A DNA stretch of 64,000 nt from IMG/VR virus record IMGVR_UViG_3300036770_004723, positions 1 to 64,000 of that record; one strand, written 5' to 3'. How positions within the stretch are numbered: the stretch's first letter is position 1; each line of letters begins with the position of its first letter. Of this stretch, positions 1-64,000 are shown piece by piece. The notes below the pieces were generated by a model. It had not been told where the DNA came from. It did not search any database and worked only from the letters and a program-made list of their open reading frames with translations. A program made the translations under genes and the position numbers.

Positions 1-65
1 TAGTTTCCATGGAGTACACTAAAAAATGTACTCTAGTAAACAACTTTTTGATTTAAACTGTGTAC

Positions 66-94
66 ATTATACCAAAATAAGCTATATATGTATA
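66..94 (-). promoter_or_regulatory. Candidate sigma70-type promoter firing leftward out of the window
   Basis: Minus strand reads TATACA-17 bp-TATAAT with TGG immediately before the -10 (extended -10). Confidence 0.4.
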
Positions 95-103
95 TGCGTA
101 TTT

Positions 104-132
104 TTGACACACTTCGATCAGTTGGCTTTAAT
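104..132 (+). promoter_or_regulatory. Candidate sigma70-type promoter
   Basis: TTGACA (104-109), 17 bp spacer, TTTAAT (127-132); no plus-strand gene follows. Confidence 0.35.
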
Positions 133-146
133 CGCAAGTTTAAATG

Positions 147-184
147 AAAAAAGGCTGGTCAATCTTTTGGACTGCCAGCCTTTT
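147..184. terminator. Probable bidirectional intrinsic terminator
   Basis: AAAAAA-GGCTGG...CCAGCC-TTTT hairpin, downstream of the minus-strand gene run. Confidence 0.6.
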
Positions 185-190
185 GATTAC

Positions 191-304
191 TTATATCTCA
201 AGTAGAAACCAAATAACTAAGGCACCAAATGCGATATAAAATAAGATCCCTAAACCTAAGGTTTTTAGTTTTTCCTTCACAATGACCTCTAATAACGTGT
301 CCAC
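191..304 (-). CDS. Small single-TM membrane protein, 37 aa (not in ORF track)
   Basis: GTG start with AGGT 7 nt upstream; translates MDTLLEVIVKEKLKTLGLGILFYIAFGALVIWFLLEI, then TAA; fills the gap before the terminator. Confidence 0.55.
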   Translation of the reverse strand: MDTLLEVIVKEKLKTLGLGILFYIAFGALVIWFLLEI

Positions 305-364
305 ATGAACACCTGATCATATTAAACTAGGTAAAGGCATAAGTCAAGAACTTCATTATAAATA

Positions 365-811
365 CTATACTATATTTATGCTTTTGGTGAAAGGTAAGCT
401 TTGAGCATAAAAGTTTAGATCAGGATCTTTACTGCAATAGTACATGTCAAATCGTTCCATTAAATCCGTAACCTTGTGCGTACTAGCTGCCACCATTACT
501 TTTTTTGGTATATAGTAGGTATTAAAATCTATACTACAATCTAAATGATCAAAAGATCCTATCGTATAAACTACCTCAATCTTTTTACGGTCAAAGCCGT
601 AGTCTAAATTGTTGAACGATATTACACGATTATGTATATCGACAATATTGTTTAATAGCCTAACATCATCAAAATCAAGGCCAAACTTTTCAATAATTGG
701 ATGAATATGTTGGTAAAGTTCTGCTTGAGTTGGAATACCTGCAAATTCAAAATTTACTAGGTCTTCCTTGATCGGGGCATGTACAAAACATTTGAATTTT
801 CGGTATTCCAT
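365..811 (-). CDS. Hypothetical protein
   Basis: 148 aa ORF in a tightly packed minus-strand run. Confidence 0.7.
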   Translation of the reverse strand: MEYRKFKCFVHAPIKEDLVNFEFAGIPTQAELYQHIHPIIEKFGLDFDDVRLLNNIVDIHNRVISFNNLDYGFDRKKIEVVYTIGSFDHLDCSIDFNTYYIPKKVMVAASTHKVTDLMERFDMYYCSKDPDLNFYAQSLPFTKSINIV

Positions 812-825
812 AGTAGGTAATTATC

Positions 826-1512
826 CTAGTGATTGCATCCTAAGTTTTCATAATGGACAGTGTGTAAACTTTTCATTTGATTCCAGTAACTTTGCACCAA
901 GGAATCTGCCTTTGAAAAGATTGTATCGTAATCAGACAGGCGGTTTATCAAGCAATGCTTGATAGAAGAATGCCCATAACCAACTAAGTGCTTTAATTTA
1001 TAACAGCCGTGACTAGGAACATCAGGTAAGAATAAAGGTCGGTCTGTTTGTACACTTTCTTTAACTGCATCCAACGCTGATACCATAAGCTCTAAAGTTT
1101 GAGCGGTATTCAGTAAGCTTCTAAAACACTTTACTGATTCTATTTCAATAACGAATTCTTTAATCAAGGACTCAAGAAAATGATATTGATTTAAAACCGC
1201 ATTCTTATTGAAAACAACATCATCAGCACTGTTTGACTTATTTACAGCCTCAATTCCCGTTCTTATTTTTCTTAAATTCAATAGACTGAGTGGATCGGTT
1301 GCAGTGCCTTTTCCTATACAAGAAACTAGTGAAGTTAAAAAGCCGTTAGTTAATTCATCCATGTATTGAATGGCACATAAATGTTTTGCGTCCAAAGTAC
1401 AGGCAGATAACTGCATATAGGATTTTGGATATATAGGTAACATAGCTTTCGTTTTACAGTTTGATATTAAATCCCTTAAGCATTCAAGTGTATCTAGGTC
1501 TAAGATAGTCAT
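826..1512 (-). CDS. Hypothetical protein
   Basis: 228 aa ORF, ATGA overlap with upstream gene, AGGA RBS. Confidence 0.75.
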   Translation of the reverse strand: MTILDLDTLECLRDLISNCKTKAMLPIYPKSYMQLSACTLDAKHLCAIQYMDELTNGFLTSLVSCIGKGTATDPLSLLNLRKIRTGIEAVNKSNSADDVVFNKNAVLNQYHFLESLIKEFVIEIESVKCFRSLLNTAQTLELMVSALDAVKESVQTDRPLFLPDVPSHGCYKLKHLVGYGHSSIKHCLINRLSDYDTIFSKADSLVQSYWNQMKSLHTVHYENLGCNH

Positions 1513-2063
1513 AAAGTTTCCTGTTTAATAGGCATTAATGATCCTGAATGTCCAAGCTCACGTAAATAAACTAGATAGGCAATGCAATCTAAAGTGTCGC
1601 CTTTAGCAAGATGTGCATGAAATGCTTTTAGGCATTCTTCTTTTGTGTTGAAGAATCGACCATCACCGGCTTCTACATTTGTAGGCGGATTACGCCAGCC
1701 ATCTATTAAACCATGTTTTATTTGGGATTCAAGTAATTTTTGTTTTAACGCTGTTGTTGCTTTATCTACAACTAATTCTGTTTCTGTATGTAACTGTATA
1801 AGTGCAGGATCAAAAGTATCTGTGTTCCAGATAACAATTGTTTCAATTAGTGCAGAAGGATTTTGCGGATCAGCCGAACTAAAAGAAGAGGCATAAGCAT
1901 CATCAGGTAAAATAGCTGGAACCCAAGACACATTAATTTTTCGCCATTCTCCGGCTGTTACCATTAATGGGTCTAAACCTAATTCTTCTATTTCTTTTGT
2001 ATTCATGAAGGTTCTGTATTTTTGTTTAATGTTGGCCATACAAGGAATAATTTTATCACCCAT
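1509..2063 (-). CDS. Phage protein with conserved helical C-terminal domain
   Basis: C-terminal LKQKLLESQIKHGLIDGW...ECLKAFHAHLAKGDTLDCIAY resembles a recurrent phage all-alpha domain (recalled pattern KL..A..KYG..DGW...HL.KGDP.DVA.Y); function unknown. Confidence 0.55.
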   Translation of the reverse strand: MGDKIIPCMANIKQKYRTFMNTKEIEELGLDPLMVTAGEWRKINVSWVPAILPDDAYASSFSSADPQNPSALIETIVIWNTDTFDPALIQLHTETELVVDKATTALKQKLLESQIKHGLIDGWRNPPTNVEAGDGRFFNTKEECLKAFHAHLAKGDTLDCIAYLVYLRELGHSGSLMPIKQETL

Positions 2064-2107
2064 TTTAAAGTCCCCGTTTAATTAAACGTTTAATAAAGTT
2101 AAATATT

Positions 2108-2947
2108 TTAATTTGTAAGACTGAAGCATTTTTTATATAGCTCTACATCATCTAGATTGCCGAATGTAACAGTTAGAGAATCAGAGTATACGACTATGGA
2201 AAAACCGAATCTTATCAGCTGTGTTTTAATAGGGTGTTTGGCTTCAAGTATTAAACTAATCAAGTTTTGATTTACGTGAAATTCAATAGCGTTTTGTTCT
2301 ACATTGAAGTATGTAAGATTAAGTTGTATGCCGCACCAATTCAATGAATTTACATTGTCCAGCATAGAGTCGGCTGTGTGCTTTAATAAACTAAATAAAG
2401 GCTCTAGCATTGAATTTGAATTTGATCTAAACCTTTTTGCAAGTACCACAGATAGACTTTCCATTGCACCAAATAATAACATAGCTGTCTGAATATCTAT
2501 AGGAGGGCAGGTTTTAGGATCACGGATAACCGTTTGATGACCTAAGACTAAAAATTTAGTACAAGACATATCCAGTGTAATACAATTCATTTGACGCATA
2601 CTTGCATCATCTCTATCTTTGCCTGTTAAAGGAATCAAAGATTCACTCGTAGTGTAAGTTAAATCGAGAAAGTTTGTAATAAAACTATTTTTAAAATATT
2701 TGATAGATTGATCGTACAAATCCTTTATCGAGTTCTTAAGTTCTTGCCTTACCAACTCTTCTTCGGCTACAGATTTATCTGGTGCCAATTCTGCATAATA
2801 GCAAATTGTGTTTGGCTCAGGTAAGCATGTTTTATTAAAAGTAACGTCGAAGCGCTTTGGAGTTAAAGGTCTAATAATTTCAGATATGTCTGTATTTTTA
2901 TCAAAAGTAAGAGCATAAGGTAGGTTCATTTTATTACCTGTAGTCAT
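2108..2947 (-). CDS. Hypothetical protein
   Basis: 279 aa ORF, no motif recognised. Confidence 0.75.
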   Translation of the reverse strand: MTTGNKMNLPYALTFDKNTDISEIIRPLTPKRFDVTFNKTCLPEPNTICYYAELAPDKSVAEEELVRQELKNSIKDLYDQSIKYFKNSFITNFLDLTYTTSESLIPLTGKDRDDASMRQMNCITLDMSCTKFLVLGHQTVIRDPKTCPPIDIQTAMLLFGAMESLSVVLAKRFRSNSNSMLEPLFSLLKHTADSMLDNVNSLNWCGIQLNLTYFNVEQNAIEFHVNQNLISLILEAKHPIKTQLIRFGFSIVVYSDSLTVTFGNLDDVELYKKCFSLTN

Positions 2948-2990
2948 ATTGAATCGACGTTACTGTTCAGATTACAATTTTAAATGCTAG

Positions 2991-3551
2991 TTAACGGACA
3001 TAAATTAATTCGTATGCAATCAAATTTTCTCTAGGTGCTGCATGTCGAAAATGTGTATGATCTCCAACAAAAGTAAAGTCATTATTTTTACTGTGTGTCC
3101 AAATTAAGGAAGGTTCTGAATTCTCGAATTTAAGCATACGAATTTCATCAGGCTCCCACCAAGGTACATTGATAAATAATGCTTCGGCCATACTAATAAC
3201 TTTTGTATCTTTAAAATCTAATGGTGGAACAGCATAAAGAACTGGTGCCTGTGTAGTACCATCACTATGGACGATTGGTAACAAAAAATTGTTTGTATCC
3301 TCTATGTGCTGTGCAAATTCGTCGATATATTGCCTATCCAACTTTTTCACTGAAGTCGATACTGACGCAGGTACAAATTGTTGTTTAAGTGCTGCCAGCA
3401 AAACTGCTTTAGGTACTTTGGTATCTATAAAGCAGTTAGCTAGTTTTACATAACGTTTCAACCAAACTTCCAGTATTGGATATTCCAGCATCAAAGCTTT
3501 ATAAGAACCTAACCCTTCAAATTTAGTAGTCTCATTATTTGGAATTTTCAT
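2991..3551 (-). CDS. Hypothetical protein
   Basis: 186 aa ORF, AGGA RBS. Confidence 0.75.
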   Translation of the reverse strand: MKIPNNETTKFEGLGSYKALMLEYPILEVWLKRYVKLANCFIDTKVPKAVLLAALKQQFVPASVSTSVKKLDRQYIDEFAQHIEDTNNFLLPIVHSDGTTQAPVLYAVPPLDFKDTKVISMAEALFINVPWWEPDEIRMLKFENSEPSLIWTHSKNNDFTFVGDHTHFRHAAPRENLIAYELIYVR

Positions 3552-3581
3552 AAAGTTCCTATCATAATTATTTTTGTATTA

Positions 3582-4268
3582 TTAGATCTCTTGCCTTATA
3601 CATTGAAAAGCAAAGGAAAGCTGCTTTTCGTACTTGCTTAGATATTCATTTATCCAGTAAACATAAAATTCATAGGTATCTATTGGACTGTCGATGCCTT
3701 TGAACAGATCAGTATACGCATCGATCTGGTCTTTTGCGCATTTTAGTATAGAAGTATGACCTGCCTTGGTTAGATTTAGTAGATCCAATGGAGTATTAGG
3801 TATCCTTAATCTAGAAGGTTGAGTATTTTCTATGTTGAAAACAGGTCCTTTTAATTTAAATTTATCTAGTTTATGTGATAATACTTGAGCTTCGTAGAAT
3901 AAAGGCACCAACTGTAACAGTACAGGATATTCAGCAAAAAATCTTGTTACTATGTTTTTAATGTCTGTGATGTTTTTAGTATGTGCCTCTAGAATTTCAT
4001 CATCTGGAAAATGCGTAGTAAAATCTTTTTGTAAGGTATTGAGGATAGTGTTCTTATCAAAGTATTTTAGATCTAAGCCCTTTAAGGTGTTAGTGGATAC
4101 TACTTTAACAGTGTTATTTTTTACTTCGGTCTTAAGTTCAGCACTGCCAAAAGAAGCAGGAAAAGACTTCGACTCTTTATAGTTTGATATTAAATTGATA
4201 AGAATTTGCTTATCTTTTTCCGAGAATACGTTTTTTGTTGTCAAAGTCTTAACCTGAGTCTTAATCAT
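3582..4268 (-). CDS. Hypothetical protein
   Basis: 228 aa ORF, AAGGG RBS. Confidence 0.75.
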   Translation of the reverse strand: MIKTQVKTLTTKNVFSEKDKQILINLISNYKESKSFPASFGSAELKTEVKNNTVKVVSTNTLKGLDLKYFDKNTILNTLQKDFTTHFPDDEILEAHTKNITDIKNIVTRFFAEYPVLLQLVPLFYEAQVLSHKLDKFKLKGPVFNIENTQPSRLRIPNTPLDLLNLTKAGHTSILKCAKDQIDAYTDLFKGIDSPIDTYEFYVYWINEYLSKYEKQLSFAFQCIRQEI

Positions 4269-4295
4269 TTAGAGTACCCTTACTAAAATTATTCG

Positions 4296-5186
4296 TTAGA
4301 TTTTACAAGCGCCTCCATCGCAGTCATTACTTTCGTCTGCTTGGCTTTCAGTATCATACTCAATGTCAGGATCAGGTACATCAAGATTATCCAGTGCATT
4401 AATATCTAGATCTACAGTTAGAAATTCATTTAGATCCCAAACTCTTTTAAGGGATGTTCCTGCAAAGTGCATTGAACGCATTACATTAGCTCGGATCTTA
4501 GCAGATACTTCAGGATATTCAGATTCAAAATCTGGAACAGGCTCATACATAAATGAGACAAGACTTTTTTCAACAGTTTTTTCAGTTTCACCTATAAAGC
4601 GATAAGTACCTAGTCTATAGATACGATCAAATTCAGAATCTTGATCGTAATCTTTAAATTGTGAAGTGTAAACATGAGTAGCCCAGCTAGGTAAGGCTTT
4701 CAAGTTATTCAGCATTTGCAGGTCTGCTTTGCTGTAAAATGAAATATAATTCTTATCTACTAATGCCAGATTGCTTTTTGTACATCGCTTAAAAAAATTT
4801 GGACTGTGTTCAAATCTATTTGTCATAAATTTGTCTTTAGTAAATAACTTACTAAATCCGTTTACCTGTACACCAAAAGTAGAGCCGTTCACTCTAGCTA
4901 ATTCAGTGTAAGAATAGTCATTTTGTGCTTCTGGTAACACTAATAACACAGATTCGTGTTTTAAATAATCATACTTATAGCCAATAGCTATATAGTTTGG
5001 TAGATCCGGATCTACTTCAACATCTGCCTTATATTGTGATAGAATAAGTAAAGATGTGCGGATATTGCTATCTTTATTCTTCTCAGCAAATACATTACCG
5101 ATCATACCAAAATTAATTTTTTGTAGACCACGTAAAGAAATTGGCTTAAAGTCGATCTCTAAAATTTGGTTCATTTCAGGTTTCAT
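4296..5186 (-). CDS. Hypothetical protein with acidic tail ending CDGGACKI
   Basis: 296 aa ORF; C-terminus resembles the redox Cys-pair tail of class I ribonucleotide reductase alpha, but the body has no RNR motifs. Confidence 0.7.
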   Translation of the reverse strand: MKPEMNQILEIDFKPISLRGLQKINFGMIGNVFAEKNKDSNIRTSLLILSQYKADVEVDPDLPNYIAIGYKYDYLKHESVLLVLPEAQNDYSYTELARVNGSTFGVQVNGFSKLFTKDKFMTNRFEHSPNFFKRCTKSNLALVDKNYISFYSKADLQMLNNLKALPSWATHVYTSQFKDYDQDSEFDRIYRLGTYRFIGETEKTVEKSLVSFMYEPVPDFESEYPEVSAKIRANVMRSMHFAGTSLKRVWDLNEFLTVDLDINALDNLDVPDPDIEYDTESQADESNDCDGGACKI

Positions 5187-5197
5187 AAACTTACCTA

Positions 5198-5581
5198 TTA
5201 CTGGATTGTTGAATTTATTTTGATATCAAGCGATTCCATACTAATACCTGATTTATTAAGGCGATCAATAAGAGTTTCTGCTTGTGAAGGACTCAGTATA
5301 CTTTGTTCCAAGTATTTTACTGTTTTCTTAATTTCCTCTATTTTTTCCAGCATGAAATTTATGCCTATTATATTAAATTCTGTTTGACCTACTTTGTATT
5401 GTTGGAATTCTGATAATTCAGGAACATGAATTGTCGAATTAGGTGAAGAACGCAACAAACGTTTTCGCCATTCAATATACTTGTTAGCTGTTTCTTCAAA
5501 GGCTATTTTTAAGTGTTCTTCAGTTAAAACCGTGTGTTCTTGTAATGGATCTAATTTCGTACTGTAATCAAGTTCCGACAT
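5198..5581 (-). CDS. Hypothetical protein
   Basis: 127 aa ORF, GAGGA RBS, overlaps upstream gene. Confidence 0.7.
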   Translation of the reverse strand: MSELDYSTKLDPLQEHTVLTEEHLKIAFEETANKYIEWRKRLLRSSPNSTIHVPELSEFQQYKVGQTEFNIIGINFMLEKIEEIKKTVKYLEQSILSPSQAETLIDRLNKSGISMESLDIKINSTIQ

Positions 5582-6011
5582 TTACATTATCCTCTACTGG
5601 AAGATCTAGTACGTCTTTATCTTCAGCAACATGCTTTAATTGGTGTGCTAAAATATAAAGATTTATATAGGCACCTACATCTTTTAATTTTTTACCGTAC
5701 CTATCTCGATAATCTGGTGTAGGTATAGATTCGACTTCGCTAATGAAATCCTGAATATTTTTACTTATTAAAACAGTGCTTTGCTTGCTCAGTAAGATTG
5801 GTCTGCCTACGTTCTTTAGAAAAGCATTATCTATGGCCGCTGTTATATTTTTTAAAATATCGTCTTCCACATAAGCTTTAGTATGCTGGTCTAGTACTTC
5901 TATAGTTTGAAGTACTATTTTTTGATCGTGCATACTTAACGCACTTTTATCAATTGACTCTAATAAAGGAATCAAAGATTTTAAATTTTTACTCTTCATG
6001 CTCTGTATCAT
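5568..6011 (-). CDS. Hypothetical protein
   Basis: 147 aa ORF overlapping both neighbours. Confidence 0.7.
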   Translation of the reverse strand: MIQSMKSKNLKSLIPLLESIDKSALSMHDQKIVLQTIEVLDQHTKAYVEDDILKNITAAIDNAFLKNVGRPILLSKQSTVLISKNIQDFISEVESIPTPDYRDRYGKKLKDVGAYINLYILAHQLKHVAEDKDVLDLPVEDNVNVGT

Positions 6012-6429
6012 GATCTGCCCTTACAACTTCAAACAGCATTCCATGTGTATTTAATTCCTTTACCAAAGTATCTACGTTAGTGGAACTAACAAGCCATTCA
6101 GTGTTCATCAAGCTTTGTATGTTTCTGACAATAAACTGACCAATATATTCAGAAAAGTTTTCTTGTGCAAAAACACTTTCTTTTAAGATAATTGTGTCGA
6201 TAACACTAAAATCTTGGTCAATAGTATTTATACTGACAGGTTTCCATCCAGACTGTGCCGCATTCATATTTATTAAGGTTTTAGCTGAATAAAATACTGT
6301 AGAGTCAATTAAAAGATTCAGGTACGGCCTATCTGGCCTAGATGTCTCTGCGTCAAGACTTTGATACCAATATATTTTCTCTTTGATCGCTTCTTCAAGA
6401 TTTTTTAGTTCTACGTGACTTACTAACAT
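5989..6429 (-). CDS. Hypothetical protein
   Basis: 146 aa ORF, AAGGA RBS. Confidence 0.7.
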   Translation of the reverse strand: MLVSHVELKNLEEAIKEKIYWYQSLDAETSRPDRPYLNLLIDSTVFYSAKTLINMNAAQSGWKPVSINTIDQDFSVIDTIILKESVFAQENFSEYIGQFIVRNIQSLMNTEWLVSSTNVDTLVKELNTHGMLFEVVRADHDTEHEE

Positions 6430-7186
6430 AAGGTTCCTTAATTCGTACCGAATAGCATTGTTTTGAGTTTATAAAATTTGAAGACAGATTATCTATGTCT
6501 AAATATTTACATATTAAAAACACTAAATCTTTCTTTATTAAGATAACGCCCTTCACTAGAGCGTTATCTTCAATGTCATTTATTGAAATGTATCCACGCC
6601 CTGAGTTATCTTCTTTTACATCAAGATCGCAACGAAGACACAAGTAAGGCAAAACAAGATCTATCATGTCAAAGAAAATTTGTTCTGCAACATAATAAGC
6701 CCTTCCCCAATCGCAGTAACCTAACTGCTTTAGATAAAAACATTTACGTGTATCCAGGTCATACTCTAAAAAACTCGTAGGTATTACAACAGTTGACATT
6801 CTACCATTCACAAAACTTCTAGATGCCACTGGAAACATATGTTTATCACTGTACATGTGTTTGACCAAAAACAAGAATCCGGTTTCATCTATATCAATAT
6901 CAGAATTTAAATCCGCTCTTATAAAATCGTAGGCTGTTATATATGAAGTTCCGTGTACAAGCTTTGTTGCGGTACTGTCTACGATTTTGCTTGTGTTATC
7001 CTCAAAATTATATTCACATATTTTAATAGGTTTTTCTTCGTAAAGAAGCTTAGAAAAAGATTTATCATGCTTGTATGTTATAATAACTGATTCACAGCAA
7101 GCACTAAAACTTTTTATAAAATCTTTGAAGGCTAACTGCCAAGCAATAGATTTTTTATATCTTTTCCGAGTAGTTAGCCTTAACAT
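6395..7186 (-). CDS. Hypothetical protein
   Basis: 263 aa ORF, AAGGT RBS, basic termini. Confidence 0.7.
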   Translation of the reverse strand: MLRLTTRKRYKKSIAWQLAFKDFIKSFSACCESVIITYKHDKSFSKLLYEEKPIKICEYNFEDNTSKIVDSTATKLVHGTSYITAYDFIRADLNSDIDIDETGFLFLVKHMYSDKHMFPVASRSFVNGRMSTVVIPTSFLEYDLDTRKCFYLKQLGYCDWGRAYYVAEQIFFDMIDLVLPYLCLRCDLDVKEDNSGRGYISINDIEDNALVKGVILIKKDLVFLICKYLDIDNLSSNFINSKQCYSVRIKEPYVSKSRRTKKS

Positions 7187-7357
7187 ACACTACCTTATAT
7201 TAAATGATCACAGGCATTCTTAATGTAATGCAACCTAGAAAACGATCTACAATATTTAAACGACACAATTGCTATATTGCAACAGGTATTTAAACTTTGT
7301 ATGTAGCCATCTAGCTGTGTTTGTCAAAAAGTTGCTCGCTTGAACCGTTTTTTAGTA

Positions 7358-7930
7358 CTACCCTAAAGGTAGTGGATCTTCAGCAAGGAAATCATCAAGT
7401 GTTCTACTATCGGTAGCAAGATACTTGGGTAAAAATACGCCTGAAGTTCCCGACTCCATAAGTTTAGACCTACCAAATTCACCAACACGCACAGCATAAA
7501 CTTTTGGCATAATACAACGATAGGCTTTTTTCAGTTCTTGCGGCTCACCACGCGCACAAGCCGCTGCATGAGATTTGCAGTCTAGTTTTAAACATTCGAT
7601 TAGTCTAGGTATATGCCAAAAACCGCTGTCCATGAATTCGGGTACTTCTGTTAAATACCAACCAACAAGCTCACGCTTTTCAATGTCTTCAACAATTTCA
7701 TGTTTATAGGGATCTAAAAATTTAAAACTTGAGTCAACAACCGTATATAGAAAATGTTTGTAACCTTGCTGTTCAGCCAAGTAAAGTTTAAGAGCGTACA
7801 TAAGGCGATTAGATAACTCTATGTTTCCAATTACTTCGGTTCCATTACGACACTCATTAAGCAAGTGAGCAACTTTAGCATGGGCTGATTCCTGGTTTAA
7901 CATGTTTAAAACTTGTGGTAGAATTTGCAT
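7358..7930 (-). CDS. Hypothetical protein
   Basis: 190 aa ORF, AAGGA RBS. Confidence 0.75.
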   Translation of the reverse strand: MQILPQVLNMLNQESAHAKVAHLLNECRNGTEVIGNIELSNRLMYALKLYLAEQQGYKHFLYTVVDSSFKFLDPYKHEIVEDIEKRELVGWYLTEVPEFMDSGFWHIPRLIECLKLDCKSHAAACARGEPQELKKAYRCIMPKVYAVRVGEFGRSKLMESGTSGVFLPKYLATDSRTLDDFLAEDPLPLG

Positions 7931-7945
7931 TATGTACGTCCTTAA

Positions 7946-9034
7946 TTAATTCACAAAACGATGCAACAAATTTCGTGTCATTGCATTCACTTTGTTATAT
8001 TTTAGATAAACAGGCAACAACTGACGAGCAGTAGCAACATCACGACTCTTTGACATCAAAGCAGTTTTATTACGTGTTAGTAGTCTAGCAAGTTTATCAG
8101 GTTTATTTTTTAATATCCAAAGTAAGTTACTTAGTGTCAGAGTTTTAAGTGACTCAACATTAGCCTTACCTTTAGGTGGTTTGAGACCTACTGAGTGCAG
8201 TCTAACCAAATGATCTCTATCACGATAAGCAGATGCCATTCGATTACGAGCCAACACAAAATATTCTTTACTTAATTCAAATCCAACAAAACGTCTTAAA
8301 CAAACTAGTGCTATTTTACCAGTAGTACCTGATCCTAAAAATGGATCGAATACTATATCATTAGGATTAGACCACGAAAGTATGTGATCATATACTAATC
8401 TTTCTGGAAAAATTGCAGGATGTTTAAATGCTTCGACATCGTTAGTTGAGTGGCCTTTACCTACAGGATAATACCAAATGTTACCTTTAATCTTTTCAGT
8501 TCCAACTGGCTTTCGCTGTTTACCTGATCTCGCTGAACGCATCTTTTCATCAGTAACACTAAAGAAACTGTTTTTACGTGCGCCTTCTTTTTCAGGAAAC
8601 TTTGTGGGTATACGTATTGGATTGAATGTACGCGGTCTGCCTTTACTGAATACAAACATATACTCAAAATCTTGTTCATATCTGTTATGATTTTTAGGTA
8701 AACTATTTTTGTGTTAAATCATTGTGTCGTGTAGTTTAAAACCACACTCCATTGCAAACAAAGCTTGCCGAAAGCTTGTGCCTGTTTCGCTTTTATTAAT
8801 GGTAGCGTCACCTACTATCCAGACAAGGACACCTCCCAAACACGTTACACGGTATAAATTCTTTAATATTTGTTTCCAAACATCCTCGTTCCACTCAACA
8901 GAACCGTTGTACTTACGTAGATTATCGTATGGAGGACTGGTAACAGTTAAATGAATGGAATTGTCAGGAATCTCATGAAAATAATCTAGACAATTGCCAT
9001 TCGCTATCCAGTAATCAGAATTTTTAACTTTCAT
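7946..9034 (-). pseudogene. Beta-class N4-C/N6-A DNA methyltransferase interrupted by one in-frame TAA (8714-8716)
   Basis: SPPY catalytic motif in the 5' ORF; HPAIFP and DPFLGSGTT (SAM-binding) in the 3' ORF; same frame across HDTMI*HKNSLPKNHNRYEQDFEYMFVFSKG. Confidence 0.85.
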
Positions 9035-9037
9035 AGT

Positions 9038-10231
9038 TTAAATAGCTACATCAGCTTTGATCGCTGCACAATGTTCGTATTTTACAACCCGAACATTTGC
9101 CATTGTTAAATTCTTAAGATCATTCTTTTGTGTAGGTCCAACACCTATTGTAAACATGTAAGGCATTTCCTTACAACTATGTAAGTTGTTTGCTTGTTTT
9201 TGTAAGGCTTCTACATGATTTTCATAAATATGAATATCTCCAAAACTAAGTATCAAACGATTTGGTATCATTTGTGTAACCGCACAAAATAATGCGGTTA
9301 GTGCTGCATAGCTGGCTATGTTAAACGGCTGACCAAGAAAAATATCACTGGAGCGCATGTAGAGATGTGTATTTAACAAACGTGTTCTAGGTACAATGTG
9401 ATCTCTATAGCTATCAAGCAAGTCCAGAACTTCTTCATCATTTAAAGCGGAAAATTGGGTTTCCGTGATATCAAGTTTAATGCCATTTAAATATGTTGTG
9501 CCTTCAATAGTGTAAACATTGAACATTTTTAAATCACGTACACGGTAAATAGGGTCTGTTGTATCAACAGTACCGAATTGAAATAATGTATGGCAAGCTG
9601 GCAAGCTCTGTCTTCCCATTGCAGCTTGCTTTGTAGGATGATCATCTGTTGGTAATACAGCTGGATTCCAACTATCTACTATTAAACGGCGACAATTTGG
9701 TTTTAAAAGTAACGTATTTAAAACCTCTTGAATCTGATCAATGTTACGTGTGTAAACTGATCCAGTTTTAAAACCTGCTACAAATGTATATCCATTGTTT
9801 TTGCAGAACTGTGTTTTTTCGAACCAGTAAGGATCTTTGTTATAGATAATAGTAGTATCTTCACGGTTACGCCACTGCTGTCCATAAATAGGACCCAGAT
9901 CACCATTTTTATTGGCCCAGCCATCCCAAATGTGTACGTCAGCATCTAACAGTGGTTGAATATTTGTATGTCCATTGAGCATCCAAAAAAGTTCTTCAAA
10001 CATAGGTCTGATATAAACTTTCTTAGTGGAAAGCAGTGGAAATCCCGCCATTAAATGTGTTTCTAGCTGTGTACCAAAATATTTATAGGTATCGAATTCA
10101 GTTCTATTACCACTGAATGAACCTAATCGCATTATTTTATCCGCCATTTCCAGATAATCTGTATCAAGATCGTTAAGTCCGTTGTCCGCTTGATTACCTA
10201 AGATCAAAGGATTGGCTTTTGTAATATTCAT
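9038..10231 (-). CDS. thyA: Thymidylate synthase (ThyA type) with insertions
   Basis: GDLGPIYGQQWR, catalytic LPACH, YMRSSDIFLGQPFNIASY and GDIHIYENH motifs. Confidence 0.95.
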   Translation of the reverse strand: MNITKANPLILGNQADNGLNDLDTDYLEMADKIMRLGSFSGNRTEFDTYKYFGTQLETHLMAGFPLLSTKKVYIRPMFEELFWMLNGHTNIQPLLDADVHIWDGWANKNGDLGPIYGQQWRNREDTTIIYNKDPYWFEKTQFCKNNGYTFVAGFKTGSVYTRNIDQIQEVLNTLLLKPNCRRLIVDSWNPAVLPTDDHPTKQAAMGRQSLPACHTLFQFGTVDTTDPIYRVRDLKMFNVYTIEGTTYLNGIKLDITETQFSALNDEEVLDLLDSYRDHIVPRTRLLNTHLYMRSSDIFLGQPFNIASYAALTALFCAVTQMIPNRLILSFGDIHIYENHVEALQKQANNLHSCKEMPYMFTIGVGPTQKNDLKNLTMANVRVVKYEHCAAIKADVAI

Positions 10232-10641
10232 TATTTAGTTTCCTTATACTGAGAATGAATTGGATGATGTAAAAACAATTGAGTTGTATTACTTACAACG
10301 CCTGTGAATAGTGTAAGAAGTTGGTGGATCTTTGAATTAAATTCTGGATTATTATCCAATACCATTTGATTTAACTGTAACTCTATTTCAATCAAATGTT
10401 CTTCTCTTAAATTTTCTCCAAGTTCCTGTATTTTTCTGTTGAATGCTACAGCATACGCATCAGTTTCAACATAAGGAAACTCAAGAACGTTACTATCTAT
10501 TTCCAAAAATAAACCAAGTCCGTTACCTGTATTAGGTGAAGTAAAGGTAATAAACGCACTGGACTCAAAAGATATTAAGGCACTTTTGGTTAAAGGCGTT
10601 TCATAAGCGATTTGAAAAAAATTTGGCACAATTTTTATCAT
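10231..10641 (-). CDS. Hypothetical protein
   Basis: 136 aa ORF, translationally coupled to thyA (TAATG). Confidence 0.7.
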   Translation of the reverse strand: MIKIVPNFFQIAYETPLTKSALISFESSAFITFTSPNTGNGLGLFLEIDSNVLEFPYVETDAYAVAFNRKIQELGENLREEHLIEIELQLNQMVLDNNPEFNSKIHQLLTLFTGVVSNTTQLFLHHPIHSQYKETK

Positions 10642-11116
10642 GAGTTTCCTCTCTACATTCCATTAGATGTTGTTTGTTTATTCTGGCTAGAATTTTATAA
10701 TACGATAAAGGTCTGGCATTTTCTTCGCCTGCTATAACTGCATCTACCATATTAGCGTAAAATAATTTACCGGTTCTTCCTGCATTAGAGTCATAAATAG
10801 TATAACTGTCTTCGTTGCCTTCGACCAATATGCAATCCCAAACATAGTCATCTGCGTCAACATATAAGTTTAAATTCGGCACATAATAAATATAAATAAA
10901 TTCTTTATCCAACTTGTGTCCGTAAGTTGTAGGGCATTCAAACTGGATCCCTAATTCATCTAATATTTCTACGATCTTAGGGCGATTTGATTTAGATAAA
11001 GCAGATCCTAGAAAAACTATTAATAGGTCGATAGTTTTTAAGTTTTTACCTAATAACATAGCTAAACAGGCTAAATGTGAATCATGCTCATTGGTCTGTT
11101 GTACCAAGTTGATCAT
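10601..11116 (-). CDS. Peptidase C39-like fold protein, probably catalytically dead
   Basis: QQTNEHDSHLACLAMLL matches the C39 start with Ser at the catalytic Cys; WDCILVEG...IYDSNAG lacks the catalytic His. Confidence 0.5.
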   Translation of the reverse strand: MINLVQQTNEHDSHLACLAMLLGKNLKTIDLLIVFLGSALSKSNRPKIVEILDELGIQFECPTTYGHKLDKEFIYIYYVPNLNLYVDADDYVWDCILVEGNEDSYTIYDSNAGRTGKLFYANMVDAVIAGEENARPLSYYKILARINKQHLMECREETHDKNCAKFFSNRL

Positions 11117-11148
11117 GTTACTTCCCCCATATTAAGTTTCTTTCACTT

Positions 11149-11158
11149 ATATTTACAG
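11149..11158 (-). promoter_or_regulatory. Candidate phage promoter motif CTGTAAATA, copy 1
   Basis: Intergenic, ~33 nt upstream of the ATG at 11116, just past a terminator. Confidence 0.5.
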
Positions 11159-11174
11159 TTTGAACATTTATAAG

Positions 11175-11213
11175 AAAAATGGCCTGCCGGATTGATATCT
11201 GACAAGCCATTTT
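11175..11213 (-). terminator. Intrinsic terminator after the MKIxIS gene cluster
   Basis: AAAATGGC...GCCATTTT stem with extended imperfect pairing; U-tract on the minus strand. Confidence 0.65.
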
Positions 11214-11223
11214 AATTAATTCT

Positions 11224-11595
11224 CTATTTCTTGATCTTAGCGTATTCTTCTCGAACTTTCTTTTGAAGTGGTTCAAGAAGATCATGAAGCGTGTTCCACT
11301 CTTCTTCAGTATCTGCTTTCAGTATTTGACAATGAACTCTTGATACAGCAATTAAGGCCATCATTGTATCTCTTTCATGGTCAACTGCATATTTACCGTT
11401 AAGTGCTACCGTATATTCACGCACAGAACGTTCGGCAATGTCTAACCAACGTTTACGTAATTTAGGATCTGGCTCAAAAGTATAGACAGCTTCCATGTAC
11501 TGATCAGCAAAAGATTTAGGTACTATAGATTCCTTCTTTTTCTTTTTAGGGAAAGTCAAGATCTTACCCGAAGACATGCTGATATTAATCTTCAT
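11224..11595 (-). CDS. MKIxISxS-family protein
   Basis: 123 aa, starts MKINISMSS; TAAGGAAAAACATG start context. Confidence 0.8.
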   Translation of the reverse strand: MKINISMSSGKILTFPKKKKKESIVPKSFADQYMEAVYTFEPDPKLRKRWLDIAERSVREYTVALNGKYAVDHERDTMMALIAVSRVHCQILKADTEEEWNTLHDLLEPLQKKVREEYAKIKK

Positions 11596-11603
11596 GTTTT
11601 TCC

Positions 11604-12095
11604 TTAAGATTTCTTCATAATAAATTTAGCCAGTTTTTGGTAGCTATCGTCTTGCATCTTTTTCTTTTCTACTAGCTTACTTTCTTTTTGCATTTTTAGC
11701 AACAGTTTATCTATTTCAGCCAATTCTTTACGTAATTGCTTTTGCTTTTCTTTTAAAGCTTTTACTTTAGCTGATTGTATAATTTTATCTGTATTTTCTG
11801 AATTTCTATCTTCACTAGTTTTCTTAGGTTTTTCGTAAGGTAAAAATTTGAACTGTTTACCTGCACCTATAGAATTAATATCAATTCCTTTTGCTTTAAC
11901 GTTGGTTTTATTTCCAAACGCATTTTTAATCATTACCTTTTGACCACGTAAGGCAACAACTTTAACAGGTTTCTCGTGAGTTTCCCATTGATTTACTGTC
12001 TTGCCTTGTTTGATAAATTGTTTTCTTTCACGTAGAAGGTAAACGCCATCTAATTCAGGCAATTTACTGGCGCTAGTTGAGATCAATACTTTCAT
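11604..12095 (-). CDS. MKIxISxS-family protein, very Lys-rich
   Basis: 163 aa, starts MKVLISTSA; basic coiled-coil C-terminus. Confidence 0.8.
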   Translation of the reverse strand: MKVLISTSASKLPELDGVYLLRERKQFIKQGKTVNQWETHEKPVKVVALRGQKVMIKNAFGNKTNVKAKGIDINSIGAGKQFKFLPYEKPKKTSEDRNSENTDKIIQSAKVKALKEKQKQLRKELAEIDKLLLKMQKESKLVEKKKMQDDSYQKLAKFIMKKS

Positions 12096-12397
12096 ATTTC
12101 TTCCTTAAACACAACATTCCAATCCCACTCAAGCTGAGATCGATCAGGATCTGTGTCATAGTAAGCAGCTACAACATAAACTAAGTCACCAATGTCACCG
12201 CTAATTTCAAAGGTTTTATCCACTTGTCTAAGTGACTTAGGCATTAATGTTATTAACACAGGCTTTTTAAGTTCAGCACTTAATCTATTGATCTCTTCTT
12301 GTATTTCACTTGTTGATGTATTAGGTTTTGCCTTTACACTAGCAACAAATGTTTTTGAAGAATATTTAGTGGATGAAACACTGATCTTAATTTTCAT
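12092..12397 (-). CDS. MKIxISxS-family protein
   Basis: 101 aa, starts MKIKISVSS. Confidence 0.8.
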   Translation of the reverse strand: MKIKISVSSTKYSSKTFVASVKAKPNTSTSEIQEEINRLSAELKKPVLITLMPKSLRQVDKTFEISGDIGDLVYVVAAYYDTDPDRSQLEWDWNVVFKEEI

Positions 12398-12893
12398 AGG
12401 TTATACCAACTTCACTTAAAGTATCTGTTAGCATTTTATAACGTTTAAAATCTTGAATGTCTTCAGCTTGACCTATCTTAGCAAAAATTCTATTACAGAC
12501 AGAAGCTAATCTTTGCGCCAAATACCATTTAGCTTCATTAGCTGCTGTTACATCTTCTTTAGTGACTATTTCCAACATTTTCTTGAAAGCAAGATTGCCT
12601 ATTTTTAAAAGTGTTGGATCTATAGAAGAATAATGACTTTTATCATCGGCACCCTGAAATTTCAATTCACCCGATTTTTTGTTCAATAGGTCTTCCATTA
12701 TCTGATAAGACGTTCTAATAGCGCCATGAGGCTTTGCATTAAACATTCGGGTCAAAGTAAGACAAGAATCTATTATTGTCTTGTAGTGACTGTCGTACTG
12801 TTTAGTTTTCTTGAAATAAGTTTTAATAACCTTATTCAAAGTTTTTAAATTTATGTTATCGTTTGCTGCACTTAAACTGATCAAGATCTTCAT
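12387..12893 (-). CDS. MKIxISxS-family protein
   Basis: 168 aa, starts MKILISLSA; C-terminus (KMLTDTLSEVGITY) resembles that of 12890-13393 (KTLRDTLSAEGIFY). Confidence 0.8.
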   Translation of the reverse strand: MKILISLSAANDNINLKTLNKVIKTYFKKTKQYDSHYKTIIDSCLTLTRMFNAKPHGAIRTSYQIMEDLLNKKSGELKFQGADDKSHYSSIDPTLLKIGNLAFKKMLEIVTKEDVTAANEAKWYLAQRLASVCNRIFAKIGQAEDIQDFKRYKMLTDTLSEVGITYEN

Positions 12894-12905
12894 TGTTTTT
12901 CCTTA
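12872..12905. repeat. 34-bp perfect direct repeat, copy 1
   Basis: TTAAACTGATCAAGATCTTCATTGTTTTTCCTTA, identical at 13372-13405; covers RBS plus first codons. Confidence 0.95.
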
Positions 12906-13393
12906 ATATAAAATATGCCTTCAGCGGATAAAGTATCACGCAAGGTTTTATGGTGTCCGTATTTAGCTTCAGGATCAAATTTATGGTTGATCAGACTTTG
13001 CGCTGAATTATTTAAAGCAGCCAATCGATCAAATAAAGCTAAATGTTTTTTAGCTTCTTTTAAATTTATTCCTTTAAATTTCTTTAGCTCTGATTTAAGT
13101 TTTGCAAACGCTTTATATGAAAGATCTTGTTCATAAGTTTTAACCGCTGGATAACGTCGTTTTTCACTGACATTATCGTCTGCTGCATTTTCTGCCGCAA
13201 AGATCGCATCATCTAAATTGTCTGCTTTATCAGGTGCATTCAAAAATTTTGTCATAGCCAAAAAGAACTGGCTCATTCCAATATTTGGGATTAAGGCTGA
13301 GTCACATACTTCATGAATTAAAGTATTAAGTTTTTGAATTTTTTGTTCGGTAGACATAACATTACCAGAATTTAAACTGATCAAGATCTTCAT
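12890..13393 (-). CDS. MKIxISxS-family protein
   Basis: 167 aa, starts MKILISLNS; bracketed by the 34-bp repeats. Confidence 0.8.
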   Translation of the reverse strand: MKILISLNSGNVMSTEQKIQKLNTLIHEVCDSALIPNIGMSQFFLAMTKFLNAPDKADNLDDAIFAAENAADDNVSEKRRYPAVKTYEQDLSYKAFAKLKSELKKFKGINLKEAKKHLALFDRLAALNNSAQSLINHKFDPEAKYGHHKTLRDTLSAEGIFYIKEKQ

Positions 13394-13405
13394 TGTTTTT
13401 CCTTA
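13372..13405. repeat. 34-bp perfect direct repeat, copy 2
   Basis: Identical to 12872-12905, exactly 500 bp away. Confidence 0.95.
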
Positions 13406-14425
13406 GTTGTTGCCTGCCCAATCAGCAATAGTTATATGTTCTACGCTAATTGTTTTACCTGTGATCTTGTGGGTCGCACGTAATTCAGCAACAAAACGAC
13501 CTTCAATAGCGGCAGTGCCTGCAACTGGCTGAGCTAATACAGTACGGAACCATCCAAGTTGCGTGCTATTTTGTACACAACGTTTGTCTGCATCACCTTT
13601 GCTATCAATTACGTTTGGAACAGCTACGCCAAGATCAGTTAATAGAGTCATTGCGTATTTTGAAACAGTTGTTTCGTCACGAATTAATTTCCAGACAAGA
13701 CTGTTATTCTTGGATCCGTCTTTGTTAGTGTACATCACAAGTTCAACATCATACATTTGCGTAATGTCTGTGATCTCTTCGTGTGTACTACCTATACTCC
13801 AAGTAACATTCCATGCTTCTGTTGCATTGGCCAATGTTAAAGTGGAAACGTTTTGTTCAATGCTTCGACCTTGATCCCATTGAGATCTTCTGTGAGAAGT
13901 TAATGCAAGTTCAATAAAATCATTGTGTACAATACTATATTTATTTCCAGGGATCCCTGTACCAACGAACAGAGTACCGTTAGGTAATAAAAAACTTGTA
14001 TTTAAAGCAGAAGCAAATTTACTAATTACTTCACCTTCATTTATCTCAGGCATTGGAATAGGATCTACTAAATTCGCTTCTTTTACAATTTCTTCTATTA
14101 CATCAGAGTAAGTTTCAACTATATATGGTTGAACTGCATTGTAAATAGACTGTTCTTGGTTAAAACCTAAATTGTGGTATTCTGCCACTTGCTGCCAATT
14201 ATTAATAACAGCATTCTTTAATCCATCTAGATCGGACTCTGTGATTTCGGGAAAAATTTCAGATTGATCAATTAAAATAGTTTCAGGTTTTCCATTTACC
14301 AAACGTACAACTTCTAGATTTGGATTTGAAAGTTTAACAATTTTAATACCATCGACGTCATAGCTCCCGTTACGAATAAAGCGATGAAAATCACTAAAGA
14401 TAATACTAGCAAAATTAAGTTTCAT
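13403..14425 (-). CDS. Hypothetical protein, possibly virion-associated (beta-rich C-terminal half)
   Basis: 340 aa ORF, AAGGA RBS; acidic linker then beta-rich domain. Confidence 0.65.
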   Translation of the reverse strand: MKLNFASIIFSDFHRFIRNGSYDVDGIKIVKLSNPNLEVVRLVNGKPETILIDQSEIFPEITESDLDGLKNAVINNWQQVAEYHNLGFNQEQSIYNAVQPYIVETYSDVIEEIVKEANLVDPIPMPEINEGEVISKFASALNTSFLLPNGTLFVGTGIPGNKYSIVHNDFIELALTSHRRSQWDQGRSIEQNVSTLTLANATEAWNVTWSIGSTHEEITDITQMYDVELVMYTNKDGSKNNSLVWKLIRDETTVSKYAMTLLTDLGVAVPNVIDSKGDADKRCVQNSTQLGWFRTVLAQPVAGTAAIEGRFVAELRATHKITGKTISVEHITIADWAGNN

Positions 14426-14460
14426 ACTATAAATTCCTTTGATTAGATATCTACATTAAA

Positions 14461-15036
14461 TTATCTATATGACTTGAGAATGTCTAAGGACAATATTTTT
14501 TCTTTATAAAGAACATAGTCATAGATTCCTTTAAAAAGTTTAGGTAGCTCTACATCTAAAGAATCTGCTTTATTGGATTTAAATGCAATGTGAGAAGCTT
14601 TTTTAGCTAAAGTGTCTGCGCGTTCATTACCGAAAATACCTGAATGTCCTCGAACTTTATTGAATGTAATTATTCCAGCATCGTAAAGATTTCCAAGTAC
14701 TATAATAAGATCTCTGTTTTTTACCTCGGTTCCTGTGGAACTTATCCAGTTGCTCAATTTCCATCCTGAACGCCACTTTGTAACAGCATCAATAGTATAT
14801 TGGCTGTCTGTGTGTATGCAGATTTGTTTTTCACCACTTATATATTTCAGTGATCTGATTACGGCCATTAAACAACCTAATAATTCCATTTGATTGCTTG
14901 TAGCATGTAAAAAACTAACGCTCATACATCTGTAACGTTTTTTATTACCAAACATCCGTTCACAGTAAATTCCCAATCCTGAGGGACCTGGATTGTTTAT
15001 CGAAGATCCATCTGAGTATACATCAATTACTTTCAT
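14461..15036 (-). CDS. rnhA: Ribonuclease HI
   Basis: YSDGSSINNPGPSG, SNQMEL, TDSQY, KNRDL and VRGHSGIFGNERADTLA motifs. Confidence 0.95.
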   Translation of the reverse strand: MKVIDVYSDGSSINNPGPSGLGIYCERMFGNKKRYRCMSVSFLHATSNQMELLGCLMAVIRSLKYISGEKQICIHTDSQYTIDAVTKWRSGWKLSNWISSTGTEVKNRDLIIVLGNLYDAGIITFNKVRGHSGIFGNERADTLAKKASHIAFKSNKADSLDVELPKLFKGIYDYVLYKEKILSLDILKSYR

Positions 15037-15067
15037 ACTGAATTCCTTTACACTAATTTATTACTAT

Positions 15068-15078
15068 AGTATTTACAG
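15068..15078 (-). promoter_or_regulatory. Candidate phage promoter motif CTGTAAATACT, copy 2
   Basis: In the divergent gap, ~32 nt upstream of the RNase H ATG. Confidence 0.5.
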
Positions 15079-15091
15079 ATCGAGGTATCTA

Positions 15092-15382
15092 ATGGGCAAG
15101 CCAGTTATTGTAAAAGGGAAAAATAGCACAGGTCATCCTCCTGGTTTTCCACCTACACCTGCAATTCAATGCAGCACTAAAGTATTTGCTACAAAAATAG
15201 GTGTGGTACGTCAAGGCGATAGTTATAAATTACATTGCTTTAAAGGCAGTTGCCATGTACCTAAAGTTGTTGCTGCAAGTAGAAAAGTGTTTGCAAACGG
15301 TAAAGGAATAGCGCGTTTAGGTGACAAACTTAGCTGCGGAGACAAAGCAGCTAACGGTGTAAATAAAGTAAGGGCCGGATGA
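15092..15382 (+). CDS. PAAR-like (T4 gp5.4-like) spike tip protein
   Basis: ATG at 15092 after GAGGT; STGH...S.KVF...VVRQGD...HC...H...VFANGKGIARLGDKLSCG pattern; 96 aa. Confidence 0.85.
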   Translation: MGKPVIVKGKNSTGHPPGFPPTPAIQCSTKVFATKIGVVRQGDSYKLHCFKGSCHVPKVVAASRKVFANGKGIARLGDKLSCGDKAANGVNKVRAG

Positions 15383-15810
15383 TGTTTCCTTCTATAGCAA
15401 AAATATCAAGTAGTAGCCAAACAAGTGTTTTTAATTATACTTTTAGCGATGTCAATCTACAATTTAGTAACCAGCCTGATGAATTTGTCTATGATATAGA
15501 TGCCGTCATTCAGGCTTTTCTCATTTTGTTAGGTACTCCAAAGCGAGAACGTTGGTGGCGGCCTGAGTGGGGAACTTATAGTCTGGAAAAGCTTTTGTTT
15601 GAACCTTTTGATATAACAACAGCTGACCAAATAGCTGAAAGCATTAAATCTATTTCTGAATCTTCAACTAATGGAAATATACGTTTAATAATTGACGGTG
15701 TTAGTGTTAGACCTGACTATAGTACGCAAACATACGAAGTAAATTTAAGAATAAATGTGCCTGAGTTAGGCAATAAAAAAGTACAATTCTTTCTAAGACA
15801 GCCGGAATAA
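15379..15810 (+). CDS. Baseplate wedge protein, gp25/GpW-like
   Basis: SDVNLQF...DAVIQAFLILLGTPKRERWWRPEWG...LLFEP pattern. Confidence 0.85.
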   Translation: MMFPSIAKISSSSQTSVFNYTFSDVNLQFSNQPDEFVYDIDAVIQAFLILLGTPKRERWWRPEWGTYSLEKLLFEPFDITTADQIAESIKSISESSTNGNIRLIIDGVSVRPDYSTQTYEVNLRINVPELGNKKVQFFLRQPE

Positions 15811-15819
15811 GGATTCTTT

Positions 15820-17283
15820 ATGGTACGCGCAACTTCTTTAAATTCAGCAGTAGGTTTCAATCAACATGTTGCAGCCATTTTACAAGACTTCCAAAAACAA
15901 TATGCTTGGTTAGATAAAGAAAAAAGTAGTATAGGAGTATTTTTAGTCGATGCACTGGCAGGCATAAGTGAAGTAGGACAAACACATTTAATGTTTGCTA
16001 TGCGCGAAGCTTTTTTACAGAAAGCTCGCAGAGAAAGCAGTATATTGGCCGGTGTGAAATTTTTAGGTATAGAAATAAGTAGAAAAAGCGGATCTGCTGT
16101 AGTAGCTCAATTAAGAAATAATTCAGATAATGCGGTAACAATAAATGCGTTTTCTCAATTTAGTGTAGGTCAAAAACCATTTTATAATCCTAACGGTGCA
16201 ATACTTCAGCCTAGATCAATTTTAAATTTATTTCTTAAACAAGGTGAAGTAAAAATAAAAACTGTAGATTTGTCTTCATTGGATTTGGTTTTCCCTGTTA
16301 TTAATCTAGATGTGCCTGAACACATAGTATCAAATGAAGATATTCAGATAAATACAATTAGCAATAACATTAGAACTCAATGGTATAAACATTCTGATTC
16401 ACTGTATGAATTAAATTCAAGTGACAGAAAATACATGGAAACCACAACAGAAAAAGGTGACGTAAGCTTTTTGTTTGGTAACGGAGAGTTCGGTACTAAA
16501 TTGCCGGATAAAGGAATTTTAGAAATACGTTACATAATTACACAAGGATCTAACGGCAATATAGGAAGTCCAGGTGCAGTAGTAAACTACAATGTAAATA
16601 ACTCAATTAACGGTGTTACTGTAGAAGGCGCTGTCGGCGGATCTGATCAGAAAAATGCAGATTTCTATAAATTTTATGGCAGCAGGTTATTTGAAAGCCG
16701 AGGCAATTTAATAAAACCTTCTGACTGGGAGGCGCTGGCAGAGTATCCAGATATTGCAGATATAGTTCCACAAGGACAAAAAGATTTAGCTCCAGATGAT
16801 CCAAGCTACATGAACGTAGTAAGATTATGTGTGTTACCTATTAATAGTAGTAATTGGGGAGGAGCCAATCCAAACCCAACAAGTGGTCAGTGGACTAGAT
16901 TTTTAAAATATGTAAAAGAAAGATCTGGAAGACATTTAACAATTATCCCACATAATCCAGAAAAGATCTTAGTCGATATTTCTATTGAAGTCTACGTTTA
17001 TGAAGATCAAAATACAGAAATGTTAAAAACCGAAATACTTGAAGACATAAATAAGTTTTTTGCCCGTAGAACCGGTATATTAGGTCGTGCTTTAATACCT
17101 AGCAGCGATCTTGATCGTGTAGCACGTAGAACCTTAGATAATAAAATACGTGAAGGTGTTGACTACATTAAAATATTAAGTCCGACTGTAGATATAATTC
17201 CGGCTTCGAAAATCGAATACGTTAGTCCAAGATCAATTCAAGTACTTGTTAAGTACACTGATCGTAAACGCGAGACTTTCTAA
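15820..17283 (+). CDS. Baseplate wedge subunit (T4 gp6/baseplate J-like)
   Basis: Follows gp25-like gene; FLQKARRESSI, FLFGNGEFGTKLP, YIITQGSNGN, GGSDQKN motifs. Confidence 0.8.
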   Translation: MVRATSLNSAVGFNQHVAAILQDFQKQYAWLDKEKSSIGVFLVDALAGISEVGQTHLMFAMREAFLQKARRESSILAGVKFLGIEISRKSGSAVVAQLRNNSDNAVTINAFSQFSVGQKPFYNPNGAILQPRSILNLFLKQGEVKIKTVDLSSLDLVFPVINLDVPEHIVSNEDIQINTISNNIRTQWYKHSDSLYELNSSDRKYMETTTEKGDVSFLFGNGEFGTKLPDKGILEIRYIITQGSNGNIGSPGAVVNYNVNNSINGVTVEGAVGGSDQKNADFYKFYGSRLFESRGNLIKPSDWEALAEYPDIADIVPQGQKDLAPDDPSYMNVVRLCVLPINSSNWGGANPNPTSGQWTRFLKYVKERSGRHLTIIPHNPEKILVDISIEVYVYEDQNTEMLKTEILEDINKFFARRTGILGRALIPSSDLDRVARRTLDNKIREGVDYIKILSPTVDIIPASKIEYVSPRSIQVLVKYTDRKRETF

Positions 17284-20200
17284 TGAAAAATTTAACTAAC
17301 TTACTTATTGAAATGTTAAGAGCAGATCCTTTAATATCTTCTGCTCACGATGTAATAGATGAATACTTCAAACAAAATGTTACTCAATATATCGATCAGT
17401 TTGAACAATTACGTGCCATCAATGAAAATACACCTAATCAAATTGTAGACGATAGCATTAGATTAATAGGTATGAATATACCTAATTGGGTAATGGAAGC
17501 GAACGGTAATAATATACGTCAATGTTTTTACCACCTAACTCAATTCTATCAGGTTTCCGGTGTAAATGCTTACCCAAAATTTATTGAATTTCTATTGGGT
17601 AGAGGTTTTAAAGTAAGTAATCTTTATACAAGCGATTATGTTTCTTTTTACACAGAACCGAAAGGAAAATTAGTCCACGAAGGCGGCACATGGTTTAGTA
17701 CAAGTCATGTAGATCTTGAAGTTTACGCTAACAATATTTTAAATGCGTACCCTTTAACCTTGAATGATCAAGATGTAGTTTGGATCAAAAAAAGTCTAGA
17801 TTATGAAAAACAACCTCAGTGGAAAAAAGACGATATTGATAACGATATAAATTTAATGATTAAAAACGGAACAGTGTACGGTATCAATGATGCTGTTTAT
17901 GCTTACACTGTACTAGATAAAAGAATCATTGATTTGTTTTATCAATTTGCACCTATTGAAGAAGTAGTGCGCGGTATTTACATGACTATTGCTTCAGCAG
18001 CAAATTTAATTATATCAATGAGTGTTGTTGAAGAAGGAATTGATTTTGTAGATCTTAGCTCAGCCAATCCGTTAACTGTGATTTTAGAGCTTAATAGTAT
18101 GTTAAGCGCAGGTAAAGAGTATAAATACTATGCCAGAGTTATTTGGGACAATGAAAGTGAAACCATTGAACCTATTAAAATAACTTGGGCGGATCATGGT
18201 TATACTCTAATAGATAAAGATACAATTATTTTTGCAGAAGTAGAAAATCTTATACGTAAAAATGTAGTTTTACAATATACTTGTGTTGGAAGATCCTTAT
18301 CCAGTACAATTACTGTGTATCAGGGAGGCGTCGAATTAGTACCTGCTGAAGTATTAATAAGCGGCTCTAATATTCTTAGAGAAAATTCAGTAACTCAATT
18401 TAAGGTTTTAGGTAATTTTCGTGGTCCTCAAGGTGACACTAAGATACGTGAAATATTCGATGTAGAAAATGTCAAATTTTATTCTGAAAGTGAACACGTT
18501 TCGGTAAACGGTTTTCAAGTAAAAGTAAACAGAATCTTTGAAGATAAAAATATTAAATTGTTTGCTGAATACACAACCAGCGAAAATGTTATAATAGCAA
18601 CAGAATACGATGTTGTACTAAAACAAAATCTTAAACCAGTATTACCTATTAATATAATACAAAGATTTTTCAAATTGGTAATAGATGTAAATGGTGAGGT
18701 ATTAGGTGAATCTGAAGAATTTGGAGACTTGGTTCAAGGAACAACTTACAGATTTCTTACACAAGTACTTTATTCTAACAATCAAGTTGTTGATGTTAGA
18801 TGTGACAATTTATTATCCAGTCCTGTTATTACTATTGATTCCTCTGATAAATTTTTAGTCACCGCAACTGGATCTAACTACTCTAATGTATTCACGTCCA
18901 AGTACGTAGAAAATGATGAAACCTTAATTGTTGAAACTAAAAAACTGTGCATGTTTCCTCAAATAGAATTGTTGAATTTGGAAATCCAAGGCCCAAGTTT
19001 TATAAAAGAAGGAGAAGTGCAAAACTACACAGTTATAGCCGAGTGGAGTAGTGGTCAATACAGCAGTGTACCTGCGGCTACCTTAACAAGTAAAGAAAGT
19101 TTATTAGGTAATCAATTACTGTACGCTTTGGATATCAACAACTTCGGCCAAGTAACTGCGCCTGTAATAGGTAGAACGCGGCCTGCTTTGTTAACAGCAA
19201 AAACACAACGTTACACTGACGGTCAATGGATAAGCACACAAAGAATTATTGAAATTAAAAATACAGAAAGAGAACCAGTTACTTTAGATATTATAATGTC
19301 TGAAGTTATTAATGAAGGAAATATACTTCCCTTATATTTCTACGCGAATTGGTCTGACGGAAAACGAACTCAGGTATTACCAAACAAAGTTGTTTTAAAA
19401 ACAGACAGTAGAGTATTATGCTCTATGATCCGTGAAAATGAAAACAGTCCTGATCTATTTCAAGAATTTAAGTATGGTGGATTATCTATTGAAAACGATC
19501 CTAATTTGGTTTTCACTGATTTTGAAAATGGTGTAGAATGCAAACAATTAAATCTTGAATACTCTAGACCTAGTTCAATAAAAGGATTAGTAACTATTTC
19601 TTTCGAGTATACAGATCCTGCCTCTAGTGTTACACTTACTTATGATCGTATTTTCACAGCCATAGCCTATATTGTAACACCTACAGATATAGAGCTAGAT
19701 TCACCTGTTGTAATGGGTGAAGGTACACGATATTTTGTCCGTGCTTTAGTGACGTATGAAGACAGTTCAGTAAAAGAAGTGGATGCGATTTGGAAAATAA
19801 CGGATACTGTAGGTGACACTGAAGATCTAGATGCGGATATAAGCCAAGGCTTCTTTACACTAGATCAAATAGTCCAAAGCTTAATCGGTGAGTCAAAAGA
19901 AAATATAACAGATTTAGCTTTAAGTGGGCAAAATTTAGATCAATTCCAAATAAGAAGTCTTGTCCAAGGCGAGCCTTTATTCAGATCGCTACAAAACCAA
20001 CCTATACTAGGTCAAACTTGGCCGCAAAAACTTGCGATTTTATATGCCCAATATAGTGAAGCACTTCCTAGATGTGTGGTGCAAACACGTTTTGGAGATC
20101 AAGACGCTAAATTTGTTTTAAATTGTTCGTTCTACGCACTTCAAGACCAAAAAGTAATAGATGTAATAGATAAAGAAGTAGAGCCTTCTAATAAAATTTT

Positions 20201-21926
20201 AAATTGGTATATAACTGGTGATGTTGAAATAGTAGCGAATTTATACAATTTTTATTCTTACGGTCTTGTAGTAAAATACGATGACACCGGCGTAGAATAT
20301 TTAGTAAGTAATGATTGGAGTATTGAACTATATGCTGATGATACTTTTGATCAGCGACGTGAATTAATCAGAACTATAGTAATGCGTGACGGTGATAGCA
20401 TATTGCCTATGGATAATGATGGTAGCGGAACACGTAAAACTGTCGATGAATTAACAACTGAAGAAATGTTGAATATAATGCCTACTAGCAGCGTAGTTGA
20501 CATAGATCAAAATGGTTATCTGTATCCAAGAATAAATGAAAATATTAGAGCAGTCATTACAGCTGATTATGATGATGGTGAACAAGTATTTAGTGAGTCA
20601 CTAAGTATCTACATGAGAAAACAAAATACTAGATTGAAAAAGATTGAAATAGCCTTAATAGGTCCAACAGGAAATTTAACTTATGATTTTAAAACTAAGT
20701 TAAAAGACGAACCTAATGAATGGTCTTTTGTTTCACCTGAAAACGTAGTTTACTATCAATTCAAGGCTTTTTTAACACGTATGGATAGTATAGATCCTGT
20801 AGAGCTATCTAAAAACTTATTTTGGAAAGCTGAACCCATAGGTACAGGTGTTAGTTTTGATGAATTGACTGGCCGACTTTATGTACAAAGACAATTTGAT
20901 GATAGTGATATAACTATAGTGGCTAAATATGAAGAAGAGTTCCGTGAAAGCGAAACAAGTTCAACTGTATTTCTAGAGGAGATTGTAGCAAGATCTATTT
21001 TAAAAATTTTTGCACATAAAGCCTTGGATGCAATTGATGTAGTGGGTTCTTTGCATACAAATAGCGGTACAACTTATTACCCAAAAGTAGATGTTGTTAG
21101 ACGTGATGGATCATTGGCACAAAATGTTTTGCAATTTGCTCTTGTTTCTGGTCCTAACGATGTAAGTTTGACAGCTGATCTGTTAGGTTTTGTTATACCA
21201 AAAAGAACAACAGATGCAACAATGATCATTCGTGCTTTAGCGACAGAAGGATCGAGAGTTATAAAGAGAGATCTTGAGATAAATATACTAGCTTCTTTTG
21301 TTCCTATGGATTTAGTCATAAACAGTAATCCTAGCGGCCTTAGAGATAATAGTAAATATTTTCTAAAAGCTTTTTTAGAAATGCGTGATAATACTGTATA
21401 TGATGCAACTCAAGAATGTTACTGGTTATTGGATACAAACTTTAATGGTTTAAATTTAGGAAATCGCAATGGCATACTCGAAGTTCCTTATGTTGAGAAA
21501 GATACTGAGATAGTAATTCGTTGTATATATACACGTAATGAAAAATCTTTTGAGAAAAAACACGTTATTACCATACAATCAAGTTATCCAATATTTTTCA
21601 GTGAGGTTGCTCAACCTATAGATGATCAATTTTTGCAGACAATATTGGCAGGTAGTAAATTTCTTAGGTTGTTGAGTGATGTAGGTGGAAAATTTACTTG
21701 CGCACCTAATGCCAATGAGTACTGCTATTTTGCTTGTAAAAAATCTAATGGAATTGCCAATATAGCTATAGTACCTAGTTCAAGTAATCAAGTTAATTGG
21801 GGAGGTATGTTAATGCCTGTTGAAGTAACTAGAACTTATTTGGACGGTACTGCTGAAATTTGGAATATTTACAGAAACACAGTTAGAGGCTTTGGTGTTG
21901 CAGAATTTAGTGTAGCATATACTTAA
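17283..21926 (+). CDS. Large baseplate protein with tandem Ig-like repeats
   Basis: 1547 aa; gp7-like position; recurring I.G...V.EG....Y.V.A.(W/Y).DG-type units. Confidence 0.65.
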   Translation: MKNLTNLLIEMLRADPLISSAHDVIDEYFKQNVTQYIDQFEQLRAINENTPNQIVDDSIRLIGMNIPNWVMEANGNNIRQCFYHLTQFYQVSGVNAYPKFIEFLLGRGFKVSNLYTSDYVSFYTEPKGKLVHEGGTWFSTSHVDLEVYANNILNAYPLTLNDQDVVWIKKSLDYEKQPQWKKDDIDNDINLMIKNGTVYGINDAVYAYTVLDKRIIDLFYQFAPIEEVVRGIYMTIASAANLIISMSVVEEGIDFVDLSSANPLTVILELNSMLSAGKEYKYYARVIWDNESETIEPIKITWADHGYTLIDKDTIIFAEVENLIRKNVVLQYTCVGRSLSSTITVYQGGVELVPAEVLISGSNILRENSVTQFKVLGNFRGPQGDTKIREIFDVENVKFYSESEHVSVNGFQVKVNRIFEDKNIKLFAEYTTSENVIIATEYDVVLKQNLKPVLPINIIQRFFKLVIDVNGEVLGESEEFGDLVQGTTYRFLTQVLYSNNQVVDVRCDNLLSSPVITIDSSDKFLVTATGSNYSNVFTSKYVENDETLIVETKKLCMFPQIELLNLEIQGPSFIKEGEVQNYTVIAEWSSGQYSSVPAATLTSKESLLGNQLLYALDINNFGQVTAPVIGRTRPALLTAKTQRYTDGQWISTQRIIEIKNTEREPVTLDIIMSEVINEGNILPLYFYANWSDGKRTQVLPNKVVLKTDSRVLCSMIRENENSPDLFQEFKYGGLSIENDPNLVFTDFENGVECKQLNLEYSRPSSIKGLVTISFEYTDPASSVTLTYDRIFTAIAYIVTPTDIELDSPVVMGEGTRYFVRALVTYEDSSVKEVDAIWKITDTVGDTEDLDADISQGFFTLDQIVQSLIGESKENITDLALSGQNLDQFQIRSLVQGEPLFRSLQNQPILGQTWPQKLAILYAQYSEALPRCVVQTRFGDQDAKFVLNCSFYALQDQKVIDVIDKEVEPSNKILNWYITGDVEIVANLYNFYSYGLVVKYDDTGVEYLVSNDWSIELYADDTFDQRRELIRTIVMRDGDSILPMDNDGSGTRKTVDELTTEEMLNIMPTSSVVDIDQNGYLYPRINENIRAVITADYDDGEQVFSESLSIYMRKQNTRLKKIEIALIGPTGNLTYDFKTKLKDEPNEWSFVSPENVVYYQFKAFLTRMDSIDPVELSKNLFWKAEPIGTGVSFDELTGRLYVQRQFDDSDITIVAKYEEEFRESETSSTVFLEEIVARSILKIFAHKALDAIDVVGSLHTNSGTTYYPKVDVVRRDGSLAQNVLQFALVSGPNDVSLTADLLGFVIPKRTTDATMIIRALATEGSRVIKRDLEINILASFVPMDLVINSNPSGLRDNSKYFLKAFLEMRDNTVYDATQECYWLLDTNFNGLNLGNRNGILEVPYVEKDTEIVIRCIYTRNEKSFEKKHVITIQSSYPIFFSEVAQPIDDQFLQTILAGSKFLRLLSDVGGKFTCAPNANEYCYFACKKSNGIANIAIVPSSSNQVNWGGMLMPVEVTRTYLDGTAEIWNIYRNTVRGFGVAEFSVAYT

Positions 21927-21999
21927 GTAATTACATAGATTGATGTGAGTAGTACACTAATTTATATCAAAGTTTTATATTTAATAGGAAATTCTTAAA

Positions 22000-24366
22000 A
22001 TGATTCCAGATCGTTTATTATTGACTCCAGAAGGTAGATCGGCTTTATTAAGTGCAGAAGCAGGCGGCATAAAAATCCGCCCTGCTTCTTTTCGCATAGG
22101 TAACTATTCAGGTGTAGCTACACCTGATACACCTACGGATATTCTAGGTGATGTACTTTTTGAAGACACTTTATTTTTATGTGAAGTAATTTCAGGTAAT
22201 ACCGCGAGATTTACAGTGGAAATACCTAAAACCGATAGTACTATCAGTATAACAGAAGCAACAGTTAAACTGGAAAGTGGTGAGACACTAGGTTACGTCC
22301 GCACTAGTGTTCCATACGATAAAGCAGCCAATAGAAAAATTCGTTTAAGTTTTATGTTACATCTAGATGAAAATATTGCACATGTAATTGATGTTACTTT
22401 AAGTACGTTCGGTTCTGTACCTAGTGTAATTTCTTTAGATGAATTACCTTCACCTGTAAACAGCATTGCCAATACTTTAGTAGTATTAGACTTGCAAAAG
22501 AATGGCCTTGATGATTATAGCCCTGAATTAGTTTATAGATTTGGTGCAGGAGGTTCTGTTTGGGGCTTCAGCGGTTGTACAAGATTATTCAATGGCAATG
22601 TGAATTTCACAGATAGCGCAAATTTCGAGCAGGATTCTGTTATCGAAGATTACGAACTAGAAACAGACGATGAAGTTATTTGCTTTATAAGTAGTGGAAA
22701 AGGTGCAGGATCCACAAGAAGATTTAAAGTAATAGCAAATAAATTTATGGCAGTTAATGCGGGATTTGTAGATGCAGATAACAGTTCTGTTCTACATATA
22801 TGGAGGCAGATTGGAGGCATTAGTGGATCGGCAGGTTTAGGTTTACCTGACAGAAATGGTGTAGGTCCCGATTGGGTACTTGTAGCAGGAGAATCTAATA
22901 AATTGCCTTATTGGGCACCTGCTTCAAACGGTGCCTCTAAAACTCGTGGTAATATTTATAACCCGCCAGGTAAGTTAAAAGTACTTCCTATTACATTAAT
23001 GCCTACTGCAAGCCAAAAATCTTTTGTTTTATATAATGAAGATCCTTTGTCTTCCAGTGACGAAGAAAGTTGGATTCACAGATACTCATATCGAAAAAAT
23101 CCTTCTTATTCTATGATTGCCTTAGGTAATGTTAATCAGTTACATACATCGTACAATCTTTATAATAATATGCTGGAATTTCCAGAAGATGTCCCAATTG
23201 AAGCTATTATTGATGCTAGACTTTTTGAGCTTGATTCACATACAGGCACCAGAATGTTTATGAAATCAAATACTCATGTAGGTGACAGTTTAAAACGTGA
23301 ATTTGATTTACCTGCATTACCTGAAGATTCATCTAATGTCTTTGTGTATTTGGAAAGAACATTATTGAGTCCCGCAACGTATACAATCGATCTGTCTAAG
23401 AATAAGCTTGTTTTTTATGAAGCACCTAAAATCGGCCTTAAATTTGAAATCAATGTAATGGCCTATGAAGATATTGTAGGTTTTGCTACATTGATGCACG
23501 TACATCAGGTAACGGTTACTGATAGCAGACGTGTTTTTGTTCTGCCTTTTTCCGTAGGTACAAAAGAAAACATTTTAATTAACTTGAATGGTTTGCATTT
23601 ATTCAAAGATGAATATGTATTGATCGGAAATAAAATTGTTACCAATGTCGATATTCAGGTAAATGCAACAGGACCTTTGGATTTAGAATTTATTATATTC
23701 GAAAACGTAAGATCAGAAGGCACGGCAGATACTGCTTTACGTAATATTGTAGTGGATGCAGTATTGAATAAAGACGGATTGGTTTTAATTAGAAATGGCG
23801 CGGATAATATCCCAATACCTTTGCCAAAAATAAATATTACTTCTAGTGACGGTATTAAAATAGAAGGGAATTTTCCAAACTTCCATTTAACACTACCCGC
23901 AGTTAAAAGTAAAAACGATCAATTTAGTGCTATATCTAAAACAGAAAAAGCGTTGAACTCTAATGAATTAAATGCAACTTTTAAAGTAGAGTTCCGAAAT
24001 GACATCATGATAAAAATTGATGCTTATTTCGAAGCACAGCTAGGTCCAGGATTTAAATCAAGTTCAGGTCTAGAGGAAATGCAATTCGGTGTCGGATTTA
24101 AAACTTTAAAAAGTAGCCAGCCTGAGTTAGGTAGAAATATCAAAGGTACTGGTATTTCAGGTTTTTCTGTAAGCACTGAAGCAGCTACAGGCGTAGTAGC
24201 TTATAGCAATGGCAGTGTAGGTGATGCTATTATACTAAAAGCAGAAAATAATCCACAAGGATATATTGAAATAGTGGCTACATTAAAGTTGGTAAATACT
24301 AAAGTAGGTGATTACGGATCCAACGCTCGTATAACACTAAGCGGTATAGTAATACCTGTAGGTTAA
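22000..24366 (+). CDS. Baseplate/tail-fibre attachment protein
   Basis: N-terminal LLLTPEGRSALLSAEAGGIKIRPASFRIG resembles tail-collar fibre N-termini; three internal F.LP...V...NG....Y....N.L.F repeats. Confidence 0.65.
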   Translation: MIPDRLLLTPEGRSALLSAEAGGIKIRPASFRIGNYSGVATPDTPTDILGDVLFEDTLFLCEVISGNTARFTVEIPKTDSTISITEATVKLESGETLGYVRTSVPYDKAANRKIRLSFMLHLDENIAHVIDVTLSTFGSVPSVISLDELPSPVNSIANTLVVLDLQKNGLDDYSPELVYRFGAGGSVWGFSGCTRLFNGNVNFTDSANFEQDSVIEDYELETDDEVICFISSGKGAGSTRRFKVIANKFMAVNAGFVDADNSSVLHIWRQIGGISGSAGLGLPDRNGVGPDWVLVAGESNKLPYWAPASNGASKTRGNIYNPPGKLKVLPITLMPTASQKSFVLYNEDPLSSSDEESWIHRYSYRKNPSYSMIALGNVNQLHTSYNLYNNMLEFPEDVPIEAIIDARLFELDSHTGTRMFMKSNTHVGDSLKREFDLPALPEDSSNVFVYLERTLLSPATYTIDLSKNKLVFYEAPKIGLKFEINVMAYEDIVGFATLMHVHQVTVTDSRRVFVLPFSVGTKENILINLNGLHLFKDEYVLIGNKIVTNVDIQVNATGPLDLEFIIFENVRSEGTADTALRNIVVDAVLNKDGLVLIRNGADNIPIPLPKINITSSDGIKIEGNFPNFHLTLPAVKSKNDQFSAISKTEKALNSNELNATFKVEFRNDIMIKIDAYFEAQLGPGFKSSSGLEEMQFGVGFKTLKSSQPELGRNIKGTGISGFSVSTEAATGVVAYSNGSVGDAIILKAENNPQGYIEIVATLKLVNTKVGDYGSNARITLSGIVIPVG

Positions 24367-24377
24367 AGGAATATTCT

Positions 24378-25883
24378 ATGAATTTTTCCACACGATTGGA
24401 ATTAATATCTAATCAAACAGATCCTGATCAAAGTCTAGGTAAACTAGACAGTTTAGGATCTGTTAAATTTGACACAGAACAAGCTGCAAATCCTTTAAAT
24501 ATATCTTTTGCTTATGATAAAAAAGCAGGAATACTTTCTTTAGTTTTATCTCCAGACAACATAATACAGGCTACAGGTTTTATCACGGAAAGTATGGTAG
24601 GTACGGGATTACGAGGCGGGAAAGGTAAAAGGGGACGTGATGGAAAAAATGGAAGATTAGGTTATGATGGAAAAACTGGGAAAACGGGATGTGTAGGGTT
24701 ACCAGGTAAAAAAGGTAAAAAAGGTCTAAGTGGAAAAGATGGCGAAGATGGACCTATTGGGCCAATAGGTTATGCAGGTCCAATAGGCGAAGATGGCGAA
24801 GATGGCGAAGATGGCGATAAAGGTATTATAGGACATGAAGGTTCAAGAGGTCTAACAGGTTCTAGCTGTTGGCAAGGTGAAGAAGGAATTCAAGGACCTA
24901 AACCTTTTGAATTTGTACATTTTTCACCTACTCCACCAAATGACTTAACTGTTTATCTTTGGGCACAGCCTGTAGAAATTTCTGTAGATCCGACAACACC
25001 TGCTATACCGCAAACTCCAATGTCAGGATCTATAGAAAGTAAAAGTATGAATGTGCCGACTGTAGGATCTGGTTGGTATCAAGGAACATTATACTTTAAT
25101 CTAAGTAGTTTTCAAGGAGGCACTGGACCATTTATATATAAATGGTCAGGTGACTACTCAGGAAAGTTAGAATTAGTTGTTGTAGACACAGGCGAAGCCA
25201 GTCAAAACCTAAATTTAAGATGTAGACTTTATTTAAATGAGACTACTGTTAAAAGATTGGAAGGCAAAGTGTATCTTGAAATAACAGATTCATCTAACGG
25301 ACAAAAGTTAAACTTAGAGGCCAATTACTCTTTTATCGTACAAGCTACTTTAATTGTTGGTGGGGGCGGTGGTGGAGGCGGTGGTGGTTGTATACTATAC
25401 GGCCAAAAAGTTTTAACAGTCACCAAGAAAAATGTTTTAATAGAAAATGTTTTATTAGGTGACAGTTTATTAGGGTGTGATATTAAAGGCGTTCCAGATT
25501 CTTCTGGAGGCAGCATGAAATATTTTGAGTGGTCTACAACAAATCTTATTGAACATGAAACGGATGTGTATGTAAGAAAAGCTGATCACTCAACACATAA
25601 TGTTTACTATGAAATAAACGGTGATCTGTGTTTAACAGGCGAAGAAGCACTTTTAGTGTGCCGTAATGAACATTGGCGCTTTTTGCGGGTAGTTAATATA
25701 AAAATAGGTGATCTGCTCAAGCATATAGATGGAACAAAAAAGATTACTGAAATAAAGAAAATCGAAAAAGATGTTAAAGTAGTCAGTTTAGATGTTGAAA
25801 GCATTGATATGTTTTATGTGAACGGTTACGTTATACATAATAAAGAAGCTTTAGATGCAGAATACAAACAAATAGAATATTAA
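24378..25883 (+). CDS. Collagen-like fibre protein with C-terminal Gly10-Hint domain
   Basis: Long Gly-X-Y run, beta domain, Gly10, then C-ILYG...YVNGYVIHN. Confidence 0.85.
   Translation: MNFSTRLELISNQTDPDQSLGKLDSLGSVKFDTEQAANPLNISFAYDKKAGILSLVLSPDNIIQATGFITESMVGTGLRGGKGKRGRDGKNGRLGYDGKTGKTGCVGLPGKKGKKGLSGKDGEDGPIGPIGYAGPIGEDGEDGEDGDKGIIGHEGSRGLTGSSCWQGEEGIQGPKPFEFVHFSPTPPNDLTVYLWAQPVEISVDPTTPAIPQTPMSGSIESKSMNVPTVGSGWYQGTLYFNLSSFQGGTGPFIYKWSGDYSGKLELVVVDTGEASQNLNLRCRLYLNETTVKRLEGKVYLEITDSSNGQKLNLEANYSFIVQATLIVGGGGGGGGGGCILYGQKVLTVTKKNVLIENVLLGDSLLGCDIKGVPDSSGGSMKYFEWSTTNLIEHETDVYVRKADHSTHNVYYEINGDLCLTGEEALLVCRNEHWRFLRVVNIKIGDLLKHIDGTKKITEIKKIEKDVKVVSLDVESIDMFYVNGYVIHNKEALDAEYKQIEY
25389..25841 (+). 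other. Hint (intein-like) domain, 151 aa, non-canonical
   Basis: Cys1 (aa 338), block B TGEE (His replaced), terminal HN followed by Lys. Confidence 0.8.
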
Positions 25884-25892
25884 GAAGGTAAT

Positions 25893-26543
25893 ATGTCAAA
25901 ATTAACTACAGTTCCTGTAGGTTTAATTACTGCACCTTCAGGGCAAGATGGTGCAAAACTTCAGGTAAAAAATAAAGCAATTGTACCGGTAACAACACAA
26001 GATCAAAATGTCACACCGATAACAAAAATGGAATTCGATGCAAGCGTAGGTGTTTTGACAATTGTTTTTTTAAACAATTCTTCTATGCCTGTTAGTGGTT
26101 TCCCTACTTTATCTGATATACCTCAAGGACAACAAGGACCTGAAGGAGAACCAGGAATTGATGGTCGTGATGGTCGTGATGGTCGTGATGGAAAAGATGG
26201 TGAAATTGGTTGTGTTGGCCCAGTAGGTGAAACTGGTGATCAAGGTGAAGATGGTAGAGATGGATTAGAGGGACCTATTGGCCCAATAGGTATTCAAGGA
26301 CCTCAAGGAAAAAGAGGTGAACGTGGGAAAAAAGGAGAGCAAGGAGATCAAGGACCACCCGGTAAACAAGGATTACCTGGTATAGAGGGACCACGAGGAA
26401 AAATTGGCAAACAAGGTCCACCAGGAAGAATAAATATTTTAGTAAGTGAAACAGATCCTGGTCCAAGTTTAGGTATCGGCGGTATTTGGGTAAATCCTTT
26501 AATAGGTCAAGTCGCAGATGATACCGCACAATTTTTTTCATAA
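25893..26543 (+). CDS. Collagen-like fibre protein
   Basis: ~100 aa Gly-X-Y run, then ETDPGPSLGIGGIWVNP cap. Confidence 0.85.
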   Translation: MSKLTTVPVGLITAPSGQDGAKLQVKNKAIVPVTTQDQNVTPITKMEFDASVGVLTIVFLNNSSMPVSGFPTLSDIPQGQQGPEGEPGIDGRDGRDGRDGKDGEIGCVGPVGETGDQGEDGRDGLEGPIGPIGIQGPQGKRGERGKKGEQGDQGPPGKQGLPGIEGPRGKIGKQGPPGRINILVSETDPGPSLGIGGIWVNPLIGQVADDTAQFFS

Positions 26544-26552
26544 GGTAATTTT

Positions 26553-27044
26553 ATGAGTATAACACAAATTCCTTTAGATTTAATAAGTCCTGGTGCAGTT
26601 TCTGGAGTATTAAGTGCTGCCGGTAATTCAGTTCATGTCACACCAAGCTCAAACGATGTAAATGAATTAAGAGGATTTTATGATCCTTCACAAGGAATAT
26701 TAACTTTAAGTATTCCAAACATTGGAAAAATAAATATCGCAGGTTTTCCAACAAAATCGGATGTTGGTGTAGGCAGACAAGGACCTAGCGGTCGAGATGG
26801 ATCTGCTGGCATTGACGGGTTGATAGGTGAAGCAGGCACAAAAGGTTCTCTTGGTTGTCGTGGCCCTGAAGGACCTCAAGGAAGACAAGGTGAAAGAGGA
26901 CCAAGAGGTTTAGTAGGTCCTCAAGGACAACAAGGCATTCAAGGCATTCAAGGTAATGACGGACGTGATGGAAAAGTTTTAATATTCATACAAAGTGAAC
27001 AACCTGGTGCAGTTGGCGCGGGCGCAATTTGGATAAGACCTTAG
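26553..27044 (+). CDS. Collagen-like fibre protein (paralogue of 25893)
   Basis: Same N-domain (YD...G.LTL...GFPT), Gly-X-Y run, EQPGAVGAGAIWIRP cap. Confidence 0.85.
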   Translation: MSITQIPLDLISPGAVSGVLSAAGNSVHVTPSSNDVNELRGFYDPSQGILTLSIPNIGKINIAGFPTKSDVGVGRQGPSGRDGSAGIDGLIGEAGTKGSLGCRGPEGPQGRQGERGPRGLVGPQGQQGIQGIQGNDGRDGKVLIFIQSEQPGAVGAGAIWIRP

Positions 27045-27089
27045 TAGGTTCGGTTCTTTTTGGATAAACTTTATTATTAGGAAATAAAA

Positions 27090-27566
27090 ATGCAGATCAA
27101 AAAATTAAATTTAGATACTAAATCTTTTTTATCAAGTTCGATGGATACAGAAACAGCCTTACTTTCAGCCAATAGCGCTGTAGAGTATTACAAAACAGAA
27201 ATGCGTAAACTTTTTCCTATCTTTATGGTACAAGCTACTGTAAGAAAGGTTTTAGGTGGTGACAGCATGTATCTCGTTTTTGCGAATGTCGGTAGTAAAG
27301 ACGAAGCACCTAATAATATAATGGATAATGTTAGTGGCTACTTCACTATTGTTATTGATGTTGCTCGTGGTGAAAAATATAAACCAATTGAAAAATTTGA
27401 AGCAGAAATGGTACGAGGTGGTGTATCCAAACGTGTTCAATCTTTTGGTGTAAAAAGCTTTAGAAAGATCAGCGGTGCCGATCCTATTGAAGTAACAAAA
27501 AAAGTTGTCAAGTGGTATGCTACTAATAAAGAAGCTTTAGAAAGTTTGCCTGTTAGTGTTTATTAA
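27090..27566 (+). CDS. Hypothetical soluble protein inside the fibre cluster
   Basis: 158 aa, AGGA RBS; charged alpha/beta sequence without fibre motifs. Confidence 0.75.
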   Translation: MQIKKLNLDTKSFLSSSMDTETALLSANSAVEYYKTEMRKLFPIFMVQATVRKVLGGDSMYLVFANVGSKDEAPNNIMDNVSGYFTIVIDVARGEKYKPIEKFEAEMVRGGVSKRVQSFGVKSFRKISGADPIEVTKKVVKWYATNKEALESLPVSVY

Positions 27567-27584
27567 TAATTGGGGATTAGGATT

Positions 27585-30500
27585 ATGGCAAGGCTACGTT
27601 TTAGATCGCCTTATAATAACAAATGGTTAGATGCTTGCAATCATCAAATATTTATCAGGTCCCCTGATAATAGAACTTGGTATCAATTAGATCCAAAACG
27701 TGCTAGTGTCCGTGATGGTGGAAATTTAAATTGGTTAGAACTTGATTGTAATCCTGATCCACTTTTTGATGAACCTTGTGCATTTAAAGATATAGCAAGC
27801 GTTAACTGTCCTAGTGGTACTCCTACAATTGAGTTAGGTTCAGGTGACGGTACTGGAAGTAATGGTCCTCAATTCAATTTAGTAAATGGTTATCCGGCAG
27901 GTTACGACTTGCCGGATGCTGGTTCTTCAGGATTTTTCTTAGATACTTTAATATCAAGTGCAAAAGGTTTAGCTATCAAAAGACCTGCTTTAAATTTTGC
28001 ACTAGAGTCCTATGATCCGTCAGGTACAACAAGTAATTTAGGTCGTGGTACATACGATAACCCTAATTATTTGTGGGCAACTACATTTAGTAGTGGCTGT
28101 GCTATTACCGAAACAATTTACGATCTTGGATTAGTAGCTGGTTGGTATGAAATTCCATTTGCTTGTTATCACCCTGAAGGTATTAGCGTAGACGTTTATT
28201 ATTTAGGTAGACGCATTGCAACAACATGTGGACGCATTAAAGATCGTTACAAGATTGAATTCTTTTTTGATCCAAGTGCAGGATCTGGTGAAAGTCGGAT
28301 AATGATCAGAGTACGTGGTGAAGAATCAACACGTTGGTCATTAATGGTTATAGGGCCAAAACAAAATTTAAGTGTATACAATTTAGATTGGACAGATTTA
28401 ACTCAAGCGCTTGCCATACGCCAAGATGAATATAATGGTACTCCTATATTTCCAGCACCTTGTCACGCCACAGTATTTCCAAGAACATATAAAACTAATG
28501 ATGGAAAATGGTTTTATGAATTTCATCACTATGTAGGTGAGAACGCAGATCCTACTGAAATCGCTAGAATGGTTTTAGACTATAGTAGTTGGATGAATCA
28601 TGATAAATTTGAAATATATCATGGAGGTCTAAGAATTGGAAGTACAATGGATCCAACTACTTTATTAGGTATGATTGAATTTTTGTGGGAACCTAATCGT
28701 TTTGTTATACCTGTACCAGATTTAATGATAAGGGTTAGTGCAGAAAATAGAGAATACGGCCAAGATATAATGAGCTGGTATTATACATTATTCTGTCAAA
28801 ATACTGCTGGATATAGAGCGAATCCTTGGCCTTGTGAAACGCCTATTGCAGGTTTAAGTAGCATGGGACATAGTAGCACCGAAGATAACTATAACATGGA
28901 TAACGGAGTACAAAAAGGTGTTGTTAGTGTAAAAGTTATTCCTTACGGAGACTTCAACTACTCTGTTAGTATATTCGATATAGATCAGAATTTAATTTCT
29001 TATACTGAAGCATCTAAAACAGCATTTATTCAGTTTTTTATTTTTAAAGATCAACATGGGAATTCTAGAAATAGAATAACAGTAAGGATCGATGCACCGC
29101 TAGGATCAAGCTGGACTTACTTTGTAGGTTGTCCTGTTGAATTAATTGATATTGAAATAGATGATAAAGTTGTTCCTGTGTGCGATGGAGATGTTGAGAT
29201 ATCAATTCAAAATTTAAGTATTCAAAAAAATACAACAGGCAAATTTACATTGAATACTAATATTCCTGTCCCATCTGATCTAACTATTAACGTAGCTACT
29301 TCTGACGGTACAGCGTTGAGTGCATTAGGTGCAGCAAACTACGGAGGATTACCTAATATCTACGGTATTTTCAATGATGTAGACTCTATATCTGATGGTG
29401 CTACGGTAGCAACTAAATCTGGTAGATTTTTAATACAGAATTTTCCAACTGCTTCAGTTATTTTTGATAACGGTTGGGGAAATTTAGCAAATCCAGAGTA
29501 CAAAGGTAAGACACTTGGTAGCAACACTAGATTTGCTGAAAATATTCTAACATCTACATTTGCAAATTTAAGTCCAGATGCAAGAGTTTTAATAAACTCT
29601 TGGAAGCATCGCTTAGGTGATTTAAGTGGTAAACGTTGGTTAATATTAACCGACACCTCAGACAGCTTAAGTGATTTTTCAGTAATATGTTCAAACTTTA
29701 TTCAGAGCATGATAAACATTTATGGATTAACTGTACAAGTAGTCAAAGACGATTACAGTAACTTACCTGCTCTGTATGATATCCTAACAATTGCAAATAG
29801 CAAAAAATGGGCAGATGTAGGCAAATATAGTTCAGGAGGCGTACATTATATTAATAGAGTTCTACAAGGATATAAGAGTCCTGTAGCTATAGGCATAGCC
29901 ACACAAATAAAACAAAATAAAGTTTTTCACGCCTATTTTAAAAATAGCGCAAATCGTTTATCTGAAAATATTTTTATACGTGACGTAATGAATTGTTTTA
30001 CCGGCGTTAAGTTGCAATGGAATGAACAAGTATCTAAATCACTGTCGGTTCCAAGTGTAAGTTTAAATGTACACACTCAACAATTTCCTGATACACCACT
30101 AACAAATGGTATAACTGAACAAAAATTAGATACTGATTTTTCAGTTATTGATATGCGTTATGATACTGTTGTAAATTTAGATCCTGATTATGAAGCTAGA
30201 TCAGGAACTGTTGTTATTCCAGCAGGTCAAAGTTCAGGAACATTTGATGTACGTACTTTAGATCCAGCAGCCAATCCAGTCGGTAAATTCTTTTTCCTAG
30301 ATCTTTTGACATCTTCTTATGGTGATATAGTTGAAGAACAAGGTAAAGCAACAATAATTAATTCTACAGCACCTAATCCTGTAACAGACGTACACTTCAC
30401 AAAAACATCTTATGCTGCAATGACATGGACAAGCGACGCAGGATGCAGTGTGGTATTTGGTGTAGATTCTGCTAATCTAGATCTTGGTGACATGATTGGT

Positions 30501-30896
30501 TCATTGGCTGCTGGAGAATTTGATTCAAATCCTTCAGGTAATTTTAATAACGCCCGTTATTATAAAGTAGGCAGTTATAAAAATGATTCTACTCTCACTT
30601 ATGAGTGCAAATGGGAATACGTGGTTAAGGTAAAGGATTACGCAGCTAATTTAGTTTTTTTACCTACATCAATCACCAGTTTTCAACCTATTTCCTCGAA
30701 TAAACGTTTTATAGTTTCTATGAATGTGCCAGCAGGTACAGAAGTAGATCAAACGGCAATAGTGGAAGCAAACTTAATTATTAAAGATAGTTTAGGTAGA
30801 ATATCGAAAAGTAATACAGTGACAATTGTTTTAACTTACGTAGTTCCTGGTTGGGGAGGTGGCGGTGATACTGGACCTAGCGGAATTGTTTTCTAG
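27585..30896 (+). CDS. Large multidomain virion/fibre protein with split Calx-beta domain
   Basis: Likely ATG at 27585 (AGGA RBS); repeated beta modules; Calx-beta halves ATSDGTA and DYEARSGTVVIPAGQSSGTF; ends GWGGGGDTGPSGIVF. Confidence 0.75.
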   Translation: MARLRFRSPYNNKWLDACNHQIFIRSPDNRTWYQLDPKRASVRDGGNLNWLELDCNPDPLFDEPCAFKDIASVNCPSGTPTIELGSGDGTGSNGPQFNLVNGYPAGYDLPDAGSSGFFLDTLISSAKGLAIKRPALNFALESYDPSGTTSNLGRGTYDNPNYLWATTFSSGCAITETIYDLGLVAGWYEIPFACYHPEGISVDVYYLGRRIATTCGRIKDRYKIEFFFDPSAGSGESRIMIRVRGEESTRWSLMVIGPKQNLSVYNLDWTDLTQALAIRQDEYNGTPIFPAPCHATVFPRTYKTNDGKWFYEFHHYVGENADPTEIARMVLDYSSWMNHDKFEIYHGGLRIGSTMDPTTLLGMIEFLWEPNRFVIPVPDLMIRVSAENREYGQDIMSWYYTLFCQNTAGYRANPWPCETPIAGLSSMGHSSTEDNYNMDNGVQKGVVSVKVIPYGDFNYSVSIFDIDQNLISYTEASKTAFIQFFIFKDQHGNSRNRITVRIDAPLGSSWTYFVGCPVELIDIEIDDKVVPVCDGDVEISIQNLSIQKNTTGKFTLNTNIPVPSDLTINVATSDGTALSALGAANYGGLPNIYGIFNDVDSISDGATVATKSGRFLIQNFPTASVIFDNGWGNLANPEYKGKTLGSNTRFAENILTSTFANLSPDARVLINSWKHRLGDLSGKRWLILTDTSDSLSDFSVICSNFIQSMINIYGLTVQVVKDDYSNLPALYDILTIANSKKWADVGKYSSGGVHYINRVLQGYKSPVAIGIATQIKQNKVFHAYFKNSANRLSENIFIRDVMNCFTGVKLQWNEQVSKSLSVPSVSLNVHTQQFPDTPLTNGITEQKLDTDFSVIDMRYDTVVNLDPDYEARSGTVVIPAGQSSGTFDVRTLDPAANPVGKFFFLDLLTSSYGDIVEEQGKATIINSTAPNPVTDVHFTKTSYAAMTWTSDAGCSVVFGVDSANLDLGDMIGSLAAGEFDSNPSGNFNNARYYKVGSYKNDSTLTYECKWEYVVKVKDYAANLVFLPTSITSFQPISSNKRFIVSMNVPAGTEVDQTAIVEANLIIKDSLGRISKSNTVTIVLTYVVPGWGGGGDTGPSGIVF

Positions 30897-31377
30897 GTCA
30901 GGACATACAGTTCAATCTTTATTAATTGAATCATCTAATCTAAATAACCCTCCGATTATAATCGGAGGGTTTGCTAGACATCTACATGATCTAAAAGGTT
31001 TTAATGATATTGATTGGCTTTGCTATGACCAGACTAGTTTTGTGCAAATGTGCAATTTAATGAATAAACATTTTGAGTTAATAGCTATTTCCATATGCAA
31101 AGACTACTTTTATTATAAAGAAGTTGTTGGCGCGAACAAAATAATTCATCAGGTTCATACTTTACCTAATGTTGGTTGTCACCATGATTTTTTAAACTAT
31201 GCTGATTTTACTGTTAGCTGCATAGGCTTTAATTATACGACTATAATTAAACATCGTTTATTTGATTATGATCTTAAACAAAGTATTTTAAGAAAAAACG
31301 AAAGTTATGTTAAACCTTTTGATAGATCTAGGATCAAGAAATATACGGATCGTGGATTTAAAATGAATTTAATTTAG
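30865..31377 (+). CDS. Nucleotidyltransferase-fold protein (PolyA/CCA head-like)
   Basis: IIGGFARH...FNDIDW, DFTVSCIGF and RIKKYTDRGF motifs; GTG at 30865 with GGAGG 5 nt upstream. Confidence 0.7.
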   Translation: MILDLAELFSRSGHTVQSLLIESSNLNNPPIIIGGFARHLHDLKGFNDIDWLCYDQTSFVQMCNLMNKHFELIAISICKDYFYYKEVVGANKIIHQVHTLPNVGCHHDFLNYADFTVSCIGFNYTTIIKHRLFDYDLKQSILRKNESYVKPFDRSRIKKYTDRGFKMNLI

Positions 31378-31387
31378 GATAAGAAAA

Positions 31388-34300
31388 ATGGCTGGAACAC
31401 CTTTTGTATCAGTTTATGAAAATTTAAATGCAGATCCAGCAGACACAGTTGCGAATTATACTTGGAAATACGATCACGAGTATATTGTTTATGTAGTAGA
31501 AAGACATAAACGTACTGAATTAGGTATGAGTTATACACTAACACTAAGATCTGCTATAGGTTCATCTGATAGAGGATTTATCGCCAAACACATCGACTGC
31601 TATGTTATATTTGATCAGCAGGATATGAAAATAAAAACACAGACTAGACAAGGTGATTGGTGTCCGATAGTAAAAATACTAGAAAGACCTGTAACATTTG
31701 GTGTAACTGATCATACTTCTGAGAATTGGGAAGAGTGGTGGACAGGTACGGCAGCTCAAGTATCAAAACCTTGGGAAGATGACTACGAATATTTTGTACT
31801 TTCAAGTCAAGGTGCTGCCCCTGGAAATATAGGTTGGTCAAGTTTTGTTACTTCTTTACATTTTTTTATACCTGAAGAATTTGAACAAGTCCCTATAAAT
31901 GGTGAGTGCTTTATGCGCCCCACTGTGGATGGAGGTATTAAGTTTTGGCGTCCACATTGGGGTGGAAATAAAAGTAGTAGATACGTAGCTACTTGGGGCA
32001 ACGTATCTATTATTTCACATATATATAGAAGAAAAATTCGTTTTGATACAGCACCATCAAAACAATTTAATAGTTGGTTTAAAAAGCAAATATTCGGTTT
32101 TCCTTATGGCGTATATGCAGGTAATAAATGGCGCGATGCGAAGCCATGTAATTGGGTAGAAGATAAAGAAGTTATTATGATGACCTTGGACTGTTCTGGT
32201 CCTGACGAATTAGCTTCCTCTTATTTTTTTACCGATAGTGCTATGTTTACTTTGCCTAGTAGTGTAATGAATTATAGTGAAGGGGGCATGGTATGCGAGT
32301 CGGGAGTTAGTCATTTTACCATGTTAAATACTCCCAATTTTGCAAGACACGGTGTTAAAACTGTGCATACCTACGGAGATGATGGTGCAACTGTTTTTGT
32401 AATGTATGAAAAACTGGATGTTTTAGCTGACGATCCTGTTATTATTGTTCCTCCTGAACCAGATCCTAAGCCGCCGTCATGTTCAGACTGTGTAAGGGCA
32501 GGATCTATTTGGGAACAAACTGCAAATATTGAAGTAAAATTTTTAAAGCCTGTTGATTGGCAATTACGTAATTACCGTTACGTGTGGTCCGGTGATATAG
32601 GTAATGGAAATGTTGAGTTACTTGGAACCGAAGACAAAGGGCGTATTGCCAAAATTCGTTTTGCAAAACAAATGGCAGTTGAAGACTCTTCAACCTTTTT
32701 ACCTGTTAATATTGTAGTAGAAGTATTTGACGAAGATTATAGTGCAATAGGTATATCTGATAAAGATAGCGCAGTAATATCTTTTGAATTGCCTTGTGTA
32801 ATATTAGCGAACGAACCTAATATATCTATACAGGATTTAAGTATTATAGAAGGTGATGTCGATAATAAAATACTGTTAAAAATTTCTGCCAGTGAGCCAG
32901 CTGAAGGTGGAGATATAACAGTTGATTGGACTACAGTTGAAGACACTGCAACGAATAATGTAGATTATTACCAAGCTAGCGGGACCGCTACTATAGTCGA
33001 AGGATCAAGTGAAGCTATTGTGGAAATAATGTTGATAGGTGATGATATTTTAGAAAGCAATGAAACTTTTATTGTACGTATTTCAAATGCAAGTCGTGGA
33101 AATATTGTTAAAGATACAGGTATCATAACTATACTAGATGATGATGCAAGTCCTTGCGGTGTAGATACGCCAGCAGGCGGTGCAGGTGTAACAGAAACAA
33201 CACATTTCTTAGGCTCTAATCCTGGACGTGTTATAGTTACATTTGAAATGTACGGTGTACAAGATAAAATGGAAATTTTTTATGAAGGAAATTTAGTTGC
33301 GGCCACAAGCCCAGGTCCTGATGGTAAAAATGTACCAGGAGGTAATATTTTAAATCCTGGATTCGTTAGCGATCAAGGTAATCTTTCTTTTGACTATTTT
33401 GGTCCACCTAGAGCAACTTCATTTATGATCAGAATGACAGGTCCTGATGGAACTGAATGGAATTATAAATTTAATTGCCCTGTTCCTTTCGATGGTGGAT
33501 GGGATGGAAAATTAGATGCAGTTCCTACATTAATATTCGATCCTTTAGGTAATGGTACTGAGTTTGACGCAGGTTTGTTTATTATGCCTGATGGATCTAT
33601 CCAAGCAACTTCTGCTTCAGGACCTTTAGGTTATTGGAGTGGGGCAATTGCAAATAGCTCTAATTCCGAAGTAAAATTTGAAGTTATTTCTGGTACGGCA
33701 AGTGTACATAATAATGCTCCGGATTTTTCACCTTTAGCATCTTCCAGACAAATATGGTTACGTCTTCCATTAAATTCTCCTGTTACTGAAGTAACTATTA
33801 GAGTTTATTTGCGTGAAGCCGGTTCTACAACAGCAATAGTAACTAAAGACGTGGTGTTAAAAGTAGGATCTGGAGGAACTGGAGGTGGAGGCAATGGCTG
33901 TTTTATTTACGGCACATTGATCGACATGGCTGACGGTACTAAAAAGAAAATTGAAGATATTGTTGTAGGTGATAAATTAAAAACTTTATTAATACCTGAT
34001 ATGCCGGACGCAAGTGCAGAAGATCCTACCAGCTATTTCGATTGGTCTGAAATAGCTATCGCACCTACTTATGCGGAATGTTATGTAAAAGATGTGGATC
34101 ATAATAGCTTTAGTTATTATTACAAAATATTTGCAGAAAATATGTTTGAACCTTTATGTATAACAGTAGAACATCCGGTATTAGTTAAATTTCAAGAACA
34201 AGGTATGGAATGGCATTGGGATACACCAGCTAGATTAAGAATAGGTGATTATCTTTATAATAATAAGATGGAAGCAGTTAAAATTTTGACGATAGAAATA

Positions 34301-34420
34301 GTGGTTGAAAAAATAAATACCGCTAATTTAAACGTAGAAAATTTAGATACATATTTTGCTAACGGTATATTTGTACATAATAGTGAAAATACAGAAACAC
34401 CTAAAGAACCTATAGGGTAA
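31388..34420 (+). CDS. Multidomain virion/fibre protein with Calx-beta and C-terminal Hint domain
   Basis: ISIQDLSIIEGD...VDWTTVEDTATNNVDYYQASGTATI...ILDDD (Calx-beta); GGTGGGGNG-CFIYGT...VHN-S. Confidence 0.85.
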   Translation: MAGTPFVSVYENLNADPADTVANYTWKYDHEYIVYVVERHKRTELGMSYTLTLRSAIGSSDRGFIAKHIDCYVIFDQQDMKIKTQTRQGDWCPIVKILERPVTFGVTDHTSENWEEWWTGTAAQVSKPWEDDYEYFVLSSQGAAPGNIGWSSFVTSLHFFIPEEFEQVPINGECFMRPTVDGGIKFWRPHWGGNKSSRYVATWGNVSIISHIYRRKIRFDTAPSKQFNSWFKKQIFGFPYGVYAGNKWRDAKPCNWVEDKEVIMMTLDCSGPDELASSYFFTDSAMFTLPSSVMNYSEGGMVCESGVSHFTMLNTPNFARHGVKTVHTYGDDGATVFVMYEKLDVLADDPVIIVPPEPDPKPPSCSDCVRAGSIWEQTANIEVKFLKPVDWQLRNYRYVWSGDIGNGNVELLGTEDKGRIAKIRFAKQMAVEDSSTFLPVNIVVEVFDEDYSAIGISDKDSAVISFELPCVILANEPNISIQDLSIIEGDVDNKILLKISASEPAEGGDITVDWTTVEDTATNNVDYYQASGTATIVEGSSEAIVEIMLIGDDILESNETFIVRISNASRGNIVKDTGIITILDDDASPCGVDTPAGGAGVTETTHFLGSNPGRVIVTFEMYGVQDKMEIFYEGNLVAATSPGPDGKNVPGGNILNPGFVSDQGNLSFDYFGPPRATSFMIRMTGPDGTEWNYKFNCPVPFDGGWDGKLDAVPTLIFDPLGNGTEFDAGLFIMPDGSIQATSASGPLGYWSGAIANSSNSEVKFEVISGTASVHNNAPDFSPLASSRQIWLRLPLNSPVTEVTIRVYLREAGSTTAIVTKDVVLKVGSGGTGGGGNGCFIYGTLIDMADGTKKKIEDIVVGDKLKTLLIPDMPDASAEDPTSYFDWSEIAIAPTYAECYVKDVDHNSFSYYYKIFAENMFEPLCITVEHPVLVKFQEQGMEWHWDTPARLRIGDYLYNNKMEAVKILTIEIVVEKINTANLNVENLDTYFANGIFVHNSENTETPKEPIG
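33899..34381 (+). other. Hint (intein-like) domain, 161 aa, canonical splicing residues
   Basis: Cys1 (aa 838), block B TVEH, terminal His-Asn, +1 Ser; no homing endonuclease. Confidence 0.85.
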
Positions 34421-34433
34421 TCTAAGGAGTAAT

Positions 34434-34649
34434 ATGCCTAGAACTGTTAGATTAAGGGTCAGAGATATTAAAAATGTTTCTGATCCTTTTCACATTAAAA
34501 ACTTCCATAAAGGAGGTTGGAAAGTAAGAACTTCAAAAGGATGGGTACGTATGGTTCCGGCCAATACGAAAATAGTAAATCCCGATTTTGATTCTTCGAA
34601 ACCTGATAGCAATGAAAACCCAAAGTTTACAAATATAATTGGTGAGTAA
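34434..34649 (+). CDS. Small virion protein resembling the N-terminus of 27585
   Basis: 71 aa, AGGAG RBS; RLRVRD.KN...W..R...W pattern. Confidence 0.65.
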   Translation: MPRTVRLRVRDIKNVSDPFHIKNFHKGGWKVRTSKGWVRMVPANTKIVNPDFDSSKPDSNENPKFTNIIGE

Positions 34650-34651
34650 AG

Positions 34652-35428
34652 ATGAATCTTACACAAATACCAATGGCTTTGGTAAAGCCTCAAACAGGCG
34701 CTATAGCAGGCCAAACAGTTAGTGTCGTAAGTCCAGAAAAATTAGGTACTGAGGATCCGCAATCAGGGTTAGTTCCTGCTGTAATACAAGGAACTTATGA
34801 TAGTGAAAGCGGAACAGTAACATTAGTAAATGCTGACGATAGTATTGTTACCATAACTGGATTTCCAACTGAGAGATCATTACCGCAAGGCCACAGAGGA
34901 CCTGAAGGTAAAGTTGGCTTACGTGGTTTACCTGGTAGGTCAGGACGAGATGGTAAACCAGGAATACAAGGTTGTCCAGGAGTTAAAGGAGATCGTGGAT
35001 TACGTGGGCCGATAGGGCCAGAAGGGCCAAGAGGCCCACAAGGAGAAATAGGTAAAACAGGTGAGAAAGGTGATAAGGGAGATAAAGGTGACGCAGGTGC
35101 TGACGGCGTAGAACCTGAATATTTAAAAACTAGTCGTGGTGTTTCTATCACAATAAAAAGAAGTGGCGGAAATATACAAAGCGGCTATTATGAAAATATT
35201 TTACAGGATAGAACAATTACTGTGCTTTTCCCGCGTAACCTTGTTAACCAAGTAGCATCAATAATTCTTTTCTTTAAAAATCCTAGCAGCTACCAAGCAC
35301 AAAATTACGAAATAGGGAACTATTTTTATGATGACCTTGAAATTGGTGGCTTTACAATAACTTTAAAAGGTACTGTACCTACACCGCTAGAAGCTTGGCA
35401 ATTCTGGTGGCTGGTAATGGGCGATTAA
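34652..35428 (+). CDS. Collagen-like fibre protein with beta C-terminal domain
   Basis: LTQIPMALV / YD...G.VTL...ITGFPT N-domain, Gly-X-Y run, IQSG...ITVLFP fibre-tip-like domain. Confidence 0.8.
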   Translation: MNLTQIPMALVKPQTGAIAGQTVSVVSPEKLGTEDPQSGLVPAVIQGTYDSESGTVTLVNADDSIVTITGFPTERSLPQGHRGPEGKVGLRGLPGRSGRDGKPGIQGCPGVKGDRGLRGPIGPEGPRGPQGEIGKTGEKGDKGDKGDAGADGVEPEYLKTSRGVSITIKRSGGNIQSGYYENILQDRTITVLFPRNLVNQVASIILFFKNPSSYQAQNYEIGNYFYDDLEIGGFTITLKGTVPTPLEAWQFWWLVMGD

Positions 35429-35429
35429 T

Positions 35430-35951
35430 ATGCAAACAGATTCTAAATATGTAAGTTTTGATCCTGAAAGATGCGGATCTAGTAATATTACAGGTATCTA
35501 TTCAAACCCAGCTTTAGCTAAAACTCAAAACGTTGTACTTATATCAGGTCTTGAGTTATCACAATATCGCAATGCACCAAATGATTTTGGTATAGATCAA
35601 GACAAAAGATTTACCCGAATTAATCGGGCAGAAAACTCCATTGTCAAAACAATCGCTCAAGAAAGAAATATTGCAAAAAACGATATTATCAAACCTATTC
35701 AAGTAGACTTAAGCTCTAGTGAAATTTCTGAATTATTTGAATACATTCCTGACATGACTCTTCAACTAAATTTAATGAGCGGACTGCATTTGACTTTAGC
35801 AAACAAATCTTCTGTTTGTAGGTTATGGTGCAGGTCAGAGTCAGGTGATTGGTTATTTAAAGACCATTCATACGAGCAACTTATTAAAGTTGCAAAAGCA
35901 ATTAACGCGCGTAGAGAAGCTATGAGTGAAAATGTCTACGCCACTTTCTAA
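35430..35951 (+). CDS. Putative tail fibre assembly protein
   Basis: 173 aa directly after a fibre gene; C-terminal helix pattern typical of fibre chaperones. Confidence 0.4.
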   Translation: MQTDSKYVSFDPERCGSSNITGIYSNPALAKTQNVVLISGLELSQYRNAPNDFGIDQDKRFTRINRAENSIVKTIAQERNIAKNDIIKPIQVDLSSSEISELFEYIPDMTLQLNLMSGLHLTLANKSSVCRLWCRSESGDWLFKDHSYEQLIKVAKAINARREAMSENVYATF

Positions 35952-35968
35952 AGTCTAAGGCTTAATCT

Positions 35969-36907
35969 ATGGATCAGCTATTAGTAAGTTTAATTACGGA
36001 GTGTTTAGCTAAATCAACTACATTAGGCATAACAGGATCTAATACAGTTGTATTATCTGTAGGTGCATCAGATAATGAAAGTGTTAATATTTATGTGAGT
36101 TACATAGAACCGAATTTAGCGGAGCTTCCGTTAAATTTTATGTGGTTGGTGGCAGATCAAAATAGCGGTAATTACAGAAAACTATTAAAGCGTGTTTCAC
36201 GTATAAGTACACCGCCATTTAATAATACTTATATTGAGTTAAGTACACGGCAAGAAGTTTTAACCAATTACATGCAATATGATCAAGCTAGCTTGATCCG
36301 AAGCGCTTTAATTAACCACGTTGTTAGTACAGGTAACAGTCACAATGCAACACCTACACAATTAAGTTCTGTTAATGTAGGTGGAGATCAAATGGTAGGG
36401 CAGTTGTTAGCCCGAGCCAATTGGAGAACTGTTCCATTAGTGCCTACAGAATTTATACCAAATCAAAGATTGATCGATGCACAGAATGCGCAAACAAATG
36501 GATTCTACACGATCATAATGCAGTTAAATTCTAGAGTAAGTAAAGTAGAGGAAGAACTAAGGAATTTAAAACTAGGTAGGATAAAAGAATTAGAGGATAG
36601 AGTTACATTAATTGAAGAAACTGGTAATGGATCTATTGATATAGGTATTGTACCAAGAACTTATGTTCACATACAAGAAACGGAACAAAGTATTTGGACA
36701 ATTAATCATAGACTAGGTAATACAGACCTAATAGTTCAATACTGGGTAGCTCAATTAGATGGTGATGGAAAAACAGTTTACGAAGTTGCTGTAGCTGAAT
36801 CTATAACTTTGTTAGATGGTGAATTTTTAGTTGTAGAACATAACATGCCGGTAAAAGGTAAGGTTGTAATTCTTGAGGCAGGTTTAGATCCTGCACCTAT
36901 TAATTGA
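35969..36907 (+). CDS. Virion fibre-associated protein
   Basis: Coiled coil, then YVHIQ...WTINHRLG module shared with 39455, 41239 and 41859. Confidence 0.65.
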   Translation: MDQLLVSLITECLAKSTTLGITGSNTVVLSVGASDNESVNIYVSYIEPNLAELPLNFMWLVADQNSGNYRKLLKRVSRISTPPFNNTYIELSTRQEVLTNYMQYDQASLIRSALINHVVSTGNSHNATPTQLSSVNVGGDQMVGQLLARANWRTVPLVPTEFIPNQRLIDAQNAQTNGFYTIIMQLNSRVSKVEEELRNLKLGRIKELEDRVTLIEETGNGSIDIGIVPRTYVHIQETEQSIWTINHRLGNTDLIVQYWVAQLDGDGKTVYEVAVAESITLLDGEFLVVEHNMPVKGKVVILEAGLDPAPIN

Positions 36908-36933
36908 AAATCCAAAGGTAATGGAGTGCCTTA

Positions 36934-37884
36934 ATGAAAGTTTTTACATTAGTTTTTATTTTACTTTTGTCTTTTAATTGTTGGCCTCACAGTTTAAAGA
37001 TAGAAAACAAGCCAACAATATATCTGGTAACACAGAATCCGTTAGGTGCTTATTATGGAGATAGAGTAGCAAATCATTTAGCAAAGTCATTTAAAGATCA
37101 CCAAATAAATACATACTACCTGAACATGGATATAGGCACGTCAGATTCTAATATTAATTATTTGCTGAATTTGATAGTAGATGACATAAATAAAGTAAAT
37201 CCCAGCTTTGTTTTTGTTCATAATTCAGGACTGACGGTAGCCCTGAAAAAAGAATTAGGTTCGAAGTATATAATAAGTGATTTCTCAGTAACTAATACTA
37301 AGGATGACGTGTTACTAGAAGATCCTATAACAAAACTTATTTCTATATTAGATGCTTTTGACTACACAGTAGGTAAATATTATATAATAACGGATAAGAC
37401 AAATCAAAGTAAAAGAAATTCTTCTTTGTTCAAAAGATTGCTAAAAGCTAACAAAGTTAAAGACGTAGACATAGAGATACTTGAGGTCTCTGATGCAAAG
37501 AATTTAACTAAAGAGTTAAATAGACTTAACGGTTTACCTAAAGGTGTTATATTTAATGCGCTGTACTTGCTTCGTGATAATGAATTAAATAAAATAAAAT
37601 ACGCGGTAGAGCTGAAAAATCAACTAACAGAATTCAATAAAAAACACATTGATGTCAGTCCTTACTTAAGTGTTGGAGGCAATGAAGCACTTATATTTCT
37701 AATTGACTTAAATCAAGCCAACAGCTTTTTTAAAAAGTATATCAATAAGTCTTCAGATTCTGAAATAGAAAGGGCAAACTTTAAGGTATTGTTGAATGTT
37801 GATAGATTCGATAAGCTGGGATTAAAGGAGCATTATATGAAAAATATAAATGTTATTGATGGAGTAATTTATGACAAACATTAA
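36934..37884 (+). CDS. Secreted periplasmic-binding-protein-like (type I fold, ABC_sub_bind-like) protein
   Basis: Signal peptide MKVFTLVFILLLSF; IYLVTQ...YYLNMD...INKVNPSFVFV...YYIITDKT...VLLNVDRFDKLGL pattern. Confidence 0.55.
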   Translation: MKVFTLVFILLLSFNCWPHSLKIENKPTIYLVTQNPLGAYYGDRVANHLAKSFKDHQINTYYLNMDIGTSDSNINYLLNLIVDDINKVNPSFVFVHNSGLTVALKKELGSKYIISDFSVTNTKDDVLLEDPITKLISILDAFDYTVGKYYIITDKTNQSKRNSSLFKRLLKANKVKDVDIEILEVSDAKNLTKELNRLNGLPKGVIFNALYLLRDNELNKIKYAVELKNQLTEFNKKHIDVSPYLSVGGNEALIFLIDLNQANSFFKKYINKSSDSEIERANFKVLLNVDRFDKLGLKEHYMKNINVIDGVIYDKH

Positions 37885-38158
37885 TCCTAATCATATAAAG
37901 AGTTTGCTTATTATATTTGTAGCAATAGCGCTCTTTATGTTTTTAGGAGAGTTTTTTCTTAATGCAAAGGATGATAAAGAAAAAGCAATAAAAAACGAAA
38001 TAGTACTGTGCGCAAGCGCAATATGTATTAATAAGAAAATTGGACATCAATGTCTTGAAATAGATCCTGCCATGACACGGATAGTAATCGCAGAAGATCC
38101 TAATTCTAAGTCTCAACGTATTATCATAGAGACAGGAAACAGTTGTGCAAACAACTAA
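37871..38158 (+). CDS. Single-TM protein with small four-Cys domain
   Basis: SLLIIFVAIALFMFLGEFFL TM, then C-ASAI-C...C...C. Confidence 0.65.
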   Translation: MTNINPNHIKSLLIIFVAIALFMFLGEFFLNAKDDKEKAIKNEIVLCASAICINKKIGHQCLEIDPAMTRIVIAEDPNSKSQRIIIETGNSCANN

Positions 38159-38167
38159 GGGCTTAAA

Positions 38168-38698
38168 ATGGGTGATGTGTTTAAAGTGATATTAGATCAG
38201 TCACCAAGCACCGCAATTCTACTGCTGATTATTCTAGGTATGTCGTGGTTCATTTATAGTCACGCATTGCCTGCTATTCAAAATTTAAAAAATCATGAAA
38301 TAGAAAAAGAAGCGTGGATTAAAGAGCGTAATGATCTTAATACTATAATTGCCAACCACGTAGTTAACGATAAAACAGAACAGTTAATACAAGAATTAAT
38401 AAAAACTTGTCAGGCCACACATCAAAAAGTTTCTGAACTATCTTTACAAGTAGATGATGATTTTGAAAAGCTTGCAAAAGAAGTAGAGAACTTAATGCGT
38501 TTGTATCGTGAACTGATAGCATCAAGTGATAGTAATATGCTAAGAAGAACAGAAGGAGTGGATGCGAACCTTCAGTTAATAACGCAGCAAGTAAGTATTG
38601 TAAGTCACAAGTTATCAGGAATAACAGGCTTACTGGTTGGGAACCAACATAGAGCTGCACTCGAACTCATGGGTAGTGAGTTTAAGGATCTCAAGTGA
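38168..38698 (+). CDS. Single-TM coiled-coil protein
   Basis: AILLLIILGMSWFIY TM followed by heptad-rich helices. Confidence 0.65.
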   Translation: MGDVFKVILDQSPSTAILLLIILGMSWFIYSHALPAIQNLKNHEIEKEAWIKERNDLNTIIANHVVNDKTEQLIQELIKTCQATHQKVSELSLQVDDDFEKLAKEVENLMRLYRELIASSDSNMLRRTEGVDANLQLITQQVSIVSHKLSGITGLLVGNQHRAALELMGSEFKDLK

Positions 38699-39426
38699 TG
38701 TCTCTTGAATTTAAATCGATCATTTGCGAAACCAATTCAAGATCTTGGTTGTGCAAGAACCAACTAATAAGAATGTTTCTGAATTCGAAAAAATACAAAT
38801 TCAGTAATACAAGTTTAACAGTGCTTGAATCTGAAATAGATCTTACAACAGATCTAATTCGTTTAACGGAAAAAGAATTTTTAGATAATTTAGATATTAT
38901 CGAGGCCAGAAGAAACATACTGGAAAAATCCAGATTGTTGATGGCTACTCACATTGATTCTTTAAAGTCGAACACAAAATTAGAGCCTAGTCTATTGTTA
39001 GTGTATATGGCGGTCAAACAAAAATACATCAAAGTTTTGTTAGACAGATTAGCGGTATTCCTTCAACAAGAAAAAGAATTAAGCTATCCAGAAATAAGCA
39101 ATTTTTTATGTAGCGTATTAAACCACTTGGCCTTGATCTTAAGTGAGATAGACTATTTGGTATTCTGGAAGTCAGTGGACAATTTTGATCCTTTTGTTAC
39201 AATAGACTATTTAGATCTCGTGTTTACACGGGATATAGATAGAAACTTTATAACAGAAAGATTAAAATTTTATAAGGAAAATAATCTGTTACGTGATCCA
39301 TTTTTGTGTGTGAAGTTATATGTAAGTGCAGAAAGATTGGATAGTGATACAACATTATCTGATAGCTACGAACTTGCATTAGTAGAAATAAAAAAGTGTG
39401 GTTTTAAAATAATCTCCATTCTGTAG
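38695..39426 (+). CDS. Hypothetical alpha-helical soluble protein
   Basis: 243 aa, Leu-rich, overlaps upstream stop. Confidence 0.7.
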   Translation: MMSLEFKSIICETNSRSWLCKNQLIRMFLNSKKYKFSNTSLTVLESEIDLTTDLIRLTEKEFLDNLDIIEARRNILEKSRLLMATHIDSLKSNTKLEPSLLLVYMAVKQKYIKVLLDRLAVFLQQEKELSYPEISNFLCSVLNHLALILSEIDYLVFWKSVDNFDPFVTIDYLDLVFTRDIDRNFITERLKFYKENNLLRDPFLCVKLYVSAERLDSDTTLSDSYELALVEIKKCGFKIISIL

Positions 39427-39454
39427 TAAATAATCTTAAATAACTGAGGTATAT

Positions 39455-41155
39455 ATGTCTAAGCAATACGGTAATCTGGTATTCATGGGTCAAGGCCAAG
39501 TAAAAAACTTCACACCTGAAAAACTGGCGGCAGATCCAGTAGGTGTTGGTTTATGGGAAGGTCGCGTATGGACCAACGAAACTGAAAAATGTATTAAGTT
39601 CTTTTTAGATGGTGAAGTTAAGCAAGTTGCTGAAGGCGGTTCACTGGAAGATTATTTACGTCGTGACGGCACACTGAACATGTTGGCAGACCTGACTTTA
39701 AGTTCAGATGATCAAAGTGCTGCCGCAGACACTACTGCTGTAAGTAAGAAACATGTTGAAACTCGCTTATCTACCAAACAAAATACTGTAACTGGCGCAG
39801 CAACTTCAATCGTTACAGCAGATTTAACTGCTGAACGTGTTGCTGTTTCTGATGCAAGCGGTAAAGTTGCAGTTTCTGCTGTTACTACTACTGAATTGGG
39901 CTATGTTGGCGGTGTTACTTCAGGCATTCAAGCACAGATCGACAGCAAACAAGATGACCTTGGTTATGTACCAGTAAATCGCGCTGGTGATAGCATGACC
40001 GGCCAGCTGGCAATGAACAACGAACGTATCATTGGTGTAGGCGCTCCAGTTAACGCAAACGATGCAATTCGTAAGATCGATCTTGATACTGCAATCGCAA
40101 ACTTAAACTGGCAAGATGACGTATTAGCAATTCAAGTTGATAATACTTTAGTTCCAGAATTAGTTGAAGGTTCTCGTTACATTGTCACTGACGTTGCAAA
40201 TTTAAATGCGGGTTTCGGTGTTATTGCTGATGTAGCAAATAATGATATCGTTGAATATGTCGGCGGTGCTTTCGTTGTTGCATACGATATTAGTGCTGCT
40301 GGTGCGCAAGCTGCTGGTACTTTTACTACCAATATTGCTGACGGTTCATTCTATCGTTACAATGGTTCATGGTCACGTTTCGAAGGTGTTGACAGTATTG
40401 TTGCTGGTACGGGTTTAGTGCGTTCAGGTAACGTTTTCAACGTTAACATGGGTGCCGGTATTTCTGAATTACCTTCAGATGAAATCGGTATTGATGTACG
40501 TGCTAACGGTGGTTTATTTCTTACTGAAGATGGTTCAGTTGCCTCAACTGGTGCAAGCGCACAATTAGCTGTACTGTTACAGTCTACTGGCGGTCTGGAT
40601 ATCGGTGTTGACGGTGGCGTACAAGTTAAATCACAAGGTATCGTCGCAGCAATGTTAGGTGCTGTTGCTGCAAACGGTTTAACTGGTGGTAACGGTGTAG
40701 CTGTTAGTGTTTTAGCTGCTGACGCTTCTTTAACTGTTGATGTGTCTGGCGTTAAATTAAATGAAACACACACTGACGGCATTTATGCCCGTCAAGATGG
40801 TGCAGATTTTACTGGCGCTGTTACTGTACAGGCTCCAACTGCTAATGCAAATCCGGCTACAAAACTGTATGTTGATACAAAAGAAACTGCGTTACAGGAT
40901 GCTATCACAGCAGTAAATGCTCGCGTAACTGACGGTCATTTTGTTTATGATGGTACTGCTGCCGCTGCGTCAACACACACTGTTGCACACGGTATCGGTC
41001 AGAAATATGTTTCTGTAACTGTAGTAGATGAATTCGACAACGTTGTTGGCGTTGATGAAATTACTTATGTTGATGCAAACACTTTAACAGTTTCTGTATT
41101 GCCTGCAAGTAAAATCCGTGTAATCTGTGTTGGTTCGGCTCCAGTAGTAGCATAA
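39455..41155 (+). CDS. Probable high-copy virion fibre protein
   Basis: 566 aa, Ala/Gly/Val-rich; DAIRKIDLD and PATKLYVDT fibre motifs, AGTGLVRSGNVFNV repeats; strong codon bias; GAGGT RBS; followed by terminator. Confidence 0.75.
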   Translation: MSKQYGNLVFMGQGQVKNFTPEKLAADPVGVGLWEGRVWTNETEKCIKFFLDGEVKQVAEGGSLEDYLRRDGTLNMLADLTLSSDDQSAAADTTAVSKKHVETRLSTKQNTVTGAATSIVTADLTAERVAVSDASGKVAVSAVTTTELGYVGGVTSGIQAQIDSKQDDLGYVPVNRAGDSMTGQLAMNNERIIGVGAPVNANDAIRKIDLDTAIANLNWQDDVLAIQVDNTLVPELVEGSRYIVTDVANLNAGFGVIADVANNDIVEYVGGAFVVAYDISAAGAQAAGTFTTNIADGSFYRYNGSWSRFEGVDSIVAGTGLVRSGNVFNVNMGAGISELPSDEIGIDVRANGGLFLTEDGSVASTGASAQLAVLLQSTGGLDIGVDGGVQVKSQGIVAAMLGAVAANGLTGGNGVAVSVLAADASLTVDVSGVKLNETHTDGIYARQDGADFTGAVTVQAPTANANPATKLYVDTKETALQDAITAVNARVTDGHFVYDGTAAAASTHTVAHGIGQKYVSVTVVDEFDNVVGVDEITYVDANTLTVSVLPASKIRVICVGSAPVVA

Positions 41156-41181
41156 TACAGATTTATAACAAGATAAAAACT

Positions 41182-41207
41182 ATGGGGCGTTAATTCGCCC
41201 CATTTTT
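41182..41207 (+). terminator. Intrinsic terminator
   Basis: ATGGGGCG-TTAATT-CGCCCCAT followed by TTTT. Confidence 0.85.
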
Positions 41208-41238
41208 GTTTCTTCATTTTACACACGAAGGAAAACCT

Positions 41239-41847
41239 ATGAAATTTTTAGGTAAAATAAATCTCATGGGTAACACTGTAAAAAATATGACTATTGATAG
41301 CGACGATCAGGGAATTGAATTTCCAGGTGAAGGTCGCTTAGTTAGAAAAAATGGTCGCTTACTTTTAGGTGTTGCTTATATAGATGGATCAACGCAAGGA
41401 ATTGCGTATGTTCCTATGTTACAGGAAAAGAATACACACTTACATGATCAAACTGTTCCTAGTGTTGAGTGGATAATTACACACAACATGAATAGCACTA
41501 GATTAGCTGTGCAAGTTTGGCCAGAAGGTGAAGTAGGTACAGCTGAAAAAATCGAAGCAATTGATGCGGATACTGTACGAGTTACTTTTAGTATTCCAGT
41601 AACAGGCACCGCAACTGTTATTGTTGGTAATATAGATGGCTTACCTAAACCAGATATTCGTTTCGAACAAGCAGTAGTAGACCAAACTTCTGTAATGATA
41701 AATCACGGCTTAGGTTATGAACCAATTATACGTGTTCTAAACGAAGGCGGTTTAGAATTACTGAATTATTCCGTAACTCACCCAACAGTAAATAGTTCTA
41801 TGTTGACGTTTACCGATCAAACATCAGCAACAGTATACTGTTTTTAA
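41239..41847 (+). CDS. Virion protein with two H-x-Q...I-x-H-x-(L/M) modules
   Basis: ATG at 41239 after AAGGA; HLHDQTVPSVEWIITHNMN and FEQ...VMINHGLG. Confidence 0.7.
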   Translation: MKFLGKINLMGNTVKNMTIDSDDQGIEFPGEGRLVRKNGRLLLGVAYIDGSTQGIAYVPMLQEKNTHLHDQTVPSVEWIITHNMNSTRLAVQVWPEGEVGTAEKIEAIDADTVRVTFSIPVTGTATVIVGNIDGLPKPDIRFEQAVVDQTSVMINHGLGYEPIIRVLNEGGLELLNYSVTHPTVNSSMLTFTDQTSATVYCF

Positions 41848-41858
41848 GGAGATCGTAT

Positions 41859-42083
41859 ATGGCGATTCAGCTTACAGTACAATCTCACACACATTTACAG
41901 CAAGTACCTAGCAGTATGTGGGTAATAACGCATAATCTAGGTAGATTGCCTGCAATTGATGTTTATGTTAATCATCAAGGATCTTTGCAAAAAATTCAAC
42001 CAAAGAATATTGTAAAGCAAGATGATAATGTTTCGAAAATCTATTTCAGTCAACCTATGACTGGACAAGCGAGGGCGATCTAA
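41859..42083 (+). CDS. Small virion protein (single H-x-Q...WVITHNLG module)
   Basis: 74 aa, AAGGAG RBS. Confidence 0.75.
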   Translation: MAIQLTVQSHTHLQQVPSSMWVITHNLGRLPAIDVYVNHQGSLQKIQPKNIVKQDDNVSKIYFSQPMTGQARAI

Positions 42084-42631
42084 TGTTAATAGATGGCGCA
42101 CAACTATTAGAAGGCAGCACCTTAGAAATATCACCAATTGATTTTGGTACAGAGTTTCCGGTCAGTGCTGATGACGGCAAACGTTTCAAAAAAGAAGGAA
42201 CTGATGCAGGTAACTACGTGTATTCATTGTTTTTAAACAAATGGATAAAAGTAGATAATGTTAGTTTTAATAGCTATGATATAAGTGCAAGCATATTTGA
42301 TAGACCTAGATCTAATGATGTTGTAGTGCGACATATCGCAGCACGTACCTTTTATCTTAAAAAAGATTTAGAAGGTTCTTTAGCTAGTGCAAACTTAGCA
42401 GCAACAGATTTAACTGTGTTCGATGTTTTTGTTAAAAATGAAAATTCTAACACAAAAGTAGCTACATTAAAATTTTTAGCAGGATCTAGTATTGGTGTAT
42501 TTGAAAGCCTAGATACTCAAAATAGTATCATACTAGGTCGAGGCTACGAACTAATAATTGTAGCACCTGAAAATCGTGATGCAACTTTATCCAGTATTGC
42601 AATTACTCTATCAGGATACTTATTCGTCTGA
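42083..42631 (+). CDS. Virion structural protein
   Basis: C-terminal A..AAT..TVFDV...VATLKF.AG...G.F...L.IVAP...DATL..IAITLSG, a recurrent phage fibre-associated domain. Confidence 0.6.
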   Translation: MLIDGAQLLEGSTLEISPIDFGTEFPVSADDGKRFKKEGTDAGNYVYSLFLNKWIKVDNVSFNSYDISASIFDRPRSNDVVVRHIAARTFYLKKDLEGSLASANLAATDLTVFDVFVKNENSNTKVATLKFLAGSSIGVFESLDTQNSIILGRGYELIIVAPENRDATLSSIAITLSGYLFV

Positions 42632-42638
42632 GGTAAAT

Positions 42639-43565
42639 ATGGATCTGATTCAGTGGGACAAGTCGGCACTGTTAAATTTAATGGGAAATACAAATGGTAA
42701 TACTGAATGGTTGTTCTGTTACATGGACACAGACCAACTTGTTCCGCTGATGGAAGAAACCACTTCATTAAATGCCTTTCAGTATTTTGCACAGCATTGT
42801 ATAAGTACCAGAATATTATTGATGCGGGCTATAAATAATTCTATTGTGGATAAATTTGCTAGCATCCTATACAATGACGCTAATAGAATTTTTCACCACA
42901 GAGGAACTTTAGATGTTCCTTCTTCAAATCTTAAACGTATTGTACCTGTTAATCAGTACATAGAAAACATCAACGAACTCAGTTGGTTAAATTCAAATAT
43001 CCCCTTCTACTCTAGCGCTTTAATAAATTCAAGTCAAAGAAGTCAAAACATTTTAATTCCAATGCAGACTAAGTTAGTATTCGAATTCCACGATTTAATT
43101 GAAATAAATTCTATAAACTACTCAAATGCTTTGAGTTCAGTAGCGTCCAACCGACCGGATTTTCTTCAAATAGAATACAAAACAGATTTAGATCAGGATT
43201 GGATATCACTTCCTGAGATTACAGCTAATAACGCAAGCACGTCATTACAAACTTTTTTAATCAATGTATCATGCAAAGCCCTGAGAGTAGGTTCAAGAAA
43301 AACAAGTTTAGGTACTAACTGGTTGTTCGATACAATACAATTTAATACATTAATGGATAAGCATTTTCTAGGTGAAGAAGTTAGGTCTCTTATTATGATA
43401 CCTATTCCGAACAGCGGGCATGTCAATCCATCTATTTGGGGAACCGGTGTAAAAGTATTTGCTTTTGGCCTAAATGAATTAAAGATGAACATTCTTAAAA
43501 CAGATCGTTTTGTAGAATTAGGTGTAATAGCATCTAGATTAAGTTCAAAGGCGGTGATATTATGA
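42639..43565 (+). CDS. Array paralogue A1: scaffold + inserted discoidin-like domain
   Basis: ATG at 42639 after GAGGT; LVFEF..LIEINSINY...LQIEY...W...SCKALRV pattern. Confidence 0.65.
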   Translation: MDLIQWDKSALLNLMGNTNGNTEWLFCYMDTDQLVPLMEETTSLNAFQYFAQHCISTRILLMRAINNSIVDKFASILYNDANRIFHHRGTLDVPSSNLKRIVPVNQYIENINELSWLNSNIPFYSSALINSSQRSQNILIPMQTKLVFEFHDLIEINSINYSNALSSVASNRPDFLQIEYKTDLDQDWISLPEITANNASTSLQTFLINVSCKALRVGSRKTSLGTNWLFDTIQFNTLMDKHFLGEEVRSLIMIPIPNSGHVNPSIWGTGVKVFAFGLNELKMNILKTDRFVELGVIASRLSSKAVIL

Positions 43566-44074
43566 AAATGAATGTTGCTGCATCAAATCTAATGTTTCAA
43601 AGAAATTTATCAAGTCCTGTTGCTTTAAAATATCAAATTATTTTTGTACAAGGCTTTACTCACACTGCCTTAGAGCTAGAGAACAACTTTAATAATGTTG
43701 TTGGAGGCACGTTAACAAACATAAATACTTTAATAACTCAAATTGCAGGCAGAGGCGGAAAAGTAGTAGCTTTTGCTGAATTATTACCTAATACAGATCC
43801 TGTACTTAAAAATAACTTTGTTAATTTACTTGATTTTAATTGGAGTAAATTAAATCCAACTATTATAGCATCAGGTACACCTGACTGGTTTTTAATTTAC
43901 GTAAGAAATTCAAACGTAGCTTATAATGCGGCAGGTCCTTGTGTTTGGTCCGTGTATGGCACTATTACAAATTTTTCAGGTAACGGCGACCTTAAAGTAG
44001 GTAATAGAAATATGCTACTAGGTCAAATGTACAGCATGGGCAATTTTAGATTGAAACGTGAGGAAGTAATATGA
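43562..44074 (+). CDS. Array paralogue B1: scaffold only
   Basis: IIFVQG...SGTPDWFLIY...VYGTITNFSGNGDLKV. Confidence 0.7.
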   Translation: MKMNVAASNLMFQRNLSSPVALKYQIIFVQGFTHTALELENNFNNVVGGTLTNINTLITQIAGRGGKVVAFAELLPNTDPVLKNNFVNLLDFNWSKLNPTIIASGTPDWFLIYVRNSNVAYNAAGPCVWSVYGTITNFSGNGDLKVGNRNMLLGQMYSMGNFRLKREEVI

Positions 44075-44460
44075 GTAATAACCTTCTTCATCAGGCTAAT
44101 TTATTCGGCCAAGATTTCGATCAAAGTCTTTTCTTTTTCCGTCCAAAACAATTCACGTTTGATTTAAAATTGGATGATCTTGAAATAGTTAATACATCCA
44201 ATCCATTCTTAAATTTTAACTCTGAACCGATTAAAGTTGATTTTATAGATTCAAAAAATACAATTTTTGAATTCAATACAAACTCTTTGTCGGTGGATAT
44301 TATAAGATCTAAATCTAGTAAGTTTTCTTTTTCAGGTATGGGTATAAATTTAGGTATTTTGACAGCAAACAAAACATTAAATTCGCAGTTCACAAATACA
44401 ATAAATTCAAATATAGTGTTTGTACGTGAATCCTTTTTAAGCATTTCAATTTCAATTTGA
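44071..44460 (+). CDS. Array gene C1, ends FVRESFLSISISI
   Basis: 129 aa; C-terminus near-identical to 48833-49429. Confidence 0.7.
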   Translation: MSNNLLHQANLFGQDFDQSLFFFRPKQFTFDLKLDDLEIVNTSNPFLNFNSEPIKVDFIDSKNTIFEFNTNSLSVDIIRSKSSKFSFSGMGINLGILTANKTLNSQFTNTINSNIVFVRESFLSISISI

Positions 44461-44466
44461 GGTAAA
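44435..44466. repeat. 32-bp gene-junction direct repeat (1 mismatch), copy 1
   Basis: TTTTAAG(C/T)ATTTCAATTTCAATTTGAGGTAAA; copy 2 at 49404-49435. Confidence 0.9.
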
Positions 44467-44468
44467 AC

Positions 44469-45467
44469 ATGGAAACATTTGGATTAAATGCCACAATCAC
44501 TGAAGCAATGAAAAATACTATGCCGACTAGAGCATTAGCTTATTTATTTAACAATACTATGCCTGTGGATTTTAATTCACTTGGATTCCCACTGACAGCA
44601 AAAGGTCTTATCGAAAATTGCTCCAATGTACTAGTATTAAATAGTTACTTCGTTAATACAGAAGCCCGTAGTACATATTTTACAAGCTCTGCTTCTTTAA
44701 TTAAATCTGGTGATGTTGTAGCACAGTATCGCGGTGAACCCGTAACTGTACGTGAAGGTGCAAATGTAAGTTCTTCTTTTGCAGATCACGTCGTATGGTA
44801 TCCTAAATCAATTACCTGTAAAAATGACTACCGTGATCATAATACTTTTACTTGTTTTATGTACAAGACAAATGGTGAGTACGGTTTTGACGGCTTAGAT
44901 ACTTTTATTGCACGTACTACAGAAAACGACGAAGCAATTGTTTTTGAGTATGATACGGAACTTAGTGTTAATTGCTTTGGTATCAAGCAAAGCACAACAG
45001 TAGGTCAAGTAGCCAATCAGTTTGTTGTAGAGCGATGGGACGGCAATACGTGGGTAAGTATTGAAACAACGCCCGCCAATCAAACAGGCTATTTAATAAT
45101 TCGTTTTGCTGAAGTAACTGCTTCAAGATTCCGTATTAGGAAAATTGCTACTACAGGCGCTGTGGCTAACATTGATGTGGCGTTTGCTTACTTCGGTAAA
45201 TTTGGTTTTGCTCAAAATGAATTAAGAAAAAATGTAGTAGCGCCTAAATTTGCGATTATTGTACCAGAGCATATTTCAGCAACCACACTGAACAATTTAA
45301 TTACAAAGCAGAATGATATTTACGGAAACAGAAATTCAGATACTGATCATCTAATCATGTGCAGTGCTGGAACACCAGATCAAAATGTCTATATGCGAGT
45401 AAATTTTCCGTCAAACGACGTAAACAGTAAATACAATTTTTATCTGGTAGCAGGGCAATTACTTTAA
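44469..45467 (+). CDS. Array paralogue A2: scaffold + discoidin-like domain
   Basis: METFGLNA start; IVFEY...VNCFGIKQ...VERWDGNTW...ASRFRI; close paralogue of 52366. Confidence 0.75.
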   Translation: METFGLNATITEAMKNTMPTRALAYLFNNTMPVDFNSLGFPLTAKGLIENCSNVLVLNSYFVNTEARSTYFTSSASLIKSGDVVAQYRGEPVTVREGANVSSSFADHVVWYPKSITCKNDYRDHNTFTCFMYKTNGEYGFDGLDTFIARTTENDEAIVFEYDTELSVNCFGIKQSTTVGQVANQFVVERWDGNTWVSIETTPANQTGYLIIRFAEVTASRFRIRKIATTGAVANIDVAFAYFGKFGFAQNELRKNVVAPKFAIIVPEHISATTLNNLITKQNDIYGNRNSDTDHLIMCSAGTPDQNVYMRVNFPSNDVNSKYNFYLVAGQLL

Positions 45468-45478
45468 GGCGATTGTTT

Positions 45479-46597
45479 ATGAAAATGTTAGGACTAAAAA
45501 ACTCGTTAGCTAAAGCCTTTTCTGATACGGTAGTAGGTACTACTTTTGCAGAAGGTCACTATAATTGCACTGTATTTTTGTTTGATGAACCTATACCGAC
45601 GGATTTAAATACATTCAGGTCAGCCTCCGCCGGATATAAAAGTGATTTTAATTATGAATTAGTCAAAGATTGTGTTGGTATGTTTAATGCTAAATTCTAC
45701 TACGATCAGGCTAAAGATAAATTTGCTTTAACAAATGCAACAGGGGCATCTGAAAATCAGTCAAGTAGTTTAAGAAAAAACGATCAATACGCTCCAGAAG
45801 GTATAAGTTGCTTACTTCTACCTTCAGTTAGCCCAACATCAATGGTTACGCCAGTAGCATCAACACTCCCAACAAATACATTATATTACGCGCCATCTGT
45901 GTTGAAACAACTTCCAGCTTCATTAAGTGTTACAGATATACAAGGAACCTCAGATTTTTCTGCGATAACACAGGTAGAGAATTTTGCGCACCCTAGATTA
46001 GGATCGAATAGACCTGTAAAAAATATACTAAATTTAGTATACGGGGACCCAAACGGATTTGGATCTCACCCAAGAATTAGAATAATATCAAAATATAAAC
46101 AAGCTAAAACATTTGATAGAATTTTGATAAAGATTTCATATAGCATTAGGGTAGATGCTTGCACATTACGCATACACGCTAAATCAGGCCAAGGAGCTTT
46201 TAACCTAGTTACTGAATTTAGGTTTGTTCCGACCGAGACAGGTAAATATTTAGAAATAAACTTACCTCCATTTGAAGCAGATACTATTCATTTAAGTGGG
46301 CATTTTTTAGCGGGCGGTTTGACTCAAGGAAGTCCTGGTGTCATAAATTTAAGTGAATTGGTTTTTGGTAGATCAGGACAAACTTCTGAAGTACCGGCGT
46401 TAACCTCTAATTTCGGAATAGTAGCGTTTGGTACAAAAGATTATGGTTTAAGAATGAATGATCCTAACGGAAGATTTGTTCAATCGCATGTACCAATGTT
46501 TTTACTTGAAACTGGATCTGGTATAACAAAGCTAGATACGAATTTGAACGTACCTACAAATTTCCTCCGTCTAAATAAAAATGTAGAATTTGGATAA
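45479..46597 (+). CDS. Array paralogue A3: scaffold + beta-sandwich insert
   Basis: Likely ATG at 45479; VFLFDEPIP scaffold start; related to 53365. Confidence 0.7.
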   Translation: MKMLGLKNSLAKAFSDTVVGTTFAEGHYNCTVFLFDEPIPTDLNTFRSASAGYKSDFNYELVKDCVGMFNAKFYYDQAKDKFALTNATGASENQSSSLRKNDQYAPEGISCLLLPSVSPTSMVTPVASTLPTNTLYYAPSVLKQLPASLSVTDIQGTSDFSAITQVENFAHPRLGSNRPVKNILNLVYGDPNGFGSHPRIRIISKYKQAKTFDRILIKISYSIRVDACTLRIHAKSGQGAFNLVTEFRFVPTETGKYLEINLPPFEADTIHLSGHFLAGGLTQGSPGVINLSELVFGRSGQTSEVPALTSNFGIVAFGTKDYGLRMNDPNGRFVQSHVPMFLLETGSGITKLDTNLNVPTNFLRLNKNVEFG

Positions 46598-46601
46598 TAA
46601 C

Positions 46602-48269
46602 ATGCTGACAAATACATCTTTCGACTTATGTACATTAGGTCAATTTAGTGCGGCACAACAAACACCTTTTGATAATACTAATGTGGTAATTTTATCAATT
46701 TGGGAAGGAAGTTTGCTGTCCGAAGAAGAAATTCAAAAAATACACAATTCAAATTTTAATATAAGTCCTATATATCATCAATATGACGGATATTACATAA
46801 AAGACGTGAACAGTTATGAAGGCCAGTGGATTAAGAGCACTAATCCTAACGTGGGATTAGTTGGCATGGGTAGGCGTGAATTAGTTCGTTGCGTATTTAA
46901 TAATTTTACGAACAAAGCTTTAGGTAATACAATATACGAGAGAATTTTCCAGTTTTCAAAAGATCAGGGTCAAATAAAAGCTAAAGCGTCTGGAACAGCT
47001 CAAATGTTTAGCCTGTGTATTGTAAATCAAGACATTGATGCTAGTGCAGCAGTAAATGCAAATAATAGAGCAAACTTTTTAATATTCGGTAGCTGTGGTG
47101 ATTTTAACTCAGACGCAGATTTAAAATTGAGTAGTGTGAATATTTTGCAAGATAGTTCTGTCCGTATTGCGGATATGAGATTCGAGTTTGATTTATTTAG
47201 CTCTATCGAGTTAATAGATCCTGTTATTCCTGTGTATGAGTACAGGGAAATAATTCCTTCTATGACAGGTTATTCGAACTCCGTAGCTACAATTACGGCC
47301 AGTGGTGAATACGATCCTAGTACATATCCTGCCTGGAAAGCCTTTCAACGCAACGGGCTGCAAAATTATTACTTAGCTACTCCAAATATGTCAAATGGAA
47401 TACCCTCAGGATTTAACGTAACAAGTTCAGGTAACTATAATAGCAATTATTTACCTTCCCGACTATTCAACTCCGTAGATGCAACTACAGGGCAAGATGG
47501 GTGGTTTAGTCAATATCCTGGATCCGCACCAACAGATTTAAATCCACACTGGGCGCAGATCGAATATCCTGCTCCGGTAAGGATCGATGCGTATGTAATA
47601 CAAAATTCAGCAGATCCTGAGATCGTGAAAGCCTTAAAAGGCGGATTACTTGCTAGTAATGACGGTATAAATTGGGCAACACTTGATACTTGGGAATACA
47701 CAGCAGCTAGTGCGGTTAGTTTAGGATTAAGACCTATTAGGTTAATAAGTTCACCTGCTAAATATAAATTTTATAGACTAGCAATCTATAAAACTAATGA
47801 AGCTACGCATAATGGTGTTTTCTTAAACTATGTTAGTATACCAAGATTATATTTACTTTCTAAAGAAGTTAATGAGTATCAAACTAATCCAAGAATGTTT
47901 ACGATCACAAGTACACTAAATACTGATTCTTGGCTGTCTGAACTTAGGGCGGCATCTGAAGCAAATCCTTATTGGCTTAAGGTTGAATTTGCGGTCGCCA
48001 AAGTTGTTACTGCCTACAGAATATGGAATGGTGATAAACCTCACATGTTGAGTGGCAGTGTACAAGCAAGCAATGATAATCAGAACTGGACAACATTAGA
48101 TAGTATTGACTTGCAGACTGTGCCTACAAATTACACTTGGCGGAATCTAGTAGAGCTAAATAATTCGGTGGCATATAAATACTATAGGCTTAATATCGTC
48201 CGTATCAGTGAATGGAGTGCTGTGTGCGTAGGTGAGTGGGTTCTGTTTGAATCCATACTTGTAGAATAA
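46602..48269 (+). CDS. Array paralogue B2: scaffold + two nested discoidin (F5/8 type C-like) domains
   Basis: Likely ATG at 46602; WAQIEY...LASNDGINW...YKFYRL and WLKVEF...QASNDNQNW...YKYYRL. Confidence 0.75.
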   Translation: MLTNTSFDLCTLGQFSAAQQTPFDNTNVVILSIWEGSLLSEEEIQKIHNSNFNISPIYHQYDGYYIKDVNSYEGQWIKSTNPNVGLVGMGRRELVRCVFNNFTNKALGNTIYERIFQFSKDQGQIKAKASGTAQMFSLCIVNQDIDASAAVNANNRANFLIFGSCGDFNSDADLKLSSVNILQDSSVRIADMRFEFDLFSSIELIDPVIPVYEYREIIPSMTGYSNSVATITASGEYDPSTYPAWKAFQRNGLQNYYLATPNMSNGIPSGFNVTSSGNYNSNYLPSRLFNSVDATTGQDGWFSQYPGSAPTDLNPHWAQIEYPAPVRIDAYVIQNSADPEIVKALKGGLLASNDGINWATLDTWEYTAASAVSLGLRPIRLISSPAKYKFYRLAIYKTNEATHNGVFLNYVSIPRLYLLSKEVNEYQTNPRMFTITSTLNTDSWLSELRAASEANPYWLKVEFAVAKVVTAYRIWNGDKPHMLSGSVQASNDNQNWTTLDSIDLQTVPTNYTWRNLVELNNSVAYKYYRLNIVRISEWSAVCVGEWVLFESILVE

Positions 48270-48293
48270 ACCGTTAATTAGTTGAGGTAAATA

Positions 48294-48833
48294 ATGAAAT
48301 TTAATAAAGGTGCTATGTTAGCACATACATTCGCATACCACAGAACAGATCTTGCGAATACAGCTAGTGTTACTGTTAGCTTTTTTACAGGGCCTGTGGA
48401 TTTAACAGCGACTGAACGAAATGTTTTCAACAGTGCCGTTGTAACCGCAGTAGCTAATGGTTTAATTAGTCATAGTGCTGCACGTACAGAACTCTTGAAG
48501 ACACGTACTGAATTAGGTCAATTATTTTTACCTAATTTTACTCAACGTCGGATCGGCGCAACACCTGATGAACGCATTTGGATGTTCACTCAACGTACTG
48601 AAGAAATGACGGGCTTAGCCGCAGGCACACCAACATTTGCACTAATCAGTTTGCATGGTGGAGGCGCTGCATATCAGGCAGGTAACATTTGTCGAACTAT
48701 GTTTGCTTGTTCTGTTGGTGCAGTAGGTGAGCCAAACGTTGAATTCGAATACAATGGAAATATTGTTGTAGGTCAACGTTATAAAATAAATGATTTCCGT
48801 TTCAAGATAAATAACTTACTTGGAGAAATCTAA
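48294..48833 (+). CDS. Array paralogue B3: scaffold only
   Basis: VSFFTGP...GTPTFALI...CSVGAVGEPNVEF. Confidence 0.7.
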   Translation: MKFNKGAMLAHTFAYHRTDLANTASVTVSFFTGPVDLTATERNVFNSAVVTAVANGLISHSAARTELLKTRTELGQLFLPNFTQRRIGATPDERIWMFTQRTEEMTGLAAGTPTFALISLHGGGAAYQAGNICRTMFACSVGAVGEPNVEFEYNGNIVVGQRYKINDFRFKINNLLGEI

Positions 48834-49429
48834 TGCCAAGTGTTCACATAGCTTCGTATTATGCGAATAGGTTTGATCCTGATACATTGTTTCCAGAACT
48901 TGCTATGTTCAAGAGTTCTGATGTTTTTTACGGTACAAATTTAACAGCATTAAATATAGAGGGCTTAGAGTTTACTCCTAAATTTGAAGGCACTTCAGTA
49001 AATGCACTGTATGTTAAAGATGTTGCAACAGATCTTTTAAGTAATTTTATACCTGAAGGCAATCCATTAATATCTAATCAAGTGGTAAATACTTTATCAG
49101 TTGTTAGTTTGATGGCAACATTAGGTTTGACATACTTAACTAATCCTTTCGCTGAGTTTGATATGGGAAATCAAATGAAAGCGGATCAACAAATTTACGC
49201 AACATACTCAATAGACTACAATTTAAAAAATATTGTCAATAAGTTAGATTACATGACCGATCTAGCTTTTGAATCTAAATCAGAAAATCAAAATCAATTT
49301 GTTCATGCAGGATACAAATTTTTTCTGATCAATACAATCGAACCAATGGAATCTTCTTTTATATCCAATTCTATCCCTAGTCCGGTTTTCATTAGAGAAT
49401 CTGTTTTAAGTATTTCAATTTCAATTTGA
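48833..49429 (+). CDS. Array gene C2, ends FIRESVLSISISI
   Basis: 198 aa; shares C-terminal motif and DNA with C1. Confidence 0.7.
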   Translation: MPSVHIASYYANRFDPDTLFPELAMFKSSDVFYGTNLTALNIEGLEFTPKFEGTSVNALYVKDVATDLLSNFIPEGNPLISNQVVNTLSVVSLMATLGLTYLTNPFAEFDMGNQMKADQQIYATYSIDYNLKNIVNKLDYMTDLAFESKSENQNQFVHAGYKFFLINTIEPMESSFISNSIPSPVFIRESVLSISISI

Positions 49430-49435
49430 GGTAAA
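49404..49435. repeat. 32-bp gene-junction direct repeat, copy 2
   Basis: Matches 44435-44466 at 31 of 32 positions; spans stop codon and next RBS. Confidence 0.9.
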
Positions 49436-49437
49436 GT

Positions 49438-50382
49438 ATGTTTATATTAGGTGAGAACGCACACGCATCGAGTATTTTAGCGCAAGCTGGAACTCAATGG
49501 AATTTGTTTTTATTTACAGGTACTGCCCCTACCTCAGTAGATAATGTTCCATTCAACATCAGTAATATGCAAGAAATTTATGCAAATGCTGTTGCAGGTT
49601 TACGTTTGTTAGGTGTCAACAGCACAATGTACGGACAAGAATTAATTGCATTTGAAAACGTTGCACAACTGTTTGCCTTAAAAATGCACGGCGCACGTAC
49701 AACCAACGGCATTGCAGGTATTCAATTATTACCTCAAAATATTACAAGTAACATTGCAGGTCTTGAAAAACCCGCAGGCTACGTAAACGGATTAGAGAAC
49801 AATCCTTTAGCTAATGCAACAGCTTCAACGCACTTACTGGCCAATAACTGGATCGAGTACGATTTTGGTACAGATGTGAGTGTTAATCGTGTACTATTCG
49901 GTAATAACTCTAATACTGCACGTAATGCTACTAGTATGGCAATTGAATATTTTGATGGTAATGCTTGGCAGATAGCTGCCAATAACATTGCGATTAAAAC
50001 ATATGTGGCCGCAGGGATTGAAAGCAATTTCGCACCAATAACAGCACAACGTTGGAGAATTCGTTTCCTGAATGATACAGGTACAGTAGTCTCTAATACA
50101 TTAATCTACAACTTTTTGCGTTTCTTTGGTGCAGAAGTTCCTGTAGATGTTATGTCAAAAGAAAATTTAGATTTTACTTGGGCTATGTTGGTTCCTGCTC
50201 AACCTACTGTAGCATCCATATATGAAAATTTGTTTGCTCAACGTGTTCCTGCTTTTATTGTCAGTGCTGGAGGACCTGTTGATGGAGCAACCGCACTATT
50301 AAATAGAAAACGTGCAACTATTAACGACATTATTAGTTGTGTAAGTTTAAAAGTTAAAACAGCTGTAACTGACGAGGTTTAA
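49438..50382 (+). CDS. Array paralogue A4: scaffold + discoidin-like domain
   Basis: LFLFTGTAP; WIEYDFG..VSVNRV...IEYFDGNAW...TAQRWRIRF; FTWAMLVP...VSAGGP. Confidence 0.8.
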   Translation: MFILGENAHASSILAQAGTQWNLFLFTGTAPTSVDNVPFNISNMQEIYANAVAGLRLLGVNSTMYGQELIAFENVAQLFALKMHGARTTNGIAGIQLLPQNITSNIAGLEKPAGYVNGLENNPLANATASTHLLANNWIEYDFGTDVSVNRVLFGNNSNTARNATSMAIEYFDGNAWQIAANNIAIKTYVAAGIESNFAPITAQRWRIRFLNDTGTVVSNTLIYNFLRFFGAEVPVDVMSKENLDFTWAMLVPAQPTVASIYENLFAQRVPAFIVSAGGPVDGATALLNRKRATINDIISCVSLKVKTAVTDEV

Positions 50383-50383
50383 T

Positions 50384-50923
50384 ATGATATTAGCTACTGA
50401 TGCAATGATTCCACTGATGAATCAGGCTCCAATTATTGGCGTAACTCACCGCAAACTATTAACTATGTATGATGGGAGTATGGTGACTAAAGCAGACATA
50501 GAAGCTGCTTTATACTCAACAGTAAGCGGTAGCGGTATTATGAATGGTACTACACGAGGGCAGTATCGCCAAGATCTAATTCATAATCTTATACTGGCAA
50601 AAGGTGGGATACTACGAGGTTTCATTAATTACGCAGCTGCTTTAACTCCGCAAATGAACGGTGCCAAACGTTTACGTTTTCCTTTGAGTGAACGTAATGA
50701 AGAACTTACTAAGTCAGCTGTAGGTAATGTTACGTTTTTCACTATGGCAATTGTAGGGAATAATGTGGCTAATCCAACCACTAACACAGCGGTTTATTGG
50801 TTAGGTGTCGGCACTGTTGGTGTTCCAGGTAGTGGCGCAGATATGGAACTATTCGGTGCTGCAATTGACAACACTCGCGCAGTTCGTGCTAATGATTTAA
50901 TATTTGATTTTAGTGGAGTTTAA
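50384..50923 (+). CDS. Array paralogue B4: scaffold only
   Basis: LTMYDG...GNVTFFTM...GTVGVPGSGADMEL. Confidence 0.75.
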   Translation: MILATDAMIPLMNQAPIIGVTHRKLLTMYDGSMVTKADIEAALYSTVSGSGIMNGTTRGQYRQDLIHNLILAKGGILRGFINYAAALTPQMNGAKRLRFPLSERNEELTKSAVGNVTFFTMAIVGNNVANPTTNTAVYWLGVGTVGVPGSGADMELFGAAIDNTRAVRANDLIFDFSGV

Positions 50924-50924
50924 T

Positions 50925-51818
50925 ATGTTGATCCACAACGGCGCTAACGCAATGCAAAGTATACAAGATTATTGCGGCCCTAATTGGCAAATATTTTTTA
51001 TGGATTCTCATGTATTTGGTGAATCTGTACCAACAAAACTAAGTGATTTAGTTTTTGATCCTTCTGATGTAGATCATTTATTGACAAGATCTCGGGCAGT
51101 AGTTCAAGCAACTTCTAACATTGTGAATGGGGTACTTTCATTTACCCATAGTTCATCACTTGTTAGTTGCAGACAAAACGGCTTGCCTGTTCAAAATACA
51201 ATGCAAGATTCTATACCTCTTTATAGTGTGGCACCTACTAATGTAAAAGCAGGTGGAGGTAGAACCCAATTAACTTTAGCTGAAAGATTGGCCTTACTAA
51301 ATGATGATAATGTCGGTACATCTTTTCCACTAAATGCTTTACCTCAAACTTTAGTTTTTGATTGTATTCCAAACAATATTAAATTTGTTGAAATTGAATT
51401 CGGTACTCAAATTCCAATCTTTGATATTGTTACTGAATCCGTTGCTTCCGGTGCTATGCAACATACAAAAACTTTAGTAGGCAGCTCAAGATACAGAATA
51501 GATAATGTTCGAGATGATATTAAACAAGTAACATTGTCTTTCGGTCAATCACAAACAATATTCGAAGTGCGTGCAATTAGATTTTTCACTGACCAAATTA
51601 TTGCGGATTCTGTTGCCGAATTTGATTACGCTATCTTACGTCCAGTATCTTGGAATACTGCTATTACAGGGATTAATGCTCCGGCTCCTTACCTGTTGAT
51701 TAGTTGTGGAGGACCTATGAGTAATGCGGAACTACGAACCAACCGTCAAACTTATAAACCTAATGATATTGTTTCATTAATGCACTTACAATTAAAACCT
51801 CAAATTCTGGAGATCTAA
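50925..51818 (+). CDS. Array paralogue A5: scaffold + beta-sandwich insert
   Basis: ATG at 50925 after GGAG; FDYAILRP...ISCGGPMSNAEL scaffold end. Confidence 0.7.
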   Translation: MLIHNGANAMQSIQDYCGPNWQIFFMDSHVFGESVPTKLSDLVFDPSDVDHLLTRSRAVVQATSNIVNGVLSFTHSSSLVSCRQNGLPVQNTMQDSIPLYSVAPTNVKAGGGRTQLTLAERLALLNDDNVGTSFPLNALPQTLVFDCIPNNIKFVEIEFGTQIPIFDIVTESVASGAMQHTKTLVGSSRYRIDNVRDDIKQVTLSFGQSQTIFEVRAIRFFTDQIIADSVAEFDYAILRPVSWNTAITGINAPAPYLLISCGGPMSNAELRTNRQTYKPNDIVSLMHLQLKPQILEI

Positions 51819-51819
51819 T

Positions 51820-52314
51820 ATGATTGCACTATCTCCAACAATGAAACAGTTGTTGTCAGCCAAATACGAACAAAGTAATTCAAGTAAAAAAGTAATGTGG
51901 GTTTTTAGTGGCAATATTCCAACTAAAAATCAAATTACAGCTTTAGTTCAATCTGATGGAACTGTAAGCTCAAATGCGTTGAAAGCTTTAGGTACATTAA
52001 GACTTAGCGTAGCTTATCCTGCAACTGTATTGCCTAGAAAAGTAAATGCAGATTTACTTCGGTGGGAACTAGCTCAAAGAAACGAAGCTTTTACAACTCA
52101 CTCACCTGGAGTAGCTAATTGGTTTGTATTCATGTATGTGGCTACAAATATTAATGAACCTGCTTACAGTACTGATGCTAAAATATACCAAGCCTTTATA
52201 GGGGCAGTCGGTGACATAGGTACGCCAAATGTAGATATGGAATTGTTAGGTGGTCAAGTTGAATCCGATAAGATCTATAAGACTACAGATTTCGAGATCA
52301 AAACATTAGCCTAA
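51820..52314 (+). CDS. Array paralogue B5: scaffold only
   Basis: WVFSGNIP...GVANWFVFM...GAVGDIGTPNVDMEL; close to B4. Confidence 0.75.
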   Translation: MIALSPTMKQLLSAKYEQSNSSKKVMWVFSGNIPTKNQITALVQSDGTVSSNALKALGTLRLSVAYPATVLPRKVNADLLRWELAQRNEAFTTHSPGVANWFVFMYVATNINEPAYSTDAKIYQAFIGAVGDIGTPNVDMELLGGQVESDKIYKTTDFEIKTLA

Positions 52315-52318
52315 ATAC

Positions 52319-52344
52319 TTAGGTGGGTAAGTTTACCCACCTAA
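52319..52344. other. Perfect 12-bp inverted repeat (hairpin) between array genes
   Basis: TTAGGTGGGTAA-GT-TTACCCACCTAA, with no clear U-tract. Confidence 0.7.
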
Positions 52345-52365
52345 CTCAATTTGACGGGTAGTTAT

Positions 52366-53352
52366 ATGGAAACATTTGGATTAAATGCTAGCATTGTGGC
52401 TGGTATACAAAACATATATGGCAGCAGCGGCGTAGTTTATCTATTTGACTCTGACATGCCTGAAAATTTTAACCAGATAGATACTAAGTTTCTTATTGAA
52501 AATAGTAGACTCATTAGTTCAGTAAACTTGAGTGCAAAACCAAATACTTCTTATCTATCAATTACATCTAAAGGTAACTATGTAAAAAATGCAGATGTTA
52601 TAGCAAAATATAAAGGTGAACCTGCTATATATTTCGATGGTACAAAGAATTTTACAGCGTACCCAGATCATTTAGTTTATTACCCTAAATCTATTACCTG
52701 CAAAAATGATGATAGAGATCATCAAACTTTATTAAACTTCATGTACAAACAAGTTGATGATTATGGATACACTGGATTAGATACAAATATACTAAGGCAC
52801 GTAGAGGACGGTGAATTTATTGTTTTTGAATACGATCAAACAGTAGAGGTCAATTGCTTTGGTGTTAAACAAGATTCTGCTAACGGCACTCAGTTTATAA
52901 AATTAGATTTAGAGTATTGGGATCAAAATACATGGATACCCATTACAAGCACACCAAATGAAATAAATGGATACTATATTATAAAATTCAATGCAGTTAC
53001 CTCAAATAAATTCAGATTGCGTAAATCAATTTCAGCAGGAACTGCCACTGTTAAGATCAAGGTTGCTTTTGCATATTTTGGTAAAATTGATTACATATTG
53101 TCCGACATTCGTATAAATATCTCTGAAATGAAATGGGGTATGTTAATGCCAGATCCTTTAAGTTCTTACCTAAATAATGCTATCCAAAAACAAAATGATG
53201 TTTATAGTCAGATTAACCAAGATACAAAACATTACATATTGTGCAGTGCAGGTACAATGGATGCAAATAAAGAATTAAAGTTGTCTACAAAAAATTTGAA
53301 TTCTGGTTCAGATAGATACGGACAGACTTTAATTTTAGGTCAAATAGGTTAA
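52366..53352 (+). CDS. Array paralogue A6 (duplicate of A2)
   Basis: METFGLNA start, YPKSITCKND.RDH, VNCFGVKQ; first 23 nt identical to 44469-44491. Confidence 0.8.
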   Translation: METFGLNASIVAGIQNIYGSSGVVYLFDSDMPENFNQIDTKFLIENSRLISSVNLSAKPNTSYLSITSKGNYVKNADVIAKYKGEPAIYFDGTKNFTAYPDHLVYYPKSITCKNDDRDHQTLLNFMYKQVDDYGYTGLDTNILRHVEDGEFIVFEYDQTVEVNCFGVKQDSANGTQFIKLDLEYWDQNTWIPITSTPNEINGYYIIKFNAVTSNKFRLRKSISAGTATVKIKVAFAYFGKIDYILSDIRINISEMKWGMLMPDPLSSYLNNAIQKQNDVYSQINQDTKHYILCSAGTMDANKELKLSTKNLNSGSDRYGQTLILGQIG

Positions 53353-53364
53353 TAAGGTGAGCGT

Positions 53365-54954
53365 ATGAAACATATAGGTATAATGGAAAGTGGTCTAAAT
53401 TCCATGATTCAAAATAAGTCTACAGCGGTAGGTCTAGTATCTAGTGCTATGGTGGAAAACTGTGCACTTTATTTGTTTAAAGGTAAACAGCCTGACTTTA
53501 ACGATCTCGATCTTAAAATTCAAGCATCTAATTCAGAAGGTTTGAAATCTTTTTTGATTTCCCAGTCAGATGTTAGAATACCCTTCAAACTTAAAACATC
53601 TAAATTTGGAAATCAAATAAGACTGAGTTTAGATAATGCTTCTCACGACATAAGCACAAACAGAGATAGAGTATCAAAGTTTCCTGTAGATTTAAGTGCC
53701 GAATCTTACCAAGATATTATCCCATTAATGAATTCTAATAGTCAGAACGGTTTTAACATAACTGTTTCCAGTATGGCAGTATCTAACCCAGGATTCAAGG
53801 CGTTCCAAAAAACAACCGAACCTTTTCCATCTTTTGGCTGGCTAAGTGCTTTTGTTTCTACCAATTATAATGTTTTTTCTGTACCTGAATGGATTCAAGT
53901 AGAGTTCCCCTCCGCCGAAGTAGTAAATGCTTTTTCTATTAGAAACGGATCAGAATCAAATATAGTACGAGGTAGATTAATAGCAAGCAACAATTTAACG
54001 GATTGGACTGATCTAAAAGATTTTTCTCCCAGCAAAACAGGTTACGCGATATCCCCTAAATTTATTTTTGAAAATAATACAGCATTTAAATACTATAGGC
54101 TAAATATATTCGAAACATCTGAAAACAGTAGAGTAGGTGTAGGTGAATTTCAATTATTCAAGGCAATAGGTAAAGTAAATGGTATAATGTATGGAATCAA
54201 TAACTATAGAATTCAATTTAATGTCCCTACATCAACACCTATCTTAAGTTTGCCTGTCATAGTGCCATCTGCGTATGAAAACCTACAAACATTTTACGAA
54301 AAATCTGTTCTTTCCGGTGCAGTTCGTATAGATCAATATAACAGATTTAGTAATATGGGTCTTATGGCAGGAGAACTGGGAGATTTACGTTACGCACAAT
54401 CGGGTGAGCAGTATGAAAATAGAGGAACTGCTTTAGCCTTAAGAACGGATCAAGTAGTAGATGCCAATTGTATAGTAATGTACATAATGCACACCCACTG
54501 GCCAAGAGCTACAGCACCACTTAGATTTTTCATACACGATGAACAAGACGTAATTCATGAAATTCCTTTAGCGGATTATGAAGTTAATAAATACGTGAAA
54601 ATTAATTTCCCGCGTAAGATGGTTAAAGGTATATCCGTATATTCAAGAGGCGTTGAATCAAGACAAACAATATCAGGCATGAGATTCTGTTATTTTAATG
54701 TACTTACCTTAGGCTTGGACGTAGCGGATTCTTCTGTATTTCAAAATGAAGTAGATTACACAGCAGCTTTATTGGTTATTGACGAAGATTCTACAACTAG
54801 ATCTTCCATACATGTCCCTCCAATGTTAGTTATGTCAGTAGGAAATTCTGAAAGCAACGCCGAAGTTATATTAGATAATGTTTTCGGTAAAATAGTAAAT
54901 TCTTCAGCAGTATTGTCCTCTAAGATTTTAGATTTACCTTTGCTAGGAAGTTAA
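53365..54954 (+). CDS. Array paralogue A7: scaffold + discoidin + A3-like insert
   Basis: LYLFKGKQP; WIQVEF...IASNNLTDW...FKYYRL; KYVKINFP matches KYLEINLP in A3. Confidence 0.75.
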   Translation: MKHIGIMESGLNSMIQNKSTAVGLVSSAMVENCALYLFKGKQPDFNDLDLKIQASNSEGLKSFLISQSDVRIPFKLKTSKFGNQIRLSLDNASHDISTNRDRVSKFPVDLSAESYQDIIPLMNSNSQNGFNITVSSMAVSNPGFKAFQKTTEPFPSFGWLSAFVSTNYNVFSVPEWIQVEFPSAEVVNAFSIRNGSESNIVRGRLIASNNLTDWTDLKDFSPSKTGYAISPKFIFENNTAFKYYRLNIFETSENSRVGVGEFQLFKAIGKVNGIMYGINNYRIQFNVPTSTPILSLPVIVPSAYENLQTFYEKSVLSGAVRIDQYNRFSNMGLMAGELGDLRYAQSGEQYENRGTALALRTDQVVDANCIVMYIMHTHWPRATAPLRFFIHDEQDVIHEIPLADYEVNKYVKINFPRKMVKGISVYSRGVESRQTISGMRFCYFNVLTLGLDVADSSVFQNEVDYTAALLVIDEDSTTRSSIHVPPMLVMSVGNSESNAEVILDNVFGKIVNSSAVLSSKILDLPLLGS

Positions 54955-54956
54955 TT

Positions 54957-55985
54957 ATGAAAATTAATCACAGTTTTGCTCACAATCTTTTTAGTCCTCT
55001 GTGCTCAAAATACAAACCTAGTACGTATGGGACGTGCCTAGTAATTTCATTATGGTCAGGCACAAGTCTAACAAACAATGAACTTATTAACATTGAAAAT
55101 AATAGATCTAGCTTTAATATACCTGGTAATTTTATGGGGTTTGCTACAGAACACAGTAATAGAAAAGAATTAGCTAGATTAACTTTACCTAGTTTTTCAG
55201 ATAGATTTACTGTTAACGAAGAGGATTTTAAGTTAGCTTTTACAAAAAGAATAGAAGATTTTATTTTTGTTTCTTCTGGCACTGCTTCTTTTTTCACAAT
55301 CTTTTTTGCCCGTGACAACTTTACTGCGTACAACGGTGATATAGCTAATAACAGCGGATCTTGTTTAATATCAGGTAGTGTAGGTATTGAAGGCAGCAAC
55401 GCAGATTTGATTTTAAGTCAATTAAATATTATTGATTCTAATATAGTAATCAAGGACTTCGATTTCAAATTAATTTCTACGACTTTACAAAGATTTTGGC
55501 TATCTGCCGATCTACCCGAAGGGAATATTAGATTACCGTTATATAATATTTTAGATCAGACCACAACAGGCTGGAAAAGCTTTGCAAGATCAGGAGCAGG
55601 TAAAACAGTGTCAGATGTTGAGTGGTTAAGTTTATGGAATAACCTAACAACAGGCATCAAAATAATGGGTGACGATGGCAGGGTAGCTTTCTTATCTGTA
55701 GATAAATTAAAACCTTCAGGTGTCGATGATTTAACTAAAACAATAAAAACGCCAGCGAATTACGACTGGACAAATAATAGTGCAAGTAATTATTTTTACC
55801 ATCATGAAATCGTAGGGAATAATGCAGCTGGAGGAGATTATTCTATTTTATGTTTGACTTCAAATGCTAATGGAGGTATATGGAACGAAAGTAATAGGTT
55901 CGCTTTCATGAACTACACCAACCCAAACAATGGCATAACTTACGCAGGTAAGCCTAATTGGCCGTTTACTCTTTACATTCACTAA
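54957..55985 (+). CDS. Array paralogue B6: B2-like scaffold with a different C-terminal domain
   Basis: ISLWSG...SGTASFF...LISGSVGIEGSNADLILS matches the B2 N-half. Confidence 0.75.
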   Translation: MKINHSFAHNLFSPLCSKYKPSTYGTCLVISLWSGTSLTNNELINIENNRSSFNIPGNFMGFATEHSNRKELARLTLPSFSDRFTVNEEDFKLAFTKRIEDFIFVSSGTASFFTIFFARDNFTAYNGDIANNSGSCLISGSVGIEGSNADLILSQLNIIDSNIVIKDFDFKLISTTLQRFWLSADLPEGNIRLPLYNILDQTTTGWKSFARSGAGKTVSDVEWLSLWNNLTTGIKIMGDDGRVAFLSVDKLKPSGVDDLTKTIKTPANYDWTNNSASNYFYHHEIVGNNAAGGDYSILCLTSNANGGIWNESNRFAFMNYTNPNNGITYAGKPNWPFTLYIH

Positions 55986-55994
55986 GGAAATATT

Positions 55995-56327
55995 ATGCAA
56001 GATCAAGTGTCAGCAGCGAATTTATTGGGACCACTGTTAAAATATAGTTGGGACTACTTTGTTATATCCTATTTATTTACAATGTTAGGTATAGCCATTC
56101 ACTATGTAAAAAAATGCGTACAGGAAAAATTAGATTTTGTACTTTACTGGACAGCAAACAAACAAAGTAGTATTCTGGTAGTTTTAACCGCAACAGCTAG
56201 TTACTTTACTACTTTGTTCGTGGATCCTAATCCTAATCTTTTAACTTTCTTGGCCATAAGTTACATGGCAGATAGTATGCTGAATAAAGATGGAGGACCT
56301 AAAAATGACAGAAGAAGCTCAGACTAA
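55995..56327 (+). CDS. Candidate holin
   Basis: 110 aa, two to three hydrophobic segments, charged C-terminus, first gene of the spanin cluster. Confidence 0.45.
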   Translation: MQDQVSAANLLGPLLKYSWDYFVISYLFTMLGIAIHYVKKCVQEKLDFVLYWTANKQSSILVVLTATASYFTTLFVDPNPNLLTFLAISYMADSMLNKDGGPKNDRRSSD

Positions 56328-56646
56328 ATTGCCCTGGTATAAAAAATATTTTAATATACTGGTCTTTGTTTTGCTGGCTATTGCTGCTGGGATAGGTGCG
56401 GCGTTCGCTAATAGACGTGTGTTACCTCAAGAAAAACAGGACGCATTAGATAAGAGTCTGATTGATGAAAAGATTGATATATCTAACCAAATGGATGCGG
56501 ATTTGGATGCTAAAATTATAAAGGCTTTAGATACTTCAGCTAAAGCAAGTGAAACTATAGAAGAAATTAAACTAGCGGATAGTTTAAAAACAGATGACGA
56601 AAAAATCGAAGACCTTAATGATTTTATGGCAGACAGAAGAAGATGA
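56305..56646 (+). CDS. Candidate i-spanin (Rz-like)
   Basis: ATG at 56305 after GGAGG; basic N-terminus, one TM, acidic helical periplasmic tail. Confidence 0.5.
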   Translation: MTEEAQTKLPWYKKYFNILVFVLLAIAAGIGAAFANRRVLPQEKQDALDKSLIDEKIDISNQMDADLDAKIIKALDTSAKASETIEEIKLADSLKTDDEKIEDLNDFMADRRR

Positions 56647-57143
56647 CAGAACAATTTAAAGTAAGTACATCCAAAGTAAATACAGGATTTTGCCCACCTC
56701 CAATATTTTTAAATAAATTGCGGTTAGAATCTCTTGAAGGTGGATACAAATTTATACTGATCAATGATTTCACTATGGAATTTTCTTGGGACCTAGAAAA
56801 AAATATTGTGGTGCGAAAAGGAGATATTCAGGTAAGGAAGTACGTCACTGTTTCACTTACTGCTTGCTCTGGATTTGAAACGGATCTAATAAGCAGTCCT
56901 CGATTTTTATGGTCGCTGTTTCCTCCAGCAGGATCAGGTTTAATGTCTAGTGTAATACACGATTTACTTTATCGTAATGACGTACCTTCACCAGACGGCA
57001 AATATTTCGATCAAAAGGCAGCCGACAAGATCTTCAGAGCAGGTTTAGATATAGAGGAAAATGTTAGTGTCTGTAAGAAAGTTGCAATGTATACAGCTCT
57101 TAAATTGGCGGGGATTAGAGCATGGAAAGAAAATCGAAAATAA
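56643..57143 (+). CDS. DUF1353-family protein
   Basis: GFETDLISSPRFLWSLFPP...VIHDLLY...AADKIF...MYTALKLAG signature. Confidence 0.85.
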   Translation: MTEQFKVSTSKVNTGFCPPPIFLNKLRLESLEGGYKFILINDFTMEFSWDLEKNIVVRKGDIQVRKYVTVSLTACSGFETDLISSPRFLWSLFPPAGSGLMSSVIHDLLYRNDVPSPDGKYFDQKAADKIFRAGLDIEENVSVCKKVAMYTALKLAGIRAWKENRK

Positions 57144-57595
57144 TATTACTTTCTTTGTTTCTTTTAGGGTGTTCGGGCACACCTACAGAAAGAAAAGAAG
57201 TGATACTGAAAGAAATAAAAGAGTTTGAGTACACAGAAATAAAAAGTGTTGAAGTACCTAAGCCTTTTGTTAATGATGTTAAAAAATTCATTGACAGCAA
57301 CGGGCAATCATGGGCACTGGTACATGTAGATGATTTGTACTTGATTAAGCAGGCTTATGTAAGTGCAGAACAAAATGCTGAACTTGTAAAACAGCTTAAT
57401 CAAATTAACTATCTTACGGCACAAAGGGCTAATCTTATCAGGGAGTTAGTTGTCTTAGAGGCATATAGAGCGGAAAAGATGAAGATTAGTCTGGAAGACG
57501 AAAGAGCAGATTTTAGAGAACAGCAAATAAGAGCTAACATAGAAAACTTAACCTTAAAGATCATTACCATAATGTCATTAGGTTTAGCACTATAA
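57122..57595 (+). CDS. Lipoprotein, candidate o-spanin (Rz1-like)
   Basis: IILLSLFLLG-C lipobox followed by SGTP and a coiled-coil body. Confidence 0.55.
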   Translation: MERKSKIILLSLFLLGCSGTPTERKEVILKEIKEFEYTEIKSVEVPKPFVNDVKKFIDSNGQSWALVHVDDLYLIKQAYVSAEQNAELVKQLNQINYLTAQRANLIRELVVLEAYRAEKMKISLEDERADFREQQIRANIENLTLKIITIMSLGLAL

Positions 57596-57608
57596 TAAGT
57601 AATACGTA

Positions 57609-57635
57609 AAAATGGGAGGCAATGCCTCCCATTTT
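57609..57635. terminator. Bidirectional intrinsic terminator between convergent blocks
   Basis: AAAATGGGAGGC-AAT-GCCTCCCATTTT. Confidence 0.9.
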
Positions 57636-58517
57636 CTATTCGAAATCTTTGAATACCTCAGTATCCAATACAAATATCATACGCGCACCAACATTAGAAT
57701 CAAGTGATACATAAGGATAGGCACTCAAAATCAATGAGTTAAATTTAAAATTTGAACACTCACGAATATAATTACAAACGGATTCATTCAGAGCCAAAAC
57801 ATTACAAATTTTTTCAATGTAAGTTTTCTGCTCTCTGTATATTACAGCGGCTGCACCTTCATTAGTATCGTTCTCAATAGTATTTAAACTATAGTCCTGA
57901 TTGAAATTAGGTGTAGTAATAACGATTACTCTTTCTTGTTCTTCTAAGGTAACTAACTTAATGCTTTGGACTACTCTATAGTTTTCGGCTTCTTTTAACG
58001 ACTTGGATATGGCTAAATTTAAACAATGTACAAATTGAGAATGTTTGAGTGATCCTAGTTCTTTAGGTCTTAGTGAAAAACCGTAGAAGCATAGTGAATC
58101 TAAGTATTTATAAAGATCTGAATACTCTTGAGTTACATTAGTGAATCCTTCAACAGAAGCCAGCCTGAGATGATCAGGTTTGCTGTTATGTTTCTCTCTT
58201 ATCTTATCCCCTAAGTCAACAATTTTGTGTACTTCTTTTGTGATCTTACCTTCCAAGTCTACGGAAAAAGATTCAGCGGCTAACAGTAGAGTTATTAAAG
58301 AGCCTGACATTTCTTGATCTAATTCACCTACAGGTCTAGAATATACATAATCAACAAAAGATAAAACTTGTTCTTTTGTTAAATTCATAGCCTGCATGGT
58401 TTCAATAGATTCTTCTGCAAATCTAGAAGCTCTTTCTTTTTTGTCTAATGCGACATGTACTCCAAAGGTTTTAGTTGCCCAATATTTTAATCGTTTGGTG
58501 TAATTTTCTAGTGCCAT
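57636..58517 (-). CDS. MazG-like NTP pyrophosphohydrolase domain + unknown C-terminal domain
   Basis: W...TFG...ERASRFAEESIETMQA...VDYVYSRPVGELDQEMSG..ITL pattern. Confidence 0.65.
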   Translation of the reverse strand: MALENYTKRLKYWATKTFGVHVALDKKERASRFAEESIETMQAMNLTKEQVLSFVDYVYSRPVGELDQEMSGSLITLLLAAESFSVDLEGKITKEVHKIVDLGDKIREKHNSKPDHLRLASVEGFTNVTQEYSDLYKYLDSLCFYGFSLRPKELGSLKHSQFVHCLNLAISKSLKEAENYRVVQSIKLVTLEEQERVIVITTPNFNQDYSLNTIENDTNEGAAAVIYREQKTYIEKICNVLALNESVCNYIRECSNFKFNSLILSAYPYVSLDSNVGARMIFVLDTEVFKDFE

Positions 58518-58550
58518 TTATTTTTCCTTTAAAAACTTTAGATAGATGCT

Positions 58551-59000
58551 TTATATTTGATCCAAAACATCCTTTAAATACCTATCCTGAGTTAAGACTA
58601 CATGGTTACAGTTTTCTTGGTCGAAGCAGCCTTCAATAAATGATTCCCAATTTTTATCCATCATGTTGACAAAAGCTTGAGGCGATCCGCGATCTACGTA
58701 ACGCATCAAATATTCTTGCTTACACTCAACGTTTGGGTAAATTAAAGTAAATGGCAGACCTAACTGAACTAGACCTTGACGTACATCACTGTGTGAGGAA
58801 ACAAGAATAATATCAAAGTTTCCTTCTGTATAAAGTGCTGATATGTGTGCCAAATAGTTTTGAGGAAAATTACTTTTATCCCATTTACTGCTATCGCTGT
58901 CAGCAACATTTAGATCTGAATTGGCTTTTAACCAACTTTTACCTATACCAGGAAAACCTGATATGATGGTAGGTGATTTTGAACTTATACTAATTTTCAT
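58551..59000 (-). CDS. P-loop kinase-like phage protein (starts MKISISS)
   Basis: IISGFPGIGKS Walker A, DSDSSKWDK..FPQNY, LVSSH..VR pattern. Confidence 0.75.
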   Translation of the reverse strand: MKISISSKSPTIISGFPGIGKSWLKANSDLNVADSDSSKWDKSNFPQNYLAHISALYTEGNFDIILVSSHSDVRQGLVQLGLPFTLIYPNVECKQEYLMRYVDRGSPQAFVNMMDKNWESFIEGCFDQENCNHVVLTQDRYLKDVLDQI

Positions 59001-59482
59001 TGTTTTACCCCAAACATTACATGTGAATTTGTTACCACAACAGTATTAATACCTAAAGCAAGTAAAGTCGATGCCGTCACTTTTGATCTGTACTCTTTAG
59101 CATAAGGATCAGTGTAATAGCATAATTCAATGCAAGAAGCCTCTACTAAATTTGCTCTACCTATATCATCATTGTCGTCAAGTGAGAATACTTTGACTGT
59201 ATCTACATCACCTTTTAATTTAGGATACGGCCAAATACCTTTACCATTTAAATCAAAAGAAACAGCTTTATTGATTCCAAATTTCTTTTCGAAAGCTGAT
59301 TCACCTGACTGTGGGTAGGTTTGAACTGAAACGGGGCAAGTTAGAAATACATTGTATGTATTTCTATCATTATTAAACATTTCCACTAAATTTTGTAAGG
59401 GAACACAATTATTTAGGTATTCCATTAATTTGCCATAGTTTGATATCAAGCCGTAGGTTGGGTCTGGAGTTAATTTTGCCAT
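58997..59482 (-). CDS. Hypothetical protein
   Basis: 161 aa ORF, AAGG RBS. Confidence 0.7.
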   Translation of the reverse strand: MAKLTPDPTYGLISNYGKLMEYLNNCVPLQNLVEMFNNDRNTYNVFLTCPVSVQTYPQSGESAFEKKFGINKAVSFDLNGKGIWPYPKLKGDVDTVKVFSLDDNDDIGRANLVEASCIELCYYTDPYAKEYRSKVTASTLLALGINTVVVTNSHVMFGVKQ

Positions 59483-59561
59483 CTAAAGTTGCCTTACTCT
59501 GTTTATTTTGTTCTTGCCAAAAGGCATTTAGAATACTACTAAGGAGTTTGAAATTTAAACA

Positions 59562-59789
59562 TTATGGACGTCCTGATCTTTTATTTAGTTTTGCCTTTAA
59601 CCTGTCCAATTGCTTTGATTTAATTTTCGAAGGAACAGTACGAAACTTCAAACTCATTTCACTTAATATATCTGATTTAACTGCTTGTCCTATAATCTTG
59701 ACGGTAACTTCGTTAGAAAATGCACCGTTACTTTCATCCAATGTTAAAGAGTCTTGCTGTGCATTTCCTTGACCTACTAAATTTTTCAT
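59562..59789 (-). CDS. Hypothetical small protein
   Basis: 75 aa ORF filling a gap, basic C-terminus. Confidence 0.5.
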   Translation of the reverse strand: MKNLVGQGNAQQDSLTLDESNGAFSNEVTVKIIGQAVKSDILSEMSLKFRTVPSKIKSKQLDRLKAKLNKRSGRP

Positions 59790-59811
59790 ACTAAGTTACC
59801 GTCCTCTTAAA

Positions 59812-60612
59812 TTAAATGGTAAAGGCAGACCTACGGTTCTTGCGTCCTGTTCTAATCTCTTCTGTTGCTGAACAATGAACCCAACCACTAAATGCACCTG
59901 TACTTGGATTATGAAATTCCAAAATTAACTGGTCATATTGAATACCGCTAGAGTTTTTAATCCAATCCCATAGTGCTTTATTACCTAAAGAACCTTTGAT
60001 TTCAAAATCAACTGCTTCGCCTCGTGGATGTTGCTTACTGCTGTAGTAGTTATTCCACAAGTGCAGTAAAATAGCATACGAATCCATTTTGGAATTAGTT
60101 GCGTTTTTAATTAAATCACGTAAGAACATAGTAGCGTGTACAAAAGTAATTAATGTATCAGCAGTAGGTTCGCTATTACTACTACGCTTGTAAGTTTTTT
60201 GAATGTACTTAGAAAATCCATCACGATAAGTCGCTGCGTACTCTACTTCAGGTCCGCGATACCAGCTATTAGGCGTAAAACTCCCAAATTTAGATCTACA
60301 TACTTCCAAAACATTTGCAGCTGTGTACCTAGCGTTTTCAATTATATCAATACGATTGGCTGGAACTCTATTCTCAAGGCCGTATTTTTTAGCGTTATCG
60401 CTGGCAATCAATTCTTTATACGTGAAGTTATCACTTAATTCTTCATTCATATTTATATCAAGATACCCATCCTTATCAAGATCTTTATATCGATCACTGA
60501 GTTGGTCTCGAATTTGTTCTATAGTAAAGAGTTTTTGGTTAACAATTGCTTTTTTAGGTGCCAAATTTTCTTTGGCTAACAAAGTATAAGGATTTGATTC
60601 TGTGATATACAT
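59812..60612 (-). CDS. Peptidase M15A (Zn peptidase), probable endolysin
   Basis: LSDNFTYKELIAS, NSWYR, SKQHPRGEAVD, YDQLILEF and GWVHCS motifs. Confidence 0.85.
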   Translation of the reverse strand: MYITESNPYTLLAKENLAPKKAIVNQKLFTIEQIRDQLSDRYKDLDKDGYLDINMNEELSDNFTYKELIASDNAKKYGLENRVPANRIDIIENARYTAANVLEVCRSKFGSFTPNSWYRGPEVEYAATYRDGFSKYIQKTYKRSSNSEPTADTLITFVHATMFLRDLIKNATNSKMDSYAILLHLWNNYYSSKQHPRGEAVDFEIKGSLGNKALWDWIKNSSGIQYDQLILEFHNPSTGAFSGWVHCSATEEIRTGRKNRRSAFTI

Positions 60613-60624
60613 GACGAATACCTT

Positions 60625-61221
60625 TTATTTAGTTACGTAATTACGAAAACGTGTTTTTCTTGCAGGTTCTTCATTAAATGTTTTTCTAATTTTTTCAACA
60701 AAATCATTAAATTTGTCGGTATTTTTCTTATTACAGTACAGTCGATGAATGGATCCTACTTTATTAGATAGGTCTGGATTGCCCATTATACCTGCAAGAT
60801 AATGATTAAGGCAAACGTATTGTAAATGACTATCCAGCTCAAGATATAGATTATACGGCATTTGTACTCTATTACATACTTCAATACAGTCAAAGGGATA
60901 TCCTTTATAGTAAAGAACTTGACGTCCAATAGACTCTAAGTACTTAGCCATGTCGGAACCGTAAACATCATAATGTAGTGCAGTGTAGTATTCACTTACT
61001 TCAAAAGTATTTGCCAGACATTTTATACTCATTAACTTAATGCCGTATTTAATACAGACGATATCAAGAATATCATTAAGTTTTTTTACAAGTACCGAAT
61101 GTCCTTCAATAAAACTAGTTAAATTCAAAAGAGCTTGTTCTTTATTTTTACCTGTGATCAAAGATTTTGAGTAAAAGTTCATCAAAGAATTTAATTCAGC
61201 TTTAAATTTGTCTTCACGCAT
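60625..61221 (-). CDS. Hypothetical protein
   Basis: 198 aa ORF, AAGGT RBS. Confidence 0.7.
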   Translation of the reverse strand: MREDKFKAELNSLMNFYSKSLITGKNKEQALLNLTSFIEGHSVLVKKLNDILDIVCIKYGIKLMSIKCLANTFEVSEYYTALHYDVYGSDMAKYLESIGRQVLYYKGYPFDCIEVCNRVQMPYNLYLELDSHLQYVCLNHYLAGIMGNPDLSNKVGSIHRLYCNKKNTDKFNDFVEKIRKTFNEEPARKTRFRNYVTK

Positions 61222-61999
61222 TTAATATACCTTGTTCTTGCAGAAAATCAAGATACGGGATATTACTGGCATCTGATTTTAAATTAATTATAAGGCTAGT
61301 AAATTCTTTATTTATTTTAATGGATTCAGCTTGAGGATAACCGAAGTACTTTGGCTCTAGATAATTAGTCATGTCTATTTTATACTTACGTCGTAGTGTA
61401 AGAGTTAACTCTACAACCCAATTACATAATTCCCACTCACGTATTGAGTCACGTTTAGCCGAGGACCAAAGTGAATCAAGACTATATTTGATCTCTAGTA
61501 CAATTTGAACACTGGTCAATATTTCTTTATTTTCAGAGAAAAGTTTAGGTAAATCACTTATGTTTTTGAGCATATTCAAATCAATATATCTGTTTAATCT
61601 TGTGCAAATAGGGAAAGCATCAGAGGTGTTGTTTTCAAAACATGTGGAATACTTAACATAAGGTACTTTATTTATTTTGAAAACCGTTAAAAACACAGAA
61701 TCGAATTTATTATTTTCTACAAATGAAAAATTACCTATCAATTTTTCCATAGCAATGTCTACAGGTATAAGGTTCAAATAGATAGGAATGTCATAAAGAG
61801 AGCCAATAGCAGAGTCACAACTTTTTTTATCGGCACTGGGTAGATAGCAAGATTGTACTTTGCCTCTATTTACGTAAAATACTTTAAATTTGTTTTTCTC
61901 AAGAATCTCTTTATTAGCAGGATCCTCAAGAATTGTAAGATCTTGATTTGCTAAAGACACGTAGCATTGTGCAACTTTTGGATCAATGCTGGTTTTCAT
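61214..61999 (-). CDS. Hypothetical protein
   Basis: 261 aa ORF. Confidence 0.7.
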   Translation of the reverse strand: MKTSIDPKVAQCYVSLANQDLTILEDPANKEILEKNKFKVFYVNRGKVQSCYLPSADKKSCDSAIGSLYDIPIYLNLIPVDIAMEKLIGNFSFVENNKFDSVFLTVFKINKVPYVKYSTCFENNTSDAFPICTRLNRYIDLNMLKNISDLPKLFSENKEILTSVQIVLEIKYSLDSLWSSAKRDSIREWELCNWVVELTLTLRRKYKIDMTNYLEPKYFGYPQAESIKINKEFTSLIINLKSDASNIPYLDFLQEQGILNA

Positions 62000-62010
62000 A
62001 GTTTGGCCTT

Positions 62011-62646
62011 TTATTGAGAACAGTCTTTTAAATATCTAGGTATGAGAATATGATTACTTTGTGAAATTTCTTTAAAGAAGCTGTGTTCTTTATTTAAATA
62101 CTGTGGAATAAAAACAGTTAGTTCGTGGTCAGCCATGTCCAAACATCTAAGTAAAACACTTTGAATATCAAGCCAAGGCGTAGAATAACTGCTTTCTGCA
62201 CCAAAATAAGTTAGACCAAATTTAAAAGAATTTCCATGTATTTTTTCCAAATCTTTTATCAGATCTTTAAATCCACACTCAAATTTATCTAGATCAACAT
62301 GTGTTTTCTTATTGTAAGGCAAACGTTTACCAAAAGATGTTTGTACATATAAATGGCTAACGTTCAGTATATGTTCTGAAATACTATTAGATGCCCCAAC
62401 AATACTCCGTGTAAAATAATTAGTTTTTAATTCGGTACTTACATAAGTACCGAGTCTATTCGCGTCGGAAACTTTTGGTACTGAAGCCAAGACATTTATA
62501 AAGTTTTCTTGTATTACTTTTACTGCACCACGGGCAACTTGTGCAGTATTATGAGGAAGAACTAGTGCGGTATGTTTATTCAGAGTTTGATATACAATTA
62601 AATCTAGAACGTTATAGGTACTAGCATAAACTATTTTAGACATCAA
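62011..62646 (-). CDS. Macro-domain-like protein (degenerate motifs)
   Basis: RLGT...NVSHLYVQTSFG...VDLDKFECGF...FGAE...W.DIQ..L...LTVF follows the phage macro layout; Gly-rich loops altered. Confidence 0.5.
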   Translation of the reverse strand: MMSKIVYASTYNVLDLIVYQTLNKHTALVLPHNTAQVARGAVKVIQENFINVLASVPKVSDANRLGTYVSTELKTNYFTRSIVGASNSISEHILNVSHLYVQTSFGKRLPYNKKTHVDLDKFECGFKDLIKDLEKIHGNSFKFGLTYFGAESSYSTPWLDIQSVLLRCLDMADHELTVFIPQYLNKEHSFFKEISQSNHILIPRYLKDCSQ

Positions 62647-62656
62647 TGTTAACCTA

Positions 62657-63619
62657 TTAAATAGTTAATGTTGGCTTGAACTCAAAAGATTTTTCTAGTT
62701 TTCTTACTTTCTTTTCTACTTCTTTTAGGTCAGGCACGAGGTAAGAACTTATTTTTTTATCAACTTTTAAATCTGTTTTAATGGTTACAAGTTCTCTACA
62801 CATAAGGGCAAGAGACTGATAGAAAGGATCTGATAACTTTTTACCTAAAGCGCCTTTATGTTGAGCAGACAAGATTTCTTCAAGTGTATCGTATTCTTGA
62901 ATTAGTTTAATTGCTGTTTTTTCACCTAACCCCGGTATACCTGGAATGTTATCAGACGCATCGCCACAAAGAGCCAGAAAATCAACAAAAGTAGAAGGCA
63001 ATACACCATATTTCATCAAACAGTCTTGATAAGTAACCGTTAATTCTTCACAGTTAGCTTGTTTAGGTAAACGTAGTCTTGTATCAGGTTTTAATAATTG
63101 GGCAAAATCTCCATCACGACTATGTATAAGTTTTCTACATTTCAGTTGAAAGCATAAACTACCTATAACATCATCAGCTTCACCTAAAGGACTTCTAATA
63201 GTTTGAATGCCACGAGCTTTTAAGATTTCAATGGCCATATCAATTTGAGGTCTCAGGATTGAAGATTTTTCGTCGTTCTCTCTATTTCCTTTATAGCCTG
63301 TTAAGAACTTTTCGGCCAATTTATTTGCATTTTCACCAACAGCATAACTTAAAAATGTTTGCATTAAAAGCTTACGGTAGTCGCTTCCTTTTTTATGGTC
63401 AAAGACAACTACAAGATTAATACTATCGTTTGTACGTAATCTTCTTTCCATCAAATGATTTATCATTGCAAGGAAAGTCTTTAAAGCCCCTGTAGGTACT
63501 CCTTTGCTTGTATGCAACTTTTGAGATTCTGCATTAGCATAAAACGCACGATTCATAAAGTTGTGGCCGTCAACTATATCCAAAACTTTTGACGCTTTTC
63601 CTGATTTAGTTTTTTTCAT
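62657..63619 (-). CDS. 5'-3' exonuclease / flap endonuclease (PolI N-terminal-like)
   Basis: VDGHNFMNRAFY, VVFD, YKGNR, EADDVIGSL, SRDGDFAQL and GDASDNIPGIPGLGEKTA motifs. Confidence 0.95.
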   Translation of the reverse strand: MKKTKSGKASKVLDIVDGHNFMNRAFYANAESQKLHTSKGVPTGALKTFLAMINHLMERRLRTNDSINLVVVFDHKKGSDYRKLLMQTFLSYAVGENANKLAEKFLTGYKGNRENDEKSSILRPQIDMAIEILKARGIQTIRSPLGEADDVIGSLCFQLKCRKLIHSRDGDFAQLLKPDTRLRLPKQANCEELTVTYQDCLMKYGVLPSTFVDFLALCGDASDNIPGIPGLGEKTAIKLIQEYDTLEEILSAQHKGALGKKLSDPFYQSLALMCRELVTIKTDLKVDKKISSYLVPDLKEVEKKVRKLEKSFEFKPTLTI

Positions 63620-63649
63620 CGCATCTTTTCCGCTTATATGTTTATACTA

Positions 63650-63660
63650 AGTATTTACAG
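63650..63660 (-). promoter_or_regulatory. Candidate phage promoter motif CTGTAAATACT, copy 3
   Basis: Intergenic, ~31 nt upstream of the exonuclease ATG. Confidence 0.5.
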
Positions 63661-63662
63661 TA

Positions 63663-63974
63663 TTAATGCTGCCAACTATTATTATTTTTAATTATTTCTT
63701 GATTTGGATGTTTTTCCAGATACTCACGTAGATTGCCATATAGCTTTCGTGTGTTCAATTTTCTGTCGGACATATAACAATAACAGGTTAGCTTATCATC
63801 AGAATCTAACATAGGTAAACACTGTTTTACTTTTTCCATGAAGTTAAACATAAAATTGTGTGCATCATTTACATCAGATGTTTCGCAGAGAATAACTGTT
63901 TTAACCCCACTTAAAGTATTTTTAGCAAAATGCGGTACGGTAAGAACGCTAGAATGTACAAGTTGAATTTCCAT
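63663..63974 (-). CDS. Hypothetical protein
   Basis: 103 aa ORF, AAGGA RBS. Confidence 0.65.
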   Translation of the reverse strand: MEIQLVHSSVLTVPHFAKNTLSGVKTVILCETSDVNDAHNFMFNFMEKVKQCLPMLDSDDKLTCYCYMSDRKLNTRKLYGNLREYLEKHPNQEIIKNNNSWQH

Positions 63975-64000
63975 AGCATAATCCTTGAGTTGTGTTTGGT

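What the first reader, a model, noticed from the sequence alone, without database searches (positions are those of the whole stretch)
11224..13393. Five mostly unrelated proteins share an MK(I/V)xISx(S/N) N-terminal tag
Seen: MKINISMSS, MKVLISTSA, MKIKISVSS, MKILISLSA and MKILISLNS start five consecutive genes whose bodies are mostly dissimilar and often very basic. The distant P-loop kinase (58551-59000) starts MKISISS with a similar AAAACAATGAAAATT context. Established: T4 internal proteins use a short N-terminal capsid-targeting sequence. Inference: a sorting address, for example for packaging into the head and ejection into the host, that can be grafted onto arbitrary cargo.
Basis: partly seen in the sequence, partly recalled or inferred. 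Interest (0 to 1): 0.7.

Follow-up and report, generated by a model that had tools for sequence, protein, structure and literature searches.

The report
Shared N-terminal tag, jumbo phage proteins
A 286-kb jumbo phage and its relatives put the same roughly ten-residue N-terminal tag (M-K-I-x-I-S-x-S-A) on dozens of otherwise unrelated, mostly basic proteins and enzymes, which most likely works like phage T4's capsid-targeting sequence to load cargo into the virus head, although packaging itself has not been shown.

Summary
Five consecutive minus-strand genes (11224-13393) start M-K-[IV]-x-I-S-x-[SN]-[SA]. The whole 286,584-bp genome has 9 strict matches, against about 0.05-0.3 expected. A composition-matched jumbo phage, PA5oct, has none.

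The tag is selected at the protein level: both serines are encoded about equally by AGY and TCN codons. It is conserved in orthologs while the linkers vary. AlphaFold2 predicts it as a disordered appendage on a confident helical body.

Across this jumbo-phage clade (Lu11/PaBG/NCTB group) it sits on at least 17 BLAST-unrelated families. These include NAD-ligase, a topoisomerase-IB-like protein, KMPT-N proteins, a P-loop kinase and ADP-ribosyltransferases. In the ligase and kinase families some orthologs have it and others lack it.

Tagged genes cluster around a prohead protease whose model best matches T4 gp21 (Z 9.9). Of 17 tagged or tag-like G000 proteins, 14 have pI above 9.

Best reading (confidence about 0.6): a T4-CTS-like prohead-targeting tag for internal and ejected proteins, unrelated in sequence to T4's. 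Packaging, cleavage and the receptor are not shown; the docking test gave no answer. I class it as a new variant of a known kind.

The parts
12890..13393 (-). Tagged gene 1 of the array, 167 aa, MKILISLNSG. The tag is codons 1-9 (13367-13393). The body is an all-helical domain of unknown function.
   Evidence: ORF. Homologs at 53-68% identity keep MKILISL invariant. AF2 pLDDT 86, with residues 1-10 below 50. No PDB fold match.
12387..12893 (-). Tagged gene 2, 168 aa, MKILISLSAA (tag 12867-12893), pI 9.3. It shares an identical 34-nt 5' end with gene 1.
   Evidence: Orthologs: MRIFLSLSA (L002), MRIFVSVSS (L003), MKILVSLSAK (G001).
12092..12397 (-). Tagged gene 3, 101 aa, MKIKISVSST (tag 12371-12397), acidic body (pI 5.4).
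   Evidence: Orthologs are 77% identical, but the tag-body linker is 5 residues shorter. G002 ortholog MRIFVSLSAE.
11604..12095 (-). Tagged gene 4, 163 aa, MKVLISTSAS (tag 12069-12095), very basic (pI 10.0, 24.5% K+R). Absent from the arrays of L002 and L003, present in G001.
   Evidence: No family or reliable look-alike.
11224..11595 (-). Tagged gene 5, 123 aa, MKINISMSSG (tag 11569-11595), pI 9.25.
   Evidence: Orthologs: MRINISVSS in L003 and MMKILVSVSA in G001; absent from L002.
13403..14425 (-). Untagged 340-aa gene directly upstream in the same operon. Homolog of PA5oct gp383, a virion structural protein found by ESI-MS/MS.
   Evidence: tblastn at 33% identity, E 5e-24, and the PA5oct annotation. 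Syntenic in L002, L003, L004 and G001.
14461..15036 (-). RNase H gene heading the operon that contains the array.
   Evidence: Pfam RNase_H 1.1e-30. Gaps or overlaps of at most 35 nt down to 11224.
15071..15078 (-). CTGTAAAT promoter-like motif 42 nt upstream of the RNase H start. It is the likely promoter of the operon. The same motif precedes replication-type genes genome-wide.
   Evidence: k-mer enrichment of about 25-fold in upstream regions; site list.
11151..11158 (-). Next copy of the CTGTAAAT motif, in the 107-nt gap after the array. It marks the start of the next transcription unit (the 171-aa C39-like gene).
58551..59000 (-). P-loop kinase-like gene, 149 aa, MKISISSKSPT then IISGFPGIGKS. 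The weak tag (58974-59000) is an extension in front of the P-loop strand.
   Evidence: phrog_4182 1.5e-57. The G001 ortholog has a clear tag plus a longer linker; the G002 ortholog is untagged.

Best explanation
The M-K-[ILV]-[LF]-[ILV]-S-[L/E]-S-[A/S]-x-K N-terminus is a portable, unstructured targeting peptide. It marks proteins for incorporation into the assembling prohead of this jumbo-phage lineage, in the way the capsid-targeting sequence (CTS) marks T4 internal proteins.

Proposed steps:
1. Tagged proteins are made. These are small basic DNA-associating proteins plus enzymes such as ADP-ribosyltransferase, kinase, ligase and topoisomerase-IB-like proteins.
2. The exposed N-terminal strand docks onto a conserved component of the prohead interior: scaffold/core, protease or shell.
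3. The cargo is enclosed.
4. The gp21-fold prohead protease may remove the tag.
5. The cargo stays with the packaged DNA and is ejected into the host at infection, where it would act in early take-over or counter-defence.

Shown here:
- the tag is a discrete class selected at the protein level;
- it is a disordered appendage;
- it is portable between unrelated bodies;
- it is genomically associated with the head-assembly genes;
- the protease has the gp21/assemblin fold.

Inferred: targeting to the prohead, cleavage, ejection and the role of the cargo.
For: 1. Discrete and non-random. G000 has 9 strict tags against 0.05-0.3 expected, and PSSM scores are bimodal. With an independent PSSM, G000 has 8, G001 5, G002 1 and composition-matched PA5oct 0. 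In 61 related loci, 21 of 1169 genes carry the strict tag, against 1 hit in 5 x 1169 internal-offset tests; all 21 are on the protease strand.

2. Selected at the protein level. Each conserved Ser is encoded by AGY (33) and TCN (30) codons over 63 distinct tags. The tag occurs at GC contents from 35% to 53%. In G000-G001 orthologs the tag averages 66% identity and the body 49%. MKILISL is invariant in orthologs that are 53-68% identical overall.

3. Appendage. In the AF2 model, residues 1-10 have pLDDT below 50 on a body with pLDDT 86. Linker length varies between orthologs.

4. Portable. It occurs on 17 strict, or about 48 loosely defined, BLAST-unrelated families. Cargo includes NAD-ligase, a topoisomerase-IB-like protein, an LRV/HEAT protein and KMPT-N proteins. 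It also includes an ART-PolyVal protein, MKILISLAKS-NIWYHGS, in the closest relative, and a probable ART in G000 itself (226942). Ligase and kinase orthologs occur with and without the tag.

5. Head context. The G000 tag-like cluster at 185.8-191.7 kb lies between the protease (184059-184853) and the major head protein (196596-197684). The arrangement is the same in NCTB, L084, G001 and G002. The protease family carries a conserved tag-like S-x-S-F motif near its own N-terminus, with F15 invariant.

6. The protease model best matches T4 gp21: Z 9.9, rmsd 2.8 A, 139 of 166 residues. Maturation proteolysis of virion proteins is documented in clade member PaBG (PMC7412058).

7. Cargo properties resemble T4 internal proteins. 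14 of 17 have pI above 9, against 30% genome-wide, Fisher p 7e-6. Array content differs between relatives. The array is co-operonic with a homolog of a PA5oct virion protein.

8. Precedents. T4 internal proteins share only a CTS (PMC3012670). T4 Alt, an ART, is packaged and injected (PMC5512222). The N-terminal 30 residues of P1 DarB target a reporter to the capsid (PMC9024508).
Against: - There is no direct evidence that any tagged protein is in a virion. The lineages with arrays are metagenomic only.
- The docking test against the major head protein, the 230-aa head protein and the protease gave no answer: score 0.00 with a poorly folded partner. This is uninformative rather than negative.
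- No conserved cleavage motif follows the tag, and Glu is no closer to it than in untagged proteins.
- The window array lies behind the CTGTAAATA motif shared with replication-type genes, not the TAATTTAT motif found upstream of sheath and baseplate genes. It may therefore be expressed before prohead assembly.
- One conserved tagged protein (KMPT-N, AD1 gp132) is encoded between tail-tube paralogs, so the destination could be another part of the virion.
- The ligase and the kinase could equally act in the cytoplasm.
Confidence: 0.6

Rival explanations
1. The motif is an assembly or processing element rather than an address. It would be a short N-terminal strand that lets scaffold/core proteins co-assemble with each other, or that serves as the recognition site of the prohead protease. 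In that case it marks morphogenetic proteins, not cargo destined for delivery into the host.
For: - The densest clusters lie between the protease and the major head protein and include coiled-coil, scaffold-like proteins (187115 and 188033).
- The protease family itself has a conserved S-x-S-F N-terminal motif.
- 15 of 95 tags read phi-S-E-S, which fits the (L/I)-x-E rule of T4 gp21 as I recall it.
- PaBG virion proteins are cleaved at multiple sites.
Against: - The tag also sits on enzymes with no plausible scaffold role: ART-PolyVal, kinase, ligase and a topoisomerase-IB-like protein.
- It also sits on genes far from the head module, such as the window array.
- Most tags have no Glu, and no downstream cleavage motif is conserved.
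- This rival overlaps the main model, since the T4 CTS is both an address and a cleavage substrate.
Confidence: 0.15
2. The tag is an N-terminal degron or chaperone-recognition signal, for example for a ClpX-type or another AAA+ machine, perhaps the conserved 634-762-aa 'ATPase' next to the head genes. It would time the removal or unfolding of these proteins.
For: - Met-basic-hydrophobic-hydrophobic-hydrophobic N-termini resemble one class of ClpX N-terminal recognition motifs (from my own memory, not tested).
- A large conserved protein annotated as an ATPase (phrog_20988) sits between the tagged cluster and the major head protein.
- The tag is exposed and disordered.
Against: - Many tags have a polar residue at position 4 (N, K, S, Q). 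The invariant features are the two serines, which the remembered ClpX motif does not require.
- A degron does not explain the concentration around head genes, the basic cargo or the ART parallel.
- No Clp genes were looked for in G000.
Confidence: 0.07
3. The shared N-terminus reflects common descent (a diverged paralog family) or repeated recombination at a conserved 5' cassette boundary, with no function of its own.
For: - Genes 12387 and 12890 share an identical 34-nt 5' end, are of equal length and have similar C-terminal ends.
- 187115 and 188033 are paralogs (E 7e-7).
- 189955 and 191820 are paralogs.
Against: - The tag is attached to domains of independent origin: NAD-ligase, topoisomerase IB, ART, P-loop kinase, KMPT-N and HEAT/LRV.
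- It is absent from some orthologs of the ligase and the kinase.
- It is more conserved than the bodies, and is conserved through synonymous and AGY/TCN codon changes. That pattern requires selection on the peptide.
Confidence: 0.05
4. The conservation is a translation-initiation or mRNA feature: an A-rich, unstructured 5' coding region that starts with Lys-Ile codons.
For: - Similar AAGGAAAAACAATGAA(A/G)AT contexts in several window genes.
- MK starts are common genome-wide, 75 of 380 genes.
Against: - The serines use all six codons, in both the AGY and TCN families.
- The motif persists from 35% to 53% GC.
- PA5oct, with the same base composition, has none.
- The peptide pattern extends to residues 9-11.
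Confidence: 0.03
5. The tag is an export or membrane-association signal, or the first strand of a TIR/flavodoxin-like fold (MK-I-F-I-S-x-S resembles the start of many TIR domains).
For: Superficial resemblance of MKIFISxS to the N-terminal strand of TIR-like domains (from my own memory), and the N-terminal position typical of signal peptides.
Against: - The sequence has no hydrophobic core of 7 or more residues, no lipobox Cys and no AxA site.
- The modelled tagged protein is all-helical with the tag disordered.
- No TIR or flavodoxin family hit for any tagged protein.
Confidence: 0.03

Closest known systems
Phage T4 capsid-targeting sequence (CTS) of internal proteins IPI, IPII, IPIII and Alt, removed by the prohead protease gp21
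   Same: - A tag of about 10 residues at the extreme N-terminus is the only thing shared by otherwise diverse, mostly basic small proteins (T4 side: PMC3012670).
- An ADP-ribosyltransferase is among the cargo: T4 Alt (PMC5512222), matched here by ART-PolyVal in L084 and a probable ART in G000.
- The prohead protease has the gp21 fold.
- The content of the loci varies between related phages.
   Different: - The consensus (MKILISLSA-K) bears no resemblance to the T4 CTS as I remember it (MKTYQEFIAE).
- The major head protein and the protease are not detectable members of the T4 Gp23 and S77 families by sequence.
- No cleavage site after Glu is conserved.
- The cargo range is wider: ligase, topoisomerase-IB-like, kinase, KMPT-N.
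- Packaging has not been demonstrated here.
Phage P1 DarB N-terminal packaging signal (Dar anti-restriction system)
   Same: An N-terminal signal is sufficient to direct a heterologous protein into a myovirus capsid. The cargo is counter-defence proteins injected with the DNA (PMC9024508). Clade members carry P1-like morphogenesis genes, annotated as PmgG-like.
   Different: The P1 signal needs more than 9 and at most 30 residues, and the Dar proteins share no consensus N-terminus. Here a sharp 9-11-residue consensus is shared by many proteins.
Propeptides of ejection and inner-body proteins of phiKZ-like and SPN3US-like giant phages
   Same: Jumbo phages with many head-internal proteins, processed by a gp21-like prohead protease (abstracts of PMC5694885 and PMC7411985; details from my own knowledge).
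   Different: As I recall, those propeptides are long and not a shared short motif, with cleavage at (S/A/G)-x-E. The Lu11/PaBG/NCTB group is phylogenetically separate from phiKZ-like phages (PMC7412058).
Polyvalent and MuF-linked effector proteins of phages (Iyer et al. 2017)
   Same: The domains seen on the tag (ART-PolyVal, KMPT-N) are those of proteins predicted to be packaged and injected with the DNA (PMC5512222; Pfam hits).
   Different: In those proteins the effectors are fused into giant multidomain polypeptides or to MuF or portal domains. Here single-domain effectors each carry a short common tag, which is a modular alternative.
Encapsulin cargo-loading peptides
   Same: A short, disordered terminal peptide of alternating hydrophobic and small residues directs diverse cargo to the interior of an HK97-fold shell (from my own knowledge; comparison by concept only).
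   Different: These peptides are usually C-terminal, have a different consensus, and belong to bacterial nanocompartments rather than a virus. No binding to the G000 shell protein could be shown.

Membership tests
T4-type CTS / internal-protein system | A short sequence at the extreme N-terminus is the only feature shared by otherwise unrelated proteins. | tested here: met
   Bodies are BLAST-unrelated. The consensus is confined to residues 1-11.
T4-type CTS / internal-protein system | Sequence similarity of the tag to the T4 CTS. | not tested
As I remember it, the T4 CTS reads MKTYQEFIAE, which shares only the MK start with MKILISLSA. On that basis I would expect this feature not to be met.
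T4-type CTS / internal-protein system | A gp21-type prohead serine protease is encoded. | tested here: met
   By structure: T4 gp21 (5jbl) is the top match at Z 9.9, rmsd 2.8 A. His131, Ser188 and His215 are invariant. By sequence the Pfam S77 model finds nothing.
T4-type CTS / internal-protein system | The tag is cleaved off by the prohead protease (after Glu in T4). | tested here: inconclusive
   No conserved motif and no Glu enrichment after the tag. 15 of 95 tags contain phi-S-E-S. Cleavage itself cannot be tested with these tools.
T4-type CTS / internal-protein system | Tagged proteins are present inside the virion and ejected with the DNA. | not testable with these tools
   No virion proteome exists for any phage with the array. 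Support is contextual only.
T4-type CTS / internal-protein system | The cargo is predominantly basic, and the loci vary between related phages. | tested here: met
   14 of 17 have pI above 9, against 30% genome-wide, p 7e-6. The arrays differ between G000, L002, L003 and G001.
T4-type CTS / internal-protein system | The tag is sufficient to target a foreign protein to the capsid. | not testable with these tools
   Natural grafts onto ligase, kinase and ART suggest portability. The docking test gave no answer.
ART-PolyVal ADP-ribosyltransferase (PF18760), for G000 226942-227457 | A significant match to the family profile. | tested here: inconclusive
   No Pfam hit at E up to 0.1. But BLASTP to the Pfam-listed ART-PolyVal protein of L084 gives E 2e-5. 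The atlas features score is 0.94 with 190 of 256 shared and 9 of 10 top hits in that family, and TM is 0.56.
Sec or lipoprotein signal peptide | A hydrophobic core of about 7-15 residues followed by an AxA site or a lipobox Cys. | tested here: not met
   Read directly from the sequences: the hydrophobic residues alternate with polar ones, a polar linker follows, and there is no Cys.
TIR/flavodoxin-like fold with MK-phi-phi-phi-S first strand | The N-terminal strand is an integral part of an alpha/beta domain. | tested here: not met
   The 167-aa tagged protein is all-helical with residues 1-10 disordered. No such family was hit. Only one tagged protein was modelled.

The most novel reading that the evidence does not exclude
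This jumbo-phage clade (the Lu11/PaBG/NCTB 'Lupandier' group and its many uncultured relatives) uses its own universal, roughly 10-residue loading address, evolved independently of T4's CTS. With it the phages equip their heads with an interchangeable arsenal of injected enzymes and DNA-binding proteins: ADP-ribosyltransferases, kinase, ligase, topoisomerase-IB-like and KMPT-N proteins. If so, simply reading N-termini would list the ejected proteome of any member, and the tag would be a ready-made handle for loading foreign proteins into jumbo-phage capsids.
Probability: 0.5. Interest if true: 0.75.

Novelty: new variant of a known kind. Interest (0 to 1): 0.66.

Why it matters
Only a few capsid-targeting signals are known: the T4 CTS and P1 DarB, and the latter has no consensus. 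Internal and ejected proteins of jumbo phages are otherwise identified only by proteomics of cultured isolates.

A sharp, sequence-readable tag would allow three things. The set of proteins a phage injects could be predicted directly from metagenomic genomes. Candidate early take-over and counter-defence effectors could be picked out; the tagged ADP-ribosyltransferases resemble T4 Alt and AcrIF11-type enzymes. And there would be a second, independent system for studying how short peptides direct cargo into HK97-fold shells.

It would also show convergent evolution of the same logistic solution in two unrelated myovirus lineages that share only the protease fold. The motif strings were not found in the searchable literature.

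Tried and rejected
1. PA5oct as a close relative. A neighbouring gene matched a PA5oct virion protein, so I fetched the whole genome. But only 9 of 380 genes match and PA5oct has no tag. It served as a composition-matched negative control instead.

2. Direct family searches. Pfam, PHROGs and NCBIfam on the five proteins found nothing above threshold. tblastn against GenBank phages found nothing for the 167-aa protein.

3. Docking. A rebuilt job using only search-returned proteins ran but gave 'no answer'.

4. Cleavage motif. An anchored profile and the distance to the first Glu showed nothing.

5. Fold of the 167-aa body. No PDB match. The atlas gave no usable lead for 11604 or 217063.

6. My loose motif. 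It turned out to have about 2% background at N-termini even in PA5oct. I therefore treat the '73 of 1169' and '48 families' figures as upper bounds and rely on the strict and PSSM counts.

7. Literature on virion proteomes of cultured clade members. Nothing accessible covers a tagged protein.

8. Sigma-70 and terminator scans of the array were at shuffle level.
Full report
**What is there**

The window is the first 64 kb of a single-contig, 286,584-bp IMG/VR virus genome (G000, GC 34.6%). Five tightly packed minus-strand ORFs lie at 11224-13393. They encode proteins of 123, 163, 101, 168 and 167 aa that begin MKINISMSS, MKVLISTSA, MKIKISVSS, MKILISLSA and MKILISLNS. With the first 10 residues removed, they show no BLAST similarity to one another. 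None matches a Pfam, PHROG or NCBIfam family. The kinase-like gene 58551-59000 (phrog_4182) starts MKISISSKS.

**Is it more than chance?**

Among 380 called genes, the expected number matching MK[IVL]x[IVL]S under position independence is 0.34, or 0.05 if position 8 must be S or N. Nine (or eight) are observed. A PSSM separates ten genes (score above 14) from all the rest (next score 0.9). An unbiased all-against-all comparison of N-termini recovers this group as the dominant cluster.

Because a PSSM trained on G000 is circular, I retrained it on 19 tags from independent related loci. That gives:

| Genome | Genes with PSSM score 10 or more | Strict-pattern matches |
|---|---|---|
| G000 | 8 | 9 |
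| G001 | 5 | 8 |
| G002 | 1 | 4 |
| PA5oct (33% GC control) | 0 (best score -1.4) | 0 |

A looser motif that I used midway has about 2% background at N-termini even in PA5oct. Figures based on it are therefore upper bounds.

Outside the window, G000 carries the tag at 187115, 217063, 224425 and 226942. It also carries it at two genes whose starts my caller missed, 188033 and 124758; the latter is confirmed by a tagged G001 ortholog.

**Protein level, not DNA level**

Over 63 distinct tags, each conserved serine is encoded 33 times by AGY codons and 30 times by TCN codons. These two codon families cannot interconvert by a single substitution. The tag is found in contigs from 35% to 53% GC.

In orthologs from Logan assemblies at 53-68% identity, MKILISL is invariant. 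In eight G000-G001 ortholog pairs the tag averages 66% identity and the body 49%. Linker length between tag and body changes between orthologs.

**An appendage**

AlphaFold2 on the 167-aa protein with its homologs gives a confident six-helix domain (mean pLDDT 86, pTM 0.80). Residues 1-10, exactly the tag, are the only segment below pLDDT 50 and have no secondary structure. The fold has no PDB match.

**Which phage, and where the tags sit**

- The major head protein (G000 196596-197684, phrog_2522) is 42-49% identical to those of phage NCTB, Pseudomonas Lu11, Dickeya AD1/JA11 and Erwinia Y3-type phages. This is the 'Lupandier group' of PMC7412058.
- G000's head region reads, in order: a 264-aa homolog of Lu11's 'head maturation protease' (43% identical); a run of genes starting MKITIRMFS, MKMKIKVRLISTSAS, MKIFVSQSAE, MKVFISHSAE, MKKLTITLVSTS, MKITLVSTSKSS, MIISISSRTS and MKIKLFISES; then genes of 543 and 762 aa; a 230-aa virion structural protein; and the major head protein.
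- NCTB has MKVFLSESKN, MLISISLGKK, MKIISISARS and MKIVSISAQK at the same place.
- The closest relative (protease 87% identical) has eleven such genes in a row.
- Using a protease alignment I fetched 65 related IMG/VR loci. In the 61 distinct ones, 21 of 1169 genes carry the strict tag, against one hit in five internal-offset controls. All 21 are on the protease strand. They fall into 17 BLAST-unrelated families in 12 loci.
- The complete relatives G001 (319.5 kb) and G002 (261 kb) show the same genome-wide pattern. They also have a syntenic array next to RNase H and the baseplate genes, as in the window.

**Cargo**

- Pfam identifies tagged NAD-dependent DNA ligases (three lineages), a topoisomerase-IB-like protein, an LRV/HEAT-repeat protein and KMPT-N-domain proteins.
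- In the closest relative, a 161-aa ART-PolyVal ADP-ribosyltransferase begins MKILISLAKS-NIWYHGS, so the tag abuts the catalytic domain.
- G000's own 226942 protein (MRIFISLSSS-IYFRG...) is probably a divergent member of the same family. BLASTP to that protein gives E 2e-5. The atlas features score is 0.94 with 9 of 10 top hits in ART-PolyVal or AcrIF11 families, and TM is 0.56. There is no Pfam hit.
- Ligase orthologs occur with the tag as a 12-25-residue N-terminal extension, or without it.
- The kinase is tagged in G000 and G001 and untagged in G002.
- Fourteen of 17 tagged or tag-like G000 proteins have pI above 9, against 30% genome-wide (Fisher p 7e-6).

**The protease**

The AF2 model (pLDDT 85) best matches T4 gp21: Z 9.9, rmsd 2.8 A, 139 of 166 residues. 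Herpesvirus assemblins follow at Z 5-7. The Pfam S77 model does not detect it by sequence. His131, Ser188 and His215 are invariant. The protease family has a conserved tag-like phi-S-x-S-F motif in its own disordered N-terminus. In PaBG the major capsid protein loses about 20% of its mass, and several virion proteins are cleaved at multiple sites.

**Interpretation**

The anatomy parallels T4. [quoted passage not shown] The packaged ADP-ribosyltransferase Alt is injected with the DNA (PMC5512222), and gp21 processes the core.

I therefore take the tag to be a prohead-targeting peptide for internal and ejected proteins (confidence 0.6). Its portability, disorder, selection and head-gene context are shown. 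Targeting, cleavage and ejection are inferred.

**Weak points**

- No proteome exists for a phage with the array.
- The docking job gave no answer.
- No cleavage motif follows the tag.
- The window array's operon (RNase H, a 340-aa homolog of a PA5oct virion protein, then the five genes) is headed by a CTGTAAATA motif. That motif otherwise precedes replication-type genes. It is not the TAATTTAT motif found upstream of sheath and baseplate genes.
- A conserved tagged KMPT-N protein is encoded among tail-tube genes.

**Rivals**

The rivals considered are: a scaffold co-assembly or protease-recognition element, a degron, paralogy or a recombination cassette, an initiation-context effect, and a signal peptide or first strand of an alpha/beta fold. 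Each is weighed in its own section. The last three are contradicted by tests made here.

**Novelty**

The concept is known from the T4 CTS and the P1 DarB signal. The consensus, the clade, the breadth of cargo and the number of tagged genes are not: the motif strings are absent from the searchable literature. I class it as a new variant of a known kind.

Noticed in passing
window 12860-12905 and 13360-13405: The two adjacent tagged genes 12387-12893 and 12890-13393 share an identical 34-nt stretch covering the RBS, the start codon and the tag (TAAGGAAAAACAATGAAGATCTTGATCAGTTTAA), although their bodies are BLAST-unrelated. This could be a site of recombination or gene conversion for swapping cassettes.
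   Followed up: partly
window 11151-11158, 15071-15078 and 63653-63660 (minus strand); 15054-15061 and 21958-21965 (plus strand): There are two distinct promoter-like motifs. AAACTGTAAATA lies about 40 nt upstream of replication-type genes and is about 25-fold enriched in upstream regions. TAATTTAT lies about 35-40 nt upstream of sheath and baseplate genes. The two face opposite ways in the short divergent region between the RNase H and PAAR/baseplate genes.
   Followed up: partly
window 9038-10231: A 397-aa thymidylate-synthase-like protein, longer than usual. Its orthologs in relatives carry PF00303 and are followed by an N6/N4 DNA methyltransferase. This hints at a modified DNA base.
   Followed up: no
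window 10601-11116: A 171-aa C39-peptidase-like gene (phrog_4049; Pfam C39 below its cut-off) directly follows the array in G000. It is replaced by unrelated genes in L002 and L003.
   Followed up: no
window 35000-56000: A long run of paralogous fibre-like genes (phrog_17152, 16348 and 17517 recur) interspersed with HNH-endonuclease-like genes (phrog_24148, 21918). This suggests a diversified receptor-binding module.
   Followed up: no
G000 184059-184853 (L012:4059-4853): The gp21-fold prohead protease family has invariant Cys198, Cys201, Cys213 and His215, which may form a zinc site. It also has a conserved phi-S-x-S-F motif in its disordered N-terminus that resembles the tag.
   Followed up: partly
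G000 181920-183515, 189295-189915 and 191332-191715; L035:8563-9567: In several head-region proteins the tag is followed by a second conserved module, W..KKLS...Q..Y.K.HP.SKY, of unknown function.
   Followed up: no
G000 162625-164283 and 198978-200597: There are two paralogous tail-sheath genes, as in the two-component sheath reported for clade member PaBG (cited in PMC7412058).
   Followed up: no
L044:19793-20467 (Dickeya AD1 gp132); G000 201865-202512: A conserved KMPT-N-domain protein with a tag-like N-terminus (MLILLSESARK in AD1, MLISISVTPS in G000) is encoded between the two tail-tube paralogs, away from the head genes.
   Followed up: partly
protein P0134 (homolog of G000 195862-196554): One homolog of the 230-aa head protein is labelled by NCBI as coming from a Bacteroidales MAG. 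This is a weak hint at the host range of part of this clade.
   Followed up: no

Follow-up and report, generated by a model that had tools for sequence, protein, structure and literature searches.

A candidate self-excising, BIL-like Hint domain at the C-terminus of a collagen-like fibre protein of a jumbo phage

Hint domains and the fibre protein of the window

Hint domains are familiar as inteins, Hedgehog processors, bacterial intein-like (BIL) domains, and releasers of pretoxins. Among these, the type-A BIL domains were reportedly described by Amitai in 2003 and by Dassa in 2004. Hedgehog ends up covalently attached to cholesterol, and the ubiquitin-like domains of the BUBL proteins become attached to their targets. 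Type-A BILs are defined by a non-nucleophilic residue at position +1 (PMC4031507); they retain the C-terminal His-Asn pair, are mostly cut at both ends, and can splice via the freed amine (PMC4031507, PMC7664689). The reported product of the BIL2 domain of the polyubiquitin-like BUBL1 locus of Tetrahymena is an isopeptide that links the C-terminus of the N-extein to the epsilon-amine of a lysine in the C-extein, without ATP (PMC8616854). Among phages, the peptidase S74 chaperone domain is a C-terminal module of trimeric fibres and tailspikes that removes itself after assembly (PMC7824862). As for Hint domains at the tips of phage fibres, the literature yielded only database annotations (“contains intein domain”) and no study, nor did we find there any paper on the function of these modules or any usable virion proteomics or functional work.

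The protein described here is encoded in the window, that is, the whole analysed stretch of 64,000 nucleotides of a viral genome; the source is a jumbo myovirus of about 287 kb, of the PaBG/Lu11/NCTB/Y3 group. The 501-aa product runs from collagen repeats through a beta-sandwich and Gly10 to Cys338, the Hint domain, and a short tail (Table 1), terminated by the stop codon at 25881-25883. PHROG 38766, ‘virion structural protein’, matches aa 19-491 (E 5e-61), and the gene order around the ORF is the same in Phage NCTB, Erwinia phage Alexandra, and the metagenomic locus L008. Cultured relatives include the Erwinia phages Alexandra (gp112), Y3, and Yoloswag, as well as Dickeya AD1. All the elements originally read from the DNA, namely, Gly10, Cys1, TGEE, His-Asn, Lys at +1, and the 13-aa tail, are present at the positions given for them; however, the Hint domain is directly preceded not by the collagen helix, as the original prediction implied, but by the beta-sandwich. 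This domain consists entirely of beta strands (pLDDT 81-96 in the full-length AlphaFold2 model) and has no Pfam match. Gly10 is the only run of at least five glycines in the six frames of the window (35% GC) and is disordered in both structure models; in the family, 115 of 174 domains have Gly at -1, and stretches of 3-11 glycines are common. The tail has low pLDDT in both models, which are hence uninformative on this part, and a homotrimer prediction for aa 200-501 scored 0.00, which is evidence neither for nor against trimerisation of the Hint domain or the beta-sandwich.

Table 1. Features of the fibre locus, with positions in the window
Feature	Position	Strand	Evidence or conservation
Collagen-like tail-fibre/virion structural protein with C-terminal Hint module	24378..25883	+	ORF of 501 aa, 54.1 kDa
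Collagen triple-helix region, aa 77-163, 29 G-X-Y triplets without interruption	24606..24866	+	Pfam PF01391, E 1.3e-14
Beta-sandwich domain, aa 210-326, between collagen and Gly run	25005..25355	+	Full-length AlphaFold2 model
Gly10 linker, aa 328-337, ten mixed GGN codons; Gly337 is -1 of the scissile bond	25359..25388	+	
Hint domain, type-A BIL-like, Cys338-Asn488, 17.2 kDa	25389..25841	+	Profile vs PDB, AlphaFold2, Foldseek
Cys338 (Cys1), presumed thioester nucleophile	25389..25391	+	Invariant in 199/199 aligned domains
Block B T420-G-E-E423; Thr B:7 kept, His B:10 replaced by Glu	25635..25646	+	Family comparison
His449, possible compensating residue	25722..25724	+	9/9 in Glu clade; N, D, K, or S elsewhere
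Ser470, equivalent of intein block F:4 and BIL2 His125	25785..25787	+	Invariant in Glu clade only; elsewhere N 53%, T, D
His487-Asn488 (block G), presumed site of Asn cyclisation and C-terminal cleavage	25836..25841	+	His 215/219, Asn 218/219
13-aa tail (mini C-extein) KEALDAEYKQIEY, Lys489 at +1, Lys497 at +9	25842..25880	+	ORF translation
Lys497 (+9), candidate acyl acceptor, tail Lys kept across clade	25866..25868	+	Alignment A4
GGGG at C-terminus of 1108-aa ORF (27570-30896), natural Hint-less version	30855..30866	+	
Second fibre-like protein with Calx-beta domain and second Hint	31388..34420	+	ORF of 1010 aa; Calx-beta E 2.4e-10
Second Hint, Cys838-Asn998, after GSGGTGGGGNG	33899..34381; with tail to 34417	+	

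The presence of a Hint domain, the central claim of the original prediction, is borne out by a profile search against the PDB, an AlphaFold2 model, and Foldseek, and does not come down to a fortuitous motif resemblance. With a profile built from 13 sequences, E was about 3e-10 both for BIL2 (6tmm/6y75) and for 2lwy, the BIL of C. thermocellum, the match to 2lwy (E 3.7e-10) covering the full length; the best intein-labelled entries had E 4e-5 or weaker, and Sonic hedgehog, 1.1. The core of the model has pLDDT >90, and Foldseek ranked 6y75 first (E 5e-9), followed by 2lwy (TM 0.81 on target), inteins, and Hedgehog 1at0 (E 2e-5), with probability 1.00 to BILs, inteins, and Hedgehog; all structural matches were Hint-fold proteins. 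By both measures, the window Hint is closer to the BIL/BUBL domains than to Hedgehog, with which it was originally compared. The domain is missed by Pfam alone because PT-HINT scores 13.8 bits on the single window sequence, against a cut-off of 27.7; the profile and the structure model were needed. At an E-value threshold of 1e-3, the family comprises 6,935 cluster representatives, with almost exclusively viral nearest neighbours, and PT-HINT is the best-matching Pfam family among the relatives (38 of 88 members). Of 157 proteins, 110 have the Hint module at their very C-terminal end, where the median tail length is 8 aa; the N-terminal partner domains are very diverse and in many cases unrelated, and tandem multi-Hint arrays with the pattern HN-K-(G)n-C occur as well. 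Alignment A2 consists of the window and database proteins only.

Type-A BILs, the nearest relatives in both sequence and structure, share with the window domain the Hint fold, Cys1, Thr B:7, and the C-terminal His-Asn, with neither a +1 nucleophile nor an endonuclease, and are likewise hosted by variable surface or fibre proteins, not by conserved sites of essential enzymes. Unlike these, the window family is phage-borne, sits at the extreme C-terminus with a tail of 1-32 aa instead of a real C-extein, and combines a single tail lysine with a Gly run before the Hint, and the window clade has Glu for His B:10. BIL2, the best match, also has Gly at -1 and a C-terminal His-Asn, and its isopeptide chemistry is the one that would be suggested by the conserved tail lysine here. 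A BUBL-type reaction would have a lysine of the C-extein as acyl acceptor for the terminal Gly of the N-extein; the window protein has Gly337 before Cys338 and one conserved lysine in its tail. However, BIL2 is located between two ubiquitin-like domains and serves protein conjugation, whereas the window Hint has a fibre as its N-extein and a 13-aa C-extein, the flanks being the beta-sandwich that follows the collagen and the short tail, with no ubiquitin-like domain on either side; furthermore, His69 (B:10) and His125 (F:4 equivalent) of BIL2 contrast with Glu423 and Ser470 here. The Hog-Hint of Hedgehog (1at0) resembles the window domain in its Gly-Cys scissile bond, the thioester with a non-canonical nucleophile, and the functional N-terminal product, but is a much weaker match (see E values above), possesses a sterol-recognition region, and makes no use of a C-terminal Asn; the window protein has a conserved His-Asn and no more than 13 aa beyond the Hint. 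PT-HINT (PF07591) is similarly autoproteolytic and placed towards the C-terminus of long proteins, either surface or fibre-like, but frees a C-terminal toxin, whereas the window protein is below the Pfam threshold and has neither a toxin nor any other downstream domain. Peptidase S74 is different in fold and chemistry (it has a Ser-Lys dyad and forms oligomers), and no sequence or structure similarity to it, nor a Pfam match in the window protein, was found, but the mode of action that we propose for the window Hint is similar.

Splicing residues and the replacement of the block B histidine

The original prediction was right that a +1 residue other than Cys, Ser, or Thr precludes canonical class-1 splicing: +1 is Lys489 in the window protein and Leu or Arg in its orthologs. 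A class-1 intein would interrupt a conserved host protein and precede a functional C-extein; the window domain lies at the extreme C-terminus, before a 13-aa tail. The sequence His487-Asn488-Lys489 is, instead, the type-A BIL combination of a retained His-Asn with no +1 nucleophile. The accompanying statement that the splicing residues had been selectively removed is misleading. Among 159 domains of this mostly viral family, the +1 residue is Ala in 33, Lys in 31, Val in 15, Ile in 14, Leu in 11, and Ser or Thr in 12, so that a non-nucleophilic residue is the family norm (about 92%) and, therefore, was not ‘removed’ here; only the Glu at B:10, conserved in one clade, is special. The near-invariance of His-Asn suggests that the C-terminal junction would be cleaved too, unlike in Hedgehog, and an N-terminal thioester at the Gly-Cys bond is sensible chemistry for the window Hint.

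Across the family, block B includes Thr in 195 of 211 domains and His in 184 of 210; the Hint superfamily combines an N-terminal Cys or Ser nucleophile with Thr-x-x-His in block B, and of these residues the window protein has Cys338 and Thr420, with the block B His replaced by Glu423. A Glu at B:10 was detected only in the orthologous fibre clade, which is monophyletic (tree support 99/99), and in one other domain. Among nine representatives of this Glu clade, 26 of 151 columns (17%) are invariant, including C338, T420, D477, H487, and N488, and mean pairwise identity is 49% in the Hint, 46% in the beta-sandwich, and 39% in the N-terminus. Two active-site positions, B:10 and F:4, are among those that changed specifically in this clade. 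The latter is located at the N-terminal scissile bond (PMC4031507), and its occupant here, Ser470, was mapped to BIL2 residue 125 through the BIL2 profile alignment; in BIL2, His125 is a Zn ligand adjoining the catalytic His69 (PMC8616854). D477 was considered as the block F Asp and rejected, since the same alignment puts it at the block F His position and Ser470 at F:4.

Because the clade keeps Cys1, Thr, and His-Asn along with overall conservation of the domain, and shows the additional change at F:4, the His-to-Glu replacement looks like remodelling rather than decay of the active site, and we read the domain as still likely to work. An intein that lacks His B:10 can remain active via a compensating residue, the case in point being Tko CDC21-1 (PMC4031507). 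One of the two inteins known to lack this His is a pseudogene (PMC4031507), so the activity of the window Hint could be slow or lost. The Glu clade amounts to a natural experiment on a Hint active site devoid of its most conserved residue.

The tail lysine and the proposed reaction

In the family census, all 110 short C-terminal tails contain Lys, 102 of them exactly one, and only 13 (12%) contain Arg, against an expectation of about 84.5 Lys-free tails from each protein’s own composition. In an independent IMG/VR sample of viral contigs, 41 of the 44 distinct tails have Lys, and two have Arg and no Lys. A mere effect of Lys-rich C-termini in AT-rich phages was considered and rejected: among the last 8 aa of 363 control ORFs from the same loci, Lys is present in 51% and Arg in 29%, compared with 100% and 12% of the tails. 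In the window protein, the conserved residue is K497 rather than K489, because the other Glu-clade orthologs in alignment A4 (8/8) have Lys at +9 and Leu or Arg at +1. In the family, the lysine lies between +1 and +26 from the Asn, mostly from +4 to +10, a variability that fits a flexible nucleophile and not a fixed catalytic geometry. This pattern points to a putative lysine-based splicing chemistry; with an amine acceptor built into the tail, an external nucleophile would not be needed. At neutral pH, the amine of lysine is only weakly nucleophilic if nothing activates it. A lysine cross-link between fibre chains was also considered and rejected on logic, given that, after Asn cleavage, the acceptor peptide is attached to no fibre.

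On balance, it appears probable, although with no great confidence, that the window protein carries a self-excising type-A BIL-like Hint on a Gly10 linker, with either a tail amine or water resolving the thioester. After folding, Cys338 would attack the Gly337 carbonyl in an N-S acyl shift, generating the thioester, and cyclisation of Asn488 would remove the 13-aa tail. The thioester might then have one of three fates. The epsilon-amine of K497 might attack it in the manner of BUBL BIL2, which would yield a Gly337-(N-epsilon)Lys isopeptide; the alpha-amine that becomes available at +1 might do so, corresponding to type-A BIL splicing; or water might resolve it. By any of the three routes, the 17-kDa Hint would be released, leaving a mature fibre of about 35 kDa per chain with a poly-Gly end, with or without the 1.6-kDa peptide. 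Glu423 and Ser470 at F:4, and possibly His449, would constitute the remodelled active site, and the removable Hint might serve transiently in assembly or masking, or be a cassette passed between fibre genes. Should these modules indeed excise themselves, many phage fibre and receptor-binding proteins would be annotated with the wrong mature C-terminus, which bears on structural work, host-range prediction, and phage engineering.

A broader and more speculative proposal, which we hold only tentatively and consider rather doubtful at present, is that tailed phages harbour a large, unrecognised class of C-terminal Hints with lysine-directed splicing, in which the single conserved lysine of a mini C-extein of about 8 residues would take the poly-Gly end from the Cys1 thioester as an isopeptide while Asn cyclisation frees the Hint. 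Splicing of this kind has been reported so far for one ciliate BIL only, and the single tail lysine offers a cheap test of its spread. Should the lysine reading be correct, these modules would represent the phage counterpart of the ciliate BUBL reaction, a new, ATP-free maturation or capping of virion fibres, and the tandem HN-K-(G)n-C arrays would run this chemistry over several turnovers; if widespread, such modules of about 150 aa, with their Gly-tolerant junctions, could find use in protein ligation or C-terminal labelling.

Companion fibres and alternative readings

The second Hint of the window has an intact block B, TVEH, and His-Asn followed by Ser at +1, and its 12-aa tail contains a single lysine, Lys1006, at +8. 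The original prediction took the two Hints for paralogs on account of a shared loop. The second Hint does have this loop, PD.S...YF.WS, but so do relatives throughout the family (W in 69% of members), and the loop is, therefore, no sign of special kinship; judging by their placement in different major branches, the two Hints are distant family members, not a recent pair. Between the two genes, the 1108-aa fibre protein ends in GGGG followed by DTGPSGIVF, at the point where its NCTB ortholog runs on into a Hint; the BLASTP alignment with NCTB gp132 stops just before the Gly run. The orthologs P0159 and P0160 have the same ending, and such conservation of the Hint-less form implies that this fibre works without a Hint. 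The ORF downstream (30859-31377) has no match to the family, and no third Hint or Hint remnant after the 1108-aa ORF was found in the 286,584-bp genome.

These neighbours bear on the alternatives to self-excision. One of these, which seems unlikely, is that the Hint is non-catalytic, having lost activity with the His-to-Glu change, and is kept as a distal knob (for receptor binding, spacing, or docking) on a Gly tether. The residue that was lost is the most conserved catalytic His (PMC4031507), purifying selection acts on the entire domain, the full-length protein is annotated in RefSeq and PHROG as a virion structural protein, and the Hint-less neighbour, with its Gly tether and conserved peptide, indicates that the tether need not imply cleavage. 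A structural role, however, gives no reason for an invariant Cys1, Thr B:7, His-Asn, and tail Lys in a domain with 17% invariant columns, and the clade-specific changes at B:10 and F:4 look like compensation, not drift. In trans-ligation, the second inference of the original prediction, the Gly337 thioester would be caught by a nucleophile from elsewhere, for instance a virion-protein lysine, an amine or hydroxyl on the host surface, or a small molecule, and the poly-Gly end would be covalently anchored. The existence of a Hint-less, conserved neighbour speaks against this. For simple capture in trans, the His-Asn would be superfluous, each module’s own single lysine is a nearer acceptor in cis, no conserved partner gene was identified, and the diversity of the N-terminal partner domains leaves no common target apparent. 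We regard this route as quite improbable, even though BIL2, the nearest solved relative, couples its N-extein to lysines on other proteins (PMC8616854), Cys1 is invariant, and Gly at -1 at the end of a long flexible Gly run is reminiscent of the Gly-Gly end of ubiquitin-like proteins.

It is, in our estimate, very unlikely that the combination of Gly run, Hint, and Lys tail is merely a selfish cassette that spreads among fibre genes by recombination and splices out harmlessly in the way of an intein, with no benefit to the fibre. Such mobility would account for the difference between NCTB gp132, which has the module, and the window 1108-aa protein, which does not; the many unrelated N-terminal domains that carry the module, the tandem multi-Hint arrays, the distant branching of the two window copies, and a free-standing NCTB Hint without Cys1 that directly follows another Hint all fit as well. 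Yet no homing endonuclease is present with the module, and a single stop codon could remove a useless C-terminal module, which has nonetheless been kept at about 49% identity across a deep ortholog clade. The cassette scenario shares its chemistry with the self-excision that we favour, and the two differ only in why the module exists. The free-standing NCTB Hint, gp135, was considered as the closest relative of the window Hint and rejected, being, at 25% identity, no closer to it than the other NCTB Hints.

The Hint domain of the 501-aa fibre protein

Every element that the original prediction had described in the 501-aa fibre protein was found in its place, and the observation as a whole was confirmed; its interpretation stood in part, the Hint domain being borne out and the selective removal of the +1 nucleophile (+1 being the residue after the Hint) not. 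Gly10 is the only run of at least five glycines in the window, all frames scanned. Single-sequence Pfam misses the domain that follows (PT-HINT, 13.8 bits; cut-off 27.7). A profile built from 13 sequences and run against PDB entries recovers BIL2, the bacterial-intein-like (BIL) domain of Tetrahymena BUBL (6tmm/6y75), and the C. thermocellum BIL (2lwy), both at E about 3e-10, with the best intein-labelled entries at 4e-5 or weaker and Sonic hedgehog at 1.1. In an AlphaFold2 model of aa 318-501, pLDDT exceeds 90 in the core, the Gly run and the tail (the peptide after the Hint's Asn) are disordered, and Foldseek places BIL2 first (E 5e-9) and 2lwy second, followed by many inteins and Hedgehog 1at0. 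As judged from profile and predicted structure, the domain after Gly10 is a Hint domain, with BIL2 as its closest solved relative.

The source virus record is complete (286,584 bp, of which the window is part) and encodes exactly two Hints. The gene order in the window, namely, gp25-like wedge protein, 487-aa protein, 1547-aa tail protein, 788-aa protein, 501-aa protein, and two short collagen fibres (preceded, in relatives, by a PAAR gene), agrees with that in Phage NCTB, Erwinia phage Alexandra, and metagenomic locus L008; the relatives belong to the PaBG/Lu11/NCTB/Y3 group of "hairy" jumbo myoviruses (PMC7412058, PMC6143709). The NCTB ortholog of the 501-aa protein is labelled "putative phage tail protein, contains intein domain" in GenBank, and PHROG 38766 ("virion structural protein") spans the full length of the 501-aa protein. 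Three more collagen-repeat ORFs lie in the window (25893-26543, 26553-27044, and 34652-35428); the first two belong, like the N-terminal/collagen part of the 501-aa protein, to PHROG 38766 and have no beta-sandwich, Gly run, or Hint, so that the collagen helix needs no Hint. In the second Hint of the window, TVEH is intact, +1 is Ser, and the tail is 12 aa long. The two Hints had been considered paralogous because of a common loop; the loop is indeed present but occurs throughout the family, and the two domains fall in separate major branches of the family tree and, thus, are not a recent duplicate pair.

Features of the Hint-bearing and related proteins (nt, window positions; aa, residues)
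Feature	Position	Strand	Remarks
501-aa protein	ORF 24378-25883	+	Collagen-bearing fibre protein with C-terminal Hint
Small N-terminal beta region	N-terminal part of 501-aa protein		Before collagen repeats
Collagen region	aa 77-163		29 unbroken G-X-Y triplets; Pfam Collagen, E 1.3e-14
Beta-sandwich	aa 210-326 of 501-aa protein		Modelled with confidence
Ten glycines (Gly10)	aa 328-337, nt 25359-25388	+	Directly before Cys338
Hint domain of 501-aa protein	Cys338 to His487-Asn488		~150 aa
Block B of first Hint	T420-G-E-E423
Tail of 501-aa protein			13 aa, first residue Lys489
His449	nt 25722-25724	+	Candidate compensating residue, invariant only in Glu clade
Ser470	nt 25785-25787	+	Candidate compensating residue, invariant only in Glu clade
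Gly run of 1108-aa protein	nt 30855-30866		GGGG, then DTGPSGIVF
Second Hint	C838 to N998		C-terminal end of 1010-aa Calx-beta protein

Lysine conservation in the tails of a BIL-like family

When 1.84 billion cluster representatives were searched with a profile, 6,935 proteins matched at E ≤ 1e-3, 127 of them at E ≤ 1e-30, and a residue census was drawn from 157 family proteins, some with several domains. Cys1, the first Hint residue, is invariant (199/199 domains), and most domains have Thr B:7 (195/211), His B:10 (184/210), and His-Asn (215-218 of 219); Gly occupies -1 in 115 of 174 domains, with frequent Gly runs of 3-11. The +1 residue is mainly A, K, V, I, or L, so the lack of a nucleophile, which had been taken for selective removal of splicing residues, is the family norm at this position; because Ser/Thr occurs there in just 12 of 159 domains, the non-nucleophilic state is the ancestral one. 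Type-A BILs, like the first Hint, keep His-Asn and lack the +1 nucleophile; as described, they yield mainly cleavage products, with occasional splicing via a freed amine (PMC4031507, PMC7664689, PMC7765530). In 110 of the 157 proteins, a single Hint lies at the extreme C-terminus (median tail, 8 aa), and the N-terminal partners are of fibre or adhesion types (collagen, Calx-beta, BACON, Ig, fn3, Gp38, Gp53-like). Going by sequence, the family is BIL-like and mostly phage-borne; an IMG/VR scan gave 218 viral stretches with matches, and almost every one of the closest ESM Atlas clusters for which taxa are recorded is viral. On contigs of marine phages, where DnaB and ribonucleotide reductase genes lie nearby, Pro/Thr-rich proteins end in GGGG-Cys-Hint-HN followed by an acidic tail that has a single Lys (P0008, L005:8001-9530; relatives P0006, P0007, P0012, P0013, and P0015), and the module is therefore common well beyond jumbo phages.

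All 110 short tails contain Lys, exactly one in 102 of them, and only 13 contain Arg; the average of 3.2% Lys in the protein bodies predicts about 84.5 tails without any. In an independent viral-contig set, Lys is present in 41 of 44 distinct tails (the exceptions being DR, RV, and one weak match). As a control, 363 other ORFs of the same loci were scored over their final 8 residues: 51% have Lys there and 29% have Arg. The Lys usually lies at +4 to +10 and within 2 residues of the C-terminus; the sole tail Lys of the second Hint is at +8, and of the 49 inter-Hint linkers in proteins with tandem Hints, 40 contain Lys. The original prediction stressed the +1 Lys, but in the clade of the 501-aa protein, +1 varies (K, L, R) and Lys at +9 is constant, so that the relevant residue is K497, not Lys489. 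This conservation, as read from the alignments, is a new finding, and the choice of Lys rather than Arg suggests that the chemistry of the amine, not charge, is what counts. BIL2 is reported to link the C-terminus of its N-extein to the epsilon-amine of a C-extein lysine (PMC8616854), of which the tail Lys of the first Hint is a candidate counterpart.

The His-to-Glu clade

Glu replaces His B:10 in nine representatives of an orthologous ~500-aa fibre, which form a single clade (99/99 support), and in one unrelated domain. Of the 151 columns of the Hint, just 26 do not vary within the clade, but these include C338, T420, D477, H487, and N488, and mean pairwise identity reaches 49% in the Hint, 46% in the beta-sandwich, and 39% in the N-terminus; by this measure, the Hint is conserved as well as the rest of the protein. 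Four residues, E423, H449, S470, and V481, are invariant solely in this clade. In the profile alignment, S470 matches BIL2 His125, a Zn ligand adjoining the catalytic His69 (PMC8616854), at intein position F:4, which is located at the N-terminal scissile bond (PMC4031507). Because E423 and S470 are clade-specific and fixed, two adjacent active-site positions changed together; we read the site as remodelled rather than decayed, with putative activity, and His449 and Ser470 as candidates for a compensating arrangement. One active intein without His B:10 is on record, Tko CDC21-1 (PMC4031507).

Probable self-excision and its alternatives

On balance, we favour a self-excising type-A BIL-like module, in which a thioester would form at Gly337-Cys338, Asn488 would cyclise, and the tail Lys, the freed alpha-amine, or water would resolve the thioester. 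The fold, the conserved residues, and the lysine counts are observed; each step of this chemistry is inferred. A literature search on these Hint modules found no account of their function or of virion processing. What makes the modules worth attention is that the family is large, that its tail lysine is conserved, and that the idea is easy to test. Retention of the Hint on the fibre as an inactive structural domain is compatible with the loss of His B:10 but unlikely, given the invariant C338, H487, and N488. That an outside nucleophile captures the thioester is slightly less likely still, the tail itself supplying a conserved amine. Least probable is a cassette that merely splices itself out, without benefit to the fibre.

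The 1108-aa protein (27570-30896), ortholog of the NCTB "large intein domain protein", aligns with the latter up to just before the Gly run and ends in the run and 9 residues, without a Hint; two orthologs at 46-53% identity (P0159 and P0160) end likewise, and this type of fibre therefore works with no Hint, its C-terminus being a Gly run and a short peptide. The 1108-aa protein apparently shows the site without the module. NCTB gp135 (L001:10440-10901), encoded directly after the Hint-bearing gp136, is a free-standing 153-aa Hint that keeps HN-K but has neither the N-terminal Cys1 segment nor the His of block B, perhaps a cassette that recombination has displaced.

Where relatives have the Hint, a 172-aa ORF with a GTG start (30859-31377) overlaps the end of the 1108-aa gene; it has neither a Pfam nor a PHROG match, and its GG...D.D motif bears what we take to be a loose resemblance to nucleotidyltransferases. 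Tandem proteins carry up to about 8 Hints (P0009, L007:5335-9192; P0022; IMG/VR loci L058, L061, L063, and L068-L085), joined by linkers of 1-5 aa, usually with Lys (HN-K-C, HN-KGGGG-C, HN-IPPK-C); if all junctions cleave, nothing but free Hints and tiny Lys-Gly peptides would result.

What the first reader, a model, noticed from the sequence alone, without database searches (positions are those of the whole stretch)
33870..34420. Splicing-competent mini-intein-like domain at the extreme C-terminus of a virion protein
Seen: GGTGGGGNG, then Cys1, block B TVEH, block F/G ...YFANGIFVHN, +1 Ser, and only 12 aa (SENTETPKEPIG). There is no homing endonuclease, and the site is a flexible Gly linker rather than a conserved enzyme core, unlike selfish inteins. 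Two paralogous Hints with different chemistry (HN-S vs HN-K) sit on fibres 8 kb apart. Inference: a phage-encoded autoprocessing or protein-ligation system for tail-fibre maturation.
Basis: partly seen in the sequence, partly recalled or inferred. Interest (0 to 1): 0.8.

Follow-up and report, generated by a model that had tools for sequence, protein, structure and literature searches.

The report
Self-cutting Hint cassette with lysine tail
The last 173 residues of a jumbo-phage tail-module protein are a real intein-like (BIL-type Hint) self-processing domain, of a kind common on phage surface proteins. Comparison with relatives points to a conserved single lysine in the short tail, not the +1 serine, as the likely partner of the catalytic cysteine.

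Summary
ORF 31388..34420 (1010 aa) ends with a Gly-rich linker, Cys838, block B T926-V-E-H929, F-V-H997-N998, Ser999 and a 12-aa tail. There is no endonuclease. A second Hint (31% identical) closes the collagen-like ORF 24378..25883.

An alignment-based AlphaFold model (pLDDT 91.8) is a HINT fold. Its best PDB matches are bacterial-intein-like (BIL) domains, ahead of inteins and Hedgehog.

The module is not a selfish intein. It belongs to a large, mostly phage family (1908 cluster representatives). In that family it sits after a Gly linker at the extreme C-terminus of unrelated adhesin-like virion proteins.

Canonical splicing through Ser999 is not supported. Position +1 is S/N/N/T/A/A in positional orthologues and S/T in only 12 of 94 family members.

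New here: 93 of 94 tails contain lysine and 87 contain exactly one (56 ± 3 expected), although tail sequence and lysine position drift freely. The closest solved relative, Tetrahymena BUBL BIL2, joins its N-flank's C-terminus to a lysine by an isopeptide bond.

Best reading: self-excision of the Hint. The Gly837~Cys838 thioester would be resolved by tail Lys1006 (inferred) or by water. Nothing has been tested experimentally.

The parts
31388..34420 (+). 1010-aa tail-module protein carrying the C-terminal Hint cassette
   Evidence: ORF listed. It lies in a + strand block with a baseplate wedge gene (15820..17283), a tail protein (17283..21926) and collagen-like fibre genes. It is syntenic with L031, L033 and the Erwinia phage Y3 / phage NCTB tail modules.
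32876..33145 (+). Calx-beta domain (residues 497-586)
   Evidence: Pfam PF03160, E 2.4e-10, 40.9 bits against a cut-off of 27.
33866..33898 (+). Gly-rich linker GSGGTGGGGNG ending in Gly837 (position -1)
   Evidence: Sequence. In the family, position -1 is Gly in 68/94. The ten upstream residues are 46% Gly and 0.5% Lys. AF2 pLDDT here is about 55.
33899..34381 (+). BIL-type Hint domain, Cys838 to Asn998 (161 aa, no endonuclease)
   Evidence: AF2 with a 94-row alignment gives pLDDT 91.8 and pTM 0.86. Foldseek PDB top hits are BIL2 of the T. thermophila BUBL1 locus (E 2.8e-11) and the C. thermocellum BIL domain 2lwy (E 2.5e-9), then inteins and Hedgehog. The best PDB hit by sequence is the same BIL2.
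33899..33901 (+). Cys838, Hint residue 1 (predicted thioester former)
   Evidence: Cys in 93/94 aligned family members.
34163..34174 (+). Block B T926-V-E-H929
   Evidence: Thr in 88/94 and His in 89/94.
34376..34381 (+). His997-Asn998, block G end (predicted succinimide-forming Asn)
   Evidence: His in 93/94 and Asn in 94/94. Every member has at least one residue after the Asn.
34382..34417 (+). 12-aa tail SENTETPKEPIG; Ser999 at +1; the single lysine K1006 is at 34403-34405
   Evidence: Position +1 is not conserved. Lys is present in 93/94 tails and exactly once in 87/94, against 56 ± 3.2 expected. Lys at +8 is invariant in the four closest orthologues while +1 varies. AF2 pLDDT is about 68.
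24378..25883 (+). Paralogous carrier: a 501-aa collagen-like fibre protein. Its Hint runs 25389-25841 (C338 to N488), block B is T420-G-E-E423 (25635-25646), and the tail KEALDAEYKQIEY is at 25842-25880.
   Evidence: Translation. Collagen repeats E 1.3e-14. Full-length match to PHROG 38766, E 5.4e-61. Family HMM E 1.9e-48. The His-to-Glu change in block B is shared with L031, P0034 and P0072 but not with Y3_110 or Afa-NA1.

Best explanation
Residues 838-1010 are a bacterial-intein-like (BIL, A-type-like) Hint autoprocessing cassette. It is a host-function module that tailed phages fuse, through a Gly-rich linker, to the extreme C-terminus of many unrelated adhesin-like virion proteins.

Proposed mechanism:
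1. Cys838, helped by block B Thr926/His929, converts the Gly837-Cys838 peptide bond into a thioester. This is inferred from conserved residues and from the established chemistry of the HINT superfamily.
2. The thioester is resolved. The +1 side chain is unlikely to do this, because it is not conserved. The most likely nucleophile is the epsilon-amine of the single tail lysine (K1006), giving a Gly837-(epsilon)Lys isopeptide. The closest solved relative, BUBL BIL2, is reported to join its upstream flank to a downstream lysine in this way. Hydrolysis is the fallback.
3. Asn998, with His997, cyclises and cuts the Hint from the tail.

Net result: the 161-aa Hint is removed. The mature virion protein ends at the Gly linker, either free or capped by the 12-aa peptide through a branch. 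The module would thus be a single-use, ATP-independent maturation device, a functional counterpart of the self-cleaving C-terminal chaperone domains (Peptidase S74) of other phage fibres.

Confidence by layer: the fold, the family and 'not a selfish intein' are shown (about 0.95). Catalytic competence is strongly implied by conservation (about 0.75). The lysine step (about 0.4-0.5) and the biological purpose are inference. The overall figure given is for the statement as a whole.
For: Fold and family:
- The AF2 model has pLDDT 91.8.
- BIL domains are the best PDB matches by structure and by sequence.

Catalytic conservation in an alignment with only 24% mean column identity: C1 93/94, block B Thr 88/94, block B His 89/94, penultimate His 93/94, terminal Asn 94/94.

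Module behaviour:
- 92 of the 114 hit proteins that contain a full-length Hint have it within 40 residues of the C-terminus, after a Gly-rich linker, on unrelated N-terminal parts.
- The partner domains are Calx-beta, collagen, LCCL, Laminin_G_3, fn3 and DUF642.
- The nearest clusters are Uroviricota.

Non-canonical +1:
- A22 K14 V13 S8 L8 F6 I5 N4 R4 T4 D2 Q2 Y1 M1 across the 94.
- S/N/N/T/A/A in positional orthologues.

Lysine tail:
- 93/94 tails have Lys and 87/94 have exactly one. A permutation of tail residues expects 56 ± 3.2, with a maximum of 70 in 20,000 trials.
- Phage-ORF C-termini of the same lengths give a mean of 47 with Lys and 29 with exactly one.
- The K/R ratio is 4.7 in tails against 1.9 in the Hint body, and there is no Cys in 930 tail residues.
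- On the tree of Hint bodies the Lys offset changes at least 54 times, while Lys presence changes once.
- Lys is at +1 in 37 of 66 internal or tandem Hints.
- A second sample mostly agrees.

Precedent and analogy:
- BIL2 forms a K(epsilon-NH2)-to-C-terminus isopeptide without ATP (PMC8616854).
- BIL domains mostly cleave at their N- and C-ends (PMC7664689; PMC7765530).
- In L034 a Hint-ended 1622-aa protein sits next to a 2028-aa protein carrying Peptidase_S74.
Against: - There is no experimental datum for any member. No paper on C-terminal Hints of phage virion proteins was found.
- The lysine could serve another purpose, since its offset from Asn varies from +1 to +30.
- A few remote subgroups lack it: a Cys-rich-tail group P0207-P0210, plus P0213, P0220 and P0096.
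- A capped C-terminus has no obvious use.
- Model coordinates could not be inspected, so the Lys-to-thioester distance is untested.
- The 94 sequences are the best hits to one query and are related, so the counts are not fully independent.
- Every Pfam Hint model scores below its gathering threshold on this protein.
- The paralogue's clade has Glu in place of the block B His, so at least that copy may work differently or slowly.
Confidence: 0.5

Rival explanations
1. Canonical class-1 intein splicing. Ser999 attacks the thioester, a branched ester forms, Asn998 cyclises, and the 12-aa C-extein is joined to Gly837 by a normal peptide bond.
For: All class-1 positions are present in this particular sequence: Cys1, TxxH, HN and +1 Ser. 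NCBIfam intein_Cterm just passes its cut-off, 16.7 against 15.6 bits.
Against: - Position +1 is Asn, Asn, Thr, Ala and Ala in the positional orthologues.
- S/T occurs in only 12/94 family members, scattered as at least 12 separate changes on the tree.
- The tail sequence is unconserved even where the last 30 Hint residues are about 90% identical.
- The domain is not inserted in a conserved host site.
- BIL domains rank above inteins in the structure search.
Confidence: 0.1
2. Plain self-cleavage. The thioester is hydrolysed (Hedgehog-like, without an adduct) and Asn cyclisation drops the tail. The tail lysine has a non-nucleophilic role, such as positioning or stability.
For: BIL domains are reported to give predominantly N- and C-cleaved products (PMC7664689; PMC7765530). 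The G|CF junction resembles the Hedgehog cleavage site, and Hedgehog Hint is a good structural match (E 5e-6, TMt 0.80).
Against: - It does not explain why exactly one Lys, and not Arg, is kept in 87/94 otherwise free-drifting tails at variable offsets.
- It does not explain why Asn plus at least one following residue is invariant at the very end of a protein.
Confidence: 0.25
3. Intermolecular ligation platform. The Gly837 thioester is passed to a lysine or other nucleophile of another virion protein, covalently anchoring the protein, or to a host-surface molecule. This would resemble BUBL BIL2 dispensing ubl4 to other substrates, or Hedgehog transfer to cholesterol.
For: BIL2 is reported to conjugate its N-flank to different substrates (PMC8616854). 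The linker ends in Gly like a ubiquitin tail and lacks Lys. The proteins that form the 'hairs' of this phage group are unknown (PMC6143709). A conserved Lys-rich 71-aa ORF follows the gene in three related phages.
Against: A built-in tail lysine would compete with any external acceptor. No acceptor has been identified. The 71-aa ORF is absent after the NCTB homologue. There is no direct evidence.
Confidence: 0.1
4. Catalytically silent domain retained in the virion as a structural or receptor-binding tip.
For: Degenerate copies exist. NCTB has a standalone Hint lacking Cys1 and the block B His. The paralogue clade lacks the block B His.
Against: Near-invariance of all catalytic positions across a family with 24% mean column identity is hard to explain without catalysis. 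The surface of the domain is otherwise unconserved.
Confidence: 0.05

Closest known systems
BIL2 domain of the Tetrahymena thermophila BUBL1 polyubiquitin-like locus (PDB 6Y75, 6TMM)
   Same: It is the best PDB match by both sequence (E 7.5e-4) and structure (E 2.8e-11, TMt 0.79). It has Cys1, a block B His and a terminal Asn. Its upstream flank ends in Gly. It is reported to join that C-terminus to a lysine of the downstream flank by an isopeptide bond, without ATP (PMC8616854).
   Different: It is eukaryotic (ciliate) and sits between two ubiquitin-like domains. The phage module sits at the very end of virion proteins, and its downstream flank is only a 1-39-aa peptide carrying one lysine. 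Identity is only about 22%. Nothing here has been tested biochemically.
A-type bacterial intein-like (BIL) domains (Amitai et al. 2003; Dassa et al. 2004; C. thermocellum BIL, PDB 2LWY)
   Same: HINT fold with blocks A, B, F and G. Conserved C-terminal His-Asn. The +1 residue need not be a nucleophile. They are located in variable regions of non-conserved, surface or secreted proteins, and they carry no endonuclease (PMC7765530). 2LWY is the second-best structural match (E 2.5e-9, TMt 0.83).
   Different: The described BILs are bacterial and usually internal, with sizeable downstream regions. This family is mostly phage, terminal, preceded by poly-Gly and followed by a single-lysine tail. I found no description of that tail feature in the papers searched.
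Canonical class-1 mini-inteins (e.g. Mtu RecA, Ssp DnaB, gp41-1)
   Same: Same fold and the same catalytic positions. The window's copy even has +1 Ser.
   Different: Inteins sit in conserved sites of essential proteins, need a +1 Cys/Ser/Thr and restore a functional host protein. Here +1 is free to vary, the 'C-extein' is a non-conserved peptide, and the insertion point is a linker.
Hedgehog/Hog C-terminal autoprocessing domain
   Same: It is C-terminal, uses a G|CF junction and cleaves off the functional N-terminal part through a thioester. It is a good structural match (1at0, E 5e-6).
   Different: Hog domains lack the terminal His-Asn and carry a sterol-recognition region. Here HN is invariant and only 12 residues follow it.
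Pre-toxin HINT (PT-HINT, PF07591) of polymorphic toxins
   Same: It is the Pfam label most often found on nearby clusters, and it scores sub-threshold on this protein. It is also an autoproteolytic release module on filamentous proteins (PMC3482391).
   Different: PT-HINT sits just before a C-terminal toxin domain that it releases. Here there is no cargo after the Hint.
Intramolecular chaperone / Peptidase S74 C-terminal domain of phage tail spikes and fibres
   Same: Functional analogy only: a C-terminal, self-removing module on phage fibre proteins. In L034 a Hint-ended protein and an S74-ended protein are neighbours.
   Different: The fold and chemistry are unrelated (by general knowledge, a Ser-Lys dyad in a trimeric chaperone). 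There is no sequence similarity.

Membership tests
HINT superfamily | Hedgehog/intein fold | tested here: met
   AF2 model pLDDT 91.8, pTM 0.86. 61 PDB matches at E<=1e-3; all 50 listed are BIL, intein or Hedgehog domains.
HINT superfamily | N-terminal Cys/Ser nucleophile and block B Thr-x-x-His | tested here: met
   C838 and T926-V-E-H929. The family shows C 93/94, T 88/94 and H 89/94. The paralogue has T-G-E-E instead.
A-type BIL domain | Conserved C-terminal His-Asn with a +1 residue that need not be Cys/Ser/Thr | tested here: met
   H 93/94 and N 94/94. Position +1 is S/T in 12/94 and never Cys.
A-type BIL domain | Located in variable regions of non-conserved surface or secreted proteins, with no homing endonuclease | tested here: met
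   The domain is found on unrelated N-terminal parts after Gly linkers. It is 161 aa with no endonuclease hit.
A-type BIL domain | Match to the published A-type BIL sequence motifs or profile (Amitai et al. 2003) | not testable with these tools
   That profile is not in any library here. As a proxy, solved BIL domains are the top hits by sequence and structure.
A-type BIL domain | Autocatalytic N- and/or C-terminal cleavage | not testable with these tools
   This needs protein expression. Only residue conservation supports it.
Class-1 intein | +1 Cys/Ser/Thr nucleophile maintained by selection | tested here: not met
   Ser is present in the window. The positional orthologues have S, N, N, T, A, A, and the +1 residue changes at least 57 times on the tree.
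Class-1 intein | Insertion in a conserved site of a host protein whose function needs ligated exteins, with intein-free alleles existing | tested here: not met
   The insertion point is a poly-Gly linker. The downstream 'extein' is 1-39 aa and unconserved.
Hedgehog/Hog domain | C-terminal sterol/adduct-recognition region, and no terminal His-Asn | tested here: not met
   Only 12 residues follow the Hint, and HN is invariant.
Pre-toxin HINT (PF07591) | Scores above the Pfam gathering threshold and is followed by a toxin domain | tested here: not met
   17.4 bits against a cut-off of 27.7. There is no downstream domain.
BUBL-type lysine-ligating BIL | Downstream-flank lysine acting as the nucleophile (isopeptide product) | tested here: inconclusive
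   A single conserved tail Lys is present in 93/94, with K not R. The chemistry itself is untested.

The most novel reading that the evidence does not exclude
Tailed phages widely use a terminal BIL-type Hint plus a one-lysine tail as an ATP-independent, single-turnover isopeptide-forming device on their surface proteins. It would work by 'lysine splicing': the tail's epsilon-amine, not a +1 Cys/Ser/Thr, resolves the Gly~Cys thioester. In some contexts it might pass the activated Gly end to a lysine of another virion or host molecule, covalently anchoring fibres or 'hairs'.
Probability: 0.35. Interest if true: 0.8.

Novelty: new variant of a known kind. Interest (0 to 1): 0.62.

Why it matters
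If the module works as proposed, three things follow.

1. It would be a second natural case, and the first viral or prokaryotic one, of Hint-catalysed lysine isopeptide formation. That would extend a curiosity known from one ciliate locus to thousands of phage proteins.

2. It would define a new route of virion-protein maturation, parallel to the S74 chaperone-protease domains. This matters when annotating receptor-binding proteins: the mature C-terminus would be the Gly linker, not the encoded end.

3. A compact 161-aa domain that needs only an upstream Gly and a downstream lysine would be an attractive protein-ligation tool.

If it merely cleaves itself, it is still a widespread and uncharacterised processing step in jumbo 'hairy' myoviruses, whose hair proteins are unknown.

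Tried and rejected
- Single-sequence AlphaFold gave an unusable model (pLDDT 34). It was replaced by the alignment-based run.
- Megablast of the gene against GenBank phages found nothing. The phage is new at the DNA level.
The second sample therefore came from a profile protein search limited to proteins of 100-320 aa.
- The word-based homologue search on the Hint region gave only 5 hits.
- Literature searches found no study of C-terminal Hints on phage virion proteins and no virion proteomics usable here. The search terms covered BIL with phage and tail; Y3 with intein; Hint domain with tail fiber; intein-like with autoproteolytic; and BIL2 with isopeptide and lysine. The Y3 paper itself is not in the library.
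- A pre-toxin reading was rejected, as there is no cargo after the Hint.
- In-frame read-through into the next ORF was rejected. The ORF at 34434 is in another frame, has its own Shine-Dalgarno sequence, and no Hint-like sequence lies elsewhere in the window.
- General C-terminal lysine bias as the cause of the tail lysine was rejected by the control.
- Read laying and the look-up of sequencing runs were not used, because nucleic-acid reads cannot show protein processing.
Full report
**1. What is in the sequence**

The window is the first 64 kb of a 286,584-bp IMG/VR contig, IMGVR_UViG_3300036770_004723. Its G+C content is about 35%.

From about 15 kb to 57 kb the + strand carries a tail and baseplate block:
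- a baseplate wedge gene (15820..17283);
- a 1547-aa tail protein;
- a 788-aa protein;
- a 501-aa collagen-like protein (24378..25883);
- two small collagen-like fibre genes;
- a 1108-aa protein;
- the 1010-aa ORF 31388..34420;
- a further collagen-like gene and other virion proteins.

The gene order 1547/788/501/216/163 aa mirrors Y3_112 to Y3_108 of Erwinia phage vB_EamM_Y3. It resembles the order in phage NCTB and Alcaligenes phage Afa-NA1. This places the phage in the 'Lupandier' or 'hairy Myoviridae' jumbo group (PMC7412058; PMC6143709). There is no DNA-level match in GenBank phages.

**2. Checking the observation**

The 1010-aa ORF ends with these features:

| Feature | Window coordinates |
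|---|---|
| Linker GSGGTGGGGNG | 33866-33898 |
| Cys838 | 33899-33901 |
| Block B TVEH (T926 to H929) | 34163-34174 |
| His997-Asn998, in ...YFANGIFVHN | 34376-34381 |
| Tail SENTETPKEPIG (Ser999 to Gly1010) | 34382-34417 |
| Stop | 34418-34420 |

- The Hint is 161 aa, with no endonuclease.
- The paralogue is real. The 501-aa protein has collagen repeats, a G10 linker, Cys338, block B T-G-E-E, and ...VIHN followed by KEALDAEYKQIEY.
- A family HMM finds only these two copies in all six frames of the window.
- The two copies are 31% identical.

**3. Is it a Hint, and of which kind?**

- Pfam's Hint models all score below threshold.
- phmmer against 1.84 billion cluster representatives gives 1908 hits at E<=1e-3 and 275 at E<=1e-10.
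- PHROG 38766 ('virion structural protein') covers the paralogue end to end (E 5.4e-61) and the main copy's Hint (E 1.4e-9).
- With a 94-row alignment (A1) AlphaFold gives pLDDT 91.8 and pTM 0.86. The linker and tail are less confident.
- Foldseek against the PDB ranks BIL2 of the T. thermophila BUBL1 locus first (E 2.8e-11) and the C. thermocellum BIL domain 2LWY second (E 2.5e-9). These come ahead of the Prp8, DnaB, gp41-1 and RecA inteins and Hedgehog.
- The same BIL2 is the best PDB hit by sequence alone.
- In BFVD the top hits are the three NCTB proteins, then 'Hint domain containing' proteins of uncultured Caudovirales fused to fn3, PASTA or collagen.
- The nearest ESM-Atlas clusters are Uroviricota.

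**4. Family anatomy**

Among the best 150 hits, 114 proteins contain 125 full-length Hints. In 92 of these proteins the Hint lies within 40 residues of the C-terminus. The rest are internal or in tandem arrays.

In A1 (mean column identity 24%) the following positions stand out:

| Position | Count in A1 |
|---|---|
| Cys1 | 93/94 |
| Block B Thr | 88/94 |
| Block B His | 89/94 |
| Penultimate His | 93/94 |
| Terminal Asn | 94/94 |
| Gly at position -1 | 68/94 |

- The ten residues upstream are 46% Gly and 0.5% Lys.
- Every member keeps at least one residue after the Asn. Tails run from 1 to 39 aa, with a median of 8.
- The N-terminal partners are unrelated to one another: Calx-beta, collagen, LCCL, Laminin_G_3, fn3 and DUF642.

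This is the behaviour of a shuffled functional module, not of a homing intein.

**5. The +1 serine**

- Across A1 the +1 residue is A22 K14 V13 S8 L8 F6 I5 N4 R4 T4 D2 Q2 Y1 M1.
- The closest orthologues (56-59% identical over the aligned C-terminal region) come from syntenic contigs. They have N, N and T at +1, and a different tail (NDGSPINK[DN]), although the last 30 Hint residues are about 90% identical.
- More distant positional orthologues have Ala at +1: L033, with tail AENQKN, and NCTB, with tail APVDQKH.
- On a tree of the Hint bodies the +1 residue changes at least 57 times, and the S/T state at least 12 times.

Canonical class-1 splicing through Ser999 is therefore not a conserved property. 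The serine in this copy looks incidental.

**6. The tail lysine (new)**

- Of the 94 tails, 93 contain lysine and 87 contain exactly one.
- Redistributing the pooled tail residues gives 56.1 ± 3.2 tails with lysine, with a maximum of 70 in 20,000 trials. No other residue deviates in this way.
- C-termini of the window's own ORFs, cut to the same lengths, give a mean of 47 with lysine (maximum 61) and 29 with exactly one (maximum 43).
- Arginine does not substitute. The K/R ratio is 4.7 in tails against 1.9 in the Hint body. Tails contain no Cys at all.
- The offset of the lysine from Asn ranges from +1 to +30, most often +5, +6 or +1. It changes at least 54 times on the tree, whereas lysine presence changes once.
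- In the window the lysine is K1006 (+8). It is invariant in the four closest orthologues while +1 varies.
- The paralogue has K at +1 and +9.
- Additional phage examples all carry lysine: Y3_110, Afa-NA1, two NCTB proteins, L005 and L031.
- Among 66 internal or tandem Hints, +1 is Lys in 37, and a Lys lies within +8 in 52.
- A second sample from a profile search mostly agrees. The exceptions are a small Cys-rich-tail group (P0207-P0210) and the singletons P0213 and P0220.

**7. Mechanism**

The conserved Cys1, TxxH and HN positions imply the standard Hint reactions: an N-to-S acyl shift at Gly837-Cys838, and succinimide formation at Asn998. This follows from established HINT chemistry and is summarised in PMC8616854 and PMC7765530.

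BIL domains are described as mainly N- and C-cleaving (PMC7664689). BIL2, the nearest solved relative, is reported to form an isopeptide between its upstream flank's C-terminus and a lysine of the downstream flank, without ATP.

A solitary, K-specific lysine that floats in position within an otherwise unconstrained tail is what one would expect of a flexible intramolecular nucleophile. I therefore propose that K1006 resolves the thioester, and that Asn998 then releases the Hint. The protein would end at Gly837, capped by the 12-aa peptide through a branch. Hydrolysis is the alternative.

This step is inference. I could not inspect model coordinates, and no biochemical data exist.

The likely purpose is removal of a C-terminal maturation module. 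This would be analogous to the Peptidase_S74 chaperone domains of other fibres. In L034 a Hint-ended protein and an S74-ended protein are adjacent.

**8. The paralogue**

The paralogue's block B reads T-G-E-E. The His-to-Glu change is shared by its closest relatives (L031, P0034, P0072). The Y3 and Afa-NA1 orthologues keep T-x-E-H. This, rather than 'HN-S versus HN-K', is the chemical difference between the two copies. Whether it slows or alters the acyl shift is unknown.

**9. Comparison with known systems, and novelty**

The module meets every testable criterion of an A-type BIL domain. It fails those of class-1 inteins (selected +1 nucleophile, conserved insertion site), of Hog domains (adduct-recognition region, no HN) and of pre-toxin HINT (downstream toxin).

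Annotators have already noted an 'intein domain' in homologous tail proteins of NCTB, Y3 and Afa-NA1. UniProt also lists 'Hint domain containing' phage proteins. The presence of the domain is therefore not new.

I found no functional study in the library. I also found no description of two features: the terminal architecture (poly-Gly, Hint, one-lysine tail) and the lysine signature itself. I rate it a new variant of a known kind, with moderate-to-high interest that depends on the lysine chemistry being confirmed.

Noticed in passing
window 25635-25646 (paralogue block B): The collagen-like paralogue and its closest relatives (L031 1-1179, P0034, P0072) have T-x-E-E instead of T-x-E-H in block B. 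Cys1, HN and the tail lysine are kept. The Y3 and Afa-NA1 orthologues retain the His.
   Followed up: partly
window 34434-34649: A 71-aa basic, Lys-rich ORF with its own Shine-Dalgarno sequence immediately follows the Hint gene. It is conserved (59-69% identity) at the same position in L031 and L033, but is absent after the NCTB homologue. Function unknown; it has a weak match to PHROG 29040.
   Followed up: partly
window 27570-30896 and 30859-31377: The upstream 1108-aa protein ends in a Gly-rich stretch (GWGGGGDTGPSGIVF) with no Hint. NCTB's 1304-aa Hint-bearing protein shows only a weak local similarity (E 0.029) to a domain of the window's 1010-aa protein that PHROG 26008 also detects in the 1108-aa protein, so any link between the two is tentative. 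A 172-aa ORF of unknown function overlaps the end of the 1108-aa gene in another frame, as also happens in L031. This may reflect loss or replacement of a Hint.
   Followed up: partly
L001 744-1205 (phage NCTB BN7874_135): A standalone 153-aa degenerate Hint with no Cys1 and no block B His. It still ends in HN followed by KVD. It lies directly after a Hint-ended tail protein.
   Followed up: partly
P0003, P0005, P0150 (L035 5335-9192): Proteins made of tandem Hint domains joined head to tail by junctions of the form HN-K-x(0-4)-C. A single lysine sits between successive catalytic Asn and Cys residues.
   Followed up: no
L007-L029 (marine viral contigs): A separate group with an internal Hint between proline-rich linkers (PPPIM|CFVAGT ... 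HN|KMPP). Position +1 is always Lys.
   Followed up: no
P0207-P0210: Small (~172 aa) proteins that are little more than a Hint starting at residue 5. Their tails are Cys-rich (GSPCxACxxCG...) and lack lysine, making them an exception to the lysine rule.
   Followed up: no
P0153: A 1478-aa alpha-2-macroglobulin-like protein of a Candidatus Magasanikbacteria MAG carries a related Hint at its C-terminus.
   Followed up: no
L034 1925-12869: A 2028-aa protein with Peptidase_S74 and a 1622-aa Hint-ended protein are adjacent. Two different self-processing C-terminal modules thus occur in one fibre locus.
   Followed up: no
window 25893-27044 and 34652-35428: Three further short collagen-repeat proteins (216, 163 and 258 aa) without Hints lie in the same module. 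They are candidates for the 'hairs' of this phage group.
   Followed up: no
window ~15000: Strand switch and GC-skew sign change between a leftward block of small genes (365-15036, - strand) and the rightward structural block.
   Followed up: no
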